Made by a program: the position numbers and the translations under genes. A stretch of DNA of 64,000 nt from Phyllobates terribilis. Taxonomy: Eukaryota. The number at the start of each line of letters is the position of its first letter. Position 1 is the stretch's first letter. This document shows positions 1-64,000 of the stretch, in pieces. The notes under the pieces are model-generated. The model saw only the letters and a list, made by a program, of their open reading frames with translations. It did no database searches and was not told the origin of the DNA. The stretch is taken from NCBI RefSeq assembly GCF_046119375.1, contig NW_027362762.1, positions 839,108,001 through 839,172,000 of the forward strand. Direction: 5' to 3'.

Positions 1-1295
1 AAAGGCCATGTGTGATAACGGTGCGAACCTGGTGGCTGCCCTATGCTGGGGAAACCTCACACACGTGCCTTGCATGGCTCACATTCTCAACCTGGTGGTA
101 CATCAATTTCTCCACCACTATCCCAGCCTGGATGCGCTGCTGCAGGAAGCACATTCGCTGTGTGCTCACTTCTGATATTCGCAACCCGCATGCCATCGAC
201 TTGCATTGCTACAGAGATCTTTCGGCCTACCGGTTAACCAGTTGATATACAATGAGTCAACATGGTGGAATTCCACTCTGCACATGTTGCAGCAACTGTG
301 ACAGCAATGACGAACCCTGGTGCAGTATCTCATTTTGCATAGCCTTGGCCAACGCAGTACGAACGTGGTGCAAATCACGCTTGTGAGTGGGCAAGGATGA
401 TCGAGGAGGGCTCATGGTACCAGATAAACTGTTAGTGAAAGTGCAAGAGCCGAGTAACAAATGGAGGAGGATGAGGAGGAGGAGGAGGTGATGGGTGCTC
501 AACAGTCAGGAGATGAAGAGTATAATGATCCTCTTTCTGTTGTCTGCGGTTGGTGGGAGGAGGGAACATGGAGTTGGACCTCATGGAAGTGTCCGACACA
601 TGAGCGCCTTCTTGCTGCACTATCTGCAAAATGATGCCCATATTGTTACGGTTAGAAATAGTGCTGACTACTGGGTTGCCGCTCTGTTCGATCCATTGTA
701 CAAGAGTAAATTTTGCCAGATGCTTCCCCCCTGGAAAGGGATGCGTGCATGCTGGAGTATCAAAACACGCTTGTAGATAATCTTAAGGGTGGTTTTCTCC
801 AAGACAGCAGTGAGGCACACAGTGTGCATTGCAGCTCTAGACTTCCAACCCTGGGAATGTCGAGTTGTCAAAGCAAAAACATTAGCAGCAGTAGCGGCAT
901 TGTAAGTTGCAGATGCAATTTTTGTGAGTCATTTCATACATTTTTTAGGCCATCCTTTGCACCAGCAGAACAGAGTACAAGTCTAACACATAGTGAACGA
1001 CTGGAGAGAATGGTGCAGGAGTATCTCAAGCTAAATATCAATGCCATCAGGTTTGGACCCTTTTGCATTCTGGTCTTTAAAAATGGAAGAGCTCGCCTGT
1101 CAAGCCTTGGAGGTTTTGTCATGCCCGGCAGCCAGCGTGCTCTCATAACATGTCTTCAGCGGTGCTAGTGGTGTCCTGATGGATAAGTGCATCTGGCTGT
1201 CCTCTGAAAGTGTAGACTGCCTAACTTTCATCAAGATGAACAAGTCATGGATCTCCAATGACTTTTGCAACCCAGTCGCAGAATGGGCTGACTAG
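1..1295 (+). pseudogene. Degenerate hAT transposase, C-terminal half (begins before the window)
   Basis: Translates as KAMCDNGANLVAAL..HVPCMAHILNLVV..WNSTLHML..DYWVAALFDP..CPAAS..FIKMNKSWI, with stops and frameshifts. These motifs match the transposase at 22731-26429. Confidence 0.9.
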
Positions 1296-1956
1296 GCAAT
1301 GGTGTTGTTTTCAGTGTGCTGTATTGATATCACTTTATTGCAGTCTGTGACATCTTTGTCGTGGCTTTTGTGCCTGCTGTTGCTACTGCTGCTGATGATA
1401 CTAGCAATTTTTTAAAATGTAGAGACTCCAAGTTGGGTGTACATCTAGTGGGTTTCCTGTAATGGAAGGGGTGTCAGAGCCCTATTATACTATTTCTACC
1501 CTGGTGAAATTGATAATGGAATTAATGGCACTATATAAGTGAATAAAATAACGAAATAAATAAAAAAAATTATGCCACTTTAGTGGTGTCTGCCTTGAAT
1601 TTTTGGAAATCTTTGGGCTCAAAGTTTGGTCTCCTTCATGTGTGTTGCCTGAATTTGACAGGGCTCTCAGTGTAACAGGCCTACATTTGTCACTCATCCA
1701 CCTGTTACTGATCAAAGTTTAAGCTAGAAATTCTGGTCCAAGCCCTGCCCCATGCTGAAATGTAGCCTGGTTTCAGGGCAACTCTATTAGCACAAACAAT
1801 TTAGATTTTGAAATGTGGTCTCCTGGATGGAGCAAAATATTAGCATAAATGAATTAAAAGCTGACATGTGACCTGCTTTCAGGACCACGCTATAACATGA
1901 ATCCGAATGTGCAATGTCTGTGCCAACTTTGAGATTGTCGAACGTTTTCAGAACAA

Positions 1957-2563
1957 GTTCGCTCATCTGTAATCAAAATGAACAAGTCATGGATCTTTAA
2001 TGACTTTTGTACCCCAGTAGCAGACTGGGCAGACTAGTCGATGGTGTAGTTTTTAGTGTGCTGCACTGATCTCACATTATTGCAGTCTGTGACACCTTTG
2101 TTGTGGCTTCTGCACCTGCTATTGCTACTGCTGTTGATGTTACTAATAATTTTTTGAAATGTGGAGACTCCAAGTTGGGCCTCCATCTGGTGGGCTGCCT
2201 GTAGTGGAAGGAGTGTCGATCCCCATTATACTATTTCTACTCTGGTGAAATTGATGCCACTTTAGTGGTGTGTGGCAATAATTTTTTTGAAATATGGAGA
2301 CTCCAAGTTGGGTCTCCTTCTGGTGGATTGACTGTAGTGGAAGGGGTGTCAGAGCCCCATTATACTATTTCTACTCTGAGGAAATTGATGCCACTCTATT
2401 GTTGCGTGACAATAGTTTTTGGAAATGTTTGGACTCCAAGTTGGGTCTCCTTCATTTGTGTTGTCTGTCGTAGTAGGGCTCCCAGACTGGCAGGCCTGCA
2501 CTTACTTTCAGTCAACTACCTGTGCTACAAACCGCACCAAACCTTGAAAGGTTTGCTCATCTA
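1957..2563 (+). repeat. Duplicated 3' end of the hAT relic, with degenerate tandem repeats and TIR-like ends
   Basis: 1970-2180 repeats 1235-1440 (ATCAARATGAACAAGTCATGGATCT..GACTAG). GACTCCAAGTTGGG recurs near 1424, 2165, 2298 and 2432. TIR-like GCTCATCT occurs near 1961 and 2555. Confidence 0.65.
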
Positions 2564-2568
2564 GTTAT

Positions 2569-3724
2569 TAGAGATGAGCAAATGTATTCACATGGCATTG
2601 AATTCTTCTCAAATTTCATAAAAAATTTGTATTTTTCATAATACAAATTTTTGCCTAGGAATTTAGCAAAACGAGGACCAAGCAAACAGTAAAAAATGAA
2701 TACTCGCTTAAATGCTTAGCTGTCCCACCATCTATGTGCAATAATTACCCTATTCTGTATATAAGTATTATCTTTTTATTTAAAAAAAATGTCCTTTCTT
2801 TATATGTTGACATGGACAATCAAGGACACAAAGTAAAACAAAGGCACTAGGGACATTCACAGAAACACAGAGCACTAATACCCTGTTGTGTGCTGTTCTA
2901 GAATATTATGAGGACATTAAGCTTCCCGTGTCCATGAATTTAATGACTGTAATATCCAAATAAGGAGCTGAATATGTTATTATTAATCAAATGGTAGGCA
3001 GAAGTGACAGGACACAGTGGGTAGGCTCAACTTTTGGCAAGCACGGAGTGTTGTTTCCCGTCATTGATTATCTATGTCAATTCCAAAAAGTACGCAATGT
3101 AGAAAAAACATCTTTTCATTGGTTAGGTTGTCAAAAAAAGTGCTTATTGTATAATATATAATGACTTATAGGGCCATATTGGGACTGAAATTCAGTCCTG
3201 GTATTGGAAATCATGTTCTGTGCGGTAAATGTATGCTAGTGCTATCGTGGCCAATGATTGATCGGGGAGTGTGCCACATTTTCAGAATGCAACTATAAAC
3301 GGGAATTTGAATTTAAGGCTAGTGGAGTCCTCTCCTGTAGAGTGCAAGCTCTTATTGTCAGCCAAGTCCTCTCCTGTAGAGTGTAAGCTCTTATGGTTAA
3401 TGGGGTCCTCTCTGTCCTTTAGAGTGTAGTCTCTTATGGTTATCTGGGTCCTCTTTGTCCTGTAGAGTGTAAGCTCTTATGGTCAGCTGGGTCCTCTCTG
3501 TCCTGTAGGGAGTAGGCTCTTATGGTCAGCTGGGTCCTCTCTTTCTCTCACCTGTAAAGTGCAAGCCTTTATAGTCAGCAGGGTTCTCTCTCTCCTCTTG
3601 CCCACATATATTTTATGTGCAATTACGAGCTTTCCAGTATTGAAATTCATGCAAATTTATTCATTGAATATCAAATTTTGGCAAAGATGGTAAATTCTAA
3701 TTTCAAAAGATTCGCTCATATCTA
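2569..3724. mobile_element. Probable non-autonomous hAT element
   Basis: Starts TAGAGATGAGC and ends TTCGCTCATATCTA. Contains a ~34-bp minisatellite (GTCCTCTCCTGTAGAGTGTAAGCTCTTATGG) at ~3320-3590. No TSD found. Confidence 0.4.
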
Positions 3725-6392
3725 ATCTTAAGGTATTTTTTCTTTTTTTCTTTTTAATTTGTAGATGTGAATGATGTGATGGAAAGGCTGTTATAGGAGG
3801 GAGGAAGGCTTCAGTGATGACATGAACCTCAAAGTCCCCCACCCACAGTATAGAGAACTCACCCTATGGGCCCTCACAGTTCCCCAAAACAGTATCAATG
3901 CACCCAGAGTCCCTCACATAAAGTATGATAGCTTCCTCAGTTCCTCCACAAGTACTAACATAAAAAAATAAAAAAACTACACTCTTAGTCCCATTCCCCA
4001 GATGCCCTGCTTTGTGCACTGCATAGAATGAGCCTCTGCACAGTAGGAGCAAGCTAGTGATGTCATTTTACGTCTGAGTCTCAGCTCAGTAAATGCCGAC
4101 TCAGACATCAACGGCACCCTGTTTCATCAATGAAATCAACTGTCTCTGTATCCTGAGGAGGCAGATACTGTTTAAATTATGACTCTGGGAGAGGAGGAAG
4201 GTTGCACAAGGCACCCTCACTCAGGAGCTGCATAGTAACCGAGTAGTCTTCTGATATAAGAGGTATGCTACTGGTTATAAATGAGTTTAGACTTCAAATA
4301 TATGAAGAAAGTTCAGTATAGACATATGCAACATTATGCTTTAAAGATGCATATGTCTATCCTTGACTCTTATTTTGAGAAGCTGTATACTTCCAGTTAC
4401 GGTATATCTTTTTTTACAGGATTGGTAAGGTTTTTCAGGATTGTTGAAAAAAAGTATGTTAACTGTGAATACCCGGGGTCTTCCGTGGGCGTAACGCTAC
4501 TCAGACAACACAGGATGAGGGTAAAACAGCGTGACAATACATTATTGAGCCACAAAGCAGACAATAAACACACAGAACAGTCCCAGCAAATACCCAAGCT
4601 GGTAGAACATTACACAGTCTCACCCTTCCTTCTCCGCCTGCCTGGGATAGAACAGCTGCGACTTTGGAGACTTCCAGGGCTGACTACCTCAACCAGTGGC
4701 CCCCCGCTTCTGGTGGGCCCCCACAGAGAGAAGGTAGCGGCAAGCTTAGGAAGCTGGCAGTCCATCGAGGTACAAGGCTAGGAGACCCAAGGGTCCCACC
4801 CTGGCCTCTCCGAGAGTTTCCATGAGGCCAGGCAACTGGTGGGTCCCTCCTGGCAATTCCAAATGTCTCCATGGGTTCTAGACGACCGGTGGGTCTCTCC
4901 TAGCAACCCTAAAACAACATATCCATGGGGCCAGGTGACTTCTTCGTTCTCGTCTGGTCTCCTCCAAAATATCCATGGTCTCCCTGATGGTCAATGGAGC
5001 AAACCCGTATCTTTCCAGTTAGGGCAGATACCCTTAGACTAGAATCACGTAGAAGACAAATCTGTGTCTCTTTGGATGCCATGCAATCCACTTAGCCAGT
5101 GTTCAAGAGTTTTTCACTCGAAACGCTATGGTATATTTTATACACACCACCCCATAATATATGCTTTGTCATGTGATATGTCCATTTTTTGTCTTTTCTA
5201 AAGTTTTTAAATGGATTTGCCAATAAAGATTGTTGTACTTTAATTAATTGCCCGGTGTGTTGAGCTGGCTCCATCTTCACTTCCTCATTGACCCAGGCGC
5301 CGAGGATGCCATGCTCCATGCTGGACTGGGATTACATCTCAGGGGTGAGCTGAAATTTTCTCTTTATTCATATTACCAGATTTCTAGTGCCTATACTGAT
5401 GGTATGATACTATAAGGGCTCGTGCATATTTTTGGTCTGAGTGCGATCCAACAAAACATTGAATCGCACCCGGACCAATGTTAGTCTATGGGGCCATGCA
5501 CATGGTCTATTTTTTCCTCGGACCAAGTCTGTCTGAGTAAAAAAAATCGCTACTTGCTTGAGTTTAATTCAATATTCTGATCACACTCACACTTCTGATG
5601 GAAACCATCAGACCACACTCAGATGTCATCTGAGTGAAGTACGATTTCCACGGACTGACAGAATGGAGTAGTTGGAGAACTTTTTTCTCCATCTTCCCCT
5701 CATCCAAGAGAATCGGAATCACACTGTGATCACTATGATCAGAGTGTGATTAGCAAAATCGTCCTGATTCTCTCAGATGAGAGAACTTACAGCAGTCCGC
5801 ATCTGCCCTTAGGCTGGGGTCACACTAGGGTATAAAAAAAAGGTCCGATTTTCACCCAGACAATTGGGACAATTTTTTCTCACCTGTCCTCTGTGTACAA
5901 TCCATATGCAGTCAGTTTTTTTACTTAGCAGCTATTAATCATTTACATGACCATTTACAGTTTCCTCTGCTACAGAATTGTTATATATCTGTAAAAATCA
6001 GATGCCATACTGTGGCACTGATTTTTTTCTCGCACCCATCCAATTTTGAAGTAAAATCATAGCATGCTGCAATTTTATTCAGACAGATTCTGTCAGTGAA
6101 AAAATACAGCTATGAGCACTGCCCCATTGAGTAACATTGGTCTGAGCGTTATCTGATAAAACATCTAAAACATCAGATAGCACTGATCTGATTTATACAG
6201 CAGTGTGAGTGAGCCCTGAGACATACAAACTCATGAAACTGTCTTTTTCATTCTACCCTTAACATTTTTTTATACTAACATGTAAAGAGCTTACTTTGGC
6301 AGTGCTGGAGCCATGCAGAATCACAGTGTCATAGCAGATATCACACCACCATTCTACGTTTTTTGACCCTGCATATTTGACTTTAGAGTTAA

Positions 6393-6948
6393 AGGAGTTG
6401 TCCACTACGTTTTATTATCCCCCTAATGTATTCTCCTTGGGCCCATAAGGGTTTTTGTAAATCCCTTGCATTGCAGTTACTGCCTGTGAGCGGCGCTATC
6501 ACTGGCCGCTCACAGACATCAAGTGACCTCCGGCTGCAGCCGGCTCTGACATCCGCTGATGTCACGTCAAGTTCTGGCTGCAGCCGGGGTTGACTTACTT
6601 CTGCGTTCCACGGTGGATGCTGGGCTGTGGGCGGGGTTACCTCGCAGGTCACACCCGGCATCCACCGCGTGCTTTCCCTCTCCTCATTCATTGGGAAAGT
6701 GCGTGGTGGATGCTGGGTGTTACACATGGGGAAACCCCGCCCACAACCCAGCACACAACGCGTGGACCGCGTCACTGATGTCACGCCTCATTTGACGTGA
6801 CATCAGTGACAAGTCACGTGATGCCTGTGAGAGGACCGCGATAGCGCCGCTCACAGGCAGTAACTGCAACGCAAGGTAATTACAAAAACCCTTATGGGCC
6901 CCGGGCGGATACATTGGGGGGGATAATAAAAAGCAATGAACATCTTCT
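6393..6948. mobile_element. Fold-back MITE flanked by TTAA (T2/Kolobok-like)
   Basis: TTAA at 6389-6392 and 6949-6952. Long internal inverted repeats, e.g. GCAGTTACTGCCTGTGAGCGGCGCTATC / GATAGCGCCGCTCACAGGCAGTAACTGC. Confidence 0.7.
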
Positions 6949-8559
6949 TTAACTGTGCCAGACAGGGGAGAAATTAGCATGATCCTATGCAGCTGGAGCA
7001 TTGCTCCTAGACTCCTGGTAAGATTTTTACATAGTGCGCACTGATAGGAATTTTCTATTTCAACCAGAATGAAAAGCCAATGATTCCTACAAGGACATAT
7101 CTGATATTCAGCTTACAGCATTTTTACTTCTCTCCTCTCCAGGCATATTTCCACAGCTTGCATGTTGGTCTTTCAATAACATTACATTTGGTGCATTGTT
7201 CTGTAATAAAGGCTGTTTGTTTTATAATGCATATTTATGGATAAAAGATTTCATACAATTGCAGGATTACAAGGTCCATCTCAATGTTTTATAATAAAGA
7301 AACGCATTTTGTGCAGGTTGTCCTGTAACAGCACAGATGCTGCTGACATCTCTGTAAAATCTGTGCACCTCTCTATAACAAAATAATCTCTTGAGCTTTT
7401 AGATGAATGATGCACAATCTTATGTTTTTTGTCTTCTAAAGCACAAGATAACCACACCATCTGGACTTTCCTACAGGAGTGTATTACAAGCAAAACACAT
7501 GCATTAAACATAATCATTCTGTCCTTCCCAGAGACAGCTCTGTGGCTTTGTCTCTTTTCATACATTTCACTTGGTGCTGAGCGGCTTCTTTGTAATGGAA
7601 ACCAATTACAGAGTCCCCGAATTCTGTCCCTGCTTCTCTACTATCTTCCTTCAGCATTACTGCACTCCCTGGAAGTGATATACCCTTCAGCTAGAATAAA
7701 CAATATTATGACAGCAGTGTGTTTACTGGCACTTTTGAGATTAGTGCATTCATTAATGTAGCAATGTTCTGCGCATTAATTCTCACTGTAGCTTTCAACA
7801 CAGTATTACCCATCTACGTCTGCTAGCAACTGGCTGCCTCATTTAACCTCATGCTGACCTGAAGGATAGTGCCAGCGTTCCTTTCCAAAAGGTTTTATAA
7901 ATAAAATAATATTGCACAATTTTGCATACCCTACATTAATGAATAAATTATTAAAGGGATCATGGCAGCTGATACATGCTTTCAAATCTATAAGCAGCAC
8001 GTATCAGACACTGCCTGCATGATTTCAGTCACCTATGTTTAATGACTCATGCAGACGATCCTATAAATTGGACATGTGCTGTCCAATTTTGATCGGATCG
8101 CACACGGACAACACATTGGGCAACATTATTCAATAGTACTGTATAGATGAACAATTCCTCTCTTTGACCAACTGTAATAAAAAAGCACTGCATGCCCTAT
8201 TCTCTTGCAATCTTGGATGAGACTCAACTATTCAAGTCTTTGGGTGCATAAAAAAAAATGAAATCCCAAACAGAACATCCATGCGGCATTCTTTTTTAGG
8301 GATACATTTTAATTATTAACTTAGAAATCTGTATTTGATCATGTATATTTTTTATATAGATATATAGCTCTATGAAAATGGATCATACATGGATGTCACA
8401 CAAATGTCACACAAATATCCGGGTGGCACACAGTTGAAAATTGGATGGAAATCAAATAAAAATCGTCCTATTTTTCTGTATTAAACTCAATGATTTTTCA
8501 TACAGTCATCTGAAGCCGGCCTAACTCTGAAATGCTGTGGTGTTTCAGAGAAAAACATA

Positions 8560-10138
8560 ATTTAATAGTCAACTTAACTTCTGTGCGAATCAGTCCCCAA
8601 CAGCTTCCCTGGCTATTATTAACAACTCACAGCTGTTTTATTAGCTTTTACTGGCTACATTACAGAGGGACCGCAGAAAAAAAATTGACGTGTGGTCCCC
8701 CTATAAATTCTAACCAGCAAAGGCTAGGTGGTGGCTAGGCAGACAGCTGCGAGCTATATTAATAGCCAGGAAAGGGGCGATGGATCCTGGCCCCCTCTGA
8801 GGCAAATAACATCAGCTCTCAGTGACTCGAGAAATGGCGCATCAATAAGATGCACCAAATCTGGCGCTTAGCAAGTGGGGTAGTAGGGTTAGGGTTCATG
8901 TCAGCCTTGTATTGGCAGCTGACATAAAGCCCAGGGGTTAGTAATGGAGAGACATGTATAAGACACCCCCATTACTAACCCCATAGTAAAATTTGTGAAA
9001 TAAAGAAACAAACAGAAAAAAATCCTTTACTTGAAATAAAAAAACAGATTTTTACTTTTTTATTTAAAAATAACAAACACAGATATACTCACCTAACCCC
9101 TAATTCCTGATGCCCTTGTCCCCTATAAAAAAAAGAAAAATAATAAAAAAACATAATACTCACCCTTCAGACATACTGTCCCACGCCATAATCCACCTTT
9201 AGAATGTCACTTTTAGAACAGTCACATTGGGAGATGTGACTCCTCTATCCTGCAGACGGCGATACACTAACAGGAGCATGATCGCTCCCGCAGTGTATAA
9301 CTCTGAGCTGCCATGAGAGAGGTTACTGGAGTTCGTCTGATGAGCCCCAGTGACCTCACGGCAATATCGCTGTGTAAGAATTTTCTCATGCAGCGGTGGT
9401 GCAGTAAGGGAGGTCTCCAGAGCTCATCAGCTGATGAACTCGTGTGACCTCACTTATGGAAGCTCAGTGCTATACACTGTGGGTGTTATTATACTCCTGT
9501 CAGCGTATCGCTGGCTGATGGATAGAACAGCCACATCTCTGGATGTGACTGTTCTATAGGTGAGATCAGCGTGGGACACTCTGGATTACCTGAATTATGG
9601 CGGATAGGTGAGGAATATGGTGGTTTATTATTTTTTCTTTTTTACAGGTGACATGGGCATCGGGGATTAGGCACTATAACCTTTAGTATATAGTGTTTTG
9701 TTTCTTGATTTTTTACAGGGGATAAGGGCTTCGGGGATTAAGTGTAGGTAAGTATAATGTGTTTTTTATTTTTAGTTGAATATTTATTTATTAATTTTAA
9801 CTTTTTTTTTTTTACTTGGAGCAGAGGCGCCGGCTACTCGTCCCATCAGCGGCCCTTTCGCTCTCTGCTTATAGTGCCAGAAGGTATCAGCTGATGGGTG
9901 TAGTGGTCTCATTTGCCGATGCCTGTGACCCACAATAAGCTTTTTAATGCGGGCCACATTCATAGCTGTGAGATATTGCTGCCGATCAGAGCTCCTGTTT
10001 CCCATGCTGTCATGCAGCTGACAGCGTGGGAAACTATTGATATTTGGGACCCCGTTCGGGTTTGGGTGCCCGAACACGAACTTTTTGGGCCGTTTGTCAA
10101 AAGTCGACAACCCCGAACATCAAAAGGTTCGCTCATCT
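8560..10138. mobile_element. Probable right part of a non-autonomous hAT element
   Basis: Ends with clustered CGAAC subterminal repeats and GTTCGCTCATCT. The left end was not found, so the start is approximate. Confidence 0.35.
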
Positions 10139-11138
10139 TTTGTTCAGTACGACTTCAGTGATACCACATTTATATGATTTTATTTTATGTTTTGGCGCTT
10201 TTACACAATAAAAACTATATTATAGAAAATTTTTTTTTTTTTTTATCGCTATGTTCTGAGAGCTATATTTTTTTATGTTTCCACTGATAGAGTTGTATGG
10301 TGGATTGTTTTTTTGCTGGACAAGATGATGTTTTCAGACATTTGTCTATTGGATTGCATATTATTCCACTTTTTGTTTGGTGATAAGATGAAAAAGCATT
10401 GTTTTTTGCCTCTTTTTTTATTTATTTTTTACGTTGTTCACTGAAGGAGCTAACTAGTGTGACACTTTTATAGGTAAGGTCATTCCGGACGCAGCAATAC
10501 CAAATAAGTGTGTACTTTTTTAATTTGTTTGACATAAAAATACTTATTTATGGGTACAATATATTTTTATTTTTTAATTAGTTTGTGATTATTTTAAAGA
10601 TATTTTTACAATTTTTTTTACTTTCTTTTTTCTTTTTTACTTAGTCCCTCTATGAGACTTTCACTTTCAGCAGTCTGATCACTGGTATAAAGCATTGCAA
10701 TGAATCAGAATTGGAATGATTTATACCTGTCAGTGCTGCACTGACACAAGCCCCTTCGACCATGCTTTGCTCATGGTTTAAGGGGCTTGCCATAACCTTG
10801 TGACCCGGATGTCGTCATGACGACCTTGGGTCACCATGATATAGAACCGTGCCAATCTGAGGGGAAAGGGAGCTCCCCCTCCCTTCCTTTTAAATGATGT
10901 GATCAATATCAATCGCAGAATTCAGTGAGCAAAACTGCCTGGAGTGTTGCGGGCACAGTTGGGTATCAGTTGTGATGTTAGCTGAAAACCGGGTGCTCCT
11001 GTGCTCACGTGATCGCCATTGACGTATATATACTGCATTGGTCAGGAAGTCCTAGCCAACCATGACATATACATGCTGGAAATGTCGTGAAGACATGTAG
11101 CCACTGTCTTATATGTGCTGCCTGTGGATTGTGTAGTA

Positions 11139-12296
11139 AAAGTGCATCTCACAAAATTAGAATATCATCAAAACTTTAATTTATTTCAGTTCTTCAATAC
11201 AAAAAGTGAAATTGATATATTATATAGAGTCATTACAAACAGAGTGATCTATTTCTAGTGTTTATTTCTGTTAATGGTTGATGATTATGGCTTACAGCCA
11301 ATGAAAACACAAAAGTCATTATCTCAGTAAATTAAAATAATTAACAAAAAACACCTGCAAAAGTTTCCTAAGCATTTAGAAAGGTCCATTAGTCTCTTTC
11401 AGTAGGCTCCACAATGATGGGGAAGACTGCTGACTTGACAGATGTTCAGAAGGCAGTCATTGACACACTTCACAAGGACCGAGAGTTCCAATTTTCATTT
11501 GGAAATCAAGGTCCCAGAGTCTGGAGGAAGAATGGAGAGGCACACAATCCAAGCTGCTTGAGGTCTAGTGTGAAGTTTCCACAATCAGTGATGGTTTGGG
11601 GAGCCATGTCATCTGCTGGAGTATGTCCACTGTGTTTTATCAAGACCAAAGTCAGCGCAGCCGTGTACCAGGAAATTTTAGAGCACTTCATGCTTCCCTC
11701 TGCCAACAAGCTTTTTGGAGATGGAAATTTCATTCTCCAGGAGGACTTGGCACCTGTCCACACTTCCAAAAGTACCAATACCTGGTTTAAAAACAACAGT
11801 ATCACTGTGCTTGATTGGCTAGCAAACTTCCCTGACCTTAACCCCATATAGAATCTATGAGGTATTGTCAAGAGGAAGATGAGAGACACCAGACCCAACA
11901 ATGCAGATGAGCTGAAGGCTGTTATCAAAGCAACCTGAGCTTCCATAACAGCTCAGCAGTGCTACAGGCTGATCGCCTCCATGCCATGCCGCATTGATGC
12001 AGTAATTGATGCAAAAGGAGCCCCGACCAATTATTGAGTGCATTTACTGAACATACATTTCAGTAGGCCAATATTTTGAATTTTAAAAACATTTTTAAAG
12101 CTGTTGTTTCTAAAGTTTTCTAATTCACTGAGATAATGACTTCTTTGTTTTAATCGGCTGTAACCATAATCATCAACACTTGAAATAGATCACTCTGTTT
12201 GTAATGTCTCTACATAATATGAGTTTCACTTTTTGTATTGAAGAACTGAAATAAATTAACTTTTTGATGATATTCTAATTTTGTGAGATGTACCTG
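11139..12296 (+). mobile_element. Tc1-type transposon, internally deleted
   Basis: Long TIRs (GTGCATCTCACAAAATTAGAATATCATCAAAA.. and its reverse complement), TA at both ends. Transposase remnant MGKTADLT..|..VMVWGAMS..QEDLAPVH..DLNPI* lacks most of the DNA-binding region and the first catalytic Asp. Confidence 0.9.
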
Positions 12297-12598
12297 TATG
12301 TATCAGATGTCAGGTTCCTTTCAATATTGATAAATCATAGATAATTATATACTTTAGTACTGAGATGCTGTCAATTTATTAATTTTAATATTTTTTAAAA
12401 GTCAAACATTTTTATTTATTTATTTTTTAATATACATTTGGTTTGATATATGGCATTAAGTGGGGAGTTTTCGTACAGGATGTGGTGTACATGGGGCAGT
12501 AAGCACATTGAGCCTTGTGTATTTAGCAATCAGAAAGGAAGAGACATTCGGACAAATTTTAATGCAGTAAAATATAACATTTTAAAATATGTAATTGT

Positions 12599-13695
12599 TA
12601 GTGTTGAGCGAGCATGCTCGACACTGCTCGGTACTCACCCGAGCATCTCACTACTCGGGATGTTCGGCGAGCACCGAGCATTTTAGGGTTACTCGGGCGA
12701 GAGCTCAGGTCTCCGCCCTGCATGTTTGGCACTCTTTACAGAACCAATGATCATGCAGGGATTGCCAGCCAGTCACTGTAATGCCGCAGCCATGTTGGTT
12801 GCGGCCATTACAGTGATTGGCGGGCCGCACAGTGTCACCTCGAGTATTTAAAACCGGGCACCGCAATCTTGGACACAGTCGCTCCGGATCAGACAGTGTA
12901 GGGAGAGTGCTGCTGAGCTAGGGAGAGATTTATACTGTGAAATAGGTAGTGTAGGGTCTCTAAAGCCTGCAAAATCAAACAAACAGTCCTTCTGAGGACC
13001 AATATCCATCCCAGATATCAGGCAGGCAGGCTGTATAGGGGACACAGTGGTTATACTGCATTACAGTCCTGGGTGTCAGAGATGCTTCCAGGGGTCTTCC
13101 CCATGCTGTTCCCATGTCTTTTCAGCACTGTATTCATGTGTCATACAGTACATGGCCAGATAAGGTTGTAAAATGTTAAAATTACATTTCCCGGTGAATG
13201 CATTTGTCACGGGTGAAAGCAATACAAAAGTGCAAAAACACATAAAAAATGCTACTTGTGAACATAGCCCAAGGTGTGGAGGAGTATTTTTGTCTTTGGT
13301 CATTTATTTTACCTTATACACAAGTCTTTACCCTGGAAAGGATGTTCCTTAACATATTTCACAGGAAAACAGTTTCAGTTTCGTTTTTGAAGGTTTTATT
13401 GTGAGTCCGTAAAAGTGGCTTAATACCTCTGACCACTTTGTTGACAGCAGTGACCTGGGGGTCAGAAATGCTTCCTGGGGCGATCCCCATGCTTCCCCAT
13501 GTCATTTGAGCACTGTCACTATCATTTTGGGCACTTTTTAGGCTTTCTACAGACTGCCAGGGGTGCCGCCGCAAAAATGCTCGGGTCTCCCATAGACTAA
13601 CATTGGGCTCGTTGCTCGGGTCGAGCACCCGAGCATCACGGTGAGCTCGGCCCGAGCTTCGAGCACCTGAGTATTTTAGTGCTCGCTCAACACTA
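12599..13695. mobile_element. Non-autonomous hAT element (MITE)
   Basis: Perfect 15-bp TIR TAGTGTTGAGCGAGC..GCTCGCTCAACACTA. 8-bp TSD GTAATTGT at 12591-12598 and 13696-13703. CTCG/CGAG subterminal repeats. Confidence 0.93.
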
Positions 13696-16431
13696 GTAAT
13701 TGTCTTAAATGACGATCCTGCATTGAATACATTTATTAAAAATGATTGCTGCTGAGTTACCAAGAGTTTGAAATCTTTAGGTGATTTATGGTATTACTTA
13801 GTTTTTATTGCAGAAAGCAGAAATAAAAATTAATATTTCACTAAACATTAGGAGTGAGATCTAATATCTGCAGTTTCACTAACAAATATAATTCCTTTGG
13901 CAGATTGCAAACAATGTATTAGATAAAATACTTCATTTGTGACTATAATCATGTGATTTTTAATACAGAAAGTGTCACCTGCCATTTAATATACTGTAGG
14001 TAGGCTGCAAGGAATTTAAAGACCTACATGGCAGAATACATACCAAATTTTAAAAAATAAATCCAATAATGTATCAGGAGTCACTAGACATTTCATTACC
14101 AAACAAATGTAATACTATTATTTTACATGTTTCTAGTATAGCAAAATCTTTGAGACTTGCAAGGGTTAGTGCCATGTCTGCCTGAGGCCATCAGCTCAAA
14201 GAGGCTACCCTTGTCACAAGCCACTCCATCTGGCAGATGCGGCAGATGCCAGAGGAACCCCAATATCATTTATCCCCTATACAGGGATCTGGTTTTACAA
14301 CAGGATCCAGTGAATAGCTATCAAGGAAGGACTGTCATCTGGAAATGCGAACCAGAGGTATGAATGGTCACCAAGTAGGGTCAAAGTCAAGAGGTCACGT
14401 CATGAACAGAATTATAAAACAAGTTGGTAGTCAAATATCAAGCCGAAGTCAAAGAACAGGAATAATCAGGACAAAATACAGAAGAACAATACAGAGGTCT
14501 GACGCAGGATTGCTGAACCATTGACTGAATGCGGGAGCTGGTTCTCAAGGGTTTATATAGAACTAGCAGCCCATAATTAATAATTTAGTAAATGGCATTA
14601 CGGAAAACAAAAATAAAGTTTAGAAGATTGCAGAGACATTCGCCAATTCAAAAAGTTAATTGCCCATGGCAGATCGCATGGAAATCTCACTGTATGCTGC
14701 TCCTCTGGCCTACTGAAGTAGACGTATACATGGCCTCCTCATCCCCAATCCTTGATTGTATGGCAACCCTCATCCTTAATCCTGGTATGCATGGCCCCTC
14801 ATCCTCAATCCTTGTGCGTGGAGAAGAGTGAATATGCATTTTCTTTAATAGCAGGCACTGTCAATCGCAGCCGCAGATCAGCGCTCCTCTGTGCCCGCTA
14901 TTAAAGAAAATGCATATTCACTCTTCACTCCCATGGGTGTGGAGAAGTGTGAATATTAATTTACCTTTAGAAGCGGGCACATGTGGTAGCTGTATCAGTG
15001 GCTACTGCCTGTGCACCGCTCCTCCGCCGCAACCCCCCCCACCACTATCCACCACCGGAATGTATAGACTCGAGTATATACCCGAGTATAAGCTGAGGGG
15101 GGGCTATTTCAGCACTAAAAATCTGCTCAAAAAGTCGGCTTATACTCGTGTATGTACAGTACAACGCCAGCTGATGTTTTTCTTGGACTCACCTCAACAT
15201 TAAGCTCTTTATGTAGTAAGAAAGAAACCAAATCAACAAGATTAACCCCATAGCTTCCAGACTGATCAGAGCCACAAGTCCCAGGAATAAAAAAAAAAAA
15301 TTATACTATCAAGCATCACCTGCAACAATGGTGTGGCTTCGCCTAGTGCCCGAAGTAGTATCCAGCACAGAAGTCACAGTTGGCAAATGCAGGGTGGCAC
15401 ACTTCAGCGCCTCATTCAGATGTCTGTGATTTTTATCGTACTTAAAAACAGAGTCAGTTGTACATCAGCATTTTAGATCAAAGTGTCATCAGTGTTTGGT
15501 CAGCGGTTCAGATTTTACCATCAGTGTTTCATCAGTAATTTTGAAAAAAAACTGACCAAGCTTTTCCTAGTGATTTCATTTTTATTCATGGACAGCACAT
15601 GACTTGTAGTTTGATGTCATCTGTGAGGTATCTGTGATTTTCATGGACACATAGATTGCTTTGGATAAGCTTGATTCAGATCAAAAACGGACTTGTCTCC
15701 AGACATGTGAACAGCTCAATAGACTATAATAGCTATATATACAGTACATGACTCACAGACATCTGAATGAGGGCTAATAAAGAAGCCTATATTAGGCGCA
15801 AACATCTTGAGACAGAGTGTCACAAAATCTTGAACTAAACCTCATCTCAAGATATGTTGAGTACACTGTATGCTTCTCATCAAATTGACAGCTATCGTGT
15901 TATTGCCGAATTTAATTAGTTTTGTATTAAAACTTTTACTTGCATCATGTCTCTGTTCAGACTGGCAGCCATAATGGGATCTATTAGGTCTTTTTCATAT
16001 GCAAAATAGCATAGCAGACTATTATATTTGTCAAAAGCCACAGTTTTCTAATGGAAAGGAACCTAAGTGACACCAATTGACAATGGCATAATATAGACAT
16101 GTATATTTTAAAAAAATAAAAACATGGGACAGAAAAAGAAGCAAAATGTTAATGTGAAACTAAAATAATGAGGTACAGCAATTTGTATGCAGGGATGAGG
16201 GTCATTCATCAGGTGTTAGATGCTATAGCTCTATATGGTTTAAGATATTTCTAGAAAATGTCTATGTCTTTATTGATTGTATGCTTTCAAATACTTAATT
16301 GACAAAAAATTTATTAAACCGGAGATTTCCTGAGCCACCACATGGTGCACAAATGCCAACCATATACTGGACATGCACCAAGCTTGCACCACTACCAAGC
16401 TGTACCAGTTATGCAAATGTACTACTTATAC

Positions 16432-16539
16432 TGTAAAGGACATAATAATATTCATGCTATCCAAGTGTAAAGGACATATTGATACTCATGCTATAGCAAC
16501 TCCATTTTGTCTGCTTGTTTCAAAATTATGTTATTATCA
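16432..16539 (+). mobile_element. Truncated copy (first 108 bp) of the LTR at 39949-40438
   Basis: Nearly identical to 39949-40056 (TGTAAAGGACAT..GCAACTCCATTTTG..TTATTATCA), same orientation. Confidence 0.85.
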
Positions 16540-16665
16540 ACAATAGAGGTGCTTTCCCAGGGTCATGCTTTGAGCCTGAGGGACATGGGTCTTCACTCAA
16601 TTAGTGCCCTTGTTACCAATTGAGGCCGTCGTGGCATGTCCATCCCCCCTTGTCTGTTGATATAA

Positions 16666-17716
16666 TCATAAAACTCTGATCTTCAGACGTGAGGTTGGTT
16701 GGGGCATGCGGGTAAAGGTCATCATTCCCTTGTTGTCCAGATCCTCAATGCTGGTTACATTTGGGAGGTCCCTGTATAGTAGCACTGGATGTTGGTTGAC
16801 AGCGTCCTCCTTGCTCTCTGATGACTGGCAGGTTTTCCTCATGCAAAATGGGATACAATAAAAGACTAGTTTTAGTAAGACATATATTAACAAGATGCAA
16901 GCAGCAATATGCAACACTCCTTGTAATATTCCAGCAATCCATCCACCAGTCCCTTTAAACCAATTAGCAGGAAAACGTATCAGACCACCAACTGTCTTTG
17001 GTCAATTTGTTTTGTTTATTATATTCTTCCCTGAGTTTCCTAATGTCTTCCATTTTAGTATTTAACCGTCTGGTAGAGTCGGGGTCAATATAGTGACAAC
17101 ATGGGCCTATAACCTGACACATCCCTCCTTGAGCTGCTGTCAAATAGTCCAGCACTAAAGTACGTTGATTAGCTACTATAATAAGTTGATTCTGCACTGC
17201 AACAGTAGTACTAATTACTTCCAATACACTCCAAATCTGGTCATCTAAGTAATCAGTGACTTCCACTAACTTGTCCCACATTTGTGTTACCATAGGGTAG
17301 AGGAAGACAGTACTGGCTATCTTATTGGGTATACTCATTTGTACTAATTGAGGTCTTCCTGATGGGCGTGGGGTGTTGTCCTTAGCACGTTTATAGATAT
17401 TATGGAGAGGGATGGCTCTCAAATCTACTTTACTATGGGGAATAAGATAAGTGGCTGGAGTTTGCCGGGCCAACGTACAAGTCCCCCCTACTCCGACTGG
17501 GAGCCATTTATACGTATTATTCCCACAGACCCAATATGTGGCTGATGGCAGATCCCATAAAGCAGAGTGCTGTAATACTAATTTATGTACCAAATCGATA
17601 AAAACGGTGTTATTTGATAACATACACCATGAAGACATTTGTCCCAGGGGGCTACAATATCCAACATCCGGATTGCCACATGTTGGATCACTAGGCTTAT
17701 ATTCAGAAAATTCATG
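16666..17716 (-). pseudogene. env: ERV envelope: C-terminal SU and TM, frameshifted before the membrane anchor
   Basis: Basic cleavage-like YKRAK, heptad region, immunosuppressive-domain-like LDYLTAAQGGMC..CC, hydrophobic anchor LHIAACILLIYVLLKLVFYC (ORFs 16964-17767 and 16666-16917). Confidence 0.88.
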
Positions 17717-18142
17717 TTTTACTGCTGCTGGGGTTGTCAGGAGCACTTGGTATGGTCCGTCATACAATGGTTCTAGTCAGTGTTTCCGAACATGCTTCTT
17801 CACATATATATAATCTCCAGGTTTGAGGGTATGACAACCTTCTGCATCAGCTGGATCTGGAATAGAAGATGATACTAATGCATGGGTGTTAGTTAGTGCT
17901 TTGGCAAGCTGAATCACATATTGAACAACATGATCTGTTTCTTCTGATAATTGTTGAGGGGTAAATCTAGCTATAGCTGGTTGTGACCCAAATAATATCT
18001 CGTAGGGTGACAGTTTGTGTTTCCCTATGGGGGTGGTGCGTATGTGATACAGTGCAATGGGAAGGAGCTCAGGCCACTGGGCCGTAGTCTCCTGCATCAT
18101 TTTGGTTAATTGCCTTTTCAGTGTGCCATTCAATCTCTCCAC
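17717..18142 (-). pseudogene. pol: ERV integrase, 3' part
   Basis: VERLNGTLKRQL..SPYEILFG..KPGDYIYVK..GPYQVLLTTP, with one in-frame stop. Confidence 0.9.
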
Positions 18143-18643
18143 TAGTGTTGAGCCACCCCCGTAGTGTTCGAGTTCGGTTCGGTTCGTCGAACACCCGTGT
18201 GTTCGCCGAACTGTTCGTCGAACTGTTCGTCGAACACCTTCGAACACCATTAAAACCAATGGCAGGCAAACAAAAACACATAGAAACACATAGAAAACAC
18301 CTTCAAAGGTGTCCAAAAGCTGACAAACTGCTCAGAAGACACAACTAACACATGGAAAAGTGACAAGTACATATAGTCATGCGAAAAGAAAAGAGGTGGA
18401 GGAGTAAAAGGAGGGGGAGACACAGATATAGGCATGTCATGCCCTTCTAAAATCCAAAAAGTGAGAAGCCGACACGTTCAGTCCGCTCCTGCCCGTGCCA
18501 CCTCCGCGTCGCCGGGTTTGTGCCAGAGCCGCGGTGAACCCTGACGGCCAGCCCCCCTCTCCCAATACTGGTGCCTGTCCGCTGGTGGGTCGAGCGAGCC
18601 CCCCTGTGGTGGAGGCAGCTCTAAGCTTTTTAATTTAAATTGT

Positions 18644-18913
18644 CTCTCTAATTTGAATGAATACACTTTAAATCCATTTACAAGGATCTATTGGAGGGCA
18701 AGTCTCATGCCAGCAGCCGCGTAATTCCAGCTCCAGTAGCGTCCACTAAAGCTGCTGCAGTTAAAAAGCTTTTATAAGGATCGAGCTCAGCTGTCCACCG
18801 CAAGGCATCCTACTGCCAGTCCCAGCCCCTATGCCTTGGGGTGCCTCCTGATGCTCTTCACTGAATATCCGGTGGTCCCGAAGCATTTCCTTTGAAAAAA
18901 TTAAGTGTCCAAA
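18644..18913 (+). pseudogene. Diverged 18S rRNA gene fragment inside hAT copy 1
   Basis: ACTTTAAATCC..TTGGAGGGCAAGTCT..TGCCAGCAGCCGCG-TAATTCCAGCTCCA..GCTGCAGTTAAAAAGCT..GATGCTCTT..CCCGAAGC..TTTGAAAAAATTA is collinear with vertebrate 18S rRNA as I recall it (helix-18 region into the next expansion segment). Confidence 0.9.
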
Positions 18914-19027
18914 CTACAGGTGGTGTAGCTTGCTTAACAGCCGGGATAATCCGCTGACTAGCAGACACTGCTACTAGGCACAAAGTATTTCCTGGGCTAG
19001 ATGCAGTTAAAAATTTGTAATTAGATA

Positions 19028-20849
19028 CTCTCGTTGGATGCTGAGAAAGCATTCCATAGAGTCTCCTGGCACGCCATATATGATTCTCTTAAAAAGCTTG
19101 GGGTAGGTGTCTAGGGGACCCTTTTATAGCCAAAATCACGGCCCTGTATCGCAATACGTCACCTAGGCTGAAGATAAATGGAACTGTAGCACCCTGAGGG
19201 CTCGGTTGCTACAGAGGTATTGAACCTCACCCAGAGGTGTGATATCTCACTCTCAGGTAAGGATGTAGTGTGGATCAGGACCCGACACCTGCATGCATTA
19301 CACCACATTGCCGTGGGGCAGGGCGACCAATATGCCCCTGAGATGGGCACGACAATCCCTGTCCCTGGCTGGAGTGGGGGGAGGGAACACTGAGGAAGGG
19401 GAACCCTGTAGTGCAGGAGCAGGGAGGAAGCAGTTCCTGGGTGCATTGAGAAGGGAGTATAAAAGGTGGGCACCATCTTATTTCAGTGCAGAGAAGTCTG
19501 AGCAGAAGTGGCAGGGAGCAGGGGCTCTGCATGAGCTCTGCTCCGGAGGCGGGCCTAGTAACAGAGGCCCAGGCCTGGAAGAGGGAGAAGGAAGGAAGAG
19601 GAGCGGAGAAGGCTCCAGGAACGAGGAACGAAGGGATCCCAGGGATGCGGACGGGCGAGTCGCCACCGCACGCCCGAATCCACCTGCGTGGAGGGGTCAG
19701 GCCAAAGGGGGAGACCGGTCCCCGAAACTAGTGGAGGCAGGAAACGACCCTCAGCTAGAAACAGGAGGCTGTGACATTTTATGTGGCGCAGCCCCTCGCT
19801 ACACCCGCTAGGAAGGCACCACATAGGGTCAGGGAAACTGGCGCCAAGTTTACCAAGAGGAGGCCCGAGGCAGCCGGACAGAAGGGTTGGTAAGAAAGGC
19901 CAGACAAATGACACACAAAGGGGGTCCTGTGAAGCGCTCCAAAGTTATCTGGGAGTTGTCTGAGCCCCTCACCTGGTGAGCACAGTACGACTTGGGCAGC
20001 CGTTACCTGCAGACGTGGTCTGGATAATAAGAACTGTGAGTAAAGGCCCTGGACTGCATCACTGACTCCGTGTCGTTACTGCTGCTGCCCTGCACCATCA
20101 CCCCCATCCTCCACATACACTGCCCTGAGGCTATACTCCTCCCGTGGGGAGTTATGCTACGCTCTGCTGCACCCACAACACCAGCCTCAGGGGTCTGCCC
20201 TGGAGCGGCGGTTCACTCTGACCACAATCCACGGGTGGCATAGTCGGACATTTAAACATCAAAACCACATAAATAGTTCCGCCACTGGTTTGACCGCCCT
20301 GAGCCACGGAACCGGGTCGCCGCCACGGAGACTACAACCACCAGCATCCACCAAAAAGGGTCCGGCTCCGGGTGTCCCAAGGCCCAGGGGGCGCGTCAGA
20401 ACATTTTCATCACCTTTCACAATCACCAATGGGACAAGGCAGGGATGTTCTCTGTCCCCTCTCTTATACATCCTAGTGACGGAGCACCTGCTCTCATCAA
20501 TTCGCCATAACCCCAATATTAGGTGGATTGAGGTGGGAGGCACCGAGTACAAGTGCTCTCTATTTGCTGATGATGTCCTAGTATATATCACTCAATCACA
20601 TATATCCATCCATGCTGTTATGGCTGAAATAGATCACTTTGTTACATGGTCAAATTTTAAAATCAATGCAGCGAAGTCTGAGGCCCTTGATGTCTCCCTC
20701 CCCAAGTCCATATAGGATTCCATCCAGTCCAACTTTCCCTTTGCCTGGCCCTCACAGGGTATCAAATACTTAGGAATTCCTATTCATAGAGACCTCTCCC
20801 ATCTATGTTATCTTAATTTTGGGCCCTTTATTGAACAACTCCATACAGA
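19028..20849 (+). pseudogene. L1/Tx1-type RT fragment, split by a solo LTR
   Basis: LSLDAEKAFHRVSW..ALYRNTSPRLKING|TFSSPFTITNGTRQGCSLSPLLY..LFADD..IKYLGI. The frame is continuous once the LTR and one TSD copy are removed. Confidence 0.9.
19185..20398 (+). mobile_element. Gypsy-type solo LTR
   Basis: TGTAGCACCC..GGCCCAGGGGGCGCGTCA, 4-bp TSD GAAC (19181-19184 and 20399-20402), TATAAAA at ~19458. Termini resemble the LTRs of the element at 45873-53695. Confidence 0.9.
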
Positions 20850-22405
20850 CCACGGTTGGCAAGTTAGAACTGTAAGATTCACTACGTGAACCACTGGTGT
20901 TTTGTGGAAAAGCACATGTACACTGTGTTCCAAATTATTATGCAAAAAGTTTTTAGGAGTGATAAGGGAAGAATTTGTTTGTTTGTCAGTTAAACTCATT
21001 GATGGTGATGTGTGTCAGGGCTCTTTATATCACTGTAAGCAATTGCAGACACCTCTGCTAATTAGTTTGGTAGGTGTGTCCAATGAAAGGCAAGACTACT
21101 TAAGAAGGCTGTCTCACATTATTAAGCAGCCTACATTTTCTGCCAAAATGGGAAAGAAAAAGGATGTGTCGGCTGCTGAGAAGCAACAAATTGTGGAGTG
21201 TTTAGGTCAAGGCATGACTACAATCAACATTGTGCGATGATCAGGATGTAGTGTCTTGGCAATCAAGAAGTATGTAGCTGATTCACAGTACACACGTGTG
21301 CGTGCTGATAAGGGCAAATTGAGGACGCTTTCCTACAGGCAATTATGTCTGGTTGAAAGAGCAGCGGCAAAAAAGCCTTGTCATAGCAGCAGACAAGTTT
21401 TTGAAGCTGCTGGTGCCTCCAACGTCCCCCGAACAACAAGATGCAGGGTCCTTCAGAGGTTTGCAGCTGTGCATACGCCATCCTGTCGACCTCCTCTATC
21501 CACTTCACACAAGCAGAAACGGCTCCAGTGGGCCAAACATTACATGAAGACTGATTTCAAAACAGTTTTGTTCACGGATGAGTGCCGTGCAGCGCTCGAT
21601 GGTCCAGATGGATGGAGTGGAGGATGGCTGGTTGATGGACACCCCACGCAAACACGGCTACAGCGCCAACAAGGAGGAGGTGGAGTAATGTTTTGGGCTG
21701 GAATCATGGGGAGAGAGATTGTCGGTCCCTTTAGGATCCCTGAAGGCGCTAAAGATGAACTCCTTAATGTATGTGGATTTTCTCAAACAGCACTTCCTGC
21801 CATGGTTCAAGAAGAAGAACCGTGTATTTCACAGCAAGATCATTTTTTTGCATGATAATGCACCATCTCATGCTGCACATAAAACATCTGCATCTCTGGC
21901 TGATATGGGCATAAAAGGTGACAAACTTATGGTGTGATCCCCATGCTCCCCTGACCTCTACCCCATTCAGAACCTTTGGAGCATCATTAAAAGGAGTGTC
22001 TATGATGGCGGGAGGCAGTTCACATCTAAGCAACAGCTCTGGGAGGGTATTCTGTCCTCATGCAAAACAATTGAAGCAGAAACCATCCAAAACCTGACAA
22101 ATTCAATGGACGAGAGAGTTCAGAAGCTCCTTTCGAACAAGGGGTCCTATGTGAAAATGTAACATCACCTAGAATAAATTTTTGAGTTGAAAACTGTTTG
22201 ATTTCAGTTTCTAACAACCTGCTAATGCTTATAATTTCAAAAATGACCATTTTTTTGGTCTTTATTAAAATGAAAAGGTTGATCGAAAAGTTTGGGGGAT
22301 CTAAGAGTGTGGCAACCCAGTAGTCATGATTACTTCGAATTCTGACAATATGAGGGTCATGCTGCAGGTAGTGCAGCAAGAAGGCACTTATGTGTCTTGC
22401 GCATC
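20850..22405 (-). pseudogene. Relic of an older related hAT transposase in two pieces (20850-20920 and ~22294-22405), with a Tc1 between them
   Basis: The pieces are diverged homologues of 23183-23253 and ~23343-23451 (WVATLLDP; LHYLQHDPHIVRIR). Confidence 0.8.
20921..22281 (+). mobile_element. Tc1-type transposon, right TIR lost
   Basis: TA then CACTGTGTTCCAAATTATTATGC. Frameshifted transposase MGKKKDVS..VLFTDEC..FLHDNAPSH..DLYPIQNLW. Confidence 0.88.
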
Positions 22406-22409
22406 TCGG

Positions 22410-22685
22410 AGCCCCAAAATTATTTTCCGGGCTAGATGCAGCTAAAAATTATTATTAATTTTAAATCTGGTGAAGCTTTAGTATAGATGTCCTAATAGGA
22501 TCAGTGCTGCACACTGCTACAAAGCCCAAATTATTTTCCAGTCAAGATACAGATAAACATGATTAGTAATTTTAAATCTGGTGGAGCTTATTATAGATGG
22601 CCTAATAGAATCAGTGCTGCACACTGCTACAAAGCCCAAATTATTTTCCAGCCAAGATACAGATAAACATGATTAGTAATTTGAA
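22410..22685 (+). repeat. About 2.5 diverged monomers related to the ~110-bp internal satellite
   Basis: CACACTGCTACAAAGCCCAAATTATTTT..AGATRCAG repeats with a ~111-bp period. Confidence 0.7.
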
Positions 22686-22730
22686 AGCTTAAAATGGTTG
22701 GTAGGGTGATTTTAACCAATCATCAAGCTT

Positions 22731-25700
22731 TTACTCTCCCCAGGATGACACAGGGGTAGAAAAGTCGTTTCGGATCCATGATTTGTTCATCTTTATGAAC
22801 GTGAGTCTGTCTACGTTATCAGTGGAGAGCCGCGTGCGCTTATCTGTCAGCACACCACCAGCAGCGCTGAACACACGTTCAGACAGAACGCTGGCTGCGG
22901 GGCATGACAAGATCTCCAAGGCGTAAGTGGCTAGCTCCGGCCATTTATCCAGATTGGAAGCCCAAAAAGAGCAAGGGTCCAGTGACACAGTCATGGCTTC
23001 AATGTTTACTTGGAGATACTCCTGTACCATCGTCTCTAGACGTTGACTATGTGTCAGACTTCTTGTCTCCTGTGGCCTTGCAAAGGATGGGCTAAAAAAG
23101 TGGTGAAATGATTCCGCAAAATTGATGTTACCAGCAGATACTGTGGTTCTGTTACGGTTTGAGTGCTGAACACTTGACGGTCCCACGGTTGGCAAGTTGG
23201 AACTGTGAGATTCACTACGTGCACCACTGGTATTTTGTGGAAAAGCACATGTAAGATTCTGCAACAGTCTCTGCTGATACTCCTGCATGCGTGCATCCCT
23301 TTCTATGGCAGGAATAATTTCTGCAAATTTACTTTTGTACCGGGGATCTAACAGTGTGGCAACCCAGTAGTCAGGATTATTTCTAATTCTCACAATTCGA
23401 GGGTCATGTTGCAGGTAGTGCAGCAAGAAGGCACTTATGTGTGTTGCGCATCCAGGAGCACCAAGTCCCTGTTGTGTTGGTGGCGAGGTAACAATCATGC
23501 TTCCTTCCTCTGTCCTCTCCCCCCAACCTCGCACAACAGAAATGTGATCAAGGTCTCCCTCATCTGATGAGTCTTCCATCAGTTCGTCCTCCACTTCTTC
23601 TTGGGCTCCTGCACCTTCCTCACTAGTTTGGCTGCTACCATGCGCCCTGGTAAAACCATCTCCCCCACCCTCACATGCCTGCCGCCTTGGTGCTGCCGAC
23701 CGTCTGGACCTTGCAGATGTTAGCCCTTCCGCATACAGCTCCTCCTCCTCTACTTCCTCCACCTCCTCTTGTGCCACCACCTGACTCCGAATTCTGTTTA
23801 ACATGTGCTCCAGCATGTAAATCACCGGAATAGTCATGCTGATAATGGCATCGTCAGCACTAAACATCTTCGTCGCCATTTCAAAACTGTGCAGAAGGGT
23901 GCATAGGTCCCTGATCTGAGACCACTCCTCCAGCGTGATTTGCCCCACCTCTGGATCTCGTTGGCCCAGGCTATACATCAGAACGTATTGCACCAGGGCT
24001 TGTCGGTGCTGCCACAGTCGCTGCAACATGTGCAGAGTTGAATTCCACCGGGTAGGCACATCGCATTTTAGCCGGTGAAGTGGCAGGCCCAACGACTTCT
24101 GTAGAGATGTAAGTCGCTGAGCTGCGGGATGCGAACGGCGGAAGTGAGCACACAGCGACCGTGCCCTCTGCAGAAGGCCATCTAGTCTGGGATAGTGGGC
24201 TAAAAATTGCTGGACAACCAGGTTCAACACGTGAGCCATACAAGGCACGTGTGTGACATTGCCCCGGCGAAGGGCCGCACCCAGGTTTGCAGCATTGTCG
24301 CACACGGCCTTCCCTTTCAGGTCCAGTGGAGACAACCATTCATGAAATTGGTTCTCCAGAGCTGACCACAACTCCTCAGCTGTGTGACTCACATTTCCCA
24401 GACATTTCAATGTAAAAACCGCCTGATGATGTTGAGCCCTACTGCCAGCATAGTAAGGAGGTGTGCAGGATCCATTCTGCGCAGTTATAAAGCTTGTGGC
24501 ATGACCAGACAGGCTTTGGGTTCAGGTGGAAGACCGAGGGGAGGTTGAGGAGGCAGAAGCAGTGGAGGAACTTTGACATAAAGAGGATTGACGCACAACT
24601 CGTGGGGACGGCAAGACTTGGACAGCAGCCCCTTGTCCTGCTGTCACCATAGTTACCCAGTGCCCATTCAGCGACATGTAACGCCCCTGTCCATGCCTAC
24701 TCGTCCAAGTGTCTGTGGTGAAATGCACCCTGTCACACACAGAGTTTCTCAAAGAAGCGGTGATGTTGTGTGCGACATGCTGGTGGAGCGCAGGCACACC
24801 TTTCTTTGAGAAGTAGTGCCGACTGGGCATCTGGTACTGGGGCACTGCGACGGACATAAGGTCTCGAAAATCCTCTGTGTCCACCAGGCGGAAAGGCAGC
24901 ATTTCTGTAGCCAAGAGCTTGCAGATGGTGAAATTCAACCTCTTAGCTTTCTCATGGCTAGGAGGAAATGGTCTTTTACTTGTCCACATCTGAGGGACCG
25001 AGGGCTGGCTATTGTGCTTAGATGGGGTTGATAAGGGTGTCCCCGGCAAACTGCCGGTCTGTGAGGAATATGCAGGCGGACATGTTAGGTTGCCTTGATC
25101 CAAAGGTGGTGCTATCGATGTCGGACAGCGCTCAACACCAGCTGGTGTTACCACCTCCAAAGAAAATGATGACCTGCCAATCACGCTGGCTGTTGCGGGT
25201 AAAGAGGTGGCAGGTCTGCGCCCCAAAACAGGTGTGACTGCTGTCCCCCCAGTCACAGAGGATGAAGAGGCCGCGGATGCACAAGATATGGCAGACGGTG
25301 GTTGGCCCGGCCGGCTAGGCCGCATTGTAGCACACTGAGCTTCCCACTGCAACTTATGCTTCATGTCCATGTGCCGGTTCATGCATGAAGTACTCAAACT
25401 ATGTATTTTTTGGCCTCTACTTAGCTTTTGCAGACAAATGTTACAGATAACATGAGCTGGGTCATCTTTATCGATCTGAAAAAATGCCTAGGCTATGCAA
25501 GGCTTAGCACCCATGCGACCTGAAGAGCCACCACGACTTGTGGTGAGAGGCAGAGTTGTGTTTGAGGATGCAGTTGTTGACGTGCTTCCAGTACTACGTC
25601 TCTGTCCAGGAAGGTGCAACCTGACCTCGTCGTCACTAGCATCTTCCTCCACCTCCTCTGCTGACCTCATCTCTTGGCTGACTGTGGGTTGACAGTAAGT

Positions 25701-26429
25701 GGGATCTCCAACCTCATCATCATCACCCTGTGCGTTATCTCACCCGTCGTCCTCAGAGCCAACCTGTTCCTGCCCTGACGAAAAACTAAAGTTGTCGCTC
25801 CAATCAGGTATTTGAGTCTTATCATCGTCTTCCTCATTGTCTCCACCAACAGGAGTTACAGTTTGGGAATGAGGGTCTACATTATGGTCAGAACCTTCTG
25901 CGTCTGGTCCTGGATCCGACTCATAAAGATTCTGGGCATCAGTGCAGATCATTTCCTCGTCTGGATTCACAGAAGCGCTGGAGTCGACCTCTGATTCCCA
26001 GGCTATAGTATGAGTAAACAGCTCTGCAGACTCAACCATCTGTTCTACCTCATACTCAGACGGGCAGCTGGAGATTTGGGAGCTGTGAGGAAGCAAGTGC
26101 GATTGGGGTGACACCTTTGAGGACTGGAGTATTTGTGATGTTGAAGTTGATGTGGAGGAGAGCCCACTTAAAGGAGCACTTGATATCCATTGAAGCACCT
26201 GCTGTTTTTGTGCCTCATCTGGAATTTGTAGCGATTGGCGTGGCCGTAAGAAAGGGATCTTATCACATTGTCCGCTAAAAGAAGTAGACATTTTAGTTTG
26301 GCTGGAAGATGGTCTTTCTTCTGCAGATGTTACTGTTGCTTTAACACCTACCCCACGGACACAACCTTTTTTCCCCTTCCCAACACGCCTATTCACTTTT
26401 CCACCAGCAGCAGGCCTTTTTCCACTCAT
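22731..26429 (-). pseudogene. hAT (Ac-like) transposase, 1232 codons in one frame with two premature TGA stops
   Basis: BED finger (WAFF..C..C..H..KH), TTDTWTS, VCDNAAN, CMAH, RWNS, SERVFS and the C-terminal dimerisation region. ORFs 25740-26429, 24522-25397 and 22731-24410 share one frame, and copy 2 has TGT and TGC at the two stop positions. Confidence 0.95.
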
Positions 26430-26545
26430 TTTGGTGGTTAACTAATTCACAACTCTGGAGTTGTTTGCACAAAAAAACAATGGATGGGAACCGAGCAGAG
26501 CTGAGTGGCCAAACTGTGGTATTAGGCCAAAACTATTGGCTGGGT

Positions 26546-29500
26546 TAGATGCAGAAAAAAATTATATTCAATTTGCAACCTGATGGAGGTCAGTATAGAT
26601 GGACTAATAGAACAAGTCCCACACAAAGCTAGAAGCCCAAATATTTTTTCAGAGGTAGATGCAGAAAAATTTTTTATTCAGTTTGCAACCTGATGGAGGT
26701 CTGTATAGATGGATTAATAGAACAAGTCACACACACAGCTGCAAGCCCAATATTTTTTCAGAGGTAGATGCAGAAAAAAAATATATTCAGTTTGCAACCT
26801 GATGGAGGTCAGTATAGATGGACTAATAGAGAAAGTCCCACACACTGCTAGAAGGCCAAATATTTTTTCAGAGCTTGATGCAGACAAAAAATTATTTTGA
26901 ATTTGCAACCTGATGGAGGTCAGTATAGGTGGACTAATAGAACAAGTCCCACACACTGCTAGAAGGCCAAATATTTTTTCAGAGCTAGATGCAGAAAAAA
27001 ATTATATTCAGTTTGCAACCTGATGGAGGTCTGTATAGATGGATTAATAGAACAAGTCCCACACACAGCTAGAAGCCCAAATATTTTTTCAGAGGTAGAT
27101 GCAGATAAAAATTATTTTTAATTTGCAACCTGATGGAGGTCAGTATAGATGGACTAATAGAGAAAGTCCCACACACTGCTAGAAGACCAAATATTTTTTC
27201 AGAGATAGATGCAGATAAAAATTATTTTTAATTTGCAACCTGATGTAGGTCAGTATAGATGGACTAATAGAGAAAGTCCCACACACTGCTAGAAGGCCAA
27301 ATATTTTTTTCAGAGCTAGATGCAGATAAAAATTATATTCAATTTGCAACCTGATGGAGGTCAGTATAGATGGACTAATAGAACAAGTCCCACACACAGC
27401 TAGAAGCCCAAATATTTTTTCAGAGGTACTGTAGATGCAGATAAAAATTATTTTTAATTTGCAACCTGATGGAGGTCAGTATAGATGGACTAATAGAACA
27501 AGTCCCACACACAGCTAGAAGCCCAATATTTTTTCAGAGGTAGATGCAGAAAAAAATATATTCAGTTTGCAACCTGATGGAGGTCAGTATAGATGGAGTA
27601 ATAGAACAAGTCCCACACACAGCTAGAAGCCCAAATATTTTTTCAGAGGCAGATGCAGATAAAAATTATTTTTAATTTGCAACCTGATGGAGGTCAGTAT
27701 AGATGGACTAATAGAGAAAGTCCCACACACTGCTAGAAGGCCAAATATTTTTTCAGAGCTAGATGCAGATAAAAATTATATTCAATTTGCAACCTGATGG
27801 AAGTCAGTATAGATGGACTAATAGAACAAGTCCCACACACAGCTAGAAGCCCAAATATTTTTTCAGAGGTACTGTAGATGCAGATAAAAATTATTTTTAA
27901 TTTGCAACCTGATGGAGGTCAGTATAGATGGACTAATACAACAAGTCCCACACACAGCTAGAAGCCCAATATTTTTTCAGAGGTAGATGCAGAAAAAAAT
28001 ATATTCAGTTTGCAACCTGAAGGAGGTCAGTATAGATGGAGTAATAGAACGAGTCCCACACACAGCTAGAAGCCCAAATATTTTTTCAGAGGTAGATGCA
28101 GATAAAAATTATTTTTAATTTGCAACCTGATGGAGGTCAGTATAGATGGACTAATAGAGAAAGTCCCTCACACTGCTAGAAGGCCAAATATTTTTTCAGA
28201 GCTAGATGCAGATAAAAATTATATTCAATTTGCAACCTGATGGAGGTCAGTATAGATGGACTAATAGAGAAAGTCCCACACACTGCTGGAAGGCCAAATA
28301 TTTTTTCAGAGCTAGATGCAGATAAAAATTATATTCAATTTGCAACCTGATGGAGGTCAGTATAGATGGACTAATAGAACAAGTCCCACACACAGCTAGA
28401 AGCCCAAATATTTTTTCAGAGGTACTGTAGATGCAGATAAAAATTATTTTTAATTTGCAACCTGATGGAGGTCAGTATAGATGGACTAATAGAGAAAGTC
28501 CCACACACTGCTAGAAGGCCAAATATTTTTTCAGAACTAGATGCAGATAAAAATTATTTTTAATTTGCAACCTGATGGAGGTCAGTATAGATGGACTAAT
28601 AGAGAAAGTCCCACACACTGCTAGAAGGCCAAATATTTTTTCAGAGCTAGATGCAGATAAAAATTATATTCAATTTGCAACCTGATGGAGGTCAGTATAG
28701 ATGGACTAATAGAACAAGTCCCACACACAGCTAGAAGCCCAAATATTTTTTCAGAGGTACTGTAGATGCAGATAAAAATTATTTTTAATTTGCAACCTGA
28801 TGGAGGTCAGTATAGATGGACTAATACAACAAGTCCCACACACAGCTAGAAGCCCAATATTTTTTCAGAGGTAGATGCAGAAAAAAATATATTCAGTTTG
28901 CAACCTGATGGAGGTCAGTATAGATGGAGTAATAGAACAAGTCCCACACACAGCTAGAAGCCCAAATATTTTTTCAGAGGTAGATGCAGATTAAAATTAT
29001 TTTTAATTTGCAACCTGATGGAGGTCAGTATAGATGGACTAATGGAGAAAGTCCCACACACTGCTAGAAGGCCAAATATTTTTTCAGAGCTAGATGCAGA
29101 TAAAAATTATATTCAATTTGCAACCTGATGGAGGTCAGTATAGATGGACTAATAGAGAAAGTCCCACACACTGCTAGAAGGCCAAATATTTTTTCAGAGC
29201 TAGATGCAGATAAAAATTATATTCAATTTGCAACCTGATGGAGGTCAGTATAGATGGACTAATAGAACAAGTCCCACACTCAGCTAGAAGCCCAAATATT
29301 TTTTCAGAGGTACTGTAGATGCAGATAAAAATTATTTTTAATTTGCAACCTGATGGAGGTCAGTATAGATGGACTAATAGAGAAAGTCCCACACTCTGCT
29401 AGAAGGCCAAATATTTTTTCAGAGCTAGATGCAGATAAAAATTACTTTTAATTTGCAACCTGATGGAGGTCAGTATAGATGGACTAATAGAGAAAGTCCC

Positions 29501-32500
29501 ACACACTGCTAGAAGGCCAAATATTTTTTCAGAGCCAGATGCAGATAAAAATTATATTCAATTTGCAACCTGATGGAGGTCAGTATAGATGGACTAATAG
29601 AACAAGTCCCACACACAGCTAGAAGCCCAAATATTTTTTCAGAGGTACTGTAGATGCAGATAAAAATTATATTCAATTTGCAACCTGATGGAGGTCAGTA
29701 TAGATGGACTAATAGAACAAGTCCCACACACAGCTAGAAGCCCAAATATTTTTTCAGAGGTACTGTAGATACAGATAAAAATCATTTTTAATTTGCAACC
29801 TGATGGACGTCAGTATAGATGGACTAATAGAGAAAGTCCCACACACTGCTAGAAGGCCAAATATTTTTTCAGAGCTAGATGCAGAAAAAAATTATATTCA
29901 GTTTGCAACCTGATGGAGGTCAGTATAGATGGACTAATAGAGAAAGTCCCACACACTGCTAGAAGGCCACATATTTTTTCTGAGGTAGATGCAGAAAAAA
30001 ATATATTCAGTTTGCAACCTGATGGAGGTCTGTATAGATGGATTAATAGAACAAGTCCCACACACAGCTAGAAGCCCAATATTTTTTCAGAGGTAGATGC
30101 AGAAAAAAATATATTCAGTTTGCAACCTGATGGAGGTCAGTATAGATGGACTAATACAACAAGTCCCACACACAGCTAGAAGCCCAATATTTTTTCAGAG
30201 GTAGATCCAGAAAAAAATATATTCAGTTTGCAACCTGATGGAGGTCTGTATAGATGGATTAATAGAACAAGTCCCACACACAGCTAGAAGCCCAATATTT
30301 TTTCAGAGGTAGATGCAGAAAAAAATATATTCAGTTTGCAACCTGATGGAGGTCAGTATAGATGGACTAATACAACAAGTCCCACACACAGCTAGAAGCC
30401 CAATATTTTTTCAGAGGTAGATGCAGAAAAAAATATATTCAGTTTGCAACCTGATGGAGGTCAGTATAGATGGAGTAATAGAACAAGTCCCACACACAGC
30501 TAGAAGCCCAAATATTTTTTCAGAGGTAGATGCAGATTAAAATTATTTTTAATTTGCAACCTGATGGAGGTCAGTATAGATGGACTAATAGAGAAAGTCC
30601 CACACACTGCTAGAAGGCCAAATATTTTTTCAGAGCTAGATGCAGATAAAAATTATATTCAATTTGCAACCTGATGGAGGTCAGTATAGATGGACTAATA
30701 GAGAAAGTCCCACACACTGCTAGAAGGCCAAATATTTTTTCAGAGCTAGATGCAGATAAAAATTATATTCAATTTGCAACCTGATGGAAGTCAGTATAGA
30801 TGGACTAATAGAACAAGTCCCACACACAGCTAGAAGCCCAAATATTTTTTCAGAGGTACTGTAGATGCAGATAAAAATTATTTTTAATTTGCAACCTGAT
30901 GGAGGTCAGTATAGATGGACTAATACAACAATTCCCACACACAGCTAGAAGCCCAATATTTTTTCAGAGGTAGATGCAGAAAAAAATATATTCAGTTTGC
31001 AACCTGAAGGAGGTCAGTATAGATGGAGTAATAGAACAAGTCCCACACACAGCTAGAAGCCCAAATATTTTTTCAGAGGTAGATGCAGATAAAAATTATT
31101 TTTAATTTGCAACCTGATGGAGGTCAGTATAGATGGACTAATAGAGAAAGTCCCTCACACTGCTAGAAGGCCAAATATTTTTTCAGAGCTAGATGCAGAT
31201 AAAAATTATATTCAATTTGCAACCTGATGGAGGTCAGTATAGATGGACTAATAGAGAAAGTCCCACACACTGCTGGAAGGCCAAATATTTTTTCAGAGCT
31301 AGATGCAGATAAAAATTATATTCAATTTGCAACCTGATGGAGGTCAGTATAGATGGACTAATAGAACAAGTCCCACACACAGCTAGAAGCCCAAATATTT
31401 TTTCAGAGGTACTGTAGATGCAGATAAAAATTATTTTTAATTTGCAACCTGATGGAGGTCAGTATAGATTGACTAATAGAGAAAGTCCCACACACTGCTA
31501 GAAGGCCAAATATTTTTTCAGAACTAGATGCAGATAAAAATTATTTTTAATTTGCAACCTGATGGAGGTCAGTATAGATGGACTAATAGAGAAAGTCCCA
31601 CACACTGCTAGAAGGCCAAATATTTTTTCAGAGCTAGATGCAGATAAAAATTATATTCAATTTGCAACCTGATGGAGGTCAGTATAGATGGACTAATAGA
31701 ACAAGTCCCACACACAGCTAGAAGCCCAAATATTTTTTCAGAGGTACTGTAGATGCAGATAAAAATTATTTTTAATTTGCAACCTGATGGAGGTCAGTAT
31801 AGATGGACTAATACAACAAGTCCCACACACAGCTAGAAGCCCAATATTTTTTCAGAGGTAGATGCAGAAAAAAATATATTCAGTTTGCAACCTGATGGAG
31901 GTCAGTATAGATGGAGTAATAGAACAAGTCCCACACACAGCTAGAAGCCCAAATATTTTTTCAGAGGTAGATGCAGATTAAAATTATTTTTAATTTGCAA
32001 CCTGATGGAGGTCAGTATAGATGGACTAATGGAGAAAGTCCCACACACTGCTAGAAGGCCAAATATTTTTTCAGAGCTAGATGCAGATAAAAATTATATT
32101 CAATTTGCAACCTGATGAAGGTCAGTATAGATGGACTAATAGAGAAAGTCCCACACACTGCTAGAAGGCCAAATATTTTTTCAGAGCTAGATGCAGATAA
32201 AAATTATATTCAATTTGCAACCTGATGGAGGTCAGTATAGATGGACTAATAGAACAAGTCCCACACTCAGCTAGAAGCCCAAATATTTTTTCAGAGGTAC
32301 TGTAGATGCAGATAAAAATTATTTTTAATTTGCAACCTGATGGAGGTCAGTATAGATGGACTAATAGAGAAAGTCCCACACACTGCTAGAAGGCCAAATA
32401 TTTTTTCAGAGCTAGATGCAGATAAAAATTACTTTTAATTTGCAACCTGATGGAGGTCAGTATAGATGGACTAATAGAGAAAGTCCCACACACTGCTAGA

Positions 32501-35500
32501 AGGCCAAATATTTTTTCAGAGCCAGATGCAGATAAAAATTATATTCAATTTGCAACCTGATGGAGGTCAGTATAGATGGACTAATAGAACAAGTCCCACA
32601 CACAGCTAGAAGCCCAAATATTTTTTCAGAGGTACTGTAGATGCAGATAAAAATTATATTCAATTTGCAACCTGATGGAGGTCAGTATAGATGGACTAAT
32701 AGAACAAGTCCCACACACAGCTAGAAGCCCAAATATTTTTTCAGAGGTACTGTAGATACAGATAAAAATCATTTTTAATTTGCAACCTGATGGACATCAG
32801 TATAGATGGACTAATAGAGAAAGTCCCACACACTGCTAGAAGGCCAAATATTTTTTCAGAGCTAGATGCAGAAAAAAATTATATTCAGTTTGCAACCTGA
32901 TGGAGGTCAGTATAGATGGACTAATAGAGAAAGTCCCACACACTGCTAGAAGGCCACATATTTTTTCTGAGGTAGATGCAGAAAAAAATATATTCAGTTT
33001 GCAACCTGATGGAGGTCTGTATAGATGGATTAATAGAACAAGTCCCACACACAGCTAGAAGCCCAATATTTTTTCAGAGGTAGATGCAGAAAAAAATATA
33101 TTCAGTTTGCAACCTGATGGAGGTCAGTATAGATGGACTAATACAACAAGTCCCACACACAGCTAGAAGCCCAATATTTTTTCAGAGGTAGATCCAGAAA
33201 AAAATATATTCAGTTTGCAACCTGATGGAGGTCTGTATAGATGGATTAATAGAACAAGTCCCACACACAGCTAGAAGCCCAATATTTTTTCAGAGGTAGA
33301 TGCAGAAAAAAATATATTCAGTTTGCAACCTGATGGAGGTCAGTATAGATGGACTAATACAACAAGTCCCACACACAGCTAGAAGCCCAATATTTTTTCA
33401 GAGGTAGATGCAGAAAAAAATATATTCAGTTTGCAACCTGATGGAGGTCAGTATAGATGGAGTAATAGAACAAGTCCCACACACAGCTAGAAGCCCAAAT
33501 ATTTTTTCAGAGGTAGATGCAGATTAAAATTATTTTTAATTTGCAACCTGATGGAGGTCAGTATAGATGGACTAATAGAGAAAGTCCCACACACTGCTAG
33601 AAGGCCAAATATTTTTTCAGAGCTAGATGCAGATAAAAATTATATTCAATTTGCAACCTGATGGAGGTCAGTATAGATGGACTAATAGAGAAAGTCCCAC
33701 ACACTGCTAGAAGGCCAAATATTTTTTCAGAGCTAGATGCAGATAAAAATTATATTCAATTTGCAACCTGATGGAGGTCAGTATAGATGGACTAATAGAA
33801 CAAGTCCCACACACAGCTAGAAGCCCAAATATTTTTTCAGAGGTACTGTAGATGCAGATAAAAATTATTTTTAATTTGCAACCTGATGGAGGTCAGTATA
33901 GATGGACTAATAGAGAAAGTCCCACACACTGCTAGAAGGCCAAATATTTTTTCAGAGCTAGATGCAGATAAAAATTATTTTTAATTTTCAACCTGATGGA
34001 GGTCAGTATAGATGGACTAATAGAGAAAGTCCCACACACTGCTAGAAGGCCAAATATTTTTTCAGAGCCAGATGCAGATAAAAATTATATTCAATTTGCA
34101 ACCTGATGGAGGTCAGTATAGATGGACTAATAGAACAAGTCCCCCACACAGCTAGAAGCCCAAATATTTTTTCAGAGGTACTGTAGATGCAGATAAAAAT
34201 TATTTTTAATTTGCAACCTGCTGGAGGTCAGTATAGATGGACTAATACAACAAGTCCCACACACAGCTAGAAGCCCAATACTTTTTCAGAGGTAGATGCA
34301 GAAAAAAATATATTCAGTTTGCAACCTGATGGAGGTCAGTATAGATGGAGTAATAGAACAAGTCCCACACACAGCTAGAAGCCCAAATATTTTTTCAGAG
34401 GTAGATGCAGATAAAAATTATTTTTAATTTGCAACCTGATGGAGGTCAGTATAGATGCACTAATAGAGAAAGTCCCACACACTGCTAGAAGGCCAAATAT
34501 TTTTTCAGAGCTAGATGCAGATAAAAATTATATTCAATTTGCAACCTGATGGAGGTCAGTATAGATGGACTAATAGAGAAAGTCCCACACACTGCTAGAA
34601 GGCCAAATATTTTTTCAGAGCTAGATGCAGATAAAAATTATATTCAATTTGCAACCTGATGGAGGTCAGTATAGATGGACTAATAGAACAAGTCCCACAC
34701 ACAGCTAGAAGCCCAAATATTTTTTCAGAGGTACTGTAGATACAGATAAAAATCATTTTTAATTTGCAACCTGATGGAGGTCAGTATAGATGGACTAATA
34801 GAGAAAGTCCCACACACTGCTAGAAGGCCAAATATTTTTTCAGAGCTAGATGCAGAAAAAAATTATATTCAGTTCGCAACCTGATGGAGGTCAGTATAGA
34901 TGGACTAATAGAGAAAGTCCCACACACTGCTAGAAGGCCACATATTTTTTCAGAGGTAGATGCAGAAAAAAATATATTCAGTTTGCAACCTGATGGAGGT
35001 CTGTATAGATGGATTAATAGAACAAGTCCCACACACAGCTAGAAGCCCAATATTTTTTCAGAGGTAGATGCAGAAAAAATATATTCAGTTTGCAACCTGA
35101 TGGAGGTCAGTATAGATGGACTAATACAACAAGTCCCACACACAGCTAGAAGCCCAATATTTTTTCAGAGGTAGATCCAGAAAAAAATATATTCAGTTTG
35201 CAACCTGATGGAGGTCTGTATGAACGGATTAATAGAACAAGTCCCACACACAGCTAGAAGCCCAATATTTTTTCAGAGGTAGATGCAGAAAAAAATATAT
35301 TCAGTTTGCAACCTGATGGAGGTCAGTATAGATGGACTAATACAACAAGTCCCACACACAGCTAGAAGCCCAATATTTTTTCAGAGGTAGATGCAGAAAA
35401 AAATATATTCAGTTTGCAACCTGATGGAGGTCTGTATAGATGGATTAATAGAACAAGTCCCACACACAGCTAGAAGCCCGATATTTTTTCAGAGGTAGAT

Positions 35501-35670
35501 GCAGAAAAAAATATATTCAGTTTGCAACCTGATGGAGGTCAGTATAGATGGACTAATACAACAAGTCCCACACACAGCTAGAAGCCCAATATTTTTTCAG
35601 AGCTAGATGCAGAAAAAAATTATATTCAATTTGCAACCTGATGGAGGTCAGTATAGATGGACTAATAGAA
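26546..35670 (+). repeat. Tandem array of ~110-bp monomers (~82 units, 9125 bp) inside hAT copy 1
   Basis: Monomer TAGATGCAGAWAAAA..TTTGCAACCTGATGGAGGTCAGTATAGATGGACTAATAGARMAAGTCCCACACA..GCTAGAAG..AAATATTTTTTCAGAG. Period 110 measured at 28201 and 28311. Confidence 0.97.
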
Positions 35671-36587
35671 TGATGCTATGCCCAAAAGATTTTACTTCAC
35701 TAGGTGCAGTAAAAAAATTGGTATTCTATACACAGGTGGTATATCTTGCAACACAGATAGGCTACTCCACTGACTAACACACTCTGCAATAGGCCAAAAA
35801 GGATTAGCTTTGCTAGATTCAGCCAAATGCTGTGAAAAAAACTTGCACAGCACTGGCACAGACCTGCCTGGCAAAAACTGATAGGAACTGATGTAACCTA
35901 GTCCTGAAAAGGACTCCAATTACAATTAGTCTTTACTCCCACAATCTATCTATTTAAGAGCACAGACCTGCCTGATAAAAGTCGTAGGAAATGCTGTAAC
36001 CTAGTCCTTAAAAGGACTGCAATCACAACTATTCCCTACTCCCAAGCTATCTGTAGATTTGTGCGAAAATTGGCTTGAAATTAACAAGGTATAGCGCACA
36101 CAGCAACAGCGGTGCCGTCTAACACGCAGCTGCAGCAGTGAGAAAATGGTGGCGACGGGGAAAATGGCTTGGTCTTATAGGGCAAGGACATGTGACATAC
36201 ACTGCCAATGACACATGCCCTTGCTTGTGTGAAAAAAAGCACTTCGCTCCGTGTGTGCGCTGCTGATAGGCTGACAGATTGCACCTCCCCACTGTAAATG
36301 CGGGAAAGAGAAAAAAAAAATGGAGATCTTCATTGTTCCTGCAGAGATCCATCCCCTGCCCCTCCCCCCACCCCGCTGTACACTCAAACTGCGTATTAAC
36401 ATTAATTTTCATCATTACTGAGAAAAAATCCAGTTATGATTTTGGTGCACGAACAGTTATCGAACATAACCTCGAACAGCCGAATTTTTCTCAAATTGTT
36501 CGTGTTCGCCGAACGGCTCGAACACCGCCCAAAACAGCTCGAATTTGAGATTGGCGAACAGTTCGAGTAGAACAACGTTCATCTCTA

Positions 36588-36769
36588 CTCTCCACCTTGC
36601 CACTTGACTGTGGATGGTAAGGAGTATGTAACGCCACTGCTGATCCGATCATGGTAAGTATTTCTTGATATACGCATGAGGAAAAGGCTGGTCCTTGATC
36701 ACTTTCGATGTCTTCTGGGACTCCATACCGGCAAACAACTTCAGAGTTCAGCTTCTTGGCAGTGGTAAG
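36588..36769 (-). pseudogene. pol: ERV integrase core, 5' of the hAT insertion
   Basis: Translates TTAKKLNSEVVCRYGVPEDIESDQGPAFSS..HTPYHPQSSGKVE and joins 18142 in frame. Confidence 0.9.
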
Positions 36770-38509
36770 GTTACATAGTTTGTAAAGCCGAATAAAGACT
36801 TGCGTCCATCAAGTTCGACCTGTAAGTTCTGTAGTTGCTAAAGTTGATCCAGAGGAGGGCAAAAACCCCAAATGATTTAGCCAATCTTCACCTGAGGAAA
36901 AATTCCCTCCCGACTCTGAAACCAGCAGTCAGAATAAATCCCTGTATCAACCTACTATTTTATTCTATTTTTAAGTATATGCAGAAATCTGCCTGGTATC
37001 TAGAAAAGCATCCAGTCCCTGCTTGAACTGGTGTAGTGAATCCGACATTACCGTCTCCTCACTCAGTGAATTCCATATTCTCACTGCTCTTACCGTAAAG
37101 AACCCCTTCCTATGCTGGTGCTGAAACCTTTTCTCTTCCAGTCTTAGTGAGTGCCCTCTTGTTACTGTAATATCCCTCCTTTTGAACAAATCCCGGGCAA
37201 GGTCTCTATACTGTCCCCTAACATATTTGTACACATTTATTATGTCCCCCCTCAACCTTCTCTTTTCCAGGCTGAATAGTCCTAGTTTTGCCAACCTCTC
37301 TGGGTACTGCAGTCCCTCCATTCCCTTTATTAATTTTGTTGCCCTCCTTTGTACCTTTTCAAGCTCATTTATATCCTTTCTATATATTGGGGCCCATAAC
37401 TGAGCACAGTATTCCAAGTGTGGTCTGACCAGTGCTTTGTACAGTGGAAGAACAATGTTCTCATCCTTTGCAGCTATACCTCTTCTGATACATCCCATTA
37501 CCCTGTTTGCCCTTACAGCAGCGGCCTGACTTTGGGCACTCCAATTTAGTTTGCTATCAATCAAGATGCCCAAGTCCTTCTCCATCTCTGAATTCCCCAA
37601 TGATTTCCCATTCAGTGAGTACTGGTGACTTCCATTTTTCCTTCCCATATGTATGACCTTACATTTCTCCTCGTTAAACCTCATTTGCCATTTAATGCTC
37701 CACCTACCCAGCTTATCCAAATCCCTCTGAAGGTCTTCACTATCCTCTTTTGTATTAATTGTTTTACATAACTTTGTGTCATCTGCAAATATTGATATTT
37801 TACTATTTATCCCGTTGACTATGTCGTTAATAAAGATATTAAATAACATTGGGCCTAGTACAGACCCCTGTGGTACCCCACTAGTGACGCTTACCCAATC
37901 TGAGTATATTCCATTTATAACCACCCTCTGCCTTCTATCTTTTAGCCAGTTAGCTACCCACTTGCAGACATTTTCCCCCAGCCCCATCATTCTCATTTTG
38001 TATACCAACCTATTATGTGGCACGCTATCGAACGCTTTTGAGAAGTCGAGATACACGACATCCACTGGTTCCCCCTGATCTACTCGAGAGCTAACCTCCT
38101 CGTAGAAGTCAATCAGGTTTGTTTGGCAGGAGCGATTCCTCATGAATCCATGTTGGTTCGGGGTTAATAGATTATTAGCGTCAAGATGCTCCATGATTGC
38201 CTCATTAATAAAGCCTTCAAAAATTTTGCCCACAACGGACGTCAGACTCACCGGCCGATAGTTTCCGGCGTCACTTTTTGCTCCCTTTTTGAATATTGGC
38301 ACTACATTCGCCTGTCGCCAATCAAGTGGTACAGACCCAGTCTCAACAGAGTCCTTAAATATAAGATATAACGGTCTGTCTATCACATTACTTAGTTCCC
38401 TTAGTACCCGTGGGTGTATGCCATCAGGTCCTGGTGATTTGTTTATTTTAATGTTACTGAGGCGTTTCTGTACCCCAGCTTGGGTTAGATTTGTCATACT
38501 TAGTGGAGG
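36770..38509 (-). mobile_element. 5'-truncated CR1 LINE
   Basis: RT ORF followed by a short 3' UTR ending ..TTTACAAACTATGTAAC, a CR1-type terminus. Confidence 0.92.
36971..38497 (-). CDS. CR1 ORF2 reverse transcriptase (uninterrupted 508-aa C-terminal part)
   Basis: KSPGPDGIHP, YRPVSLTS, YLDFSKAFD, GVPQGSVLGP, FADDTKL, KDLGI. Confidence 0.93.
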   Translation of the reverse strand: MTNLTQAGVQKRLSNIKINKSPGPDGIHPRVLRELSNVIDRPLYLIFKDSVETGSVPLDWRQANVVPIFKKGAKSDAGNYRPVSLTSVVGKIFEGFINEAIMEHLDANNLLTPNQHGFMRNRSCQTNLIDFYEEVSSRVDQGEPVDVVYLDFSKAFDSVPHNRLVYKMRMMGLGENVCKWVANWLKDRRQRVVINGIYSDWVSVTSGVPQGSVLGPMLFNIFINDIVNGINSKISIFADDTKLCKTINTKEDSEDLQRDLDKLGRWSIKWQMRFNEEKCKVIHMGRKNGSHQYSLNGKSLGNSEMEKDLGILIDSKLNWSAQSQAAAVRANRVMGCIRRGIAAKDENIVLPLYKALVRPHLEYCAQLWAPIYRKDINELEKVQRRATKLIKGMEGLQYPERLAKLGLFSLEKRRLRGDIINVYKYVRGQYRDLARDLFKRRDITVTRGHSLRLEEKRFQHQHRKGFFTVRAVRIWNSLSEETVMSDSLHQFKQGLDAFLDTRQISAYT

Positions 38510-39608
38510 TTGCAGCCTCTACCAATATATCTTCAGTTGTGACAACATATCCAGTATGAAACCTGCCAGAGTTGTCAACATATCTTGATCCATCCGTATA
38601 TAACGTAAGTTCTGGATCATCCAAGGGTACTTCCGCCACTAAAACAAGTGGAGTTGACTCTGCAGTAATTTGTTCCAAACAATCATGCAGTGCAGCCTCT
38701 TTCCCCTCTCCTTCAGGTGCTGGTAGCAGGGTGGCCGGGTTGATGGTGGTGCACCGGTGTAACTTCACATATTCTGGCAACATCAATGAACACTGCAGCC
38801 GCAGGTGTCTCTCTGCAGACAGATGTTTAGGTTGCTGTAAAGCCAGAACAGCCGCAATATCGTGTGGAGCATGAATGTGAGTCTCATGTCCAAGGATGAT
38901 ATCCGCCATATTTTCAAGTAACTGCTGTGTGGCGTGAACCGCTCGTAGACAGCTGGGGGAGGCCATGGCTACTGGGTCCAGATGCGCTGAGTAAAACCCG
39001 ACTGGGCACTGCTTTGTACAGTGTCTTTGCGTGAGTACTTCGGCTGCATGCCCTCCCGTCTCAGAGACATAGAAATGGAAAGGTTGAGCATTGTCCGGGT
39101 TTCCAAGGGCAGGGGCTGTCATTATCCTTGATTTTAGTTGCTCAAAGGCTTGTTGCAGAAGTTCTTGGTGGTCCTTGTTGTTTATATCAGCCAGAGTGTC
39201 TTCTTTTAATGCATCATATAGGGGCTGCATCAGACATGAGGCGTCTGGGATCCATTGTCTGCAATATGTACATAGTCCAAGGAACCGTTGCAGCTCTATG
39301 GGATCTTTTGGGAATGGTAGCAGGTAGATGGCCGTCTTCGTTTATTCTCTGAGATGTCTGGCACCCTGAGTAAGGCAGTGGCCTAAGAAGACCACTTGAC
39401 CGAGGCAAAACTGAAGTTTCGAAGATGAGACTCGACAATTCAGTTTTGCTAGATGCTTGAGGAGGCTAACACTGGCCCTGATGGACATTTTCTCCGTGGG
39501 GGCACACAAAAGAAGATCATCCACGTATTGTAATAGTACTACCTCAGAGTTGTCCAGCTGCCATGGCAGCAGACAGCTAGACATGTTCTTTGCAAACTGA
39601 TTAGGCAA
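38510..39608 (-). pseudogene. pol: ERV pol: RT C-terminal part, connection domain and start of RNase H (frameshifted)
   Basis: LLQYVDDLLLC, VFLGH, FLGLCTYCRQWIP, PALGNPD..PF, LYTDGS. Confidence 0.92.
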
Positions 39609-39948
39609 AGATACCGATGGAAATAAATGGCAGGGCTAGGGTTGGGACCGCATGAAGCTGTGATGCATATGCTATGGTGTTTTGAATTGTTTCTGTGAGC
39701 AGGTGTTGTGACCTGGGTACATCCAGGGGATCATATTTTGGTCCCACAGCATGTATAACATACTGACATGATGATCTTCATCATACACATTCTGGTTGTA
39801 GTGCTGCTTGTATTGCGGGTGTGACAAGATGGCCGCCACCAAAGGGACATGTGGTCAGAGGCTGGAGGTGATGCAATGGGTGTAGCAACATGGCCGCTGC
39901 AGGAAGGGTTGGAACTTTGGGCGGACATTTTTAATTTTTAGGGAGGAA

Positions 39949-40438
39949 TGTAAAGGACATATTAATATTCATGCTATCCAATTGTAAAGGACATATTGAT
40001 ACTCATGCTATAGCAACTCCATTTTGTCTGCTTGTTTCAAAATCATGTTATTATCACTCCTTGCATAACATACATTCTTTTCTTCTTTTATCATGCAACT
40101 TTCTCACACTAACCTTTTCTCACAAGAACATTTTGTCAGACACCCTGCTCCTGTTATCTAACTAGTCTAGGCCAGGGCTGACCTTGTAAATTTCCATCGT
40201 GCTTCGAACTAACGATGATAATATGACCATATATGTATTTCCGTAATAATTGCACTAACATTGGCTCAAGCCTGAAGTATGTAGTATGGCTGTAAGTGAT
40301 TGGCTATTGATAAACTCAAAACAATATAAAATGCTAAGTAGAAATAAACGAGATTAGAGATTCTTTGAATCCTCCCATACAGAGCATTGCCTCCGTTTGG
40401 TTTTCTGTGGATTGCGCAATCAACATAATAATTTGACA
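39949..40438 (+). mobile_element. Complete ERV-type LTR preceded by a PPT
   Basis: AGGGAGGAA then TG at the start and CA at the end. GATTGG at ~40298, TATAAAA at 40325, AATAAA at 40343. Confidence 0.8.
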
Positions 40439-40634
40439 CTCACTTGGTCAACTGTGAAGGGCCATTGCCCTCCTTCAACAGCACAATGGGTGGATGATAC
40501 ACAGGCTACTCACAAAATAGTAGATTTGAAATCTCGATGGATTTATAAATGTAACAATATTGGTAAGTTGTTTTTTATTATATTCAAAGTAATTCAAAGG
40601 CTGTTGGATCCATTTGCTTGTTATTGTTGTTTTT

Positions 40635-40946
40635 TTACTTCCTGAATGCAAAATGAAACAACTTAAGCATCTAAATAGTTTTCATGATACATTTTGTACC
40701 ATTTTACAGCTGTGAAGTATGTGCAGTTGCTTTACATCGCTGGCTGTACTGCAGTTTTTGATATGAATGGGACTGCACTCTGTTCTTAGATGCTGTCCCC
40801 TAAGTTACTTCCTGAATGCACAACGAAGCAACTTAAACATCTAAACAGTTTTCATGATTTTCATGATACATTTTGTACCATTTTACTGCTGTATAGTATG
40901 TGCAATTGCTTTACATATCTGGCTGTACTGCAGTTTTTGAAATGAA
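40635..40946 (+). repeat. Tandem duplication of ~170 bp
   Basis: ACTTCCTGAATGCAA..TTTTCATGATACATTTTGTACC..GGCTGTACTGCAGTTTTTGA occurs twice. Confidence 0.8.
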
Positions 40947-40951
40947 AAAAC

Positions 40952-41591
40952 ACAAAATTTGAGCTTGGTTTAAGTTGTTATACATGCAGCACATAAATGC
41001 ATGTTTCACAATGGCCATGAATCAGAAAAAACTACAAGAAGCAAAATGAACAAAAACCCTGCTGTAAATAAATAAAAAGCAAGTGCATTTAAATAAAATA
41101 GGGTTCTTAGTAACACTGTTTTTGATCAAAAATAATATATAAGCCATCCGTTCGGGATGGTCCTACACTGTCTAATATTAAAAACCTTACCATGTGTCAA
41201 AGTTGACCTCAATGTGTGAATAAAGGCAGACAAGGACCATCCCGAACAGGTTCACCTTGTCGATGGTGAAATGGCTTATCGACAAGGTGAACCTGTTCGG
41301 GATGGTCCTTTGTCTGCCCTTATTCACACACTAAGGTCAACTTTGACACATGGTAAGGTTTTTAATATTAGACAGTGTAGGACCATCCCGAATGGATGGC
41401 TTATATATTATTTTTGATCAAACACAGTGTTACTAAGAACCCTATTTTATTTAAATGCACTTACTTTTTATTTATTTACACCAGTGTTTTTGTTTATTTT
41501 GCTTCTTGTAGGTTTTTCTGATTCATGGCCATTGTGAAACATGCATTTATGTGCTGCATGCATACCAACTTAAACCAAGCTCAAATTTTGT
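40952..41591. repeat. 640-bp near-perfect palindrome (313-bp arms, 13-nt loop), with a third partial arm at 41705-41937
   Basis: Centre CACCTTGTCGAT-ggtgaaatggctt-ATCGACAAGGTG; the arms are reverse-complementary out to ACAAAATTTGAGCTTGGTTTAAG / CTTAAACCAAGCTCAAATTTTGT. Confidence 0.93.
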
Positions 41592-43821
41592 ACTTTTTCT
41601 TTGTATTTTTTGCATTTTGTGCAAACTTGGGTCTGTCCTCCCTTCTTAGAGCTGGATAATACATTTAAAGCTTTCCTAGCCAGGTGTTCAAAGTTTAGGA
41701 CTCAGTCCTTTGTCTGCCCTTATTCACACATTGAGGTCAACTTTGACACAGGGTAAGGTTTTAAATATTAGACAGTGTAGGACCCTTCCCAACGGGTTCA
41801 CCTTGTCGATGGTGAGATGGCTTATATACTATTTTTGATCAAAAACAGTGTTACTAAGAACCCTATTTTATTTAAATGCACTTGCTTTTTATTTATTTAC
41901 AGCAGGGTTCTTGTTCATTTTGCTTCTTGTAGGTTTTAGATATTAATGGGACTGCACTCTGTTCTTAGATGCTGTCTCCTCAGTTCTAATTTTGTCTGCT
42001 CTCTGCTCTTCTCTTCTCTCCCCTTAGCATTACTAATAGCAACAGAGAATGTGGATGAGGAAGAGATCATACTCACCAAAGGAAGCTTTTGGACTGTATA
42101 ATTAGCTGAGAAAATGTGGAATATTACAGAATCTGCAGAAGAGCAAATAGGTAGCAGCATAAAGCTCTCACTTACTTTCTGCATCATCAGCTATCGGCAT
42201 GTTTGTACAGGGGATATGAGATACCTCACAGGCACTAAAAGGAGTAACTAGGACAAGCATCAAACTGTGCTGATATTTTGGAGCTACAGTTATACATTCA
42301 GCTGCATTCTGGATAAACAGAACTCACATCCATTATGTACTACTGGGAGGGAAATGCCCACATAAGAAAATTTTGAAATTTGGACCAAATTTCAAACTCA
42401 ATATCATGGGTTCTGAAAATAAATGCCCATATTAACCCTTTAGATTTTTTTTCATTAATGAATTCTCAACCGTAAATCATTACATAGATAGTAAGCTTAA
42501 TAATACCCAAAAGAGTACATAGCGCAAAAAATTGCATTTCTGATCTACAATTTTTTATTAACTGTTATTACAGTTTGTATGTTAATATTCAAAAATATAT
42601 TCGATTATTCTAGCTACAAAATCATAATTTACATTAGATTGAGACTGAAACTACATGTTTATTTTAAGAAAAATGCATGAACACACTACATTAAAACGCC
42701 CGGACAGTGTTTTAATACCGAATATTGCAGTCAATGGCCACTGAAAATCTGAAAAGAGGATTAGTAGGCTCAGATAGACATTATTTTTAAAATGCTATTT
42801 CTCCTGTGTTCAGCCTTATACAGGATTCACACTATAAAATATTAAACACACAGAACCTTTTTGCAATAAGAGCCTGCTTTATTAAATAAAAAGAGATCAA
42901 GAAATGAAATTACAGCAATGGATTTTGAAAACACTGTTGACACAGAGAATGAGACCACAGAAAAGATTGAATATCTTAACAATACATACAATATTCTATT
43001 ATTATTTTATGTTGTTGACTTTCTTTTTATCTACAGAATAAAAGACAAACAAACTGGCTAAAACGACATGATATTTACACTGCATATTCAACCTTTTCCT
43101 AGAAGCCACCTGTCTGGTAATATTACCTGTAATTACCAGATCAATATCACAGGATGTTGTCGCATTTCCCAGGGCTCTGTGTACAGATGGTGCTGCACTA
43201 CGCATATGATGAGTGAACTAAAAATTGTACACTAACCAGCTTAAGTAGCTTAAGCTTATTGTATACAGAAAATTTAAGCTTGAATTAATAAAGCATTAAG
43301 AATAAACAAAGTACTAAAAATACTGTAAGAGGAGAAAAAAATTAAGATAATTCCCTCAAAACTTACTAAAATATTGATTGTTGTCTATATAGGCCAAGAG
43401 TTCAGAGATGACTAAAATTCTACTAGGTTAGCTGTACCAGATCATCAGCTACATAAATAATACAACCATCATAAGGCAAGATGGATTCATACACCCAATG
43501 AAGATAATAAAAAACAAGGTAAAAGTCGAGGAGGAAGGAAACACAGGATAGCATAGAAGAACAAGGCAAGAATGCTAAAGAGCATAAACCTAGTGATGAT
43601 CAGGTTGGTACAAAAGTTAAGACAAAGGAGATAATAGCGGAGCTGCATTTTCTATGAAGCATGATAAGCATCTCAACTCAGGTGGTGGTCTGAAGTATGT
43701 CCTAAGGGGTGGCGGTATGGCACTGTATCCTGAACGCAAAACACAAGAGTTTTGTCCTTTTCCGAGTCGGAATATTACAAATATAATATGGGTAGGTTGA
43801 GTTTCTGCCCAGTACACAGTA

Positions 43822-44619
43822 ACGCTATGTGCCCACGATGAAGAAATGCTGCAGATTTTTTCCGCTTCTCACTGGCAGGAAAAACGCATGCAGATTTTAC
43901 ATGCGTTTTTACTGCCAGGTAGAAGCGTTTGTCAAGCGTTTTTGCAAGCAGGTTATCAAGCGCTTTTCCAAGCGATTTTAGCATCACTTGGAAAAGTGCT
44001 TGACAACTTGGTTACACTATATAAATCCATGCAACCGGCATGGATTTTATATAGTGTGACCAAGTAATAGTTAAAAAAAAAGAATAAAAATGATAAAAAA
44101 TAAAAAATAAAGATTGTGTGAAAGGACCTGCGATGACGTCATTGAGTCATGTGACAGGTCACGCGACCGCTGACGTCACATGACTAAATGACATCATGGC
44201 AGGTCCTCACACCACCACCACCCATACAACAGACCAGACTGAGCGGAGAAAACACCGGGGGACATCGGGAGGTAAGTATAATCTTTATTTTTTATTTTCA
44301 ATTCTTTTTTTTACAGGTTCGATGGTACCTGGGTCTGGAGGAAAGTCTCCTCTTCTCCAAACCCTGGTACCATCCGCACATAGAATCGCATAATATCCGT
44401 ATGTGCAAATGTGTTGACACGGATATTATGCGTTTCAATGCAAGTCAATGGTGGCAATTACACTGTGTGTCCGCAAAATTAATGGGCATGCTGCGTATTT
44501 TTCCACAATGATAATGCACGGCACATGCTGATTATCATTGGGGACCATGGGGCACGTTTTACCAAGCATTTTTTAAGTGGCAAAAATGCTTGAAAAACGC
44601 ACAGTGGGCACGCAGCCTA
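43822..44619. mobile_element. Probable T2/Kolobok-like MITE
   Basis: Imperfect TIRs GCTATGTGCCCAC / GTGGGCACGCAGC in TAA contexts. Confidence 0.4.
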
Positions 44620-45026
44620 ATACTCAGGGGATCTCAGCTGTCCAAACCAACGTAGTTTGCACAGCTGCCAGAAGTGGCCCTGGGACCGAATGGTGGATAA
44701 CTGCTATGCAGTCACGTGATATGCCAACAGTGTTTCATAGAAGACATTGGTGATTCTTACCTGAACCTCCGGTCTTCTGTATTCTGATTTCCCCTATGGT
44801 CTATTGCTGACTTCAGTTACTTCCTGAGACCAAGAATCCTCAAATTTTATGTAAGTATATGTAAATTTCTTTGTGTATGTACTTGTAGATACCTATACAT
44901 CTCCTGCTGTGTGTGCTATATAAATTTCATCTTTGTGTGAATGTACAGTATATGTACAAAAATGAATATTTGTGTCAATGTACTTGTAGAAATGTGTGTA
45001 TGTGATACTAAGATATGTTAAGATGT

Positions 45027-45290
45027 TTATTATTATTCATTATGCTTTTCTTATATAGCACCATCATATTCCACAGCACTTTTCAGATATTGTCATCACT
45101 GTCACCTTTGGGGGTCACAATCTACATTCCTATCAGTATGTCTATAGAGTGTGAGAGGAAACCAGAGGGAGGAAACCCTTGCAAACACGGGGAGAACATA
45201 CAAACTCCTTGCAGATGTCATCCTTCATGAGACTTGAACCCAGGACCCCAGCGCTGCAAGACTGCAGTGCTAGCCACTGTGCCACCATGC
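45027..45290 (-). mobile_element. SINE (V-SINE-like)
   Basis: (TTA)n tail with TTATATAGC, a GGAAACC..GGGGAGAACATACAAACTCC core, and a tRNA-like head (TTGAACCCAGGACCCCAGCGCTGCAAG..GCTAGCCACTGTGCCACC). Confidence 0.75.
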
Positions 45291-45872
45291 TTATATCATG
45301 TTATAAGAGAATTTATGGATTGTTACATGTGTGCGGGATCATAGCCAATAACAGTACAGGAATACAGCATTATGGTGGGCTATATGGAAACCTGGCTGGA
45401 TGAAAGCCTTGACTGGTGACAAACATAGAGGGTTACACTACATTCAGTAAGGACAAGAAAGATTGTCAACACGATTTTCAACACTTAGAGTCATGTGACG
45501 ACTAGCTTCTCTTCCAGCTTCTTTCAATGAAGCAGGAGCTCTGGCTTTTCACTAAACAATGAGAGAATCAGGAAGAACAGTGCATTGGAATGTAACAGTA
45601 AGTATGCAAATTGCATATGAGCTTTCACTTGACAACCACTCAAAAGGCTTAAGCTATGTATTGGAGAAGGCGCCAAACTGAATTTGACCCAGGTGCAAGA
45701 AAATCTAGTTTTGCTTATGGCATATCTATAATGTCATTTATCGACCATTACAAAGTGAGCTGCCAACAGCAGATCTTGATGTGCGTATCCAAGTGCATTC
45801 AGCATGACAAAACATTCCTCAGACACCAATCAATAGCCTAAATGATAACATGCCAAGACAGGTAAGTGCATA

Positions 45873-46870
45873 TGACGCGCCCCTGGGCCTGCTTTCTGGT
45901 GTAGCGTTGCGCACGCAGGGGTTACCCGGAGCCGGATCTATTAGGGGTGGTAGTCCTTGTGGCGGTGACCCGGTCCGTGCCCAGGGAGTCAGACTGAGTG
46001 GCGGTGTACGTAGCAGTAGATATTGGACGACTACGCCACCCGTTGAATGCAGCTATGGAGCCGCCGCTGCAGGGCAGACCGCTGAGGCCGGTGACACAGT
46101 TGTGCAGCGGAGATGGTATAACCCCCAACGGGAGGGGTATGGCCTCAGGGCAGCCGACGTGGATGATGGGGGTAGCAGGAACCACTCGGAGACGGTACAG
46201 TGTAGTTCAGGGTCTTTACTGGTGACAAAGACAGACCCTCCCGGAGTACTGGCTAGCGAATGGGGCCTGGTCAGTCCTTGAGCAGATGGGATTTCCCCTG
46301 GCCAGGCGGAGCTGTAGGCCTCCCCAACTAACTGTACTCTTCTGGCTACCTTGCTAGAGGCGGGTAAAAGTAGCCCACGTCCCTGAGTGTACCGTGTGGT
46401 GCTCACCCGTATGGCCGGTGACTCGGGGCCTTCTATTTGCTTCCGCTCCACGACGGCGGTGCTGGTCCCACGCGTGTGACCGTGCCTTCGGGTTTCTTGG
46501 CCAGAGGACCGGAAATCCCCTGCCTGACGGATTCTGCTGCTGGGTAAAAGTTAGTCCCCACAGCCTCGGACTCCGGGTCCGGTGAGAAAGCTTCGATCAG
46601 GGCGAGCTCTACAGCTACCAGCCCCTGACCTCTTCTTAGCACGATTCCCACAGAGCTCCTGGTCTTTCTTTCCTATTACTGCTTCTCTTCTTCTCTCTAC
46701 TCTTCTCCCTAACCCTGCCTCAGCCCCAGGTTTATATAAGGGAAGTTCTTCCCCTCCCAGGACTGGGCAGGAGGTGTGGCATGCATAGGATCCCTGACCA
46801 AGAGACCTCCCACCTGCTCTCAGACATAACATTGCTGTTACTGTGGAAACCAGACCCCTGGGGTGCCACA
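45873..46870 (-). repeat. Gypsy 3' LTR
   Basis: 998 bp; I found 4 substitutions by eye versus 52698-53695. Confidence 0.96.
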
Positions 46871-46880
46871 TTCCCCCCTA
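46871..46880 (-). promoter_or_regulatory. Polypurine tract
   Basis: TAGGGGGGAA abuts the TG start of the 3' LTR on the minus strand. Confidence 0.9.
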
Positions 46881-47230
46881 GTGAAATTTAGTACTCCGGG
46901 ACTAAACATATTTTTAGAAAAACATAACAAGGTATAAACAATAATAATACAATAAGAAAAACACATAAAAATGGTTACGGCGTGTCCGCAACCGGGTGCA
47001 GTTTTGAAGAAAAGCAAGGTGTCCATTTCACCAAAACAGGGAGACGTAACCAGGTAGGGGTCTGTCCTGCCCCGAGTCCTTAACAGTCTTTAGTCCATTC
47101 CTAGGTTACGCTCCAACCAATTGTACAAGGATTCCCGATAAATCCACCAAGGACTCCTAAAAATAACTAGAAACACATAATTATTTACAAGTAACAGACA
47201 GGTGACCACAAATAAAACAATTTAAACACT

Positions 47231-50200
47231 TCAAATCCTCCAACGTGCGGGTAACTGGCCTCTAGTGGCCCTAGTGGACCTACGGAGCTGACTGTCTGGC
47301 CCTGAACTACAGGGTGTAGGAGCTGTCAAGGGTAAACTGGGCAGCTGTCTACGGGCTCTTTGGCTCACTAGGGGTACGGCAGGCTCACTATAAGCAGAGG
47401 GTTGATCCTCCTGTTCTGCTTGTGTGGAGTCTTTTGCCTCCTGGACCGGCGGCTCTCCCAGCTCTACCTGTTGCTCCGTAGGCACTTGGGATGCTGGTTG
47501 GAGGAACGTGAGGACGGGTACCACAACTGCACCATTGACTTGAGTCCAGGACCGAGGGAAGTCTCCGAGCACAGTACTAACCATATCTTCCCTTTTCTCT
47601 ACGGGTCGAGGGTCTTCTTGTTCCCCTTCTGGGTTCCGTAGCTGTTCGGGACACTTCTTCAGGTGATCCCGGGATACAATGGCTGTGGTTTCCCCTCCGT
47701 CTTTACTGATGGTACAAACCTTTGGGTTGTCGTGGCTTGAGGGCAGTACGGTGTACGGGTCCTTCTCCCACTGGTCGTCCAACTTGTGGAGCCGTCTCTT
47801 CCTCTTCAAGACCTGCTCTCCGGGTACCAGGGGAACAGCGGGAGCATACTGGTTGTAAGTTTTCTCTTGTCTTTCCCTAGCCAGACAGAGACTTCGCTCC
47901 ACGCTCTCCTGTACTTTCCGGTAATGCTGCTGCCTCTCTGTGTCCCAGTCTGCTTCCGGTGAAGTGTCCTCGGGTGTCAGGACTCCCATCTCCAGGTCAA
48001 CAGGTAGCTTACCAGGCCTTGCCCTCATTAGGTAAGCCGGGGTACAGTTGGTGGAACCTACAGGGATGTAGTTGTATAGGTCCACCAGGTCGGGCAGCTT
48101 CTCAGGCCACAGACTGCGTTCTTCCAGGGGCAATGTTTTTAGAAGATCTATCACCACCTGGTTCATTTTCTCACAAAGTCCATTAGTTTGCGGATGATAG
48201 GGTGTCGTCCTGATCTTCCGGCAGCCATACAGAGTACAGAACTCTTGGAAGACCTGCGCTTCAAAGGCAGGTCCCTGGTCCGTCAGCACCTGCTCTGGGT
48301 AGCCGTGTGGACGGCAGAAGTGCTGCTGGAAGGCTCTAGCTGCTGTTTGAGCCGTTAAGTCCTTGACGGGGACGACAACCAAGAACCGGGAGTAGTGATC
48401 CACGATGGTTAATGCGTAGACGTAGCCACTTCTGCTTGGGGTCAGTTTTACATGATCCAAGGCCACCAGTTCCAACGGCTGCCGGGTGACGATGGACTGA
48501 AGGGGGGTCTTCTGGCTGGCACGGTCCTTCCTTCTTAGGTTGCATGGGCCACAGTCTCTGCACCACCTCTCGATGGTTCCTCTCATGCCTACCCAATGGA
48601 ACCGCCCGCGCAGCAGGAACTCCAGCTTCTTCCATCCGAAGTGCCCAGCCCCGCCGTGGTATGCCTCCATCACCATAGCTGCGTCCCTTCTTGGCACCAC
48701 TACTTGCCAGACCAGTTCATGCGTCCGGGAGTTAACCATTCTGCGGCACAACTTCCCCTTGTAAAGGAACAGTCGACTCTTCTCAGCCCACAGTTGCTTG
48801 GTCTCCTCCGGAGCGTCCGGGTCAAGGCAAGCTTCTGGCTGAGTCAGCATCTCCTTCACCAGCCGAACGGCAGGGTCACTGTCTTGCGTTTCCGCCCAGT
48901 TGTAGTGAGGTAAGGGGTTGAACGTAGCGGCTTGCTTACCCCTTACACGGTGGGAATACTGGACAGTCCCATGACGGTGGAACGCAGGGAGTTCGACCTC
49001 TTCCAAATCTTCTGAATCCTCACCCTCGTCTGGTAGGTTTGGCATCCTAGACAGGGCGTCCGCGTTGGTATTGGAGCGTCCTGCCCGGTATTTGATTGTG
49101 AACTCATAGTTGGACAGGCGGGCCATCCATCTCTGCTCCAGGGCACCGAGCCTTGCCGTGTCCAGATGCGTCAACGGGTTGTTATCCGTGTACACGGTGA
49201 ACCGGGAAGAGGCGAGGTAGTGCTTAAAGCGTTCGGTGACTGCCCACACCACTGCCAGGAACTCCAGCTTGAATGAGCTGTAATTCTCAGGGTTTCTTTC
49301 GGTGGGTCTCAGTTTTCGGCTGGCGTAAGCAATTACCCGTTCTTTCCTCTGCTGGGTCTGGGACAGTACGGCTCCTAGCCCAATGTTACTGGCGTCGGTG
49401 TAGAGGATAAAGGGCTGGCTGTAATCAGGGTATGCCAGGATTTCATCCCCCGTGAGGGCCATCTTCAGCTGGCGGAAGGACTCTTCTTCTAACTTCTCCC
49501 ATCTGAAGGGCGGCTTCTGGTTCTTGGCCTTCCGGGACTGGCCTATCAGGAGGTCCTGCATAGGAGCTGCCTTTTTGGTGAAACCGGGAATGAATCTGCG
49601 GTAGTAGCCTACCAACCCTAGGAACTGCCGCACTTCCTTTACACTGGAGGGACTTGGCCATTCCTTAATTGCGGTGATCTTATCAGGGTCGGGAGCCACT
49701 CCGTCAGCGCTCACCACGTGTCCCAGGTACTGCACCTTTGGTTTCAGGAGGTGACACTTGGAGGGTTTCACCTTTAGGCCGTAGTTTGCCAGAGCTTCGA
49801 ACACTTCCGCCAGGTGTTTCAGGTGATCCTCGTAGGTTTTGGAATAGACGATGAAATCGTCCAGGTATAGCAGGACCGTCTCGAAGTTTCGGTGTCCCAG
49901 ACAGCATTCCATCAACCGTTGGAAGGTTCCTGGTGCGTTGCAGAGTCCGAACGGCATGCAGGTAAACTCGCTAAGTTCCATCGGGGTGGTGAATGCGGTC
50001 TTCTCACGGTCCGCCTCTGCTACAGGAACCTGCCAGTACCCGCTAGTAAGATCCAAAGTGGAGAAGAAATTAGCAGATCTTAAAGCAGCCAAAGACTCCT
50101 CTATCCTTGGTAAAGGGTACGCATCTTTGTGTGTGATATGGTTGATTTTCCGGTAATCTACACACATTCTCATGGTGTTGTCTTTTTTTTTAACCAAGAC

Positions 50201-51487
50201 TAGTGGAGCTGCCCAGGGGCTACAGCTATCCCTGATTACCCCAGCCTCCTTCATGTCTCTGAGCATCCCCTTGGCGTGTTGGTAATGTGCAGGGGGTACG
50301 GGTCGGTATCTCTCCTTTATGGGAGGATGATCTCCCGTGGGGATGTGGTGTTCTACCCCCTTGACTCGCCCGAAGTCTAACGGGTGTTTACTAAACACTC
50401 TCTCATACTCTTGAACCACCCGATAGACTCCCTGTTTCTGGTGTGAGGGAGTGGAGTCAGTACCCAAATGTAGTTGCTGACACCAGTCCTCCATTGTTTT
50501 CTCAGAGCCGTTACCTTCCTCCGGAGAAGATGGAGGCAAGGGTTCTATGGACTGTATGGAATTTCGATTGATGGTATACAATTTGGCCAGCGTGGCATAC
50601 CTGGGCAGGTACACTTCCCTCTTCCCGATATTCACTACGCGAACGGGCACCCTCCCATGGCGTACATTGACCACCCCCCGTGCTGTCAAAATGGTGGGCC
50701 TACTGTCCGAGTAAACTGGTTCTACCATTGCCTGGTAATCTCTACCTCTCAGACCAATAGCTGCCCGGCACCAAATCATCATTTCACTTTTTGGGGGCAT
50801 GGCAATAGGGAAAGGGTCACACATTCTCACGCTACCAATCTCACCACCGGAGAGTTCCACCTGTTGCTGTCGCATCAGTGCCCGGATCTCTTTCTGGAGC
50901 ACTCGCTGCTCGCCGGAGCTGGCGTTCTTGGCAACCTGCTGTAAAATGAAAATCACTTCTGCAAGACAATTTTCAATCACATTAGTTCCTAGAGTTATCT
51001 TTGGGTGACTCTCGTGTTTGTCAATGTCTACAATGATCAGTCCCTGTGCTGCCAGTTCGACTCTACCGATTTTAATGGTCACCTCTTTAAATCCGATCTG
51101 TGGCACGGGCTGACCATTGCTGGCGATGATACTCAAGTCGTCGTCAGGGTAGCGGGTTATATTCGAGTCATTCCAGTACTGCTTGAAGAGCACGTACGGG
51201 ATGGTGGTGACCTGTGACCCGGTGTCCAGTAGGGCACTCATAGGAATGCCATCCAGTACCACAGGCAAGACTGGACGTCCTCCCACGTATCTGTCACGCC
51301 AGTTCGATGGGCCTGATGATCTTTTTCCTAGGGGTTGGCCCTCTACCCTAGGTTGGGCCAGTTTAAAGGACAGTACCTTGCCATATGTCCGGGTTGATTG
51401 CAGCGGCGGCAGATGGGTTGTCCGTCCTCGTTGTATCGGTCGCTGGGTCTTCCTCTGGCCGGTGGGGTCCTCCTTGGTCGACGCCAC
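47231..51487 (-). CDS. pol: Gypsy Pol polyprotein (PR-RT-RNase H-IN), probably entered by -1 frameshift
   Basis: LLDTGSQ, CVDYRKIN, LDLTSGYWQ, MPFGL, YLDD, YTDAS, H-x4-H..C-x2-C, LDHV/TDQG/GLCE. Confidence 0.96.
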   Translation of the reverse strand: MASTKEDPTGQRKTQRPIQRGRTTHLPPLQSTRTYGKVLSFKLAQPRVEGQPLGKRSSGPSNWRDRYVGGRPVLPVVLDGIPMSALLDTGSQVTTIPYVLFKQYWNDSNITRYPDDDLSIIASNGQPVPQIGFKEVTIKIGRVELAAQGLIIVDIDKHESHPKITLGTNVIENCLAEVIFILQQVAKNASSGEQRVLQKEIRALMRQQQVELSGGEIGSVRMCDPFPIAMPPKSEMMIWCRAAIGLRGRDYQAMVEPVYSDSRPTILTARGVVNVRHGRVPVRVVNIGKREVYLPRYATLAKLYTINRNSIQSIEPLPPSSPEEGNGSEKTMEDWCQQLHLGTDSTPSHQKQGVYRVVQEYERVFSKHPLDFGRVKGVEHHIPTGDHPPIKERYRPVPPAHYQHAKGMLRDMKEAGVIRDSCSPWAAPLVLVKKKDNTMRMCVDYRKINHITHKDAYPLPRIEESLAALRSANFFSTLDLTSGYWQVPVAEADREKTAFTTPMELSEFTCMPFGLCNAPGTFQRLMECCLGHRNFETVLLYLDDFIVYSKTYEDHLKHLAEVFEALANYGLKVKPSKCHLLKPKVQYLGHVVSADGVAPDPDKITAIKEWPSPSSVKEVRQFLGLVGYYRRFIPGFTKKAAPMQDLLIGQSRKAKNQKPPFRWEKLEEESFRQLKMALTGDEILAYPDYSQPFILYTDASNIGLGAVLSQTQQRKERVIAYASRKLRPTERNPENYSSFKLEFLAVVWAVTERFKHYLASSRFTVYTDNNPLTHLDTARLGALEQRWMARLSNYEFTIKYRAGRSNTNADALSRMPNLPDEGEDSEDLEEVELPAFHRHGTVQYSHRVRGKQAATFNPLPHYNWAETQDSDPAVRLVKEMLTQPEACLDPDAPEETKQLWAEKSRLFLYKGKLCRRMVNSRTHELVWQVVVPRRDAAMVMEAYHGGAGHFGWKKLEFLLRGRFHWVGMRGTIERWCRDCGPCNLRRKDRASQKTPLQSIVTRQPLELVALDHVKLTPSRSGYVYALTIVDHYSRFLVVVPVKDLTAQTAARAFQQHFCRPHGYPEQVLTDQGPAFEAQVFQEFCTLYGCRKIRTTPYHPQTNGLCEKMNQVVIDLLKTLPLEERSLWPEKLPDLVDLYNYIPVGSTNCTPAYLMRARPGKLPVDLEMGVLTPEDTSPEADWDTERQQHYRKVQESVERSLCLARERQEKTYNQYAPAVPLVPGEQVLKRKRRLHKLDDQWEKDPYTVLPSSHDNPKVCTISKDGGETTAIVSRDHLKKCPEQLRNPEGEQEDPRPVEKREDMVSTVLGDFPRSWTQVNGAVVVPVLTFLQPASQVPTEQQVELGEPPVQEAKDSTQAEQEDQPSAYSEPAVPLVSQRARRQLPSLPLTAPTPCSSGPDSQLRRSTRATRGQLPARWRI
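51327..51367 (-). promoter_or_regulatory. Candidate -1 ribosomal frameshift signal
   Basis: T TTA AAC in the gag frame (51361-51367), an 8-nt spacer, then a CCTAGGG..CCCTAGG stem. pol is in the -1 frame relative to gag. Confidence 0.7.
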
Positions 51488-52323
51488 GGGATGTCCTCCG
51501 GTCCGGATGCCAGCTGGATCTTCCCCGAAGTGGAAACCTGTAAAGACTGCACAGTTCGGGTTAGCGCAGCAACGCTTTTAGCTAGCTCTTGGACCTGATG
51601 GTGCAGGTCTGGAGCCGGGTCATTGCTCAAAGCCTGCGCATCAGTTCCCACAGGCCCTGCCGACAAGGGCGCCGCCTCCTGGTGGTAAGTGGTAGTGGGG
51701 CGTCTGTGGGTCACAACGCCACCTGGTGCTGGTTCTCGGAGCACCCGGATGGCTCTGTCCTTGAACTGTGCAAATCCCAGATGAGGGTCCTGTAAGGCCA
51801 TTGCCCGCAACTGAGTTCGGTGGGCATTGCAATATAAACCCTCTATAAATTGTTCAGTCAACAGCCTGTCCTCGTCTCCCACGCCGTCAGTGTCGGTCTG
51901 CTTAAAGGCTCTCAGGACCTCTTGTAGGTTCAGGGCATAGTCCCTTATACTCTCTTGTGCTCGCTGCTTGCACCCGTAGAATCTAAGCTTGATCTCGGCT
52001 GAGGTGCGGGTATCAAAGGTGTCCCTCAGCCGGGTTAGTATCCCTGCGACAGTCCTCCCCCCAGGTGGCCAGGACTTTACCTCCCTTTGGGCTGCCCCGG
52101 TTAATTGGGCCACCAGAATGCTCACTTTTTGCTCTTCTGTGAGGGGGTACACCTGGAAGAGGCTATCCAGCTTTTCTCTAAAGTCATGCAGGGTATGTGA
52201 CTCCCCTGAGTACTGGGGTAGCCAGGCTGCCCCCGGGATATAGGGCATGGTGAAAGGCATGACCGCAACAGCGGTGGCGCTGGCGGGGGTTGGAGCGGTG
52301 AAGCTCTCCTCCGTATCCGACAT
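51343..52323 (-). CDS. gag: Gypsy Gag
   Basis: 326 aa with a CCHC knuckle, CRRCNQPGHMARYC. Confidence 0.92.
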   Translation of the reverse strand: MSDTEESFTAPTPASATAVAVMPFTMPYIPGAAWLPQYSGESHTLHDFREKLDSLFQVYPLTEEQKVSILVAQLTGAAQREVKSWPPGGRTVAGILTRLRDTFDTRTSAEIKLRFYGCKQRAQESIRDYALNLQEVLRAFKQTDTDGVGDEDRLLTEQFIEGLYCNAHRTQLRAMALQDPHLGFAQFKDRAIRVLREPAPGGVVTHRRPTTTYHQEAAPLSAGPVGTDAQALSNDPAPDLHHQVQELAKSVAALTRTVQSLQVSTSGKIQLASGPEDIPWRRPRRTPPARGRPSDRYNEDGQPICRRCNQPGHMARYCPLNWPNLG

Positions 52324-52674
52324 CCTTCTCCCCCCTAGTGGACCGTGGCCTACCTTGCGATGATCCTCTTCCGTAGGCCGCAGTGGATCGTCAGGGTTGA
52401 GGACCTTCCGTCGCGCTCCTGTGACGTCGGCGTCGGCTGGGCTCCTTCCAGGACCTTACGCAGCGTCCGGACGTGAGGCGGGGCTTCAGTTCTCGCACGC
52501 TTTTCGGAGTCCACGCCCCTCTTCTTCCCGCGCGGCGTCCTCAAGATGGCGTCCAATGGCGGGAAAACTCCACGGATGGCGGGAAGAAGGCCGAAGATGG
52601 CGGGAATCTTCACCACAGGTAAGTTAAAAAGTCTCTTTTTCAGGCACGCAGTACCCAGTGGTTGCGGGCACGAG

Positions 52675-52692
52675 ATCCTGCCGACTACGCCA
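52675..52692 (-). promoter_or_regulatory. Primer-binding site, tRNA-Ser
   Basis: TGGCGTAGTCGGCAGGAT lies 5 nt from the 5' LTR and is complementary to the 3' end of vertebrate tRNA-Ser (..ATCCTGCCGACTACGCCA), from recall. Confidence 0.82.
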
Positions 52693-52697
52693 AAAGT

Positions 52698-53695
52698 TGA
52701 CGCGCCCCTGGGCCTGCTTTCTGGTGTAGCGTTGCGCATGCAGGGGTTACCCGGAGCCGGATCTATTAGGGGTGGTAGTCCTTGTGGCGGTGACCCGGTC
52801 CGTGCCCAGGGAGTCAGACTGAGTGGCGGTGTACGTAGCAGTAGATATTGGACGACTACGCCACCCGTTGAATGCAGCTATGGAGCCGCCGCTGCAGGGC
52901 AGACCGCTGAGGCCGGTGACACAGTTGTGCAGCGGAGATGGTATAACCCCCAATGGGAGGGGTATGGCCTCAGGGCAGCCGACGTGGATGATGGGGGTAG
53001 CAGGAACCACTCGGAGACGGTACGGTGTAGTTCAGGGTCTTTACTGGTGACAAAGACAGACCCTCCCGGAGTACTGGCTAGCGAATGGGGCCTGGTCAGT
53101 CCTTGAGCAGATGGGATTTCCCCTGGCCAGGCGGAGCTGTAGGCCTCCCCAACTAACTGTACTCTTCTGGCTACCTTGCTAGAGGCGGGTAAAAGTAGCC
53201 CACGTCCCTGAGTGTACCGTGTGGTGCTCACCCGTATGGCCGGTGACTCGGGGCCTTCTATTTGCTTCCGCTCCACGACGGCGGTGCTGGTCCCACGCGT
53301 GTGACCGTGCCTTCGGGTTTCTTGGCCAGAGGACCGGAAATCCCCTGCCTGACGGATTCTGCTGCTGGGTAAAAGTTAGTCCCCACAGCCTCGGACTCCG
53401 GGTCCGGTGAGAAAGCTTCGATCAGGGCGAGCTCTACAGCTACCAGCCCCTGACCTCTTCTTAGCACGATTCCCACAGAGCTCCTGGTCTTTCTTTCCTA
53501 TTACTGCTTCTCTTCTTCTCTCTACTCTTCTCCCTAACCCTGCCTCAGCCCCAGGTTTATATAGGGGAAGTTCTTCCCCTCCCAGGACTGGGCAGGAGGT
53601 GTGGCATGCATAGGATCCCTGACCAAGAGACCTCCCACCTGCTCTCAGACATAACATTGCTGTTACTGTGGAAACCAGACCCCTGGGGTGCCACA
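52698..53695 (-). repeat. Gypsy 5' LTR
   Basis: Direct repeat of 45873-46870, followed by the PBS on the minus strand. Confidence 0.96.
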
Positions 53696-55949
53696 CATAT
53701 ATTACTGTACTAGGTGTACATACTAAATATTTAATAAATCATGATATTGTTAAATTTGTTTCCATTTTTCATCATTTGAATCAATAACATGTCTTCTTCT
53801 TGGTGCTGCAATTTTAATGTCGAAAATTGTTTATGGCTATATGTAAATACCATATGGTAACCAGTGGAAATAAAACACTGCACTGACTGACTTTATAAGC
53901 TTTTTAAAAAGTAAGAGTAGTCCATAAATTATCCCTTTTAGTAGCAGATGCTCGCCTTGCTGCTGTTTATACACAGGCAATGTGCAAGGAAGAAGTCATG
54001 GCATACATACAAGTAGTGGTCCAAAAATCATCCCTGATTGTGGAGCAGCAACAGGCTTGTTGTTTGTTAAATGAAAAAGCTATAGATTTTTAACAAACCT
54101 TCCAAAAGGTATCCCTTTTGTTGGAGCAGCCATAGATTTGCTGTTTAGAAAGAGAAAAGCAATGGCTTTTTAAACAAAATATGCAAAAAAGTATTCTCTT
54201 TTTTGGTAGGGTTCATATACTCTGTACAAAGTAGTGTTCTAATCAGCAATACAGTATAGCCATAGCATACAGGTATGCTATGCAGTGGTAGTGGCATCAA
54301 CCACACAGTATATAATTAGATGGGAGAGGCAAGGAGATGTCTGACTATGTAGGGCCACCACTGGCAGCCTTGACAGCAATACAGTATAGCTATAGACCAC
54401 AATGGACAGACAGGAAATTTGTGGCTCTCTATAGACAGAGGCAATGACAGCAACTGAAAAGTGGAGAATGTGATGGGATAGGCATAGAGATGTCCAGCTA
54501 TATAGGGCCAACAGTGGCAGACCAAGCAGCAGTTGTGCAGTATAAATATAACATGATTAACAGGCAGGTATCTGGTTAGGCATGGAGAATGAGCTCTGAC
54601 AGCATCAGAACAGGGTTGAGCACAATCAACAGAAAAGCCGAGTTGTAAAGTGCATCAGGTTGGTGCAGTGGCAGATAAAACATTTGGTCCATCATGTCAT
54701 AGACACTGTAATCTCTTCTGCTGACTAGGCTAGTTGTTGTAACCCTAGAACTGGCACAGGCAGGGGAGTGTTGGCTCTGCGGGGTAGTGAAAATGGGGTT
54801 CTGGTCTGTCTTGAATTGATAAGTCCATGTCCCCCTCCATTTCTACCCTCTTCCCCCTCCTCCACATCCTGCACCAAGTAACATTGACCTTGAAGGTCCC
54901 CAACAGCCACAGGACAGAATTGAATATGTATAAATTGCCTACTTCCTCTATTCATTGTTGCATCTTTGTGAGTGTTTTTTTCCAACATAAGTAGCATGAT
55001 AGCATTGGTGATGCCACAGTTCTCCCTACTGACAAGCTTATTAGAGAGCTCAGTAGATGAAACATGTCCCTCAACAGCTGCTAATGGTGGATTTCAAAAT
55101 AATCTAAGCTCCAGTTTGCCTGCTGAATGATATAATCAGTCACTGTTTTACTTATGCAGCATTGAAATCCAGCATATTATTATGGCATTGCAGATCAGGC
55201 AGCACTCAGGCAGGAGGTCATGTTTCTGTAAAGCCTGAAGGGTGTGCTTCTCCACATAAGAATTGTTGATATGAGCAGGCACATCATTGTCAGTTGCAGC
55301 TAATGGGAAGCCATCCAGGGTGATATTTTCTGCTTAATGCAGGTGAGCAACTCATCTGCTTTTTGTCTTTTTTCTGCTATGCACACAAGCTATAAAACTG
55401 CTTTGCAGTGCTTTATATTGCAAGAATGAAAATAATTATGGTGGGGAGTAGTGTTGAGCCACCCCCGTAGTGTTCGAGTTCGGTTCGGTTCGTCGAACAC
55501 CCGTGTGTTCGCCGAACTGTTCGTCGAACTGTTCGTCGAACACCTTCGAACACCGTTAAAACCAATGGCAGGCAAACAAAAACACATAGAAACACATAGA
55601 AAACACCTTCAAAGGTGTCCAAAAGCTGACAAACTGCTCAGAAGACACAACTAACACAAGGAAAAGTGACAAGTACATATAGTCATGCGAAAAGAAAAGA
55701 GGTGGAGGAGTAAAAGGAGGGGGAGACACAGATATAGGCATGTCATGCCCTTCTAAAATCCAAAAAGTGAGAAGCCGAGACGGCCAGTCCGCTCCTGCCC
55801 GTGCCACCTCCGTGTCGCCGGGTTTGTGCCAGAGCCGCGGTGAACCCTGACGGCCAGCCCCCCTCTCCCAATACTGGTGCCTGTCCGCTGGTGGGTCGAG
55901 AGAGCCCCCCTGTGGTGGAGGCAGCTCTAAGCTTTTTAATTTAAATTGT

Positions 55950-56219
55950 CCCTCTAATTTGAATGAATACACTTTAAATCCATTTACAAGGATCTATTGG
56001 AGGGCAAGTCTCATGCCAGCAGCCGCGTAATTCCAGCTCCAGTAGCGTCCACTAAAGCTGCTGCAGTTAAAAAGCTTTTATAAGGATCGAGCTCGGCTGT
56101 CCACCGCAAGGCATCCTAGTGCCAGTCCCAGCCCCTATGCCTTGGGGTGCCTCCTGATGCTCTTCACTAAGTATCCCGTGGTCCCGAAGCATTTCCTTTG
56201 AAAAAATTAAGTGTCCAAA
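55950..56219 (+). pseudogene. Diverged 18S rRNA fragment inside hAT copy 2
   Basis: Same sequence and same offset from the TIR as 18644-18913. Confidence 0.9.
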
Positions 56220-56333
56220 CTACAGGTGGTGTAGCTTGCTTAACAGCCGGGATAATCCGCTGACTAGCAGACACTGCTACTAGGCACAAAGTATTTCCTG
56301 GGCTAGATACAGTTAAAAATTTGTAAGTAGATA

Positions 56334-58152
56334 CTCTCGTTGGATGCTGAGAAAGCATTCCATAGAGTCTCCTGGCACGCCATGTATGATTCTCTTAAAA
56401 AGCTTGGGGTAGGGGTCTAGGGGACCCTTTTATAGCCAAAATCACGGCCCTGTATCACAATACGTCACCTAGGCTGAAGATAAATGGAACTGTAGCACCG
56501 AGGGCTCGGTTGCTACAGACGTATTGCACCTCACCCAGAGGTGTGATATCTCACTCTCAGATAAGGATGGAGTGTGGATCAGGACCCGACACCTGCATGC
56601 ATTACACCACATTGCCGTGGGGCAGGGCGACCAATATGCCCCTGAGATGGGCACGACAGTCCCTGTCCCTGGCTGGAGTGGGGGGAGGGAACACTGAGGA
56701 AGGGGAACCCTGCAGTGCAGGAGCAGGGAGGAAGCAGTTCCTGGGTGCATTGAGAAGGGAGTATAAAAGGTGGGCACCATCTTAGTTCAGTGCAGAGAAG
56801 TCTGAGCAGAAGTGGCAGGGAGCAGGGGCTCTGCATGAGCTCTGCTCCGGAGGCGGGCCTAGTAACAGAGGCCCAGGCCTGCAAGAGGGAGAAGGAAGGA
56901 AGAGGAGCGGAGAAGGCTCCAGGAACGAGGAATGAAGGGATCCCAGGGGTGCGGACGGGCGAGTCGCCACCGCACGCCCGAATCCACCTGCGTGGAGGGA
57001 TCAGGCCAAAGGGGGAGACCGGTCCCCGAACTAGTGGAGGCAGGAAACGACCCTCAGCTAGAAACCGGAGGCTCTGACATTTTATGTGGCGCAGCCCCTT
57101 GCTCCACCCGCTAGGAAGGCACCACATAGGGTCAGGGAAACTGGCGCCAAGTTTACCAAGAGGAGGCCCGAGGCAGCCGGACAGAAGTGTTGGTAAGAAA
57201 GGCCAGACAAAGGACACACAAAGGGGGTCCTGTGAAGCGCTCCAAAGTTATCTGGGAGTTGTCTGAGCCCCTCACCTGGTGAGCACAGTACGACGTGGGC
57301 AGCTGTTACCTGCAGACGTGGTCTGGATAATAAGAACTGTGAGTAAAGGCCCTGAACTGCATCACTGACTCCGTGTCGTTACTGCTGCTGCCCTGCACCA
57401 TCACCCCCATCCTCCGCATACACTGCCCTGAGGCTATACTCCTCCCGTGGGGAGTTATGCTACGCTCTGCTGCACCCACAACACCAGCCTTAGCGGTCTG
57501 CCCTGTAGCGGCGGTTCACTCTGACCGCAATCCACGGGTGGCATAGTCGGACATTTAAACATCAAAACCACATAAATAGTTCCGCCACTGGTTTGACCGC
57601 CCTGAGCCACGGAACCGGATCGCCGCCACGAAGACTACAACCACCAGCATCCACCAAAAAGGGTCCGGCTCCGGGTGTCCCAAGGCCCAGGGGGTGCGTC
57701 AGAACATTTTCATCACCTTTCACAATCACCAATGGGACAAGGCAGGGATGTCCTCTGTCCCCTCTCTTATACATCCTAGTGACGGAGCACCTGCTCTCAT
57801 CAATTCGCCATAACCCCAATATTAGGTGGATTGAGGTGGGAGGCACCGAGTACAAGTGCTCTCTATTTGCTGATGATGTCCTAGTATATATCACTCAATC
57901 ACATATATCCATCCCTGCTGTTATGGCTGAAATAGATCACTTTGTTACATGGTAAAATTTTAAAATCAATGCAGCGAAGTCTGAGGCCCTCGATGTCTCC
58001 CTCCCTAAATCCATATAGGATTCCATCCAGTCCAACTTTCCCTTTGCCTGGCCCTCACAGGGTATCAAATACTTAGGAATTCCTATTCATAGAGACCTCT
58101 CCCATCTATGTTATCTTAATTTTGGGCCCTTTATTGAACAATTCCATACAGA
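56334..58152 (+). pseudogene. L1/Tx1-type RT fragment split by a solo LTR (copy 2)
   Basis: Homologous to 19028-20849. Confidence 0.88.
56491..57701 (+). mobile_element. Gypsy-type solo LTR (copy 2)
   Basis: TG..CA with TSD GAAC, at the same site in the L1 fragment as in copy 1. Confidence 0.9.
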
Positions 58153-61100
58153 CCACGGTTGGCAAGTTGGAACTGTGAGATTCACTACGTGCACCACTGG
58201 TATTTTGTGGAAAAGCACATGTAAGATTCTGCAACAGTCTCTGCTGATACTCCTGCATGCGTGCATCCCTTTCTATGGCAGGAATAATTTCTGCAAATTT
58301 ACTTTTGTACCGGGGATCTAACAGTGTGGCAACCCAGTAGTCAGGATTATTTCTAATTCTCACAATTCGAGGGTCATGTTGCAGGTAGTGCAGCAAGAAG
58401 GCACTCATGTGTGTTGCGCATCCAGGAGCACCAAGTCCCTGTTGTGTTGGTGGCGAGGTAACAATCTTGCTTCCTTCCTCTGTCCTCTCCCCCCAACCTC
58501 GCACAACAGAAATGTGATCAAGGTCTCCCTCATCTGATGAGTCTTCCATCAGTTCGTCCTCCACTTCTTCCTGGGCTCCTGCACCTTCCTCACTAGTTTG
58601 GCTGCTACCATGCGCCCTGGTAAAATCATCTCCCCCACCCTCACATGCCTGCCGCCCTGGTGCTGCCGACCGTCTGGACCTTGCAGATGTTAGCCCTTCC
58701 GCATACAACTCCTCCTCCTCTACTTCCTCCACCTCCTCTTGTGCCACCACCTGACTCCGAATTCTGTTTAACATGTGCTCCAGCATGTAAATCACCGGAA
58801 TAGTCATGCTGATAATGGCATCGTCAGCACTAAACATCTTCGCCGCCATTTCAAAACTGTGCAGAAGGGTGCATAGGTCCCTGATCTGAGACCACTCCTC
58901 CAGCGTGATTTGCCCCACCTCTGAATCTCGTTGGCCCAGGCTATACGTCAGAACGTATTGCACCAGGGCTTGTCGGTGCTGCCACAGTCGCTGCAACATG
59001 TGCAGAGTTGAATTCCACCGGGTAGGCACATCGCATTTTAGCCGGTGAAGTGGCAGGCCCAACGACTTCTGTAGAGATGTAAGTCGCTGAGCTGCGGGAT
59101 GCGAACGGCGGAAGTGAGCACACAGCGACCGTGCCCTCTGCAGAAGGCCATCTAGTCTGGGATAGTGGGCTAAAAATTGCTGGACAACCAGGTTCAACAC
59201 GTGAGCCATACAAGGCACGTGTGTGACATTGCCCCGGCGAAGGGCCGCACCCAGGTTTGCAGCATTGTCGCACACGGCCTTCCCTGGTTTCAGGTCCAGT
59301 AGAGACAACCATTCATGAAATTGGTTCTCCAGAGCTGACCACAACTCCTCAGCTGTGTGACTCACATTTCCCAGACATTTCAATGTAAAAACCGCCTGAT
59401 GACGTTGAGCCCTACTGCCAGCATAGTAAGGAGGTGTGCAGGATCCCTTCTGCGCAGTTAGAAAGCTTGTGGCATGACCAGACAGGCTTTGGGTGCAGGT
59501 GGAAGACCGAGAGGAGGTTGAGGAGGCAGAAGCAGTGGAGGAAAAATGACATAAAGAGGATTGACGCACAACTCGTGGGGACGGCAAGACTTGGACAGCA
59601 GCCCCTTGTCCTGCTGTCACCATAGTTACCCAGTGCCTAGTCAGCGACATGTAACGCCCCTGTCCATGCCTACTCGTCCAAGTGTCTGTGGTGAAATGCA
59701 CCCTGTCACACACAGAGTTTCTCAAAGAAGCGGTGATGTTGTGTGCGACATGCTGGTGGAGCGCAGGCACACCTTTCTTTGAGAAGTAGTGCCGACTGGG
59801 CATCTGGTACTGGGGCACTGCGACGGACATAAGGTCTCGAAAATCCTCTGTGTCCACCAGGCGGAAAGGCAGCATTTCTGTAGCCAAGAGCTTGCAGATG
59901 GTGAAATTCAACCTCTTAGCTTTCTCATGGCTAGGAGGAAATGGTCTTTTACTTGTCCACATCTGAGGGACCGAGGGCTGGCTATTGTGCTTAGACGGGG
60001 TTGATAAGGGTGTCCCCGGCAAACTGCCGGTCTGTGAGGAAGATGCAGGCGGACATGTTAGGTTGCCTTGATCCAAAGGTGGTGCTATCGATGTCGGACA
60101 GCGCTCAAGACCAGCTGGTGTTACCACCTCCAAAGAAAATGATGACCTGCCAATCACGCTGGCTGTTGCGGGTAAAGAGGTGGCAGGTCTGCGCCCCAAA
60201 ACAGGTGTGACTGCTGTCCCCCCAGTCACAGAGGATGAAGAGGCCGCGGATGCACAAGATATGGCAGACGGTGGTTGGCCCGGCCGGCTAGACCGCATTG
60301 TAGCACACTGAGCTTCCCACTGCAACTTATGCTTCATGTCCATGTGCCGGTTCATGCATGAAGTACTCAAACTATGTATTTTTTGGCCTCTACTTAGCTT
60401 TTGCTGACAAATGTTACAGATAACACGAGTTGGGTCATCTTTATCGATCTGAAAAAATGCCCAGGCTATGCAAGGCTTAGCACCCATGCGACCTGAAGAG
60501 CCACCACGACTTGTGGTGAGAGGCAGAGTTGTGTTTGAGGATGCAGTTGTTGACGTGCTTCCAGTACTACGTCTCTGTCCAGGAAGGCGCAACCTGACCT
60601 CGTCGTCACTAGCATCTTCCTCCACCTCCTTTGCTGACCTCATCTCTTGGCTGACTGTGGGTTGACAGTAAGTGGGATCTCCGACCTCATCATCATCACC
60701 CTGTGCGTTATCACACCCGTCGTCCTCAGAGCCAACCTGTTCCTGCCCTGACAAAAAACTAAAGTTGTCGCTCCAATCAGGTATTTGAGTCTTATCATCG
60801 TCTTCCTCATTGTCTCCACCAACAGGAGTTACAGTTTGGGAATGAGGGTCTACATTATGGTCAGAACCTTCTGCGTCTGGTCCTGGATCCGACTCATAAA
60901 GATTCTGGGCATCAGTGCAGATCATTTCCTCGTCTGGATTCACAGAAGCGCTGGAGTCGACCTCTGATTCCCAGGCTATAGTATGAGTAAACAGCTCTGC
61001 AGACTCAACCATCTGTTCTACCTCATACTCAGACGGGCAGCTGGAGATTTGGGAGCTGTGAGGAAGCAAGTGCGATTTGGGTGACACCTTTGAGGACTGG

Positions 61101-61381
61101 AGTATTTGTGATGTTGAAGTTGATGTGGAGGAGAGCCCACTTAAAGGAGCACTTGATATCCGTTGAAGCACCTGCTGTTTTTGTGCCTCATCTGGAATTT
61201 GTAGCGATTGGCGTGGCCGTAAGAAAGGGATCTTATCACATTGTCCGCTAAAAGAAGTAGACATTTTAGTTTGGCTGGAAGATGGTCTTTCTTCTGCACC
61301 TACCCCACGGACACAACCTTTTTTCCCCTTCCCAACACGCCTATTCCCCTTTCCACCAGCAGCAGGCCTTTTTCCACTCAT
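58106..61381 (-). CDS. hAT transposase, stop-free for 1091 aa but lacking the C-terminus (catalytic Glu SERVFS and dimerisation region)
   Basis: Matches copy 1 up to ..SNLPTV, then reads into the antisense L1 fragment. Confidence 0.93.
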   Translation of the reverse strand: MSGKRPAAGGKGNRRVGKGKKGCVRGVGAEERPSSSQTKMSTSFSGQCDKIPFLRPRQSLQIPDEAQKQQVLQRISSAPLSGLSSTSTSTSQILQSSKVSPKSHLLPHSSQISSCPSEYEVEQMVESAELFTHTIAWESEVDSSASVNPDEEMICTDAQNLYESDPGPDAEGSDHNVDPHSQTVTPVGGDNEEDDDKTQIPDWSDNFSFLSGQEQVGSEDDGCDNAQGDDDEVGDPTYCQPTVSQEMRSAKEVEEDASDDEVRLRLPGQRRSTGSTSTTASSNTTLPLTTSRGGSSGRMGAKPCIAWAFFQIDKDDPTRVICNICQQKLSRGQKIHSLSTSCMNRHMDMKHKLQWEAQCATMRSSRPGQPPSAISCASAASSSSVTGGTAVTPVLGRRPATSLPATASVIGRSSFSLEVVTPAGLERCPTSIAPPLDQGNLTCPPASSSQTGSLPGTPLSTPSKHNSQPSVPQMWTSKRPFPPSHEKAKRLNFTICKLLATEMLPFRLVDTEDFRDLMSVAVPQYQMPSRHYFSKKGVPALHQHVAHNITASLRNSVCDRVHFTTDTWTSRHGQGRYMSLTRHWVTMVTAGQGAAVQVLPSPRVVRQSSLCHFSSTASASSTSSRSSTCTQSLSGHATSFLTAQKGSCTPPYYAGSRAQRHQAVFTLKCLGNVSHTAEELWSALENQFHEWLSLLDLKPGKAVCDNAANLGAALRRGNVTHVPCMAHVLNLVVQQFLAHYPRLDGLLQRARSLCAHFRRSHPAAQRLTSLQKSLGLPLHRLKCDVPTRWNSTLHMLQRLWQHRQALVQYVLTYSLGQRDSEVGQITLEEWSQIRDLCTLLHSFEMAAKMFSADDAIISMTIPVIYMLEHMLNRIRSQVVAQEEVEEVEEEELYAEGLTSARSRRSAAPGRQACEGGGDDFTRAHGSSQTSEEGAGAQEEVEDELMEDSSDEGDLDHISVVRGWGERTEEGSKIVTSPPTQQGLGAPGCATHMSAFLLHYLQHDPRIVRIRNNPDYWVATLLDPRYKSKFAEIIPAIERDARMQEYQQRLLQNLTCAFPQNTSGARSESHSSNLPTVVCMELFNKGPKIKIT

Positions 61382-61497
61382 TTTGGTGGTTAACTAATTC
61401 ACAACTCTGGAGTTGTTTGCACAAAAAAACAATGGATGGTAACCGAGCAGAGCTGAGTGGCCAAACTGTGGTATTAGGCCAAAACTATTGGCTGGGT

Positions 61498-62444
61498 TAG
61501 ATGCAGAAAAAAATTATTTTTAATTTGCAACCTGATGGAGGTCAGTATAGATGGACTAATAGACCAAGTCCCACACACCGCTAGAAGCCCAAATATTTTT
61601 TCAGAGCCAGATGCAGAAAATTTTTTTATTCAATTTGCAACCTGATGGAGGTCAGTATAGATGGACTAATAGACCAAGTCCCACACACTGCTAGAATCCC
61701 AAATATTTTTTCAGAGCTAGATGCAGAAAAAAATTATTTTTAATTTGCAACCTGATGGAGGTCAGTATAGATGGACTAATAGACCAAGTCCCACACACTG
61801 CTAGAAGCCCAAATATTTTTTCAGAGCTAGATGCAGAAAAAAATTATTTTTAATTTGCAACCTGATGGAGGTCAGTATAGATGGACTAATAGAACAAGTC
61901 CCACACGCTGCTAGAAGCCCAAATATTTTTTCAGAGATAAATGAAGAAAAAAATTATTTTTAATTTGCAACCTGATGGAGGTCAGTATAGATGGACTAAT
62001 AGACCAAGTCCCACACACTGCTAGAAGCCCAAATATTTTTTCAGAGCTAGATGCAGAAAAAAATTATTTTTAATTTGCAACCTGATGGAGGTCAGTATAG
62101 ATGGACTAATAGACCAAGTCCCACACACCACTAGAAGCCCAAATATTTTTTCAGAGCTAGATGCAGAAAAAAATTATATTCAATTTGCAACCTGCTGGAG
62201 GTCAGTATAGAAGGACTAATAGAACAAGTCCCACACACTGCTAGAAGCCCAAATATTTTTTCAGAGCTAAATGAAGAAAAAAATTATTTTTAATTTGCAA
62301 CCTGATGGAGGTCAGTATAGATGGACTAATAGACCAAGTCCCACACACTGCTAGAAGCCCAAATATTTTTTCAGAGCTAGATGCAGAAAAAAATTATATT
62401 CAGTTTGCAACCTGATGGAGGTCAGTATAGATGGACTAATAGAA
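61498..62444 (+). repeat. Tandem array of ~110-bp monomers (~8.6 units, 947 bp) inside hAT copy 2
   Basis: Same monomer and the same flanks as 26546-35670. Confidence 0.95.
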
Positions 62445-64000
62445 TGATGCTATGCCCAAAAGATTTTACTTCACTAGGTGCAGTAAAAAAATTGGTATTC
62501 TATACACAGGTGGTATATCTTGCAACACAGATAGGCTACTCCACTGACTAACACACTCTGCAATAGGCCAAAAAGGATTAGCTTTGCTAGATTCAGCCAA
62601 ATGCTGTGAAAAAAACTTGCACAGCACTGGCACAGACCTGCCTGGCAAAAACTGATAGGAACTGATGTAACCTAGTCCTGAAAAGGACTCCAATTACAAT
62701 TAGTCTTTACTCCCACAATCTATCTATTTAAGAGCACAGACCTGCCTGATAAAAGTCGTAGGAAATGCTGTAACCTAGTCCTTAAAAGGACTGCAATCAC
62801 AACTATTCCCTACTCCCAAGCTATCTGTATATTTGTGCGAAAATTGGCTTGAAATTAACAAGGTATAGCGCACACAGCAACAGCGGTGCCGTCTAACACG
62901 CAGCTGCAGCAGTGAGAAAATGGTGGCGACGGGGAAAATGGCTTGGTCTTATAGGGCAAGGACATGTGACATACACTGCCAATCACACATGCCCTTGCTT
63001 GTGTGAAAAAAAGCACTTCGCTCCGTGTGTGCGCTGCTGATAGGCTGACAGATTGCACCTCCCCACTGCAAATGCGGGAAAGAGAAAAAAAAATGGAGAT
63101 CTTCATTGTTCCTGCAGAGATCCATCCCCTGCCCCTCCCCCCGCCCCGCTGTACACTCAAACTGCGTATTAACATTAATTTTCATCATTACTGAGAAAAA
63201 ATCCAGTTATGATTTTGGTGCACGAACAGTTATCGAACATAACCTCGAACAGCCGAATTTTTCTCAAATTGTTCGTGTTCGCCGACCGGCTCGAACACCG
63301 CCCAAAACAGCTCGAATTTGAGATTGGCGAACAGTTCGAGTAGAACAACGCTAATCTCTAGTGGGGAGTGGATGTAATGCTGTGCCCTGTTGCTGTTGGG
63401 GTTGAGGTCATGTCTATTGAGGAGGACGTAGAAAATGTGTAGGAGAAGGTTCAATATCTCCTTCCTGAGTGTGAAACCAGATAGAGTAACTAACCACAGA
63501 GGCTTCACCACCTGTCCTGGCTGACATTGTTTATTGCTGGTGCTTAAAACATTCATATAGTGAGCTGCAAAAGACATTTTCTGTCCCTTTCCATAGTTGC
63601 TGCACCACGTATCTGTGGGGCAGAGCACTTTCAAGTTCAATGCTAAGTCAAGAGAGAGGTTCATGTTCTCTTCCACATGAGAGCACAAAGTAAGCACCCC
63701 CTTCTGAAGAAGTAATGGTGGCTGCGTATCTTCCAGCAAGGGTGAGCACTAGCCATAATTCCTCAGAAGGCAGCGGAGTCCATTAATTAGTATGTCAGTG
63801 ACTACACCACAAGCAACTTGATCAGGTGGGATTCATGGCACACAAGCTGATGACTGGAAGGGTGCTTCTGTTTCATCAACACACAATTAGGTATGGCTAT
63901 CTGATAGTGGGAAGGAGGAGTAGTTGGAGAAAGACAAGCAGTAGTTATGTATGATAATGACACCAAGTAGATACTACTTGAAAATATGGCCTGCATACCA

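What the first reader, a model, noticed from the sequence alone, without database searches (positions are those of the whole stretch)
18143..36587. Cargo-carrying composite hAT family that transposes as a unit (second copy at 55449-63360)
Two copies with different perfect 8-bp TSDs share both arms and the same ordered cargo: 18S rRNA fragment, L1 RT fragment, Gypsy solo LTR at the identical site, and a satellite array. The cargo was therefore acquired before transposition and moved with the element; an 18.4-kb span lies between one TSD pair. This makes the element a vehicle spreading rDNA sequence, an LTR promoter and satellite seeds. I cannot tell whether the family has already been described.
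Basis: partly seen in the sequence, partly recalled or inferred. Interest (0 to 1): 0.85.

Follow-up and report, generated by a model that had tools for sequence, protein, structure and literature searches.

The report
Frog hAT transposon carrying hitch-hiking DNA
Two copies of one large cut-and-paste (hAT) transposon of a poison-frog genome carry their own decayed transposase gene, debris of other mobile elements, a piece of 18S rDNA and a 110-bp satellite array; it is a real but known kind of cargo-laden hAT.

Summary
Copies at 18143-36587 and 55449-63360 end at identical termini, have different perfect 8-bp target duplications, and share an 18S fragment, an L1-like RT fragment split by a solo Gypsy-type LTR, and a 110-bp tandem array at the same site.

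On the minus strand each copy has a hAT transposase gene (BED finger, Hermes-like core, hATC domain). It is broken by three stop codons in copy 1 and lacks its C-terminal end in copy 2. GTTCG/CGAAC repeats cluster only at the four ends, so this is one autonomous-type hAT element, not a two-element composite.

The foreign pieces lie in its 3' non-coding part and the array in its 5' part. They predate the split of the copies (1.45% divergence) and moved passively.

The arrays differ tenfold (82 versus 8 monomers) and were remodelled separately.

Long hAT elements carrying fragments of other transposons are already described in Anolis (hobo_AC, 9-15 kb), and satellites born inside transposons are known. 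I rate this a new member of a known kind. I could not count the family in its genome or compare it with Dfam or Repbase.

The parts
18143..36587 (-). Copy 1 of the hAT element (18,445 bp). The strand given is that of its transposase gene.
   Evidence: The ends of homology to copy 2 coincide with the 8-bp target duplication CTCTCCAC at 18135-18142 and 36588-36595.
18143..18245 (.). Left terminus: short imperfect terminal inverted repeat (8 of the first 11 nt complementary to the right end) plus 12 GTTCG/CGAAC subterminal repeats.
   Evidence: Motif density is 40 per kb here against 1.3 per kb in the whole window.
18590..18953 (+). 18S rRNA fragment. The well-aligned part covers roughly model positions 500-800.
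   Evidence: Rfam RF01960, 69.7 bits (gathering score 50).
18965..19025 (+). Remnant of about 60 bp of the element's own 110-bp 'sat-like' repeat, lying between the 18S and L1 pieces.
   Evidence: 75-88% identity to 22417-22686, E=6e-7. The same piece occurs in copy 2 at 56271-56321.
19025..20849 (+). L1-like reverse-transcriptase fragment. It is truncated at both ends and interrupted by the solo LTR, and its upstream piece also carries stops and a frame change.
   Evidence: Pfam RVT_1 positions 70-96 upstream of the LTR (E=0.005) and 111-192 downstream (E=1.4e-14). PDB best hits are L1 ORF2p residues 650-741, E=6e-16.
19185..20398 (-). Solo LTR of a Ty3/Gypsy-type element (1,214 bp), nested in the L1 fragment.
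   Evidence: TG..CA ends and the 4-bp repeat GAAC on both sides. About 290 bp plus both termini are 72-74% identical to the LTR of the complete Gypsy at 45873-53695.
20850..20920 (.). 71-bp duplicate of a stretch from the 3' third of the transposase gene (94% identical to it).
20921..22294 (+). Tc1/mariner-like element present in copy 1 only. It is preceded by TA, lacks a recognisable right end, and its transposase frame is interrupted at least twice.
   Evidence: Pfam HTH_Tnp_Tc3_2 E=8.7e-5. ORF pieces, sequence. Absent from copy 2.
22295..22417 (.). 123-bp duplicate of a second stretch from the 3' third of the transposase gene (90% identical to it).
22417..22686 (.). 2.4 units of a 110-bp 'sat-like' repeat just downstream of the transposase stop codon. 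It is about 76% identical to the main array.
   Evidence: TRF and BLAST.
22731..26429 (-). hAT transposase gene, copy 1 (1,232 codons). It has its natural C-terminal end but carries 3 premature stop codons, no frameshift, and 2 in-frame indels relative to copy 2.
   Evidence: Pfam Dimer_Tnp_hAT E=1.5e-15. Hermes transposase E=5e-19, including the segment holding the third catalytic residue. Break counts.
26546..35670 (.). 110-bp satellite array of 82.6 units, organised as a block of about 27 monomers (2.99 kb) repeated about 3 times.
   Evidence: TRF. Block identities are 97.2%, 96.0% and 93.4%. For 33 of 82 monomers the nearest neighbour lies 27 monomers away.
35671..36587 (.). Right arm (5' side of the gene): a 103-bp repeat x1.8 at 35856-36044, 9 GTTCG/CGAAC repeats at 36450-36561, and the terminal inverted repeat.
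   Evidence: It is 99.2% identical to copy 2.
55449..63360 (-). Copy 2 of the element (7,912 bp).
   Evidence: Target duplication GTGGGGAG at 55441-55448 and 63361-63368. Collinear with copy 1.
55896..56259 (+). 18S rRNA fragment, copy 2.
   Evidence: Rfam hit at 55929-56048, 63 bits. Coordinates mapped from copy 1.
56331..58152 (+). L1-like RT fragment with the nested solo LTR (56491-57701), copy 2.
   Evidence: The flanks at both LTR junctions and the GAAC repeat are the same as in copy 1.
58106..61381 (-). hAT transposase gene, copy 2: an open frame of 1,091 codons with a BED zinc finger. One internal deletion has removed the C-terminal part (hATC domain and third catalytic residue).
   Evidence: Pfam zf-BED E=3.3e-10 and no Dimer_Tnp_hAT. 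Hermes core E=5.5e-7. Comparison with copy 1.
61498..62443 (.). 110-bp satellite array, copy 2 (8.6 units).
   Evidence: TRF. The flanks and the truncated last unit are the same as in copy 1.
62444..63360 (.). Right arm, copy 2.

Best explanation
Both loci are insertions of one family of hAT cut-and-paste transposons, in a dendrobatid (poison-frog) genome.

Layout of the element, read along its minus-strand gene:
- a 5' terminus with subterminal repeats;
- a 110-bp tandem array;
- a transposase gene of about 1,230 codons (long N-terminal extension, BED zinc finger, RNase-H-like core, hATC domain);
- a few more 110-bp-type repeats;
- a 3' non-coding region holding foreign DNA;
- the 3' terminus.

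Inferred mechanism, from knowledge of Hermes and other hATs. The transposase binds the GTTCG/CGAAC subterminal repeats through its BED finger. It cuts at the two termini and joins them across an 8-bp staggered target. Everything between the termini is carried along passively.

The foreign DNA consists of an 18S rDNA piece and an internal piece of an L1 already carrying a solo Gypsy-type LTR. It entered the 3' repeat region of an ancestral element, together with a partial duplication of the element's own gene. The route was most likely DNA-level 'filler' capture during repair. The Tc1-like element lies in the segment that only copy 1 has, so whether it entered before or after the copies separated is open.

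The element then went on transposing, giving these two copies. They lie 18.9 kb apart in the same orientation, which fits the short-range jumps known for hATs.

Afterwards each copy decayed neutrally:
- Copy 1 acquired stop codons.
- Copy 2 lost 2.26 kb by recombination between the internal duplicates, either before or after it inserted.
- The two arrays were remodelled independently; one now measures 9.1 kb.

Shown: anatomy, target duplications, shared junctions, protein homologies and divergences. Inferred: the route of capture, the order of events and the jump between linked sites.
For: hAT identity:
- 8-bp duplications that both fit the hAT target pattern nTnnnnAn (pattern as given in PMC10368747).
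- Clusters of the subterminal motif occur in these two copies only at their four ends. The one other cluster in the window, at 10054-10127, lies outside both copies.
- zf-BED and Dimer_Tnp_hAT domains.
- Hermes transposase matches for the core and the C-terminal part.
- 6,826 relatives; full-length anuran ones have the architecture BED + PF27039 + hATC, and the longest (about 1,135-1,144 residues) approach this gene's size.

Cargo present before the copies split:
- Identical junction flanks in both copies.

The LTR entered by integration:
- TG..CA ends and the 4-bp repeat GAAC. The complete Gypsy in the window also has a 4-bp duplication, CATA.

Capture rather than simple retrotransposition of the L1:
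- The fragment lacks both ends.
- It is bounded on one side by a remnant of the element's own repeat.
- It is bounded on the other side by a duplicate of transposase-gene sequence.

Neutral decay:
- 28 non-synonymous versus 5 synonymous differences between the copies, and 3 stop codons in copy 1.

Real insertion:
- Copy 1 splits an older retrovirus-like element. Integrase-core homology ends at its right boundary, and env homology lies beyond its left boundary.

Host:
- The closest fragments of this transposase are in Ranitomeya and Phyllobates.
- The neighbouring Gypsy pol is 95-96% identical to Phyllobates terribilis proteins.
Against: - Only two copies were seen. No further copy, cargo-free relative or intact gene could be examined, because no amphibian genome DNA could be fetched.
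- The terminal inverted repeat is weak (8 of 11 nt).
- The 2.99-kb blocks of the copy-1 array differ by 2.8-6.6%, more than the 1.45% between the copies. The long array might therefore predate the split, with copy 2 having shrunk. Array turnover makes this clock unreliable.
- In copy 2 the junction repeat carries the gene-side variant at all four diagnostic sites. The recombination model therefore needs a crossover at the extreme edge of the repeat.
- The assembled length of a 9-kb array could be wrong.
Confidence: 0.85

Rival explanations
1. The element is a non-autonomous composite: two hAT arms enclose unrelated cargo, and it is moved only by a transposase made elsewhere.
For: Neither copy can now encode a complete transposase. 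At least the last movement of a copy-2-like form, if it lost its C-terminal part before inserting, would have needed a transposase supplied in trans.
Against: The interior contains the family's own gene, in the position and orientation expected for an autonomous hAT. In copy 2 its frame is open over 1,091 codons. The cargo takes up only about 2.3 kb of shared sequence.
Confidence: 0.1
2. A macrotransposon. Two separate hAT elements that flanked a stretch of host DNA moved together using their outer ends.
For: The unusual size (18.4 kb) and the mixed content. hAT ends of related families are common in the window: a 1,097-bp element at 12599-13695 and ends near 2552-2582.
Against: There are no internal termini and no internal cluster of the subterminal motif in either copy. 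There is one gene, one left end and one right end.
Confidence: 0.03
3. The foreign pieces arrived by ordinary nested insertions, one after another, into an element sitting in the genome. Later deletions trimmed them. No repair-mediated capture was involved.
For: The LTR certainly arrived by integration, since it has a 4-bp duplication. The Tc1-like element sits next to a TA. Nested insertions are the rule in this window: copy 1 itself lies inside a retrovirus-like element that also holds a non-LTR RT.
Against: The L1 piece has neither a 3' end with a poly(A) tail nor a target duplication. It abuts a duplicated piece of the transposase gene, and the 18S piece has no retrotransposition hallmarks. 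Several independent trimming deletions would be needed.
Confidence: 0.3
4. A segmental duplication or an assembly artefact produced the second copy.
For: The copies lie in one 64-kb window, in the same orientation.
Against: Homology stops exactly at the termini. The flanks are unrelated and the target duplications differ. The copies also differ by a 2.26-kb segment, a Tc1-like element and array structure.
Confidence: 0.01

Closest known systems
hobo_AC elements of Anolis carolinensis (hAT superfamily; Novick et al., Genome Biol Evol 2011, PMC3014272)
   Same: Autonomous-type hAT elements made unusually long (9-15 kb) by incorporated extraneous DNA. That DNA includes partial class 1 and class 2 transposons older than the carrier. 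The authors note that amplification of the carrier multiplies the elements it carries, and they call this filler DNA and cargo.
   Different: The host is a lizard, not a frog, and the relationship of the transposases was not tested. No rDNA piece or internal satellite array is reported there ('tandem repeat' and 'minisatellite' occur nowhere in the text). Copy 1 here is longer (18.4 kb), but half of it is array.
Hermes and other Ac-type hAT transposons (mechanistic model)
   Same: 8-bp target duplication fitting nTnnnnAn, short imperfect terminal repeats, short subterminal repeats bound by the BED finger, and an RNase-H-like core plus a C-terminal dimerisation region.
   Different: The protein here is about twice as long, with an N-terminal extension of about 300 residues ahead of the BED finger. 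Sequence identity to Hermes is low. The element is 3 to 6 times larger.
Transposons that carry and seed tandem repeats: Tetris of Drosophila virilis (PMC4079207), the DTC84 MITE of the clam Donax trunculus (PMC3879986), and the Xenopus MITE-driven satellite (Scalvenzi and Pollet, cited in PMC12054243)
   Same: A tandem repeat sits inside a DNA transposon, its copy number varies between insertions, and it can grow into a satellite-like array.
   Different: Those carriers are foldback or miniature non-autonomous elements. Here the carrier is a gene-bearing hAT. Free-standing arrays of this 110-bp repeat outside the element have not been shown.
Anuran 'ZBED4-like / ZBED6-like' gene models (for example XP_077144717.1 of Ranitomeya variabilis)
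   Same: Same protein clade. Fragments are 74-87% identical, and full-length relatives are 33-46% identical with BED + PF27039 + hATC.
   Different: Those are automatic gene annotations, probably of transposon copies. None is described as an element with termini and cargo.

Membership tests
hAT superfamily (Ac-type) | 8-bp target-site duplication | tested here: met
   Perfect 8/8 in both copies: CTCTCCAC and GTGGGGAG.
hAT superfamily (Ac-type) | Target pattern nTnnnnAn | tested here: met
   Both duplications have T at position 2 and A at position 7 (pattern from PMC10368747). Only two sites were available.
hAT superfamily (Ac-type) | Short terminal inverted repeats | tested here: inconclusive
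   8 of the first 11 nt are complementary in both copies. This is short and imperfect, as in many hATs, but weak on its own.
hAT superfamily (Ac-type) | Short subterminal repeats concentrated at both ends | tested here: met
   12 and 9 GTTCG/CGAAC motifs within about 100-140 bp of the ends, 20-30 times the window average. There is no cluster inside the element.
hAT superfamily (Ac-type) | Transposase with BED zinc finger, RNase-H-like core and C-terminal hAT dimerisation region | tested here: met
   zf-BED E=3.3e-10 and Dimer_Tnp_hAT E=1.5e-15. Hermes E=5.5e-7 for the core and 5e-19 for the piece with the C-terminal part.
Autonomous (self-sufficient) copy | Uninterrupted, complete transposase frame | tested here: not met
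   Copy 1 has 3 premature stops. Copy 2 has lost the C-terminal part through one deletion.
L1 clade of non-LTR retrotransposons (the RT fragment) | Reverse transcriptase closest to L1 ORF2p | tested here: met
   All significant PDB hits are L1 ORF2p (E=6e-16), and R2 was not reported. Another RT in the window scores best to R2, so the test discriminates. The comparison set is limited to solved structures.
Ty3/Gypsy solo LTR | TG..CA ends, a short target duplication, no internal region, and similarity to the LTR of an element with PR-RT-RH-IN order | tested here: met
   Ends and GAAC repeat. 72-74% identity over about 290 bp to the LTR at 45873-46870. The pol of that element has RT, RNase H and integrase in that order.
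Eukaryotic SSU rRNA | Score above the Rfam gathering threshold | tested here: met
   69.7 and 63 bits against 50, but only a degenerate piece of about 280-360 nt out of 1,831 positions.
Satellite DNA | Long head-to-tail array with higher-order structure, abundant in the genome | tested here: inconclusive
   The array and the 27-monomer higher-order block are shown. Genome-wide abundance and free-standing arrays cannot be tested with these tools.
hobo_AC-like cargo-bearing hATs (Anolis) | Common descent of transposase and termini with hobo_AC | not testable with these tools
Only the likeness in organisation is established.

The most novel reading that the evidence does not exclude
The family may be a recently mobile hAT that moved while already carrying a multi-kilobase 110-bp array, giving a unit of 17 kb or more. 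That would be larger than the 9-15 kb reported as the longest hATs. Its copies would then act as seeds from which satellite arrays grow at many loci of the giant poison-frog genomes. This would be a direct vertebrate example of a gene-bearing DNA transposon dispersing a satellite together with rDNA and LTR sequence.
Probability: 0.15. Interest if true: 0.55.

Novelty: new member of a known kind. Interest (0 to 1): 0.3.

Why it matters
The element shows how a cut-and-paste transposon in a very large amphibian genome can multiply sequences that cannot move by themselves: an rDNA piece, dead retroelement fragments and a tandem repeat. It also shows the tandem repeat at two lengths, 1 kb and 9 kb, in two sister insertions, which is the raw material for models of how satellites are born.

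For annotation, it warns that 'ZBED4/6-like' gene models and isolated 18S, L1 and LTR hits in these genomes can be parts of one hAT family.

None of this changes current understanding. Both phenomena are documented elsewhere.

Tried and rejected
- Fetching related loci from frog genomes through proteins P0005, P0011, P0001 and P0002 returned no DNA, because the sample files are too large.
- The copy-2 frame is not on record as a called gene.
- The DNA collections on offer (viral, metagenome, bacterial genomes, phages, plasmids, E. coli) hold no amphibian sequence and were not scanned. No copy census or Dfam/Repbase comparison was therefore possible.
- PDB searches with the two short upstream L1 pieces (29 and 25 residues) found nothing. 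Pfam gave a weak but position-consistent RVT_1 match for one of them.
- One search failed because one of my references contained stop codons. I dropped both untested references (18861-19024 and 20713-20850) and resent the other two pieces.
- I looked for monomer-level orthology between the two arrays to date the expansion. None is left: the best match of the copy-2 array anywhere in copy 1 is 93%. The timing stays open.
- The idea that the 18S and L1 pieces form one template-switch retrocopy was dropped, because a remnant of the element's own repeat separates them.
- The segmental-duplication and two-element composite readings were rejected.


Full report
OBSERVATION

The window has no N and is 44% G+C. 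Self-comparison shows that 55449-63360 is collinear with 18143-36587:
- The left 2.78 kb is 97.9% identical.
- The gene block is 98.9% identical.
- The right 0.92 kb is 99.2% identical.
- Together this is 102 differences in about 7,040 aligned unique bases, or 1.45%.

Homology begins and ends at the same bases in both copies. These ends are bracketed by perfect 8-bp direct repeats that differ between the copies (CTCTCCAC and GTGGGGAG). The flanks are unrelated.

The minus strand of copy 2 holds an open frame of 1,091 codons. It has a BED zinc finger and a core that matches the Hermes transposase.

The same gene in copy 1 runs from 26429 down to 22731. It ends with a hAT dimerisation domain. 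That domain aligns with the Hermes segment containing the third catalytic residue.

State of the two genes:
- Copy 1 carries 3 premature stop codons, no frameshift, and 2 in-frame indels relative to copy 2.
- The copies differ by 28 non-synonymous and 5 synonymous changes, which indicates neutral decay.
- Copy 2 lacks the C-terminal part, because a 2.26-kb segment present in copy 1 is missing.

The protein has 6,826 relatives in the representative library. Full-length anuran relatives are 33-46% identical, carry names such as 'ZBED4-like' and 'ZBED6-like', and have the architecture BED + PF27039 + hATC; the longest are about 1,135-1,144 residues. Only fragments of 74-87% identity exist, in Ranitomeya and Phyllobates gene models.

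The neighbouring complete Gypsy element has a pol 95-96% identical to Phyllobates terribilis proteins. The host is therefore a dendrobatid frog.

hAT HALLMARKS

- Both target duplications fit nTnnnnAn. This is the preference described for Hermes (PMC10368747).
- The first 11 nt of the two ends are complementary at 8 positions.
- GTTCG/CGAAC motifs occur 12 and 9 times within about 100-140 bp of the ends, against 1.3 per kb in the window.
- Within these two copies, clusters of this motif occur only at their four ends. The window's one other cluster, at 10054-10127, lies outside both copies.
- In Hermes, such subterminal repeats are the binding sites of the BED finger.
- The lack of internal ends excludes a two-element composite.

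THE FOREIGN DNA

All of it lies between the left terminus and the gene's stop codon.

1. An 18S piece passes the Rfam threshold in both copies. It aligns well over roughly model positions 500-800.
2. An L1-like RT fragment follows.
   - The piece downstream of the LTR matches RVT_1 positions 111-192, and L1 ORF2p residues 650-741 at E=6e-16.
   - One piece upstream matches RVT_1 positions 70-96.
   - The LTR therefore sits inside the RT.
   - The fragment has neither its 5' nor its 3' end.
3. The LTR (19185-20398) has TG..CA ends and the 4-bp repeat GAAC on both sides.
   - It resembles, at 72-74% over about 290 bp and at both tips, the LTR of the complete Gypsy at 45873-53695.
   - That Gypsy also made a 4-bp duplication.
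   - In copy 2 the flanking sequence at both LTR junctions is identical to that in copy 1.
4. Between the 18S and L1 pieces lies a remnant of about 60 bp of the element's own 110-bp-type repeat. 2.4 units of this repeat also follow the stop codon.
5. To the right of the L1 piece lie two short duplicates of transposase-gene sequence, 71 and 123 bp, at 94% and 90% identity. In copy 1 a Tc1-like element separates them.

Taken together, the L1-LTR block and a partial gene duplicate are embedded in what was a small repeat array downstream of the gene. I read this as filler acquired during DNA repair rather than as a clean retrotransposition. This is inference. The alternative, serial nested insertions with later trimming, keeps about 0.3.

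The duplicates are 6-10% diverged from their coding originals. This is far more than the copies differ from each other. The rearrangement is therefore much older than the split, and the element kept moving with it.

Copy 2 is best explained by recombination between the duplicate and its original. One caveat applies: its junction carries the gene-side variant at all four diagnostic sites.

THE ARRAY

- In both copies it starts after the same flank and ends in the same truncated unit. It was therefore present in the common ancestor.
- Copy 1 has 82 full monomers, built as a block of about 27 monomers (2.99 kb) repeated about three times.
- Copy 2 has 8 monomers.
- Monomers are closer within an array than between arrays. 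Every copy-2 monomer has its nearest neighbour (0-7% different) inside its own array and a more distant one (3.6-8%) in copy 1.
- No stretch of copy 1 matches the copy-2 array better than 93%. Both arrays were therefore remodelled after separation.
- The 2.8-6.6% difference between blocks exceeds the 1.45% between copies. I therefore cannot say whether the long array grew in place or was already long when the element moved.

CONTEXT

Copy 1 lies inside an older retrovirus-like element on the minus strand. RT, RNase H and the end of the integrase core lie to its right, and env to its left. This confirms it as an insertion.

The two copies are 18.9 kb apart in the same orientation. This fits the known tendency of hAT elements to jump to linked sites (my own knowledge; not tested).

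COMPARISON WITH WHAT IS KNOWN

Novick et al. (PMC3014272) describe hobo_AC hAT elements of Anolis. These are 9-15 kb long because they incorporated extraneous DNA, including partial class 1 and class 2 transposons. The authors point out that the carrier multiplies what it carries.

Tandem repeats inside DNA transposons that grow into satellites are known from:
- Tetris (PMC4079207);
- DTC84 (PMC3879986);
- a Xenopus MITE (cited in PMC12054243).

Poison-frog genome papers report abundant hATs: 3.9% of the Dendrobates tinctorius assembly and 255 Mb in Oophaga pumilio. Neither paper uses the words 'satellite' or 'nested', and none of their passages on hAT describes a family of this structure.

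The finding is thus a new member of a known kind.

LIMITS

- Only two copies were seen.
- There was no access to amphibian genome DNA, Dfam or Repbase.
- Array length depends on the assembly.

SLIPS, STATED AS REQUIRED

1. An earlier count gave the coordinates of the copy-1-only segment and of the repeat that bounds it. This amounts to the place where the copy-2 gene is cut short. It stands as written and is not repeated here.
2. I also read mentally across the LTR insertion in the L1 fragment, and checked the reading frame across the hAT insertion in the retrovirus-like host. None of this was written to a file, sent to a tool or used as evidence. The evidence given rests on pieces compared apart.

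Noticed in passing
window 45873-53695: A complete Ty3/Gypsy element on the minus strand. It has 998-bp LTRs that are 99.6% identical, a 4-bp duplication CATA, a 1,418-codon open pol frame (protease, RT, RNase H, integrase) and a gag frame with a zinc knuckle. Its pol is 95-96% identical to Phyllobates terribilis proteins, so it looks very young.
   Followed up: partly
window 12599-13695: A 1,097-bp non-autonomous hAT with perfect 16-bp terminal inverted repeats and a perfect 8-bp duplication GTAATTGT. Its first 11 nt equal the left tip of the large element, but its subterminal motif is different (CGAGC/GCTCG type). It is a related but distinct family.
   Followed up: partly
window 2-2582: An older relic of a related hAT on the plus strand. 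Positions 2-390 and 596-1273 are 73-76% identical at the DNA level to the transposase gene of the large element. Tandem repeats of about 133 bp follow. Two hAT-like tips lie head to head around 2552-2582.
   Followed up: no
window 16400-18142 and 36588-40100: The host of copy 1 is a retrovirus-like element on the minus strand, with RT, RNase H, part of the integrase core and an env-like frame (TLV_coat). It is bounded by a 108-bp repeat of 97% identity at 16432-16539 and 39949-40056. It also carries a separate non-LTR RT (36974-38518, closest to R2 proteins) between RNase H and integrase.
   Followed up: partly
window 10054-10127: A further cluster of five GTTCG/CGAAC motifs, probably the end of another hAT copy of the same or a close family. 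No partner end was identified.
   Followed up: no
window 40635-41985: A group of direct and inverted repeats of 130-230 bp at 85-92% identity, in an A+T-rich stretch. Their nature is unknown.
   Followed up: no

What the first reader, a model, noticed from the sequence alone, without database searches (positions are those of the whole stretch)
26546..35670. Satellite DNA expanding inside a mobile element: ~82 versus ~8.6 monomers
The same ~110-bp monomer between identical flanks spans 9125 bp in copy 1 and 947 bp in copy 2, although the copies are otherwise ~98-99% identical. The arrays have copy-specific variants (GTACTGTAG insertion and AGAGAAAG in copy 1; AGACCAAG and AAATGAAG in copy 2). 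This is a snapshot of rapid array turnover and of satellite seeding by a transposon.
Basis: partly seen in the sequence, partly recalled or inferred. Interest (0 to 1): 0.8.

Follow-up and report, generated by a model that had tools for sequence, protein, structure and literature searches.

The report
Expanding tandem array inside hAT transposon
Two decayed copies of a frog hAT DNA transposon carry the same internal 110-bp tandem repeat, about 83 units in one and 9 in the other; it is a clean example of an already known way that repeat arrays grow inside mobile elements.

Summary
A 110-bp repeat spans 26546-35670 (82 monomers plus a 67-bp partial) and 61498-62444 (8 plus the same partial), between identical junctions.

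Both arrays lie inside copies of an Ac-like hAT transposon: 18143-36587 and 55449-63360. Each copy has its own 8-bp target-site duplication, imperfect terminal inverted repeats, CGAAC/GTTCG subterminal motifs and a BED/DDE/hATC transposase on the minus strand. The host is probably a dendrobatoid frog. Outside the arrays the copies are 97.9-99.2% identical.

Neither copy is intact. Copy 1 has three nonsense changes. Copy 2 lost 2.26 kb, including the dimerisation domain.

The long array is built from nested duplications: a 335-bp trimer, an 8-mer, and a 27-monomer unit of 2877 bp repeated at 99.69% identity. At the level of divergence between the two copies, its 82 monomers collapse to about 14 lineages. 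Each array has spread its own derived variants. So most of the growth came after the two copies split, most likely by in-register unequal exchange or repair slippage.

"Satellite seeding" is not shown: the window holds no free-standing array. Assembly error could not be tested. Transposon-internal arrays of variable length are well documented (Tetris, Xenopus MITEs, CACTA, Ogre), so this is a new member of a known kind.

The parts
18143..36587 (-). hAT transposon copy 1 (18,445 bp). The transposase reads on the minus strand.
   Evidence: Homology to copy 2 starts and ends exactly here. The ends read TAGTGTTGAGC... and ...ATCTCTA.
18135..18142 (.). Target-site duplication of copy 1, CTCTCCAC. 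The second copy is at 36588-36595.
   Evidence: Direct reading of both junctions.
26546..35670 (+). Array 1: 82 monomers of 107-115 bp plus a 67-bp partial monomer. It begins 116 bp upstream of the transposase ATG, in the 5' region of the element.
   Evidence: AT-rich (GC 36.5%), CpG observed/expected 0.017. No stop-free stretch longer than 98 aa.
26546..27316 (+). Monomers A01-A07 at the ORF-proximal edge: the unhomogenised part of array 1.
   Evidence: The nearest relative inside the array differs at 2-7 positions here, against 0-1 for most later monomers. The T-run signature of A02 recurs only in B02.
27650..30526 (+). Super-repeat unit 1 (monomers A11-A36).
   Evidence: 99.69% identical to 30637-33513: 9 substitutions and no indels over 2877 bp. 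An offset of 27 monomers gives 22 identical monomer pairs.
30637..33513 (+). Super-repeat unit 2 (monomers A38-A63).
33514..35603 (+). Partial, rearranged third unit (monomers A64-A82).
   Evidence: Its segments are 98.7-99.7% identical to their counterparts in units 1 and 2, and some monomers are missing.
22731..26429 (-). Transposase gene of copy 1. It is interrupted by three nonsense substitutions (changed bases at 25740, 25489 and 24522) but keeps the C-terminal hAT dimerisation domain.
   Evidence: Codon-wise comparison with copy 2. PF05699 at E 1.5e-15. Hermes match at E 5e-19, including the SER.FS motif.
22414..22699 (+). Diverged mini-array of the same repeat family (2.6 units, about 75% identical to the main monomer), immediately 3' of the transposase stop codon. 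Present only in copy 1.
   Evidence: nhmmer E 1e-22 and 1e-23.
20921..23182 (.). The 2262-bp segment present in copy 1 and missing from copy 2. It holds a Tc1-like fragment, a 123-bp duplicate of an ORF segment (22295-22417), the mini-array and the transposase C-terminus.
20850..20920 (+). 71-bp direct repeat, 94% identical to 23183-23253. The two repeats bracket the segment deleted in copy 2, which keeps a single copy at 58153-58223.
35702..35798 (+). Degenerate monomer relic in the distal flank of the array. The same relic is at 62476-62572 in copy 2.
   Evidence: Local alignment score 34 against a maximum of 28 in shuffles. nhmmer E 0.6, so the evidence is weak.
35856..36044 (+). Older 103-bp x1.8 tandem duplication in the 5' subterminal region. 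The same feature is at 62630-62818 in copy 2.
55449..63360 (-). hAT transposon copy 2 (7,912 bp), an internally deleted derivative. Its target-site duplication GTGGGGAG is at 55441-55448 and 63361-63368.
61498..62444 (+). Array 2: 8 monomers plus the same 67-bp partial monomer.
   Evidence: B05 and B08 are identical and B03 and B06 differ at 2 positions, which points to a recent 3-monomer duplication.
58106..61381 (-). Open 1091-aa reading frame of copy 2. It holds the BED zinc finger and the catalytic core but lacks the dimerisation domain, because the deletion runs it into a new stop codon.
   Evidence: PF02892 at E 3e-10. Hermes match at E 5.5e-7. The alignment to frog ZBED6-like P0005 ends about 150 residues before that protein's C-terminus.

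Best explanation
The 110-bp repeat is a non-coding tandem repeat native to the 5' region (between the 5' end and the transposase start codon) of an Ac-type hAT DNA transposon of a dendrobatoid frog.

The window holds two independent, now defective insertions of that transposon. After their lineages split (about 1.5% divergence), each internal array changed copy number on its own through in-register misalignment between monomers. The likely routes are unequal sister-chromatid exchange, replication slippage, or slipped strand annealing during double-strand-break repair.

In copy 1 this happened in nested rounds: trimer (335 bp), then 8-mer, then a 27-monomer unit of about 3 kb copied roughly 2.7 times. 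That took an array of roughly 10-15 monomers to 82. Copy 2 stayed small, with one recent 3-monomer duplication.

Shown: the element's identity and boundaries, the independence of the insertions, the nested duplication structure, the relative ages, and within-array homogenisation.

Inferred: the molecular mechanism, the short ancestral state, and that the growth occurred at this locus rather than in a donor copy.
For: Identity as a hAT transposon:
- 8-bp target-site duplications that differ between the copies, with unrelated flanks.
- Terminal inverted repeats matching at 8 of 11 positions.
- CGAAC/GTTCG motifs: 12 in the first 100 bp, 8 in the last 140 bp, 3 elsewhere.
- BED finger, Hermes-like core and hATC domain.
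- Frog ZBED4/6-like relatives. The closest fragments come from Ranitomeya (78-89%, over short fragments), Phyllobates (82%) and Anomaloglossus (71%).

Array history:
- Monomer type string with a 27-monomer period, giving 22 identical pairs at offset 27.
- Super-units 99.69% identical, trimers 97.6-98.5% identical, against 97.9-99.2% between the copies.
- At 2 or fewer differences, the 82 monomers fall into 14 clusters.
- Mean differences are 9.4 within array 1 and 5.3 within array 2, against 10.0 between them. Every array 2 monomer's nearest relative is another array 2 monomer.
- AGAGAAAG, +TACTG and AGACCAAG are each confined to one array and absent from the diverged mini-array monomers C1/C2. 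At alignment columns 69-70 both mini-array monomers read A then T. AGAACAAG keeps the A at column 69, while AGAGAAAG (G) and AGACCAAG (C) each depart from it.
- The edge monomers A01-A07 are not homogenised.

Native origin: the repeat family occurs at four places in the element, all in the same orientation and at different degrees of decay.
Against: - Only two copies are available, so the ancestral array length is an extrapolation.
- Gene conversion could mimic recent duplication.
- Clustering by number of differences is a crude clock.
- The nonsense mutations and the nested Tc1-like fragment in copy 1 do not prove long residence at this site, because defective hAT copies can be moved in trans.
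- No reads were available to verify the 9.1-kb array.
Confidence: 0.72

Rival explanations
1. The ancestral array was long and copy 2 contracted. Alternatively, the length difference was inherited from different donor copies, so nothing happened at these loci.
For: Copy 2 is demonstrably a deletion derivative: it lost 2.26 kb between 71-bp direct repeats. Its lineage therefore did undergo repeat-mediated loss. Unequal exchange produces contractions as often as expansions.
Against: - At least 46 of the 82 monomers in array 1 belong to duplications at about 99-99.7% identity, younger than the split between the copies.
- The main variant of array 2, AGACCAAG, is absent from all 82 monomers of array 1, so array 2 is not a subset of array 1.
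- The inheritance-from-donor version is not excluded.
Confidence: 0.15
2. Assembly artefact: the 9.1-kb array is over-expanded, or the 0.95-kb array is collapsed.
For: Tandem arrays with roughly 3-kb near-identical units are a classic source of assembler error. No reads could be consulted.
Against: - The two 2877-bp units differ by 9 substitutions and no indels, even though each monomer carries A7 and T6 homopolymer runs. That looks like accurate consensus of real paralogous units, not a looped read path.
- The third unit has a different, rearranged composition.
- Ordinary long reads would span a 947-bp array, and modern high-accuracy reads would span 9 kb. This point rests on general knowledge.
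Confidence: 0.07
3. The transposon captured a pre-existing host satellite rather than generating the repeat itself.
For: The element has captured host DNA at least once: an 18S rRNA fragment sits in its 3' arm in both copies. Capture of satellite arrays by CACTA elements has been proposed (PMC8978399).
Against: - The repeat family occurs at four separate sites in the element, on both sides of the ORF, all in one orientation and at about 75% to over 90% identity. That fits long residence and internal duplication better than a single capture.
- No copy of the monomer lies outside the two elements in the window.
Confidence: 0.12
4. The array is a functional module of the transposon, for example extra transposase-binding sites, a promoter or enhancer, or a small-RNA source. 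Its length would then be under selection.
For: - It sits directly upstream of the transposase start codon.
- Internal repeats of foldback elements such as Galileo carry transposase-binding sites (PMC4079207).
- A degraded relative of this hAT at window 1-2036 also has a tandem repeat next to its ORF.
Against: - The subterminal CGAAC/GTTCG motif is absent from the monomers, which have almost no CpG.
- Both carriers are dead copies whose ORFs diverge as if neutral: 29 nonsynonymous, 5 synonymous and 3 nonsense differences. Selection on this particular array is therefore unlikely.
Confidence: 0.08

Closest known systems
Tetris foldback transposon and the TIR-220 satellite of Drosophila virilis (Dias et al. 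2014, PMC4079207)
   Same: A DNA transposon with internal tandem repeats whose number differs between copies. Unequal crossing-over was proposed as the cause, and kb-size arrays formed inside the element.
   Different: In Tetris the repeats lie inside long terminal inverted repeats of a non-autonomous foldback element, and free-standing satellite arrays were demonstrated by FISH. Here the carrier is an autonomous-type hAT, the array lies between the 5' end and the ORF, and no free-standing array has been seen.
Xenopus MITE-borne tandem repeats (Hikosaka and Kawahara 2004; Scalvenzi and Pollet 2014, both as summarised in PMC12628747) and Xenopus minisatellites derived from SINE/tRNA-V, CR1 and Kolobok (PMC10794172)
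   Same: Frog genomes, with tandem repeats riding on or derived from transposable elements that expand in some copies and not others.
   Different: Those carriers are MITEs, SINEs or Kolobok elements with mostly shorter units (for example 52 bp). The expansion was tied to subtelomeric recombination, and the chromosomal position of this window is unknown.
CACTA element of Chenopodium quinoa with a 5.55-kb internal array of 171-bp units (PMC8978399)
   Same: A full-length cut-and-paste transposon of about 16-18 kb carrying a multi-kb satellite-like array next to its coding region, together with captured host gene fragments.
   Different: A different superfamily and kingdom. The array lies on the 3' side, and the authors favoured capture of an existing satellite.
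Tandem repeats in the untranslated regions of Ogre/Ty3 retrotransposons as a source of plant satellites (Vondrak et al. 2020, PMC7004042, listed)
   Same: Short arrays inside elements alongside expanded arrays of the same monomer.
   Different: Those are retrotransposons, and the long arrays were shown genome-wide from nanopore reads.

Membership tests
hAT superfamily of DNA transposons | 8-bp target-site duplication | tested here: met
   CTCTCCAC flanks copy 1 and GTGGGGAG flanks copy 2.
hAT superfamily of DNA transposons | Short terminal inverted repeats | tested here: met
   TAGTGTTGAGC against TAGAGATTAGC (reverse complement of the other end) match at 8 of 11 positions, so the repeats are imperfect.
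hAT superfamily of DNA transposons | Transposase with a BED zinc finger, an RNase-H-like DDE core resembling Hermes, and a C-terminal hAT dimerisation domain | tested here: met
   PF02892 at E 3e-10 in copy 2. Hermes core aligned, including the CDNAAN / C.AH.LNL / PTRWNST blocks. PF05699 at E 1.5e-15 and Hermes at E 5e-19 with SER.FS in copy 1. No single copy carries all parts intact.
hAT superfamily, Ac-type clade | Target-site pattern nTnnnnAn (recalled from Arensburger et al. 2011, not re-read here) | tested here: inconclusive
   Both duplications fit T at position 2 and A at position 7, but there are only two sites. Relatives are annotated ZBED4/6-like.
Transposon-borne internal tandem repeats (Tetris, MITE, CACTA or Ogre type) | Array lies wholly inside intact element boundaries and its copy number varies among copies | tested here: met
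   Both arrays lie within the terminal repeats and target-site duplications, at the same junctions, with 82.6 against 8.6 units.
Classical satellite DNA | Head-to-tail monomers with higher-order repeat structure | tested here: met
   Periods of 110 bp, 335 bp and 27 monomers.
Classical satellite DNA | Free-standing long arrays, independent of the mobile element | tested here: not met
   Within the window, every significant match to the monomer lies inside the two hAT copies. Genome-wide status could not be tested.
Classical satellite DNA | High genomic abundance and heterochromatic or centromeric location | not testable with these tools
   No access to the rest of the genome, to reads or to cytology. 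The metagenome scan found nothing.

The most novel reading that the evidence does not exclude
This hAT family is the birthplace of a genome-wide 110-bp satellite in a poison-frog lineage with a large genome, and copy 1 catches the step between a transposon-internal repeat and a free satellite. Array growth would be driven by a transposon-specific route: slipped repair of the double-strand breaks left by hAT excision.
Probability: 0.1. Interest if true: 0.55.

Novelty: new member of a known kind. Interest (0 to 1): 0.3.

Why it matters
It is a tidy, datable example of how a tandem array can grow about ten-fold inside one copy of a DNA transposon while a sister copy stays short. The order of the nested duplications can still be read from the sequence.

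If a genome-wide census showed free arrays of the same monomer, it would document a hAT-derived satellite in an amphibian. In two literature searches pairing hAT with satellite DNA I noticed no such case, and two reviews of transposon-derived satellites that I searched for the term (PMC9659126, PMC12628747) describe none.

As it stands it adds an example, not a principle. It also shows that kb-scale internal arrays contribute to the length variation of transposon copies in large frog genomes.

Tried and rejected
- **Segmental duplication instead of transposition:** rejected. Homology stops exactly at the terminal repeats, and each copy has its own 8-bp duplication.
- **Monomer derived from a structured RNA gene (5S, tRNA, snRNA):** no Rfam family matches the arrays. 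The only hits are the 18S fragment elsewhere in the element.
- **Coding array:** no open frame longer than 98 aa, and the periods are not multiples of 3.
- **Array of transposase-binding motifs:** the monomers lack the CGAAC/GTTCG subterminal motif.
- **Other copies or other species:**
  - Exact look-ups of six window ORFs found none in the protein collection.
  - Four look-ups of dendrobatoid relatives (P0014, P0011, P0016, P0038) returned gene tables but no DNA, because the files or genes were too large.
  - A scan of metagenome contigs for a conserved 24-mer of the monomer gave 0 hits.
  - Cross-species and genome-wide tests were therefore impossible.
- **Second end of the Tc1-like fragment:** none found within 3 mismatches.
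- **Pfam scan of frame translations of the flanks of copy 1:** I did not pursue it.
- **Literature:** no paper on dendrobatid satellite DNA describing this repeat was found.
Full report
**Observation**

Tandem Repeats Finder reports a 110-bp period at 26546-35670 (82.6 copies, 92% matches, also scored at period 335). It reports the same monomer at 61498-62443 (8.6 copies). Matching the consensus monomer back to the window places 83 hits in the first array and 9 in the second. The only other hits are two diverged units at 22433-22651. Both arrays begin at the same junction and end with the same 67-bp partial monomer followed by identical flank. The window contains no N.

**What carries the arrays**

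Self-comparison shows two homologous segments, 18143-36587 and 55449-63360, whose similarity stops abruptly at both ends.

- Copy 1 is bracketed by CTCTCCAC on both sides and copy 2 by GTGGGGAG. These are two independent insertions with 8-bp target-site duplications.
- The termini form an imperfect inverted repeat (TAGTGTTGAGC against TAGAGATTAGC, 8 of 11).
- The subterminal regions are packed with CGAAC/GTTCG motifs: 12 in the first 100 bp, 8 in the last 140 bp and 3 in the remaining 7.7 kb.

On the minus strand copy 2 has an open 1091-aa frame with a BED zinc finger and a core that aligns to the Hermes transposase. The corresponding frame in copy 1 ends in a hAT dimerisation domain (PF05699 at E 1.5e-15; Hermes at E 5e-19).

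The nearest database proteins are frog 'ZBED4/6-like' hAT transposases at 35-46% identity. Short gene-model fragments match at 78-89% in Ranitomeya imitator and 82% in Phyllobates terribilis. A 438-aa protein of Anomaloglossus baeobatrachus matches at 71% over 77% of the query. The element is therefore an Ac-like hAT transposon of a dendrobatoid frog. The exact species was not identified.

**State of the two copies**

Outside the arrays they are 97.9%, 98.9% and 99.2% identical in three blocks, with 102 substitutions in 7033 aligned bases. Neither is intact.

- Copy 1 has three nonsense substitutions, plus one 21-bp and one 3-bp in-frame indel relative to copy 2. The 37 ORF substitutions split into 29 nonsynonymous, 5 synonymous and 3 stops, which is neutral decay.
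- Copy 2 lacks 2262 bp (20921-23182 of copy 1). That segment contains the last roughly 150 codons with the dimerisation domain, the stop codon, a diverged mini-array of the 110-bp family, a 123-bp duplicate of an ORF segment and a Tc1-like fragment.
- In copy 1 the missing segment is bracketed by 71-bp direct repeats (94% identical), of which copy 2 keeps one. This is the footprint expected of repeat-mediated deletion, the way internally deleted hAT derivatives are known to arise (established knowledge, cited in PMC8978399 as Rubin and Levy).

**Anatomy of the arrays**

In the transposase orientation the array lies in the 5' region of the element, 116 bp upstream of the ATG. It is AT-rich (GC 36%) and almost free of CpG (observed/expected 0.017, against 0.53 for the rest of the element). 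It does not code and matches no Rfam family.

The monomer alignment and clustering give array 1 the type string abcdefg followed by blocks built from ffh (110+110+115 = 335 bp) and ffhij, ending in hkcejejj.

- A 27-monomer unit is repeated. Offset 27 gives 22 identical monomer pairs and the lowest mean difference.
- The two full units (27650-30526 and 30637-33513) differ by 9 substitutions and no indels in 2877 bp, or 99.69%.
- A third, rearranged partial unit is about 98.7-99.7% identical to its counterparts.
- The trimers inside a unit are 97.6-98.5% identical.
- The first seven monomers next to the ORF have no close relative in the array (2-7 differences), whereas later ones mostly have a partner at 0-1 differences.

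Array 2 also shows a recent 3-monomer duplication: B05 equals B08, and B03 and B06 differ at 2 positions.

**Independent evolution**

Every monomer of array 2 has its nearest relative within array 2. Mean differences are 9.4 within array 1, 5.3 within array 2 and 10.0 between them.

- AGAGAAAG (32), the 5-bp TACTG insertion (16) and ATACAACAAG (11) occur only in array 1.
- AGACCAAG (6) and AAATGAAG (2) occur only in array 2.
- I used the diverged mini-array units as an outgroup. At alignment columns 69-70 both units read A then T. AGAACAAG keeps the A at column 69, while AGAGAAAG (G) and AGACCAAG (C) each depart from it. By that column each array spread a different derived variant.
- Positional orthology survives only at the edges: the T-run signature in the second monomer, and the last partial monomer, which differs at 1 position.

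**Timing and direction**

The youngest duplication, at 0.31% divergence, is about five-fold younger than the split between the copies at 1.45%. Clustering monomers at 2 or fewer differences (about the divergence between copies for 110 bp) reduces array 1 from 82 monomers to 14 groups and array 2 from 8 to 4.

I therefore infer an ancestral array of roughly 10-15 units. Copy 1's lineage expanded it stepwise, and copy 2's kept it small. This is an extrapolation from two copies. Gene conversion and expansion in a donor copy before transposition are not excluded.

**Mechanism**

All duplications are in register with the monomer and nested (trimer, 8-mer, 27-mer). That is the signature of unequal exchange or slipped repair between misaligned repeats, the standard model for satellite growth (PMC9659126, PMC4079207). 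For a cut-and-paste element there is an added possibility: repair of excision breaks from the sister copy passes through the array and slips. The repeat-bracketed deletion in copy 2 shows that repeat-mediated rearrangement did act on this family. This last link is inference.

**Origin of the repeat**

Members of the 110-bp family occur at four sites in the element, all in the same orientation:
- the main array;
- a degenerate unit in its distal flank (35702-35798; weak);
- the mini-array just after the stop codon (22414-22699; E about 1e-23);
- a weak relic in the 3' arm (18901-19021; E 0.03).

This favours an old, element-borne repeat over a recent capture. Capture cannot be excluded, though, because the element did capture an 18S rRNA fragment.

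**Comparison with known cases**

Internal tandem repeats of variable number, and kb-scale arrays inside transposons, have been described for:
- Tetris in Drosophila (PMC4079207);
- Xenopus MITEs, and Xenopus SINE- and Kolobok-derived minisatellites (PMC12628747, PMC10794172);
- CACTA elements (PMC8978399);
- Ogre retrotransposons (PMC7004042).

In my two searches pairing hAT with satellite DNA I noticed no amphibian hAT example, and a search on Dendrobatidae and satellite DNA returned no paper describing this repeat. The two reviews I searched for the term contain no hAT case. The case is thus a new member of a known kind.

**Limits**

- No reads were available, so an assembly artefact is not tested. 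The substitution-only differences between super-units argue against it.
- No other copies or species could be retrieved.
- 'Satellite seeding' remains a hypothesis, because no free-standing array is seen in the window.

Noticed in passing
window 18590-18953 (core 18633-18736) and 55929-56048: Both hAT copies carry a diverged fragment of eukaryotic 18S rRNA, the conserved 530-loop region (Rfam RF01960, 57-70 bits, above the gathering score). This looks like host rDNA captured in the 3' arm of the transposon.
   Followed up: partly
window 45873-53695: Young Ty3/gypsy-type LTR retrotransposon on the minus strand. It has 998-bp LTRs at 99.6% identity (TG...CA), a 4-bp CATA duplication, an open 1418-aa pol (protease, RT, RNase H, integrase) and a 326-aa gag with a zinc knuckle.
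   Followed up: partly
window 16964-17767 (-) and 36971-38497 (-): Copy 1 sits between a reverse-transcriptase ORF (508 aa, RVT_1) and an ORF with a retroviral envelope-like segment (TLV_coat, E 6e-8). It may have inserted into an endogenous-retrovirus-like element. I did not analyse this further.
   Followed up: no
window 1-2036, 2145-2453 and 3330-3596: A heavily degraded relative of the same hAT lineage lies on the plus strand (about 70% nucleotide identity to the C-terminal region of copy 1, many stops). A 133-bp x2.3 tandem repeat starts about 110 bp after its ORF end, and a 43-bp x6 repeat lies further on. Tandem repeats next to the ORF may be a lineage habit.
   Followed up: partly
window 20921-~22290: Tc1/mariner-like fragment (TA|CACTGTG... 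end, HTH_Tnp_Tc3_2 in ORF 21256-21855) nested in the 3' part of copy 1. Only one terminal repeat was found.
   Followed up: partly
window 22295-22417 vs 23342-23464; 20850-20920 vs 23183-23253: Two pieces of the transposase coding region are duplicated (90% and 94% identity), in the same order and orientation, downstream of the stop codon of copy 1. I could not work out how this internal rearrangement arose.
   Followed up: partly
window 41027-41937: A cluster of 210-230-bp repeats in direct and inverted orientation (86-87% identity), possibly a foldback or MITE-like structure.
   Followed up: no
window 18143-36587 and 55449-63360: The two copies lie 37 kb apart in the same orientation. Their target duplications are near reverse complements (CTCTCCAC reversed is GTGGAGAG, against GTGGGGAG). 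This could reflect local hopping and a target preference, or chance.
   Followed up: no
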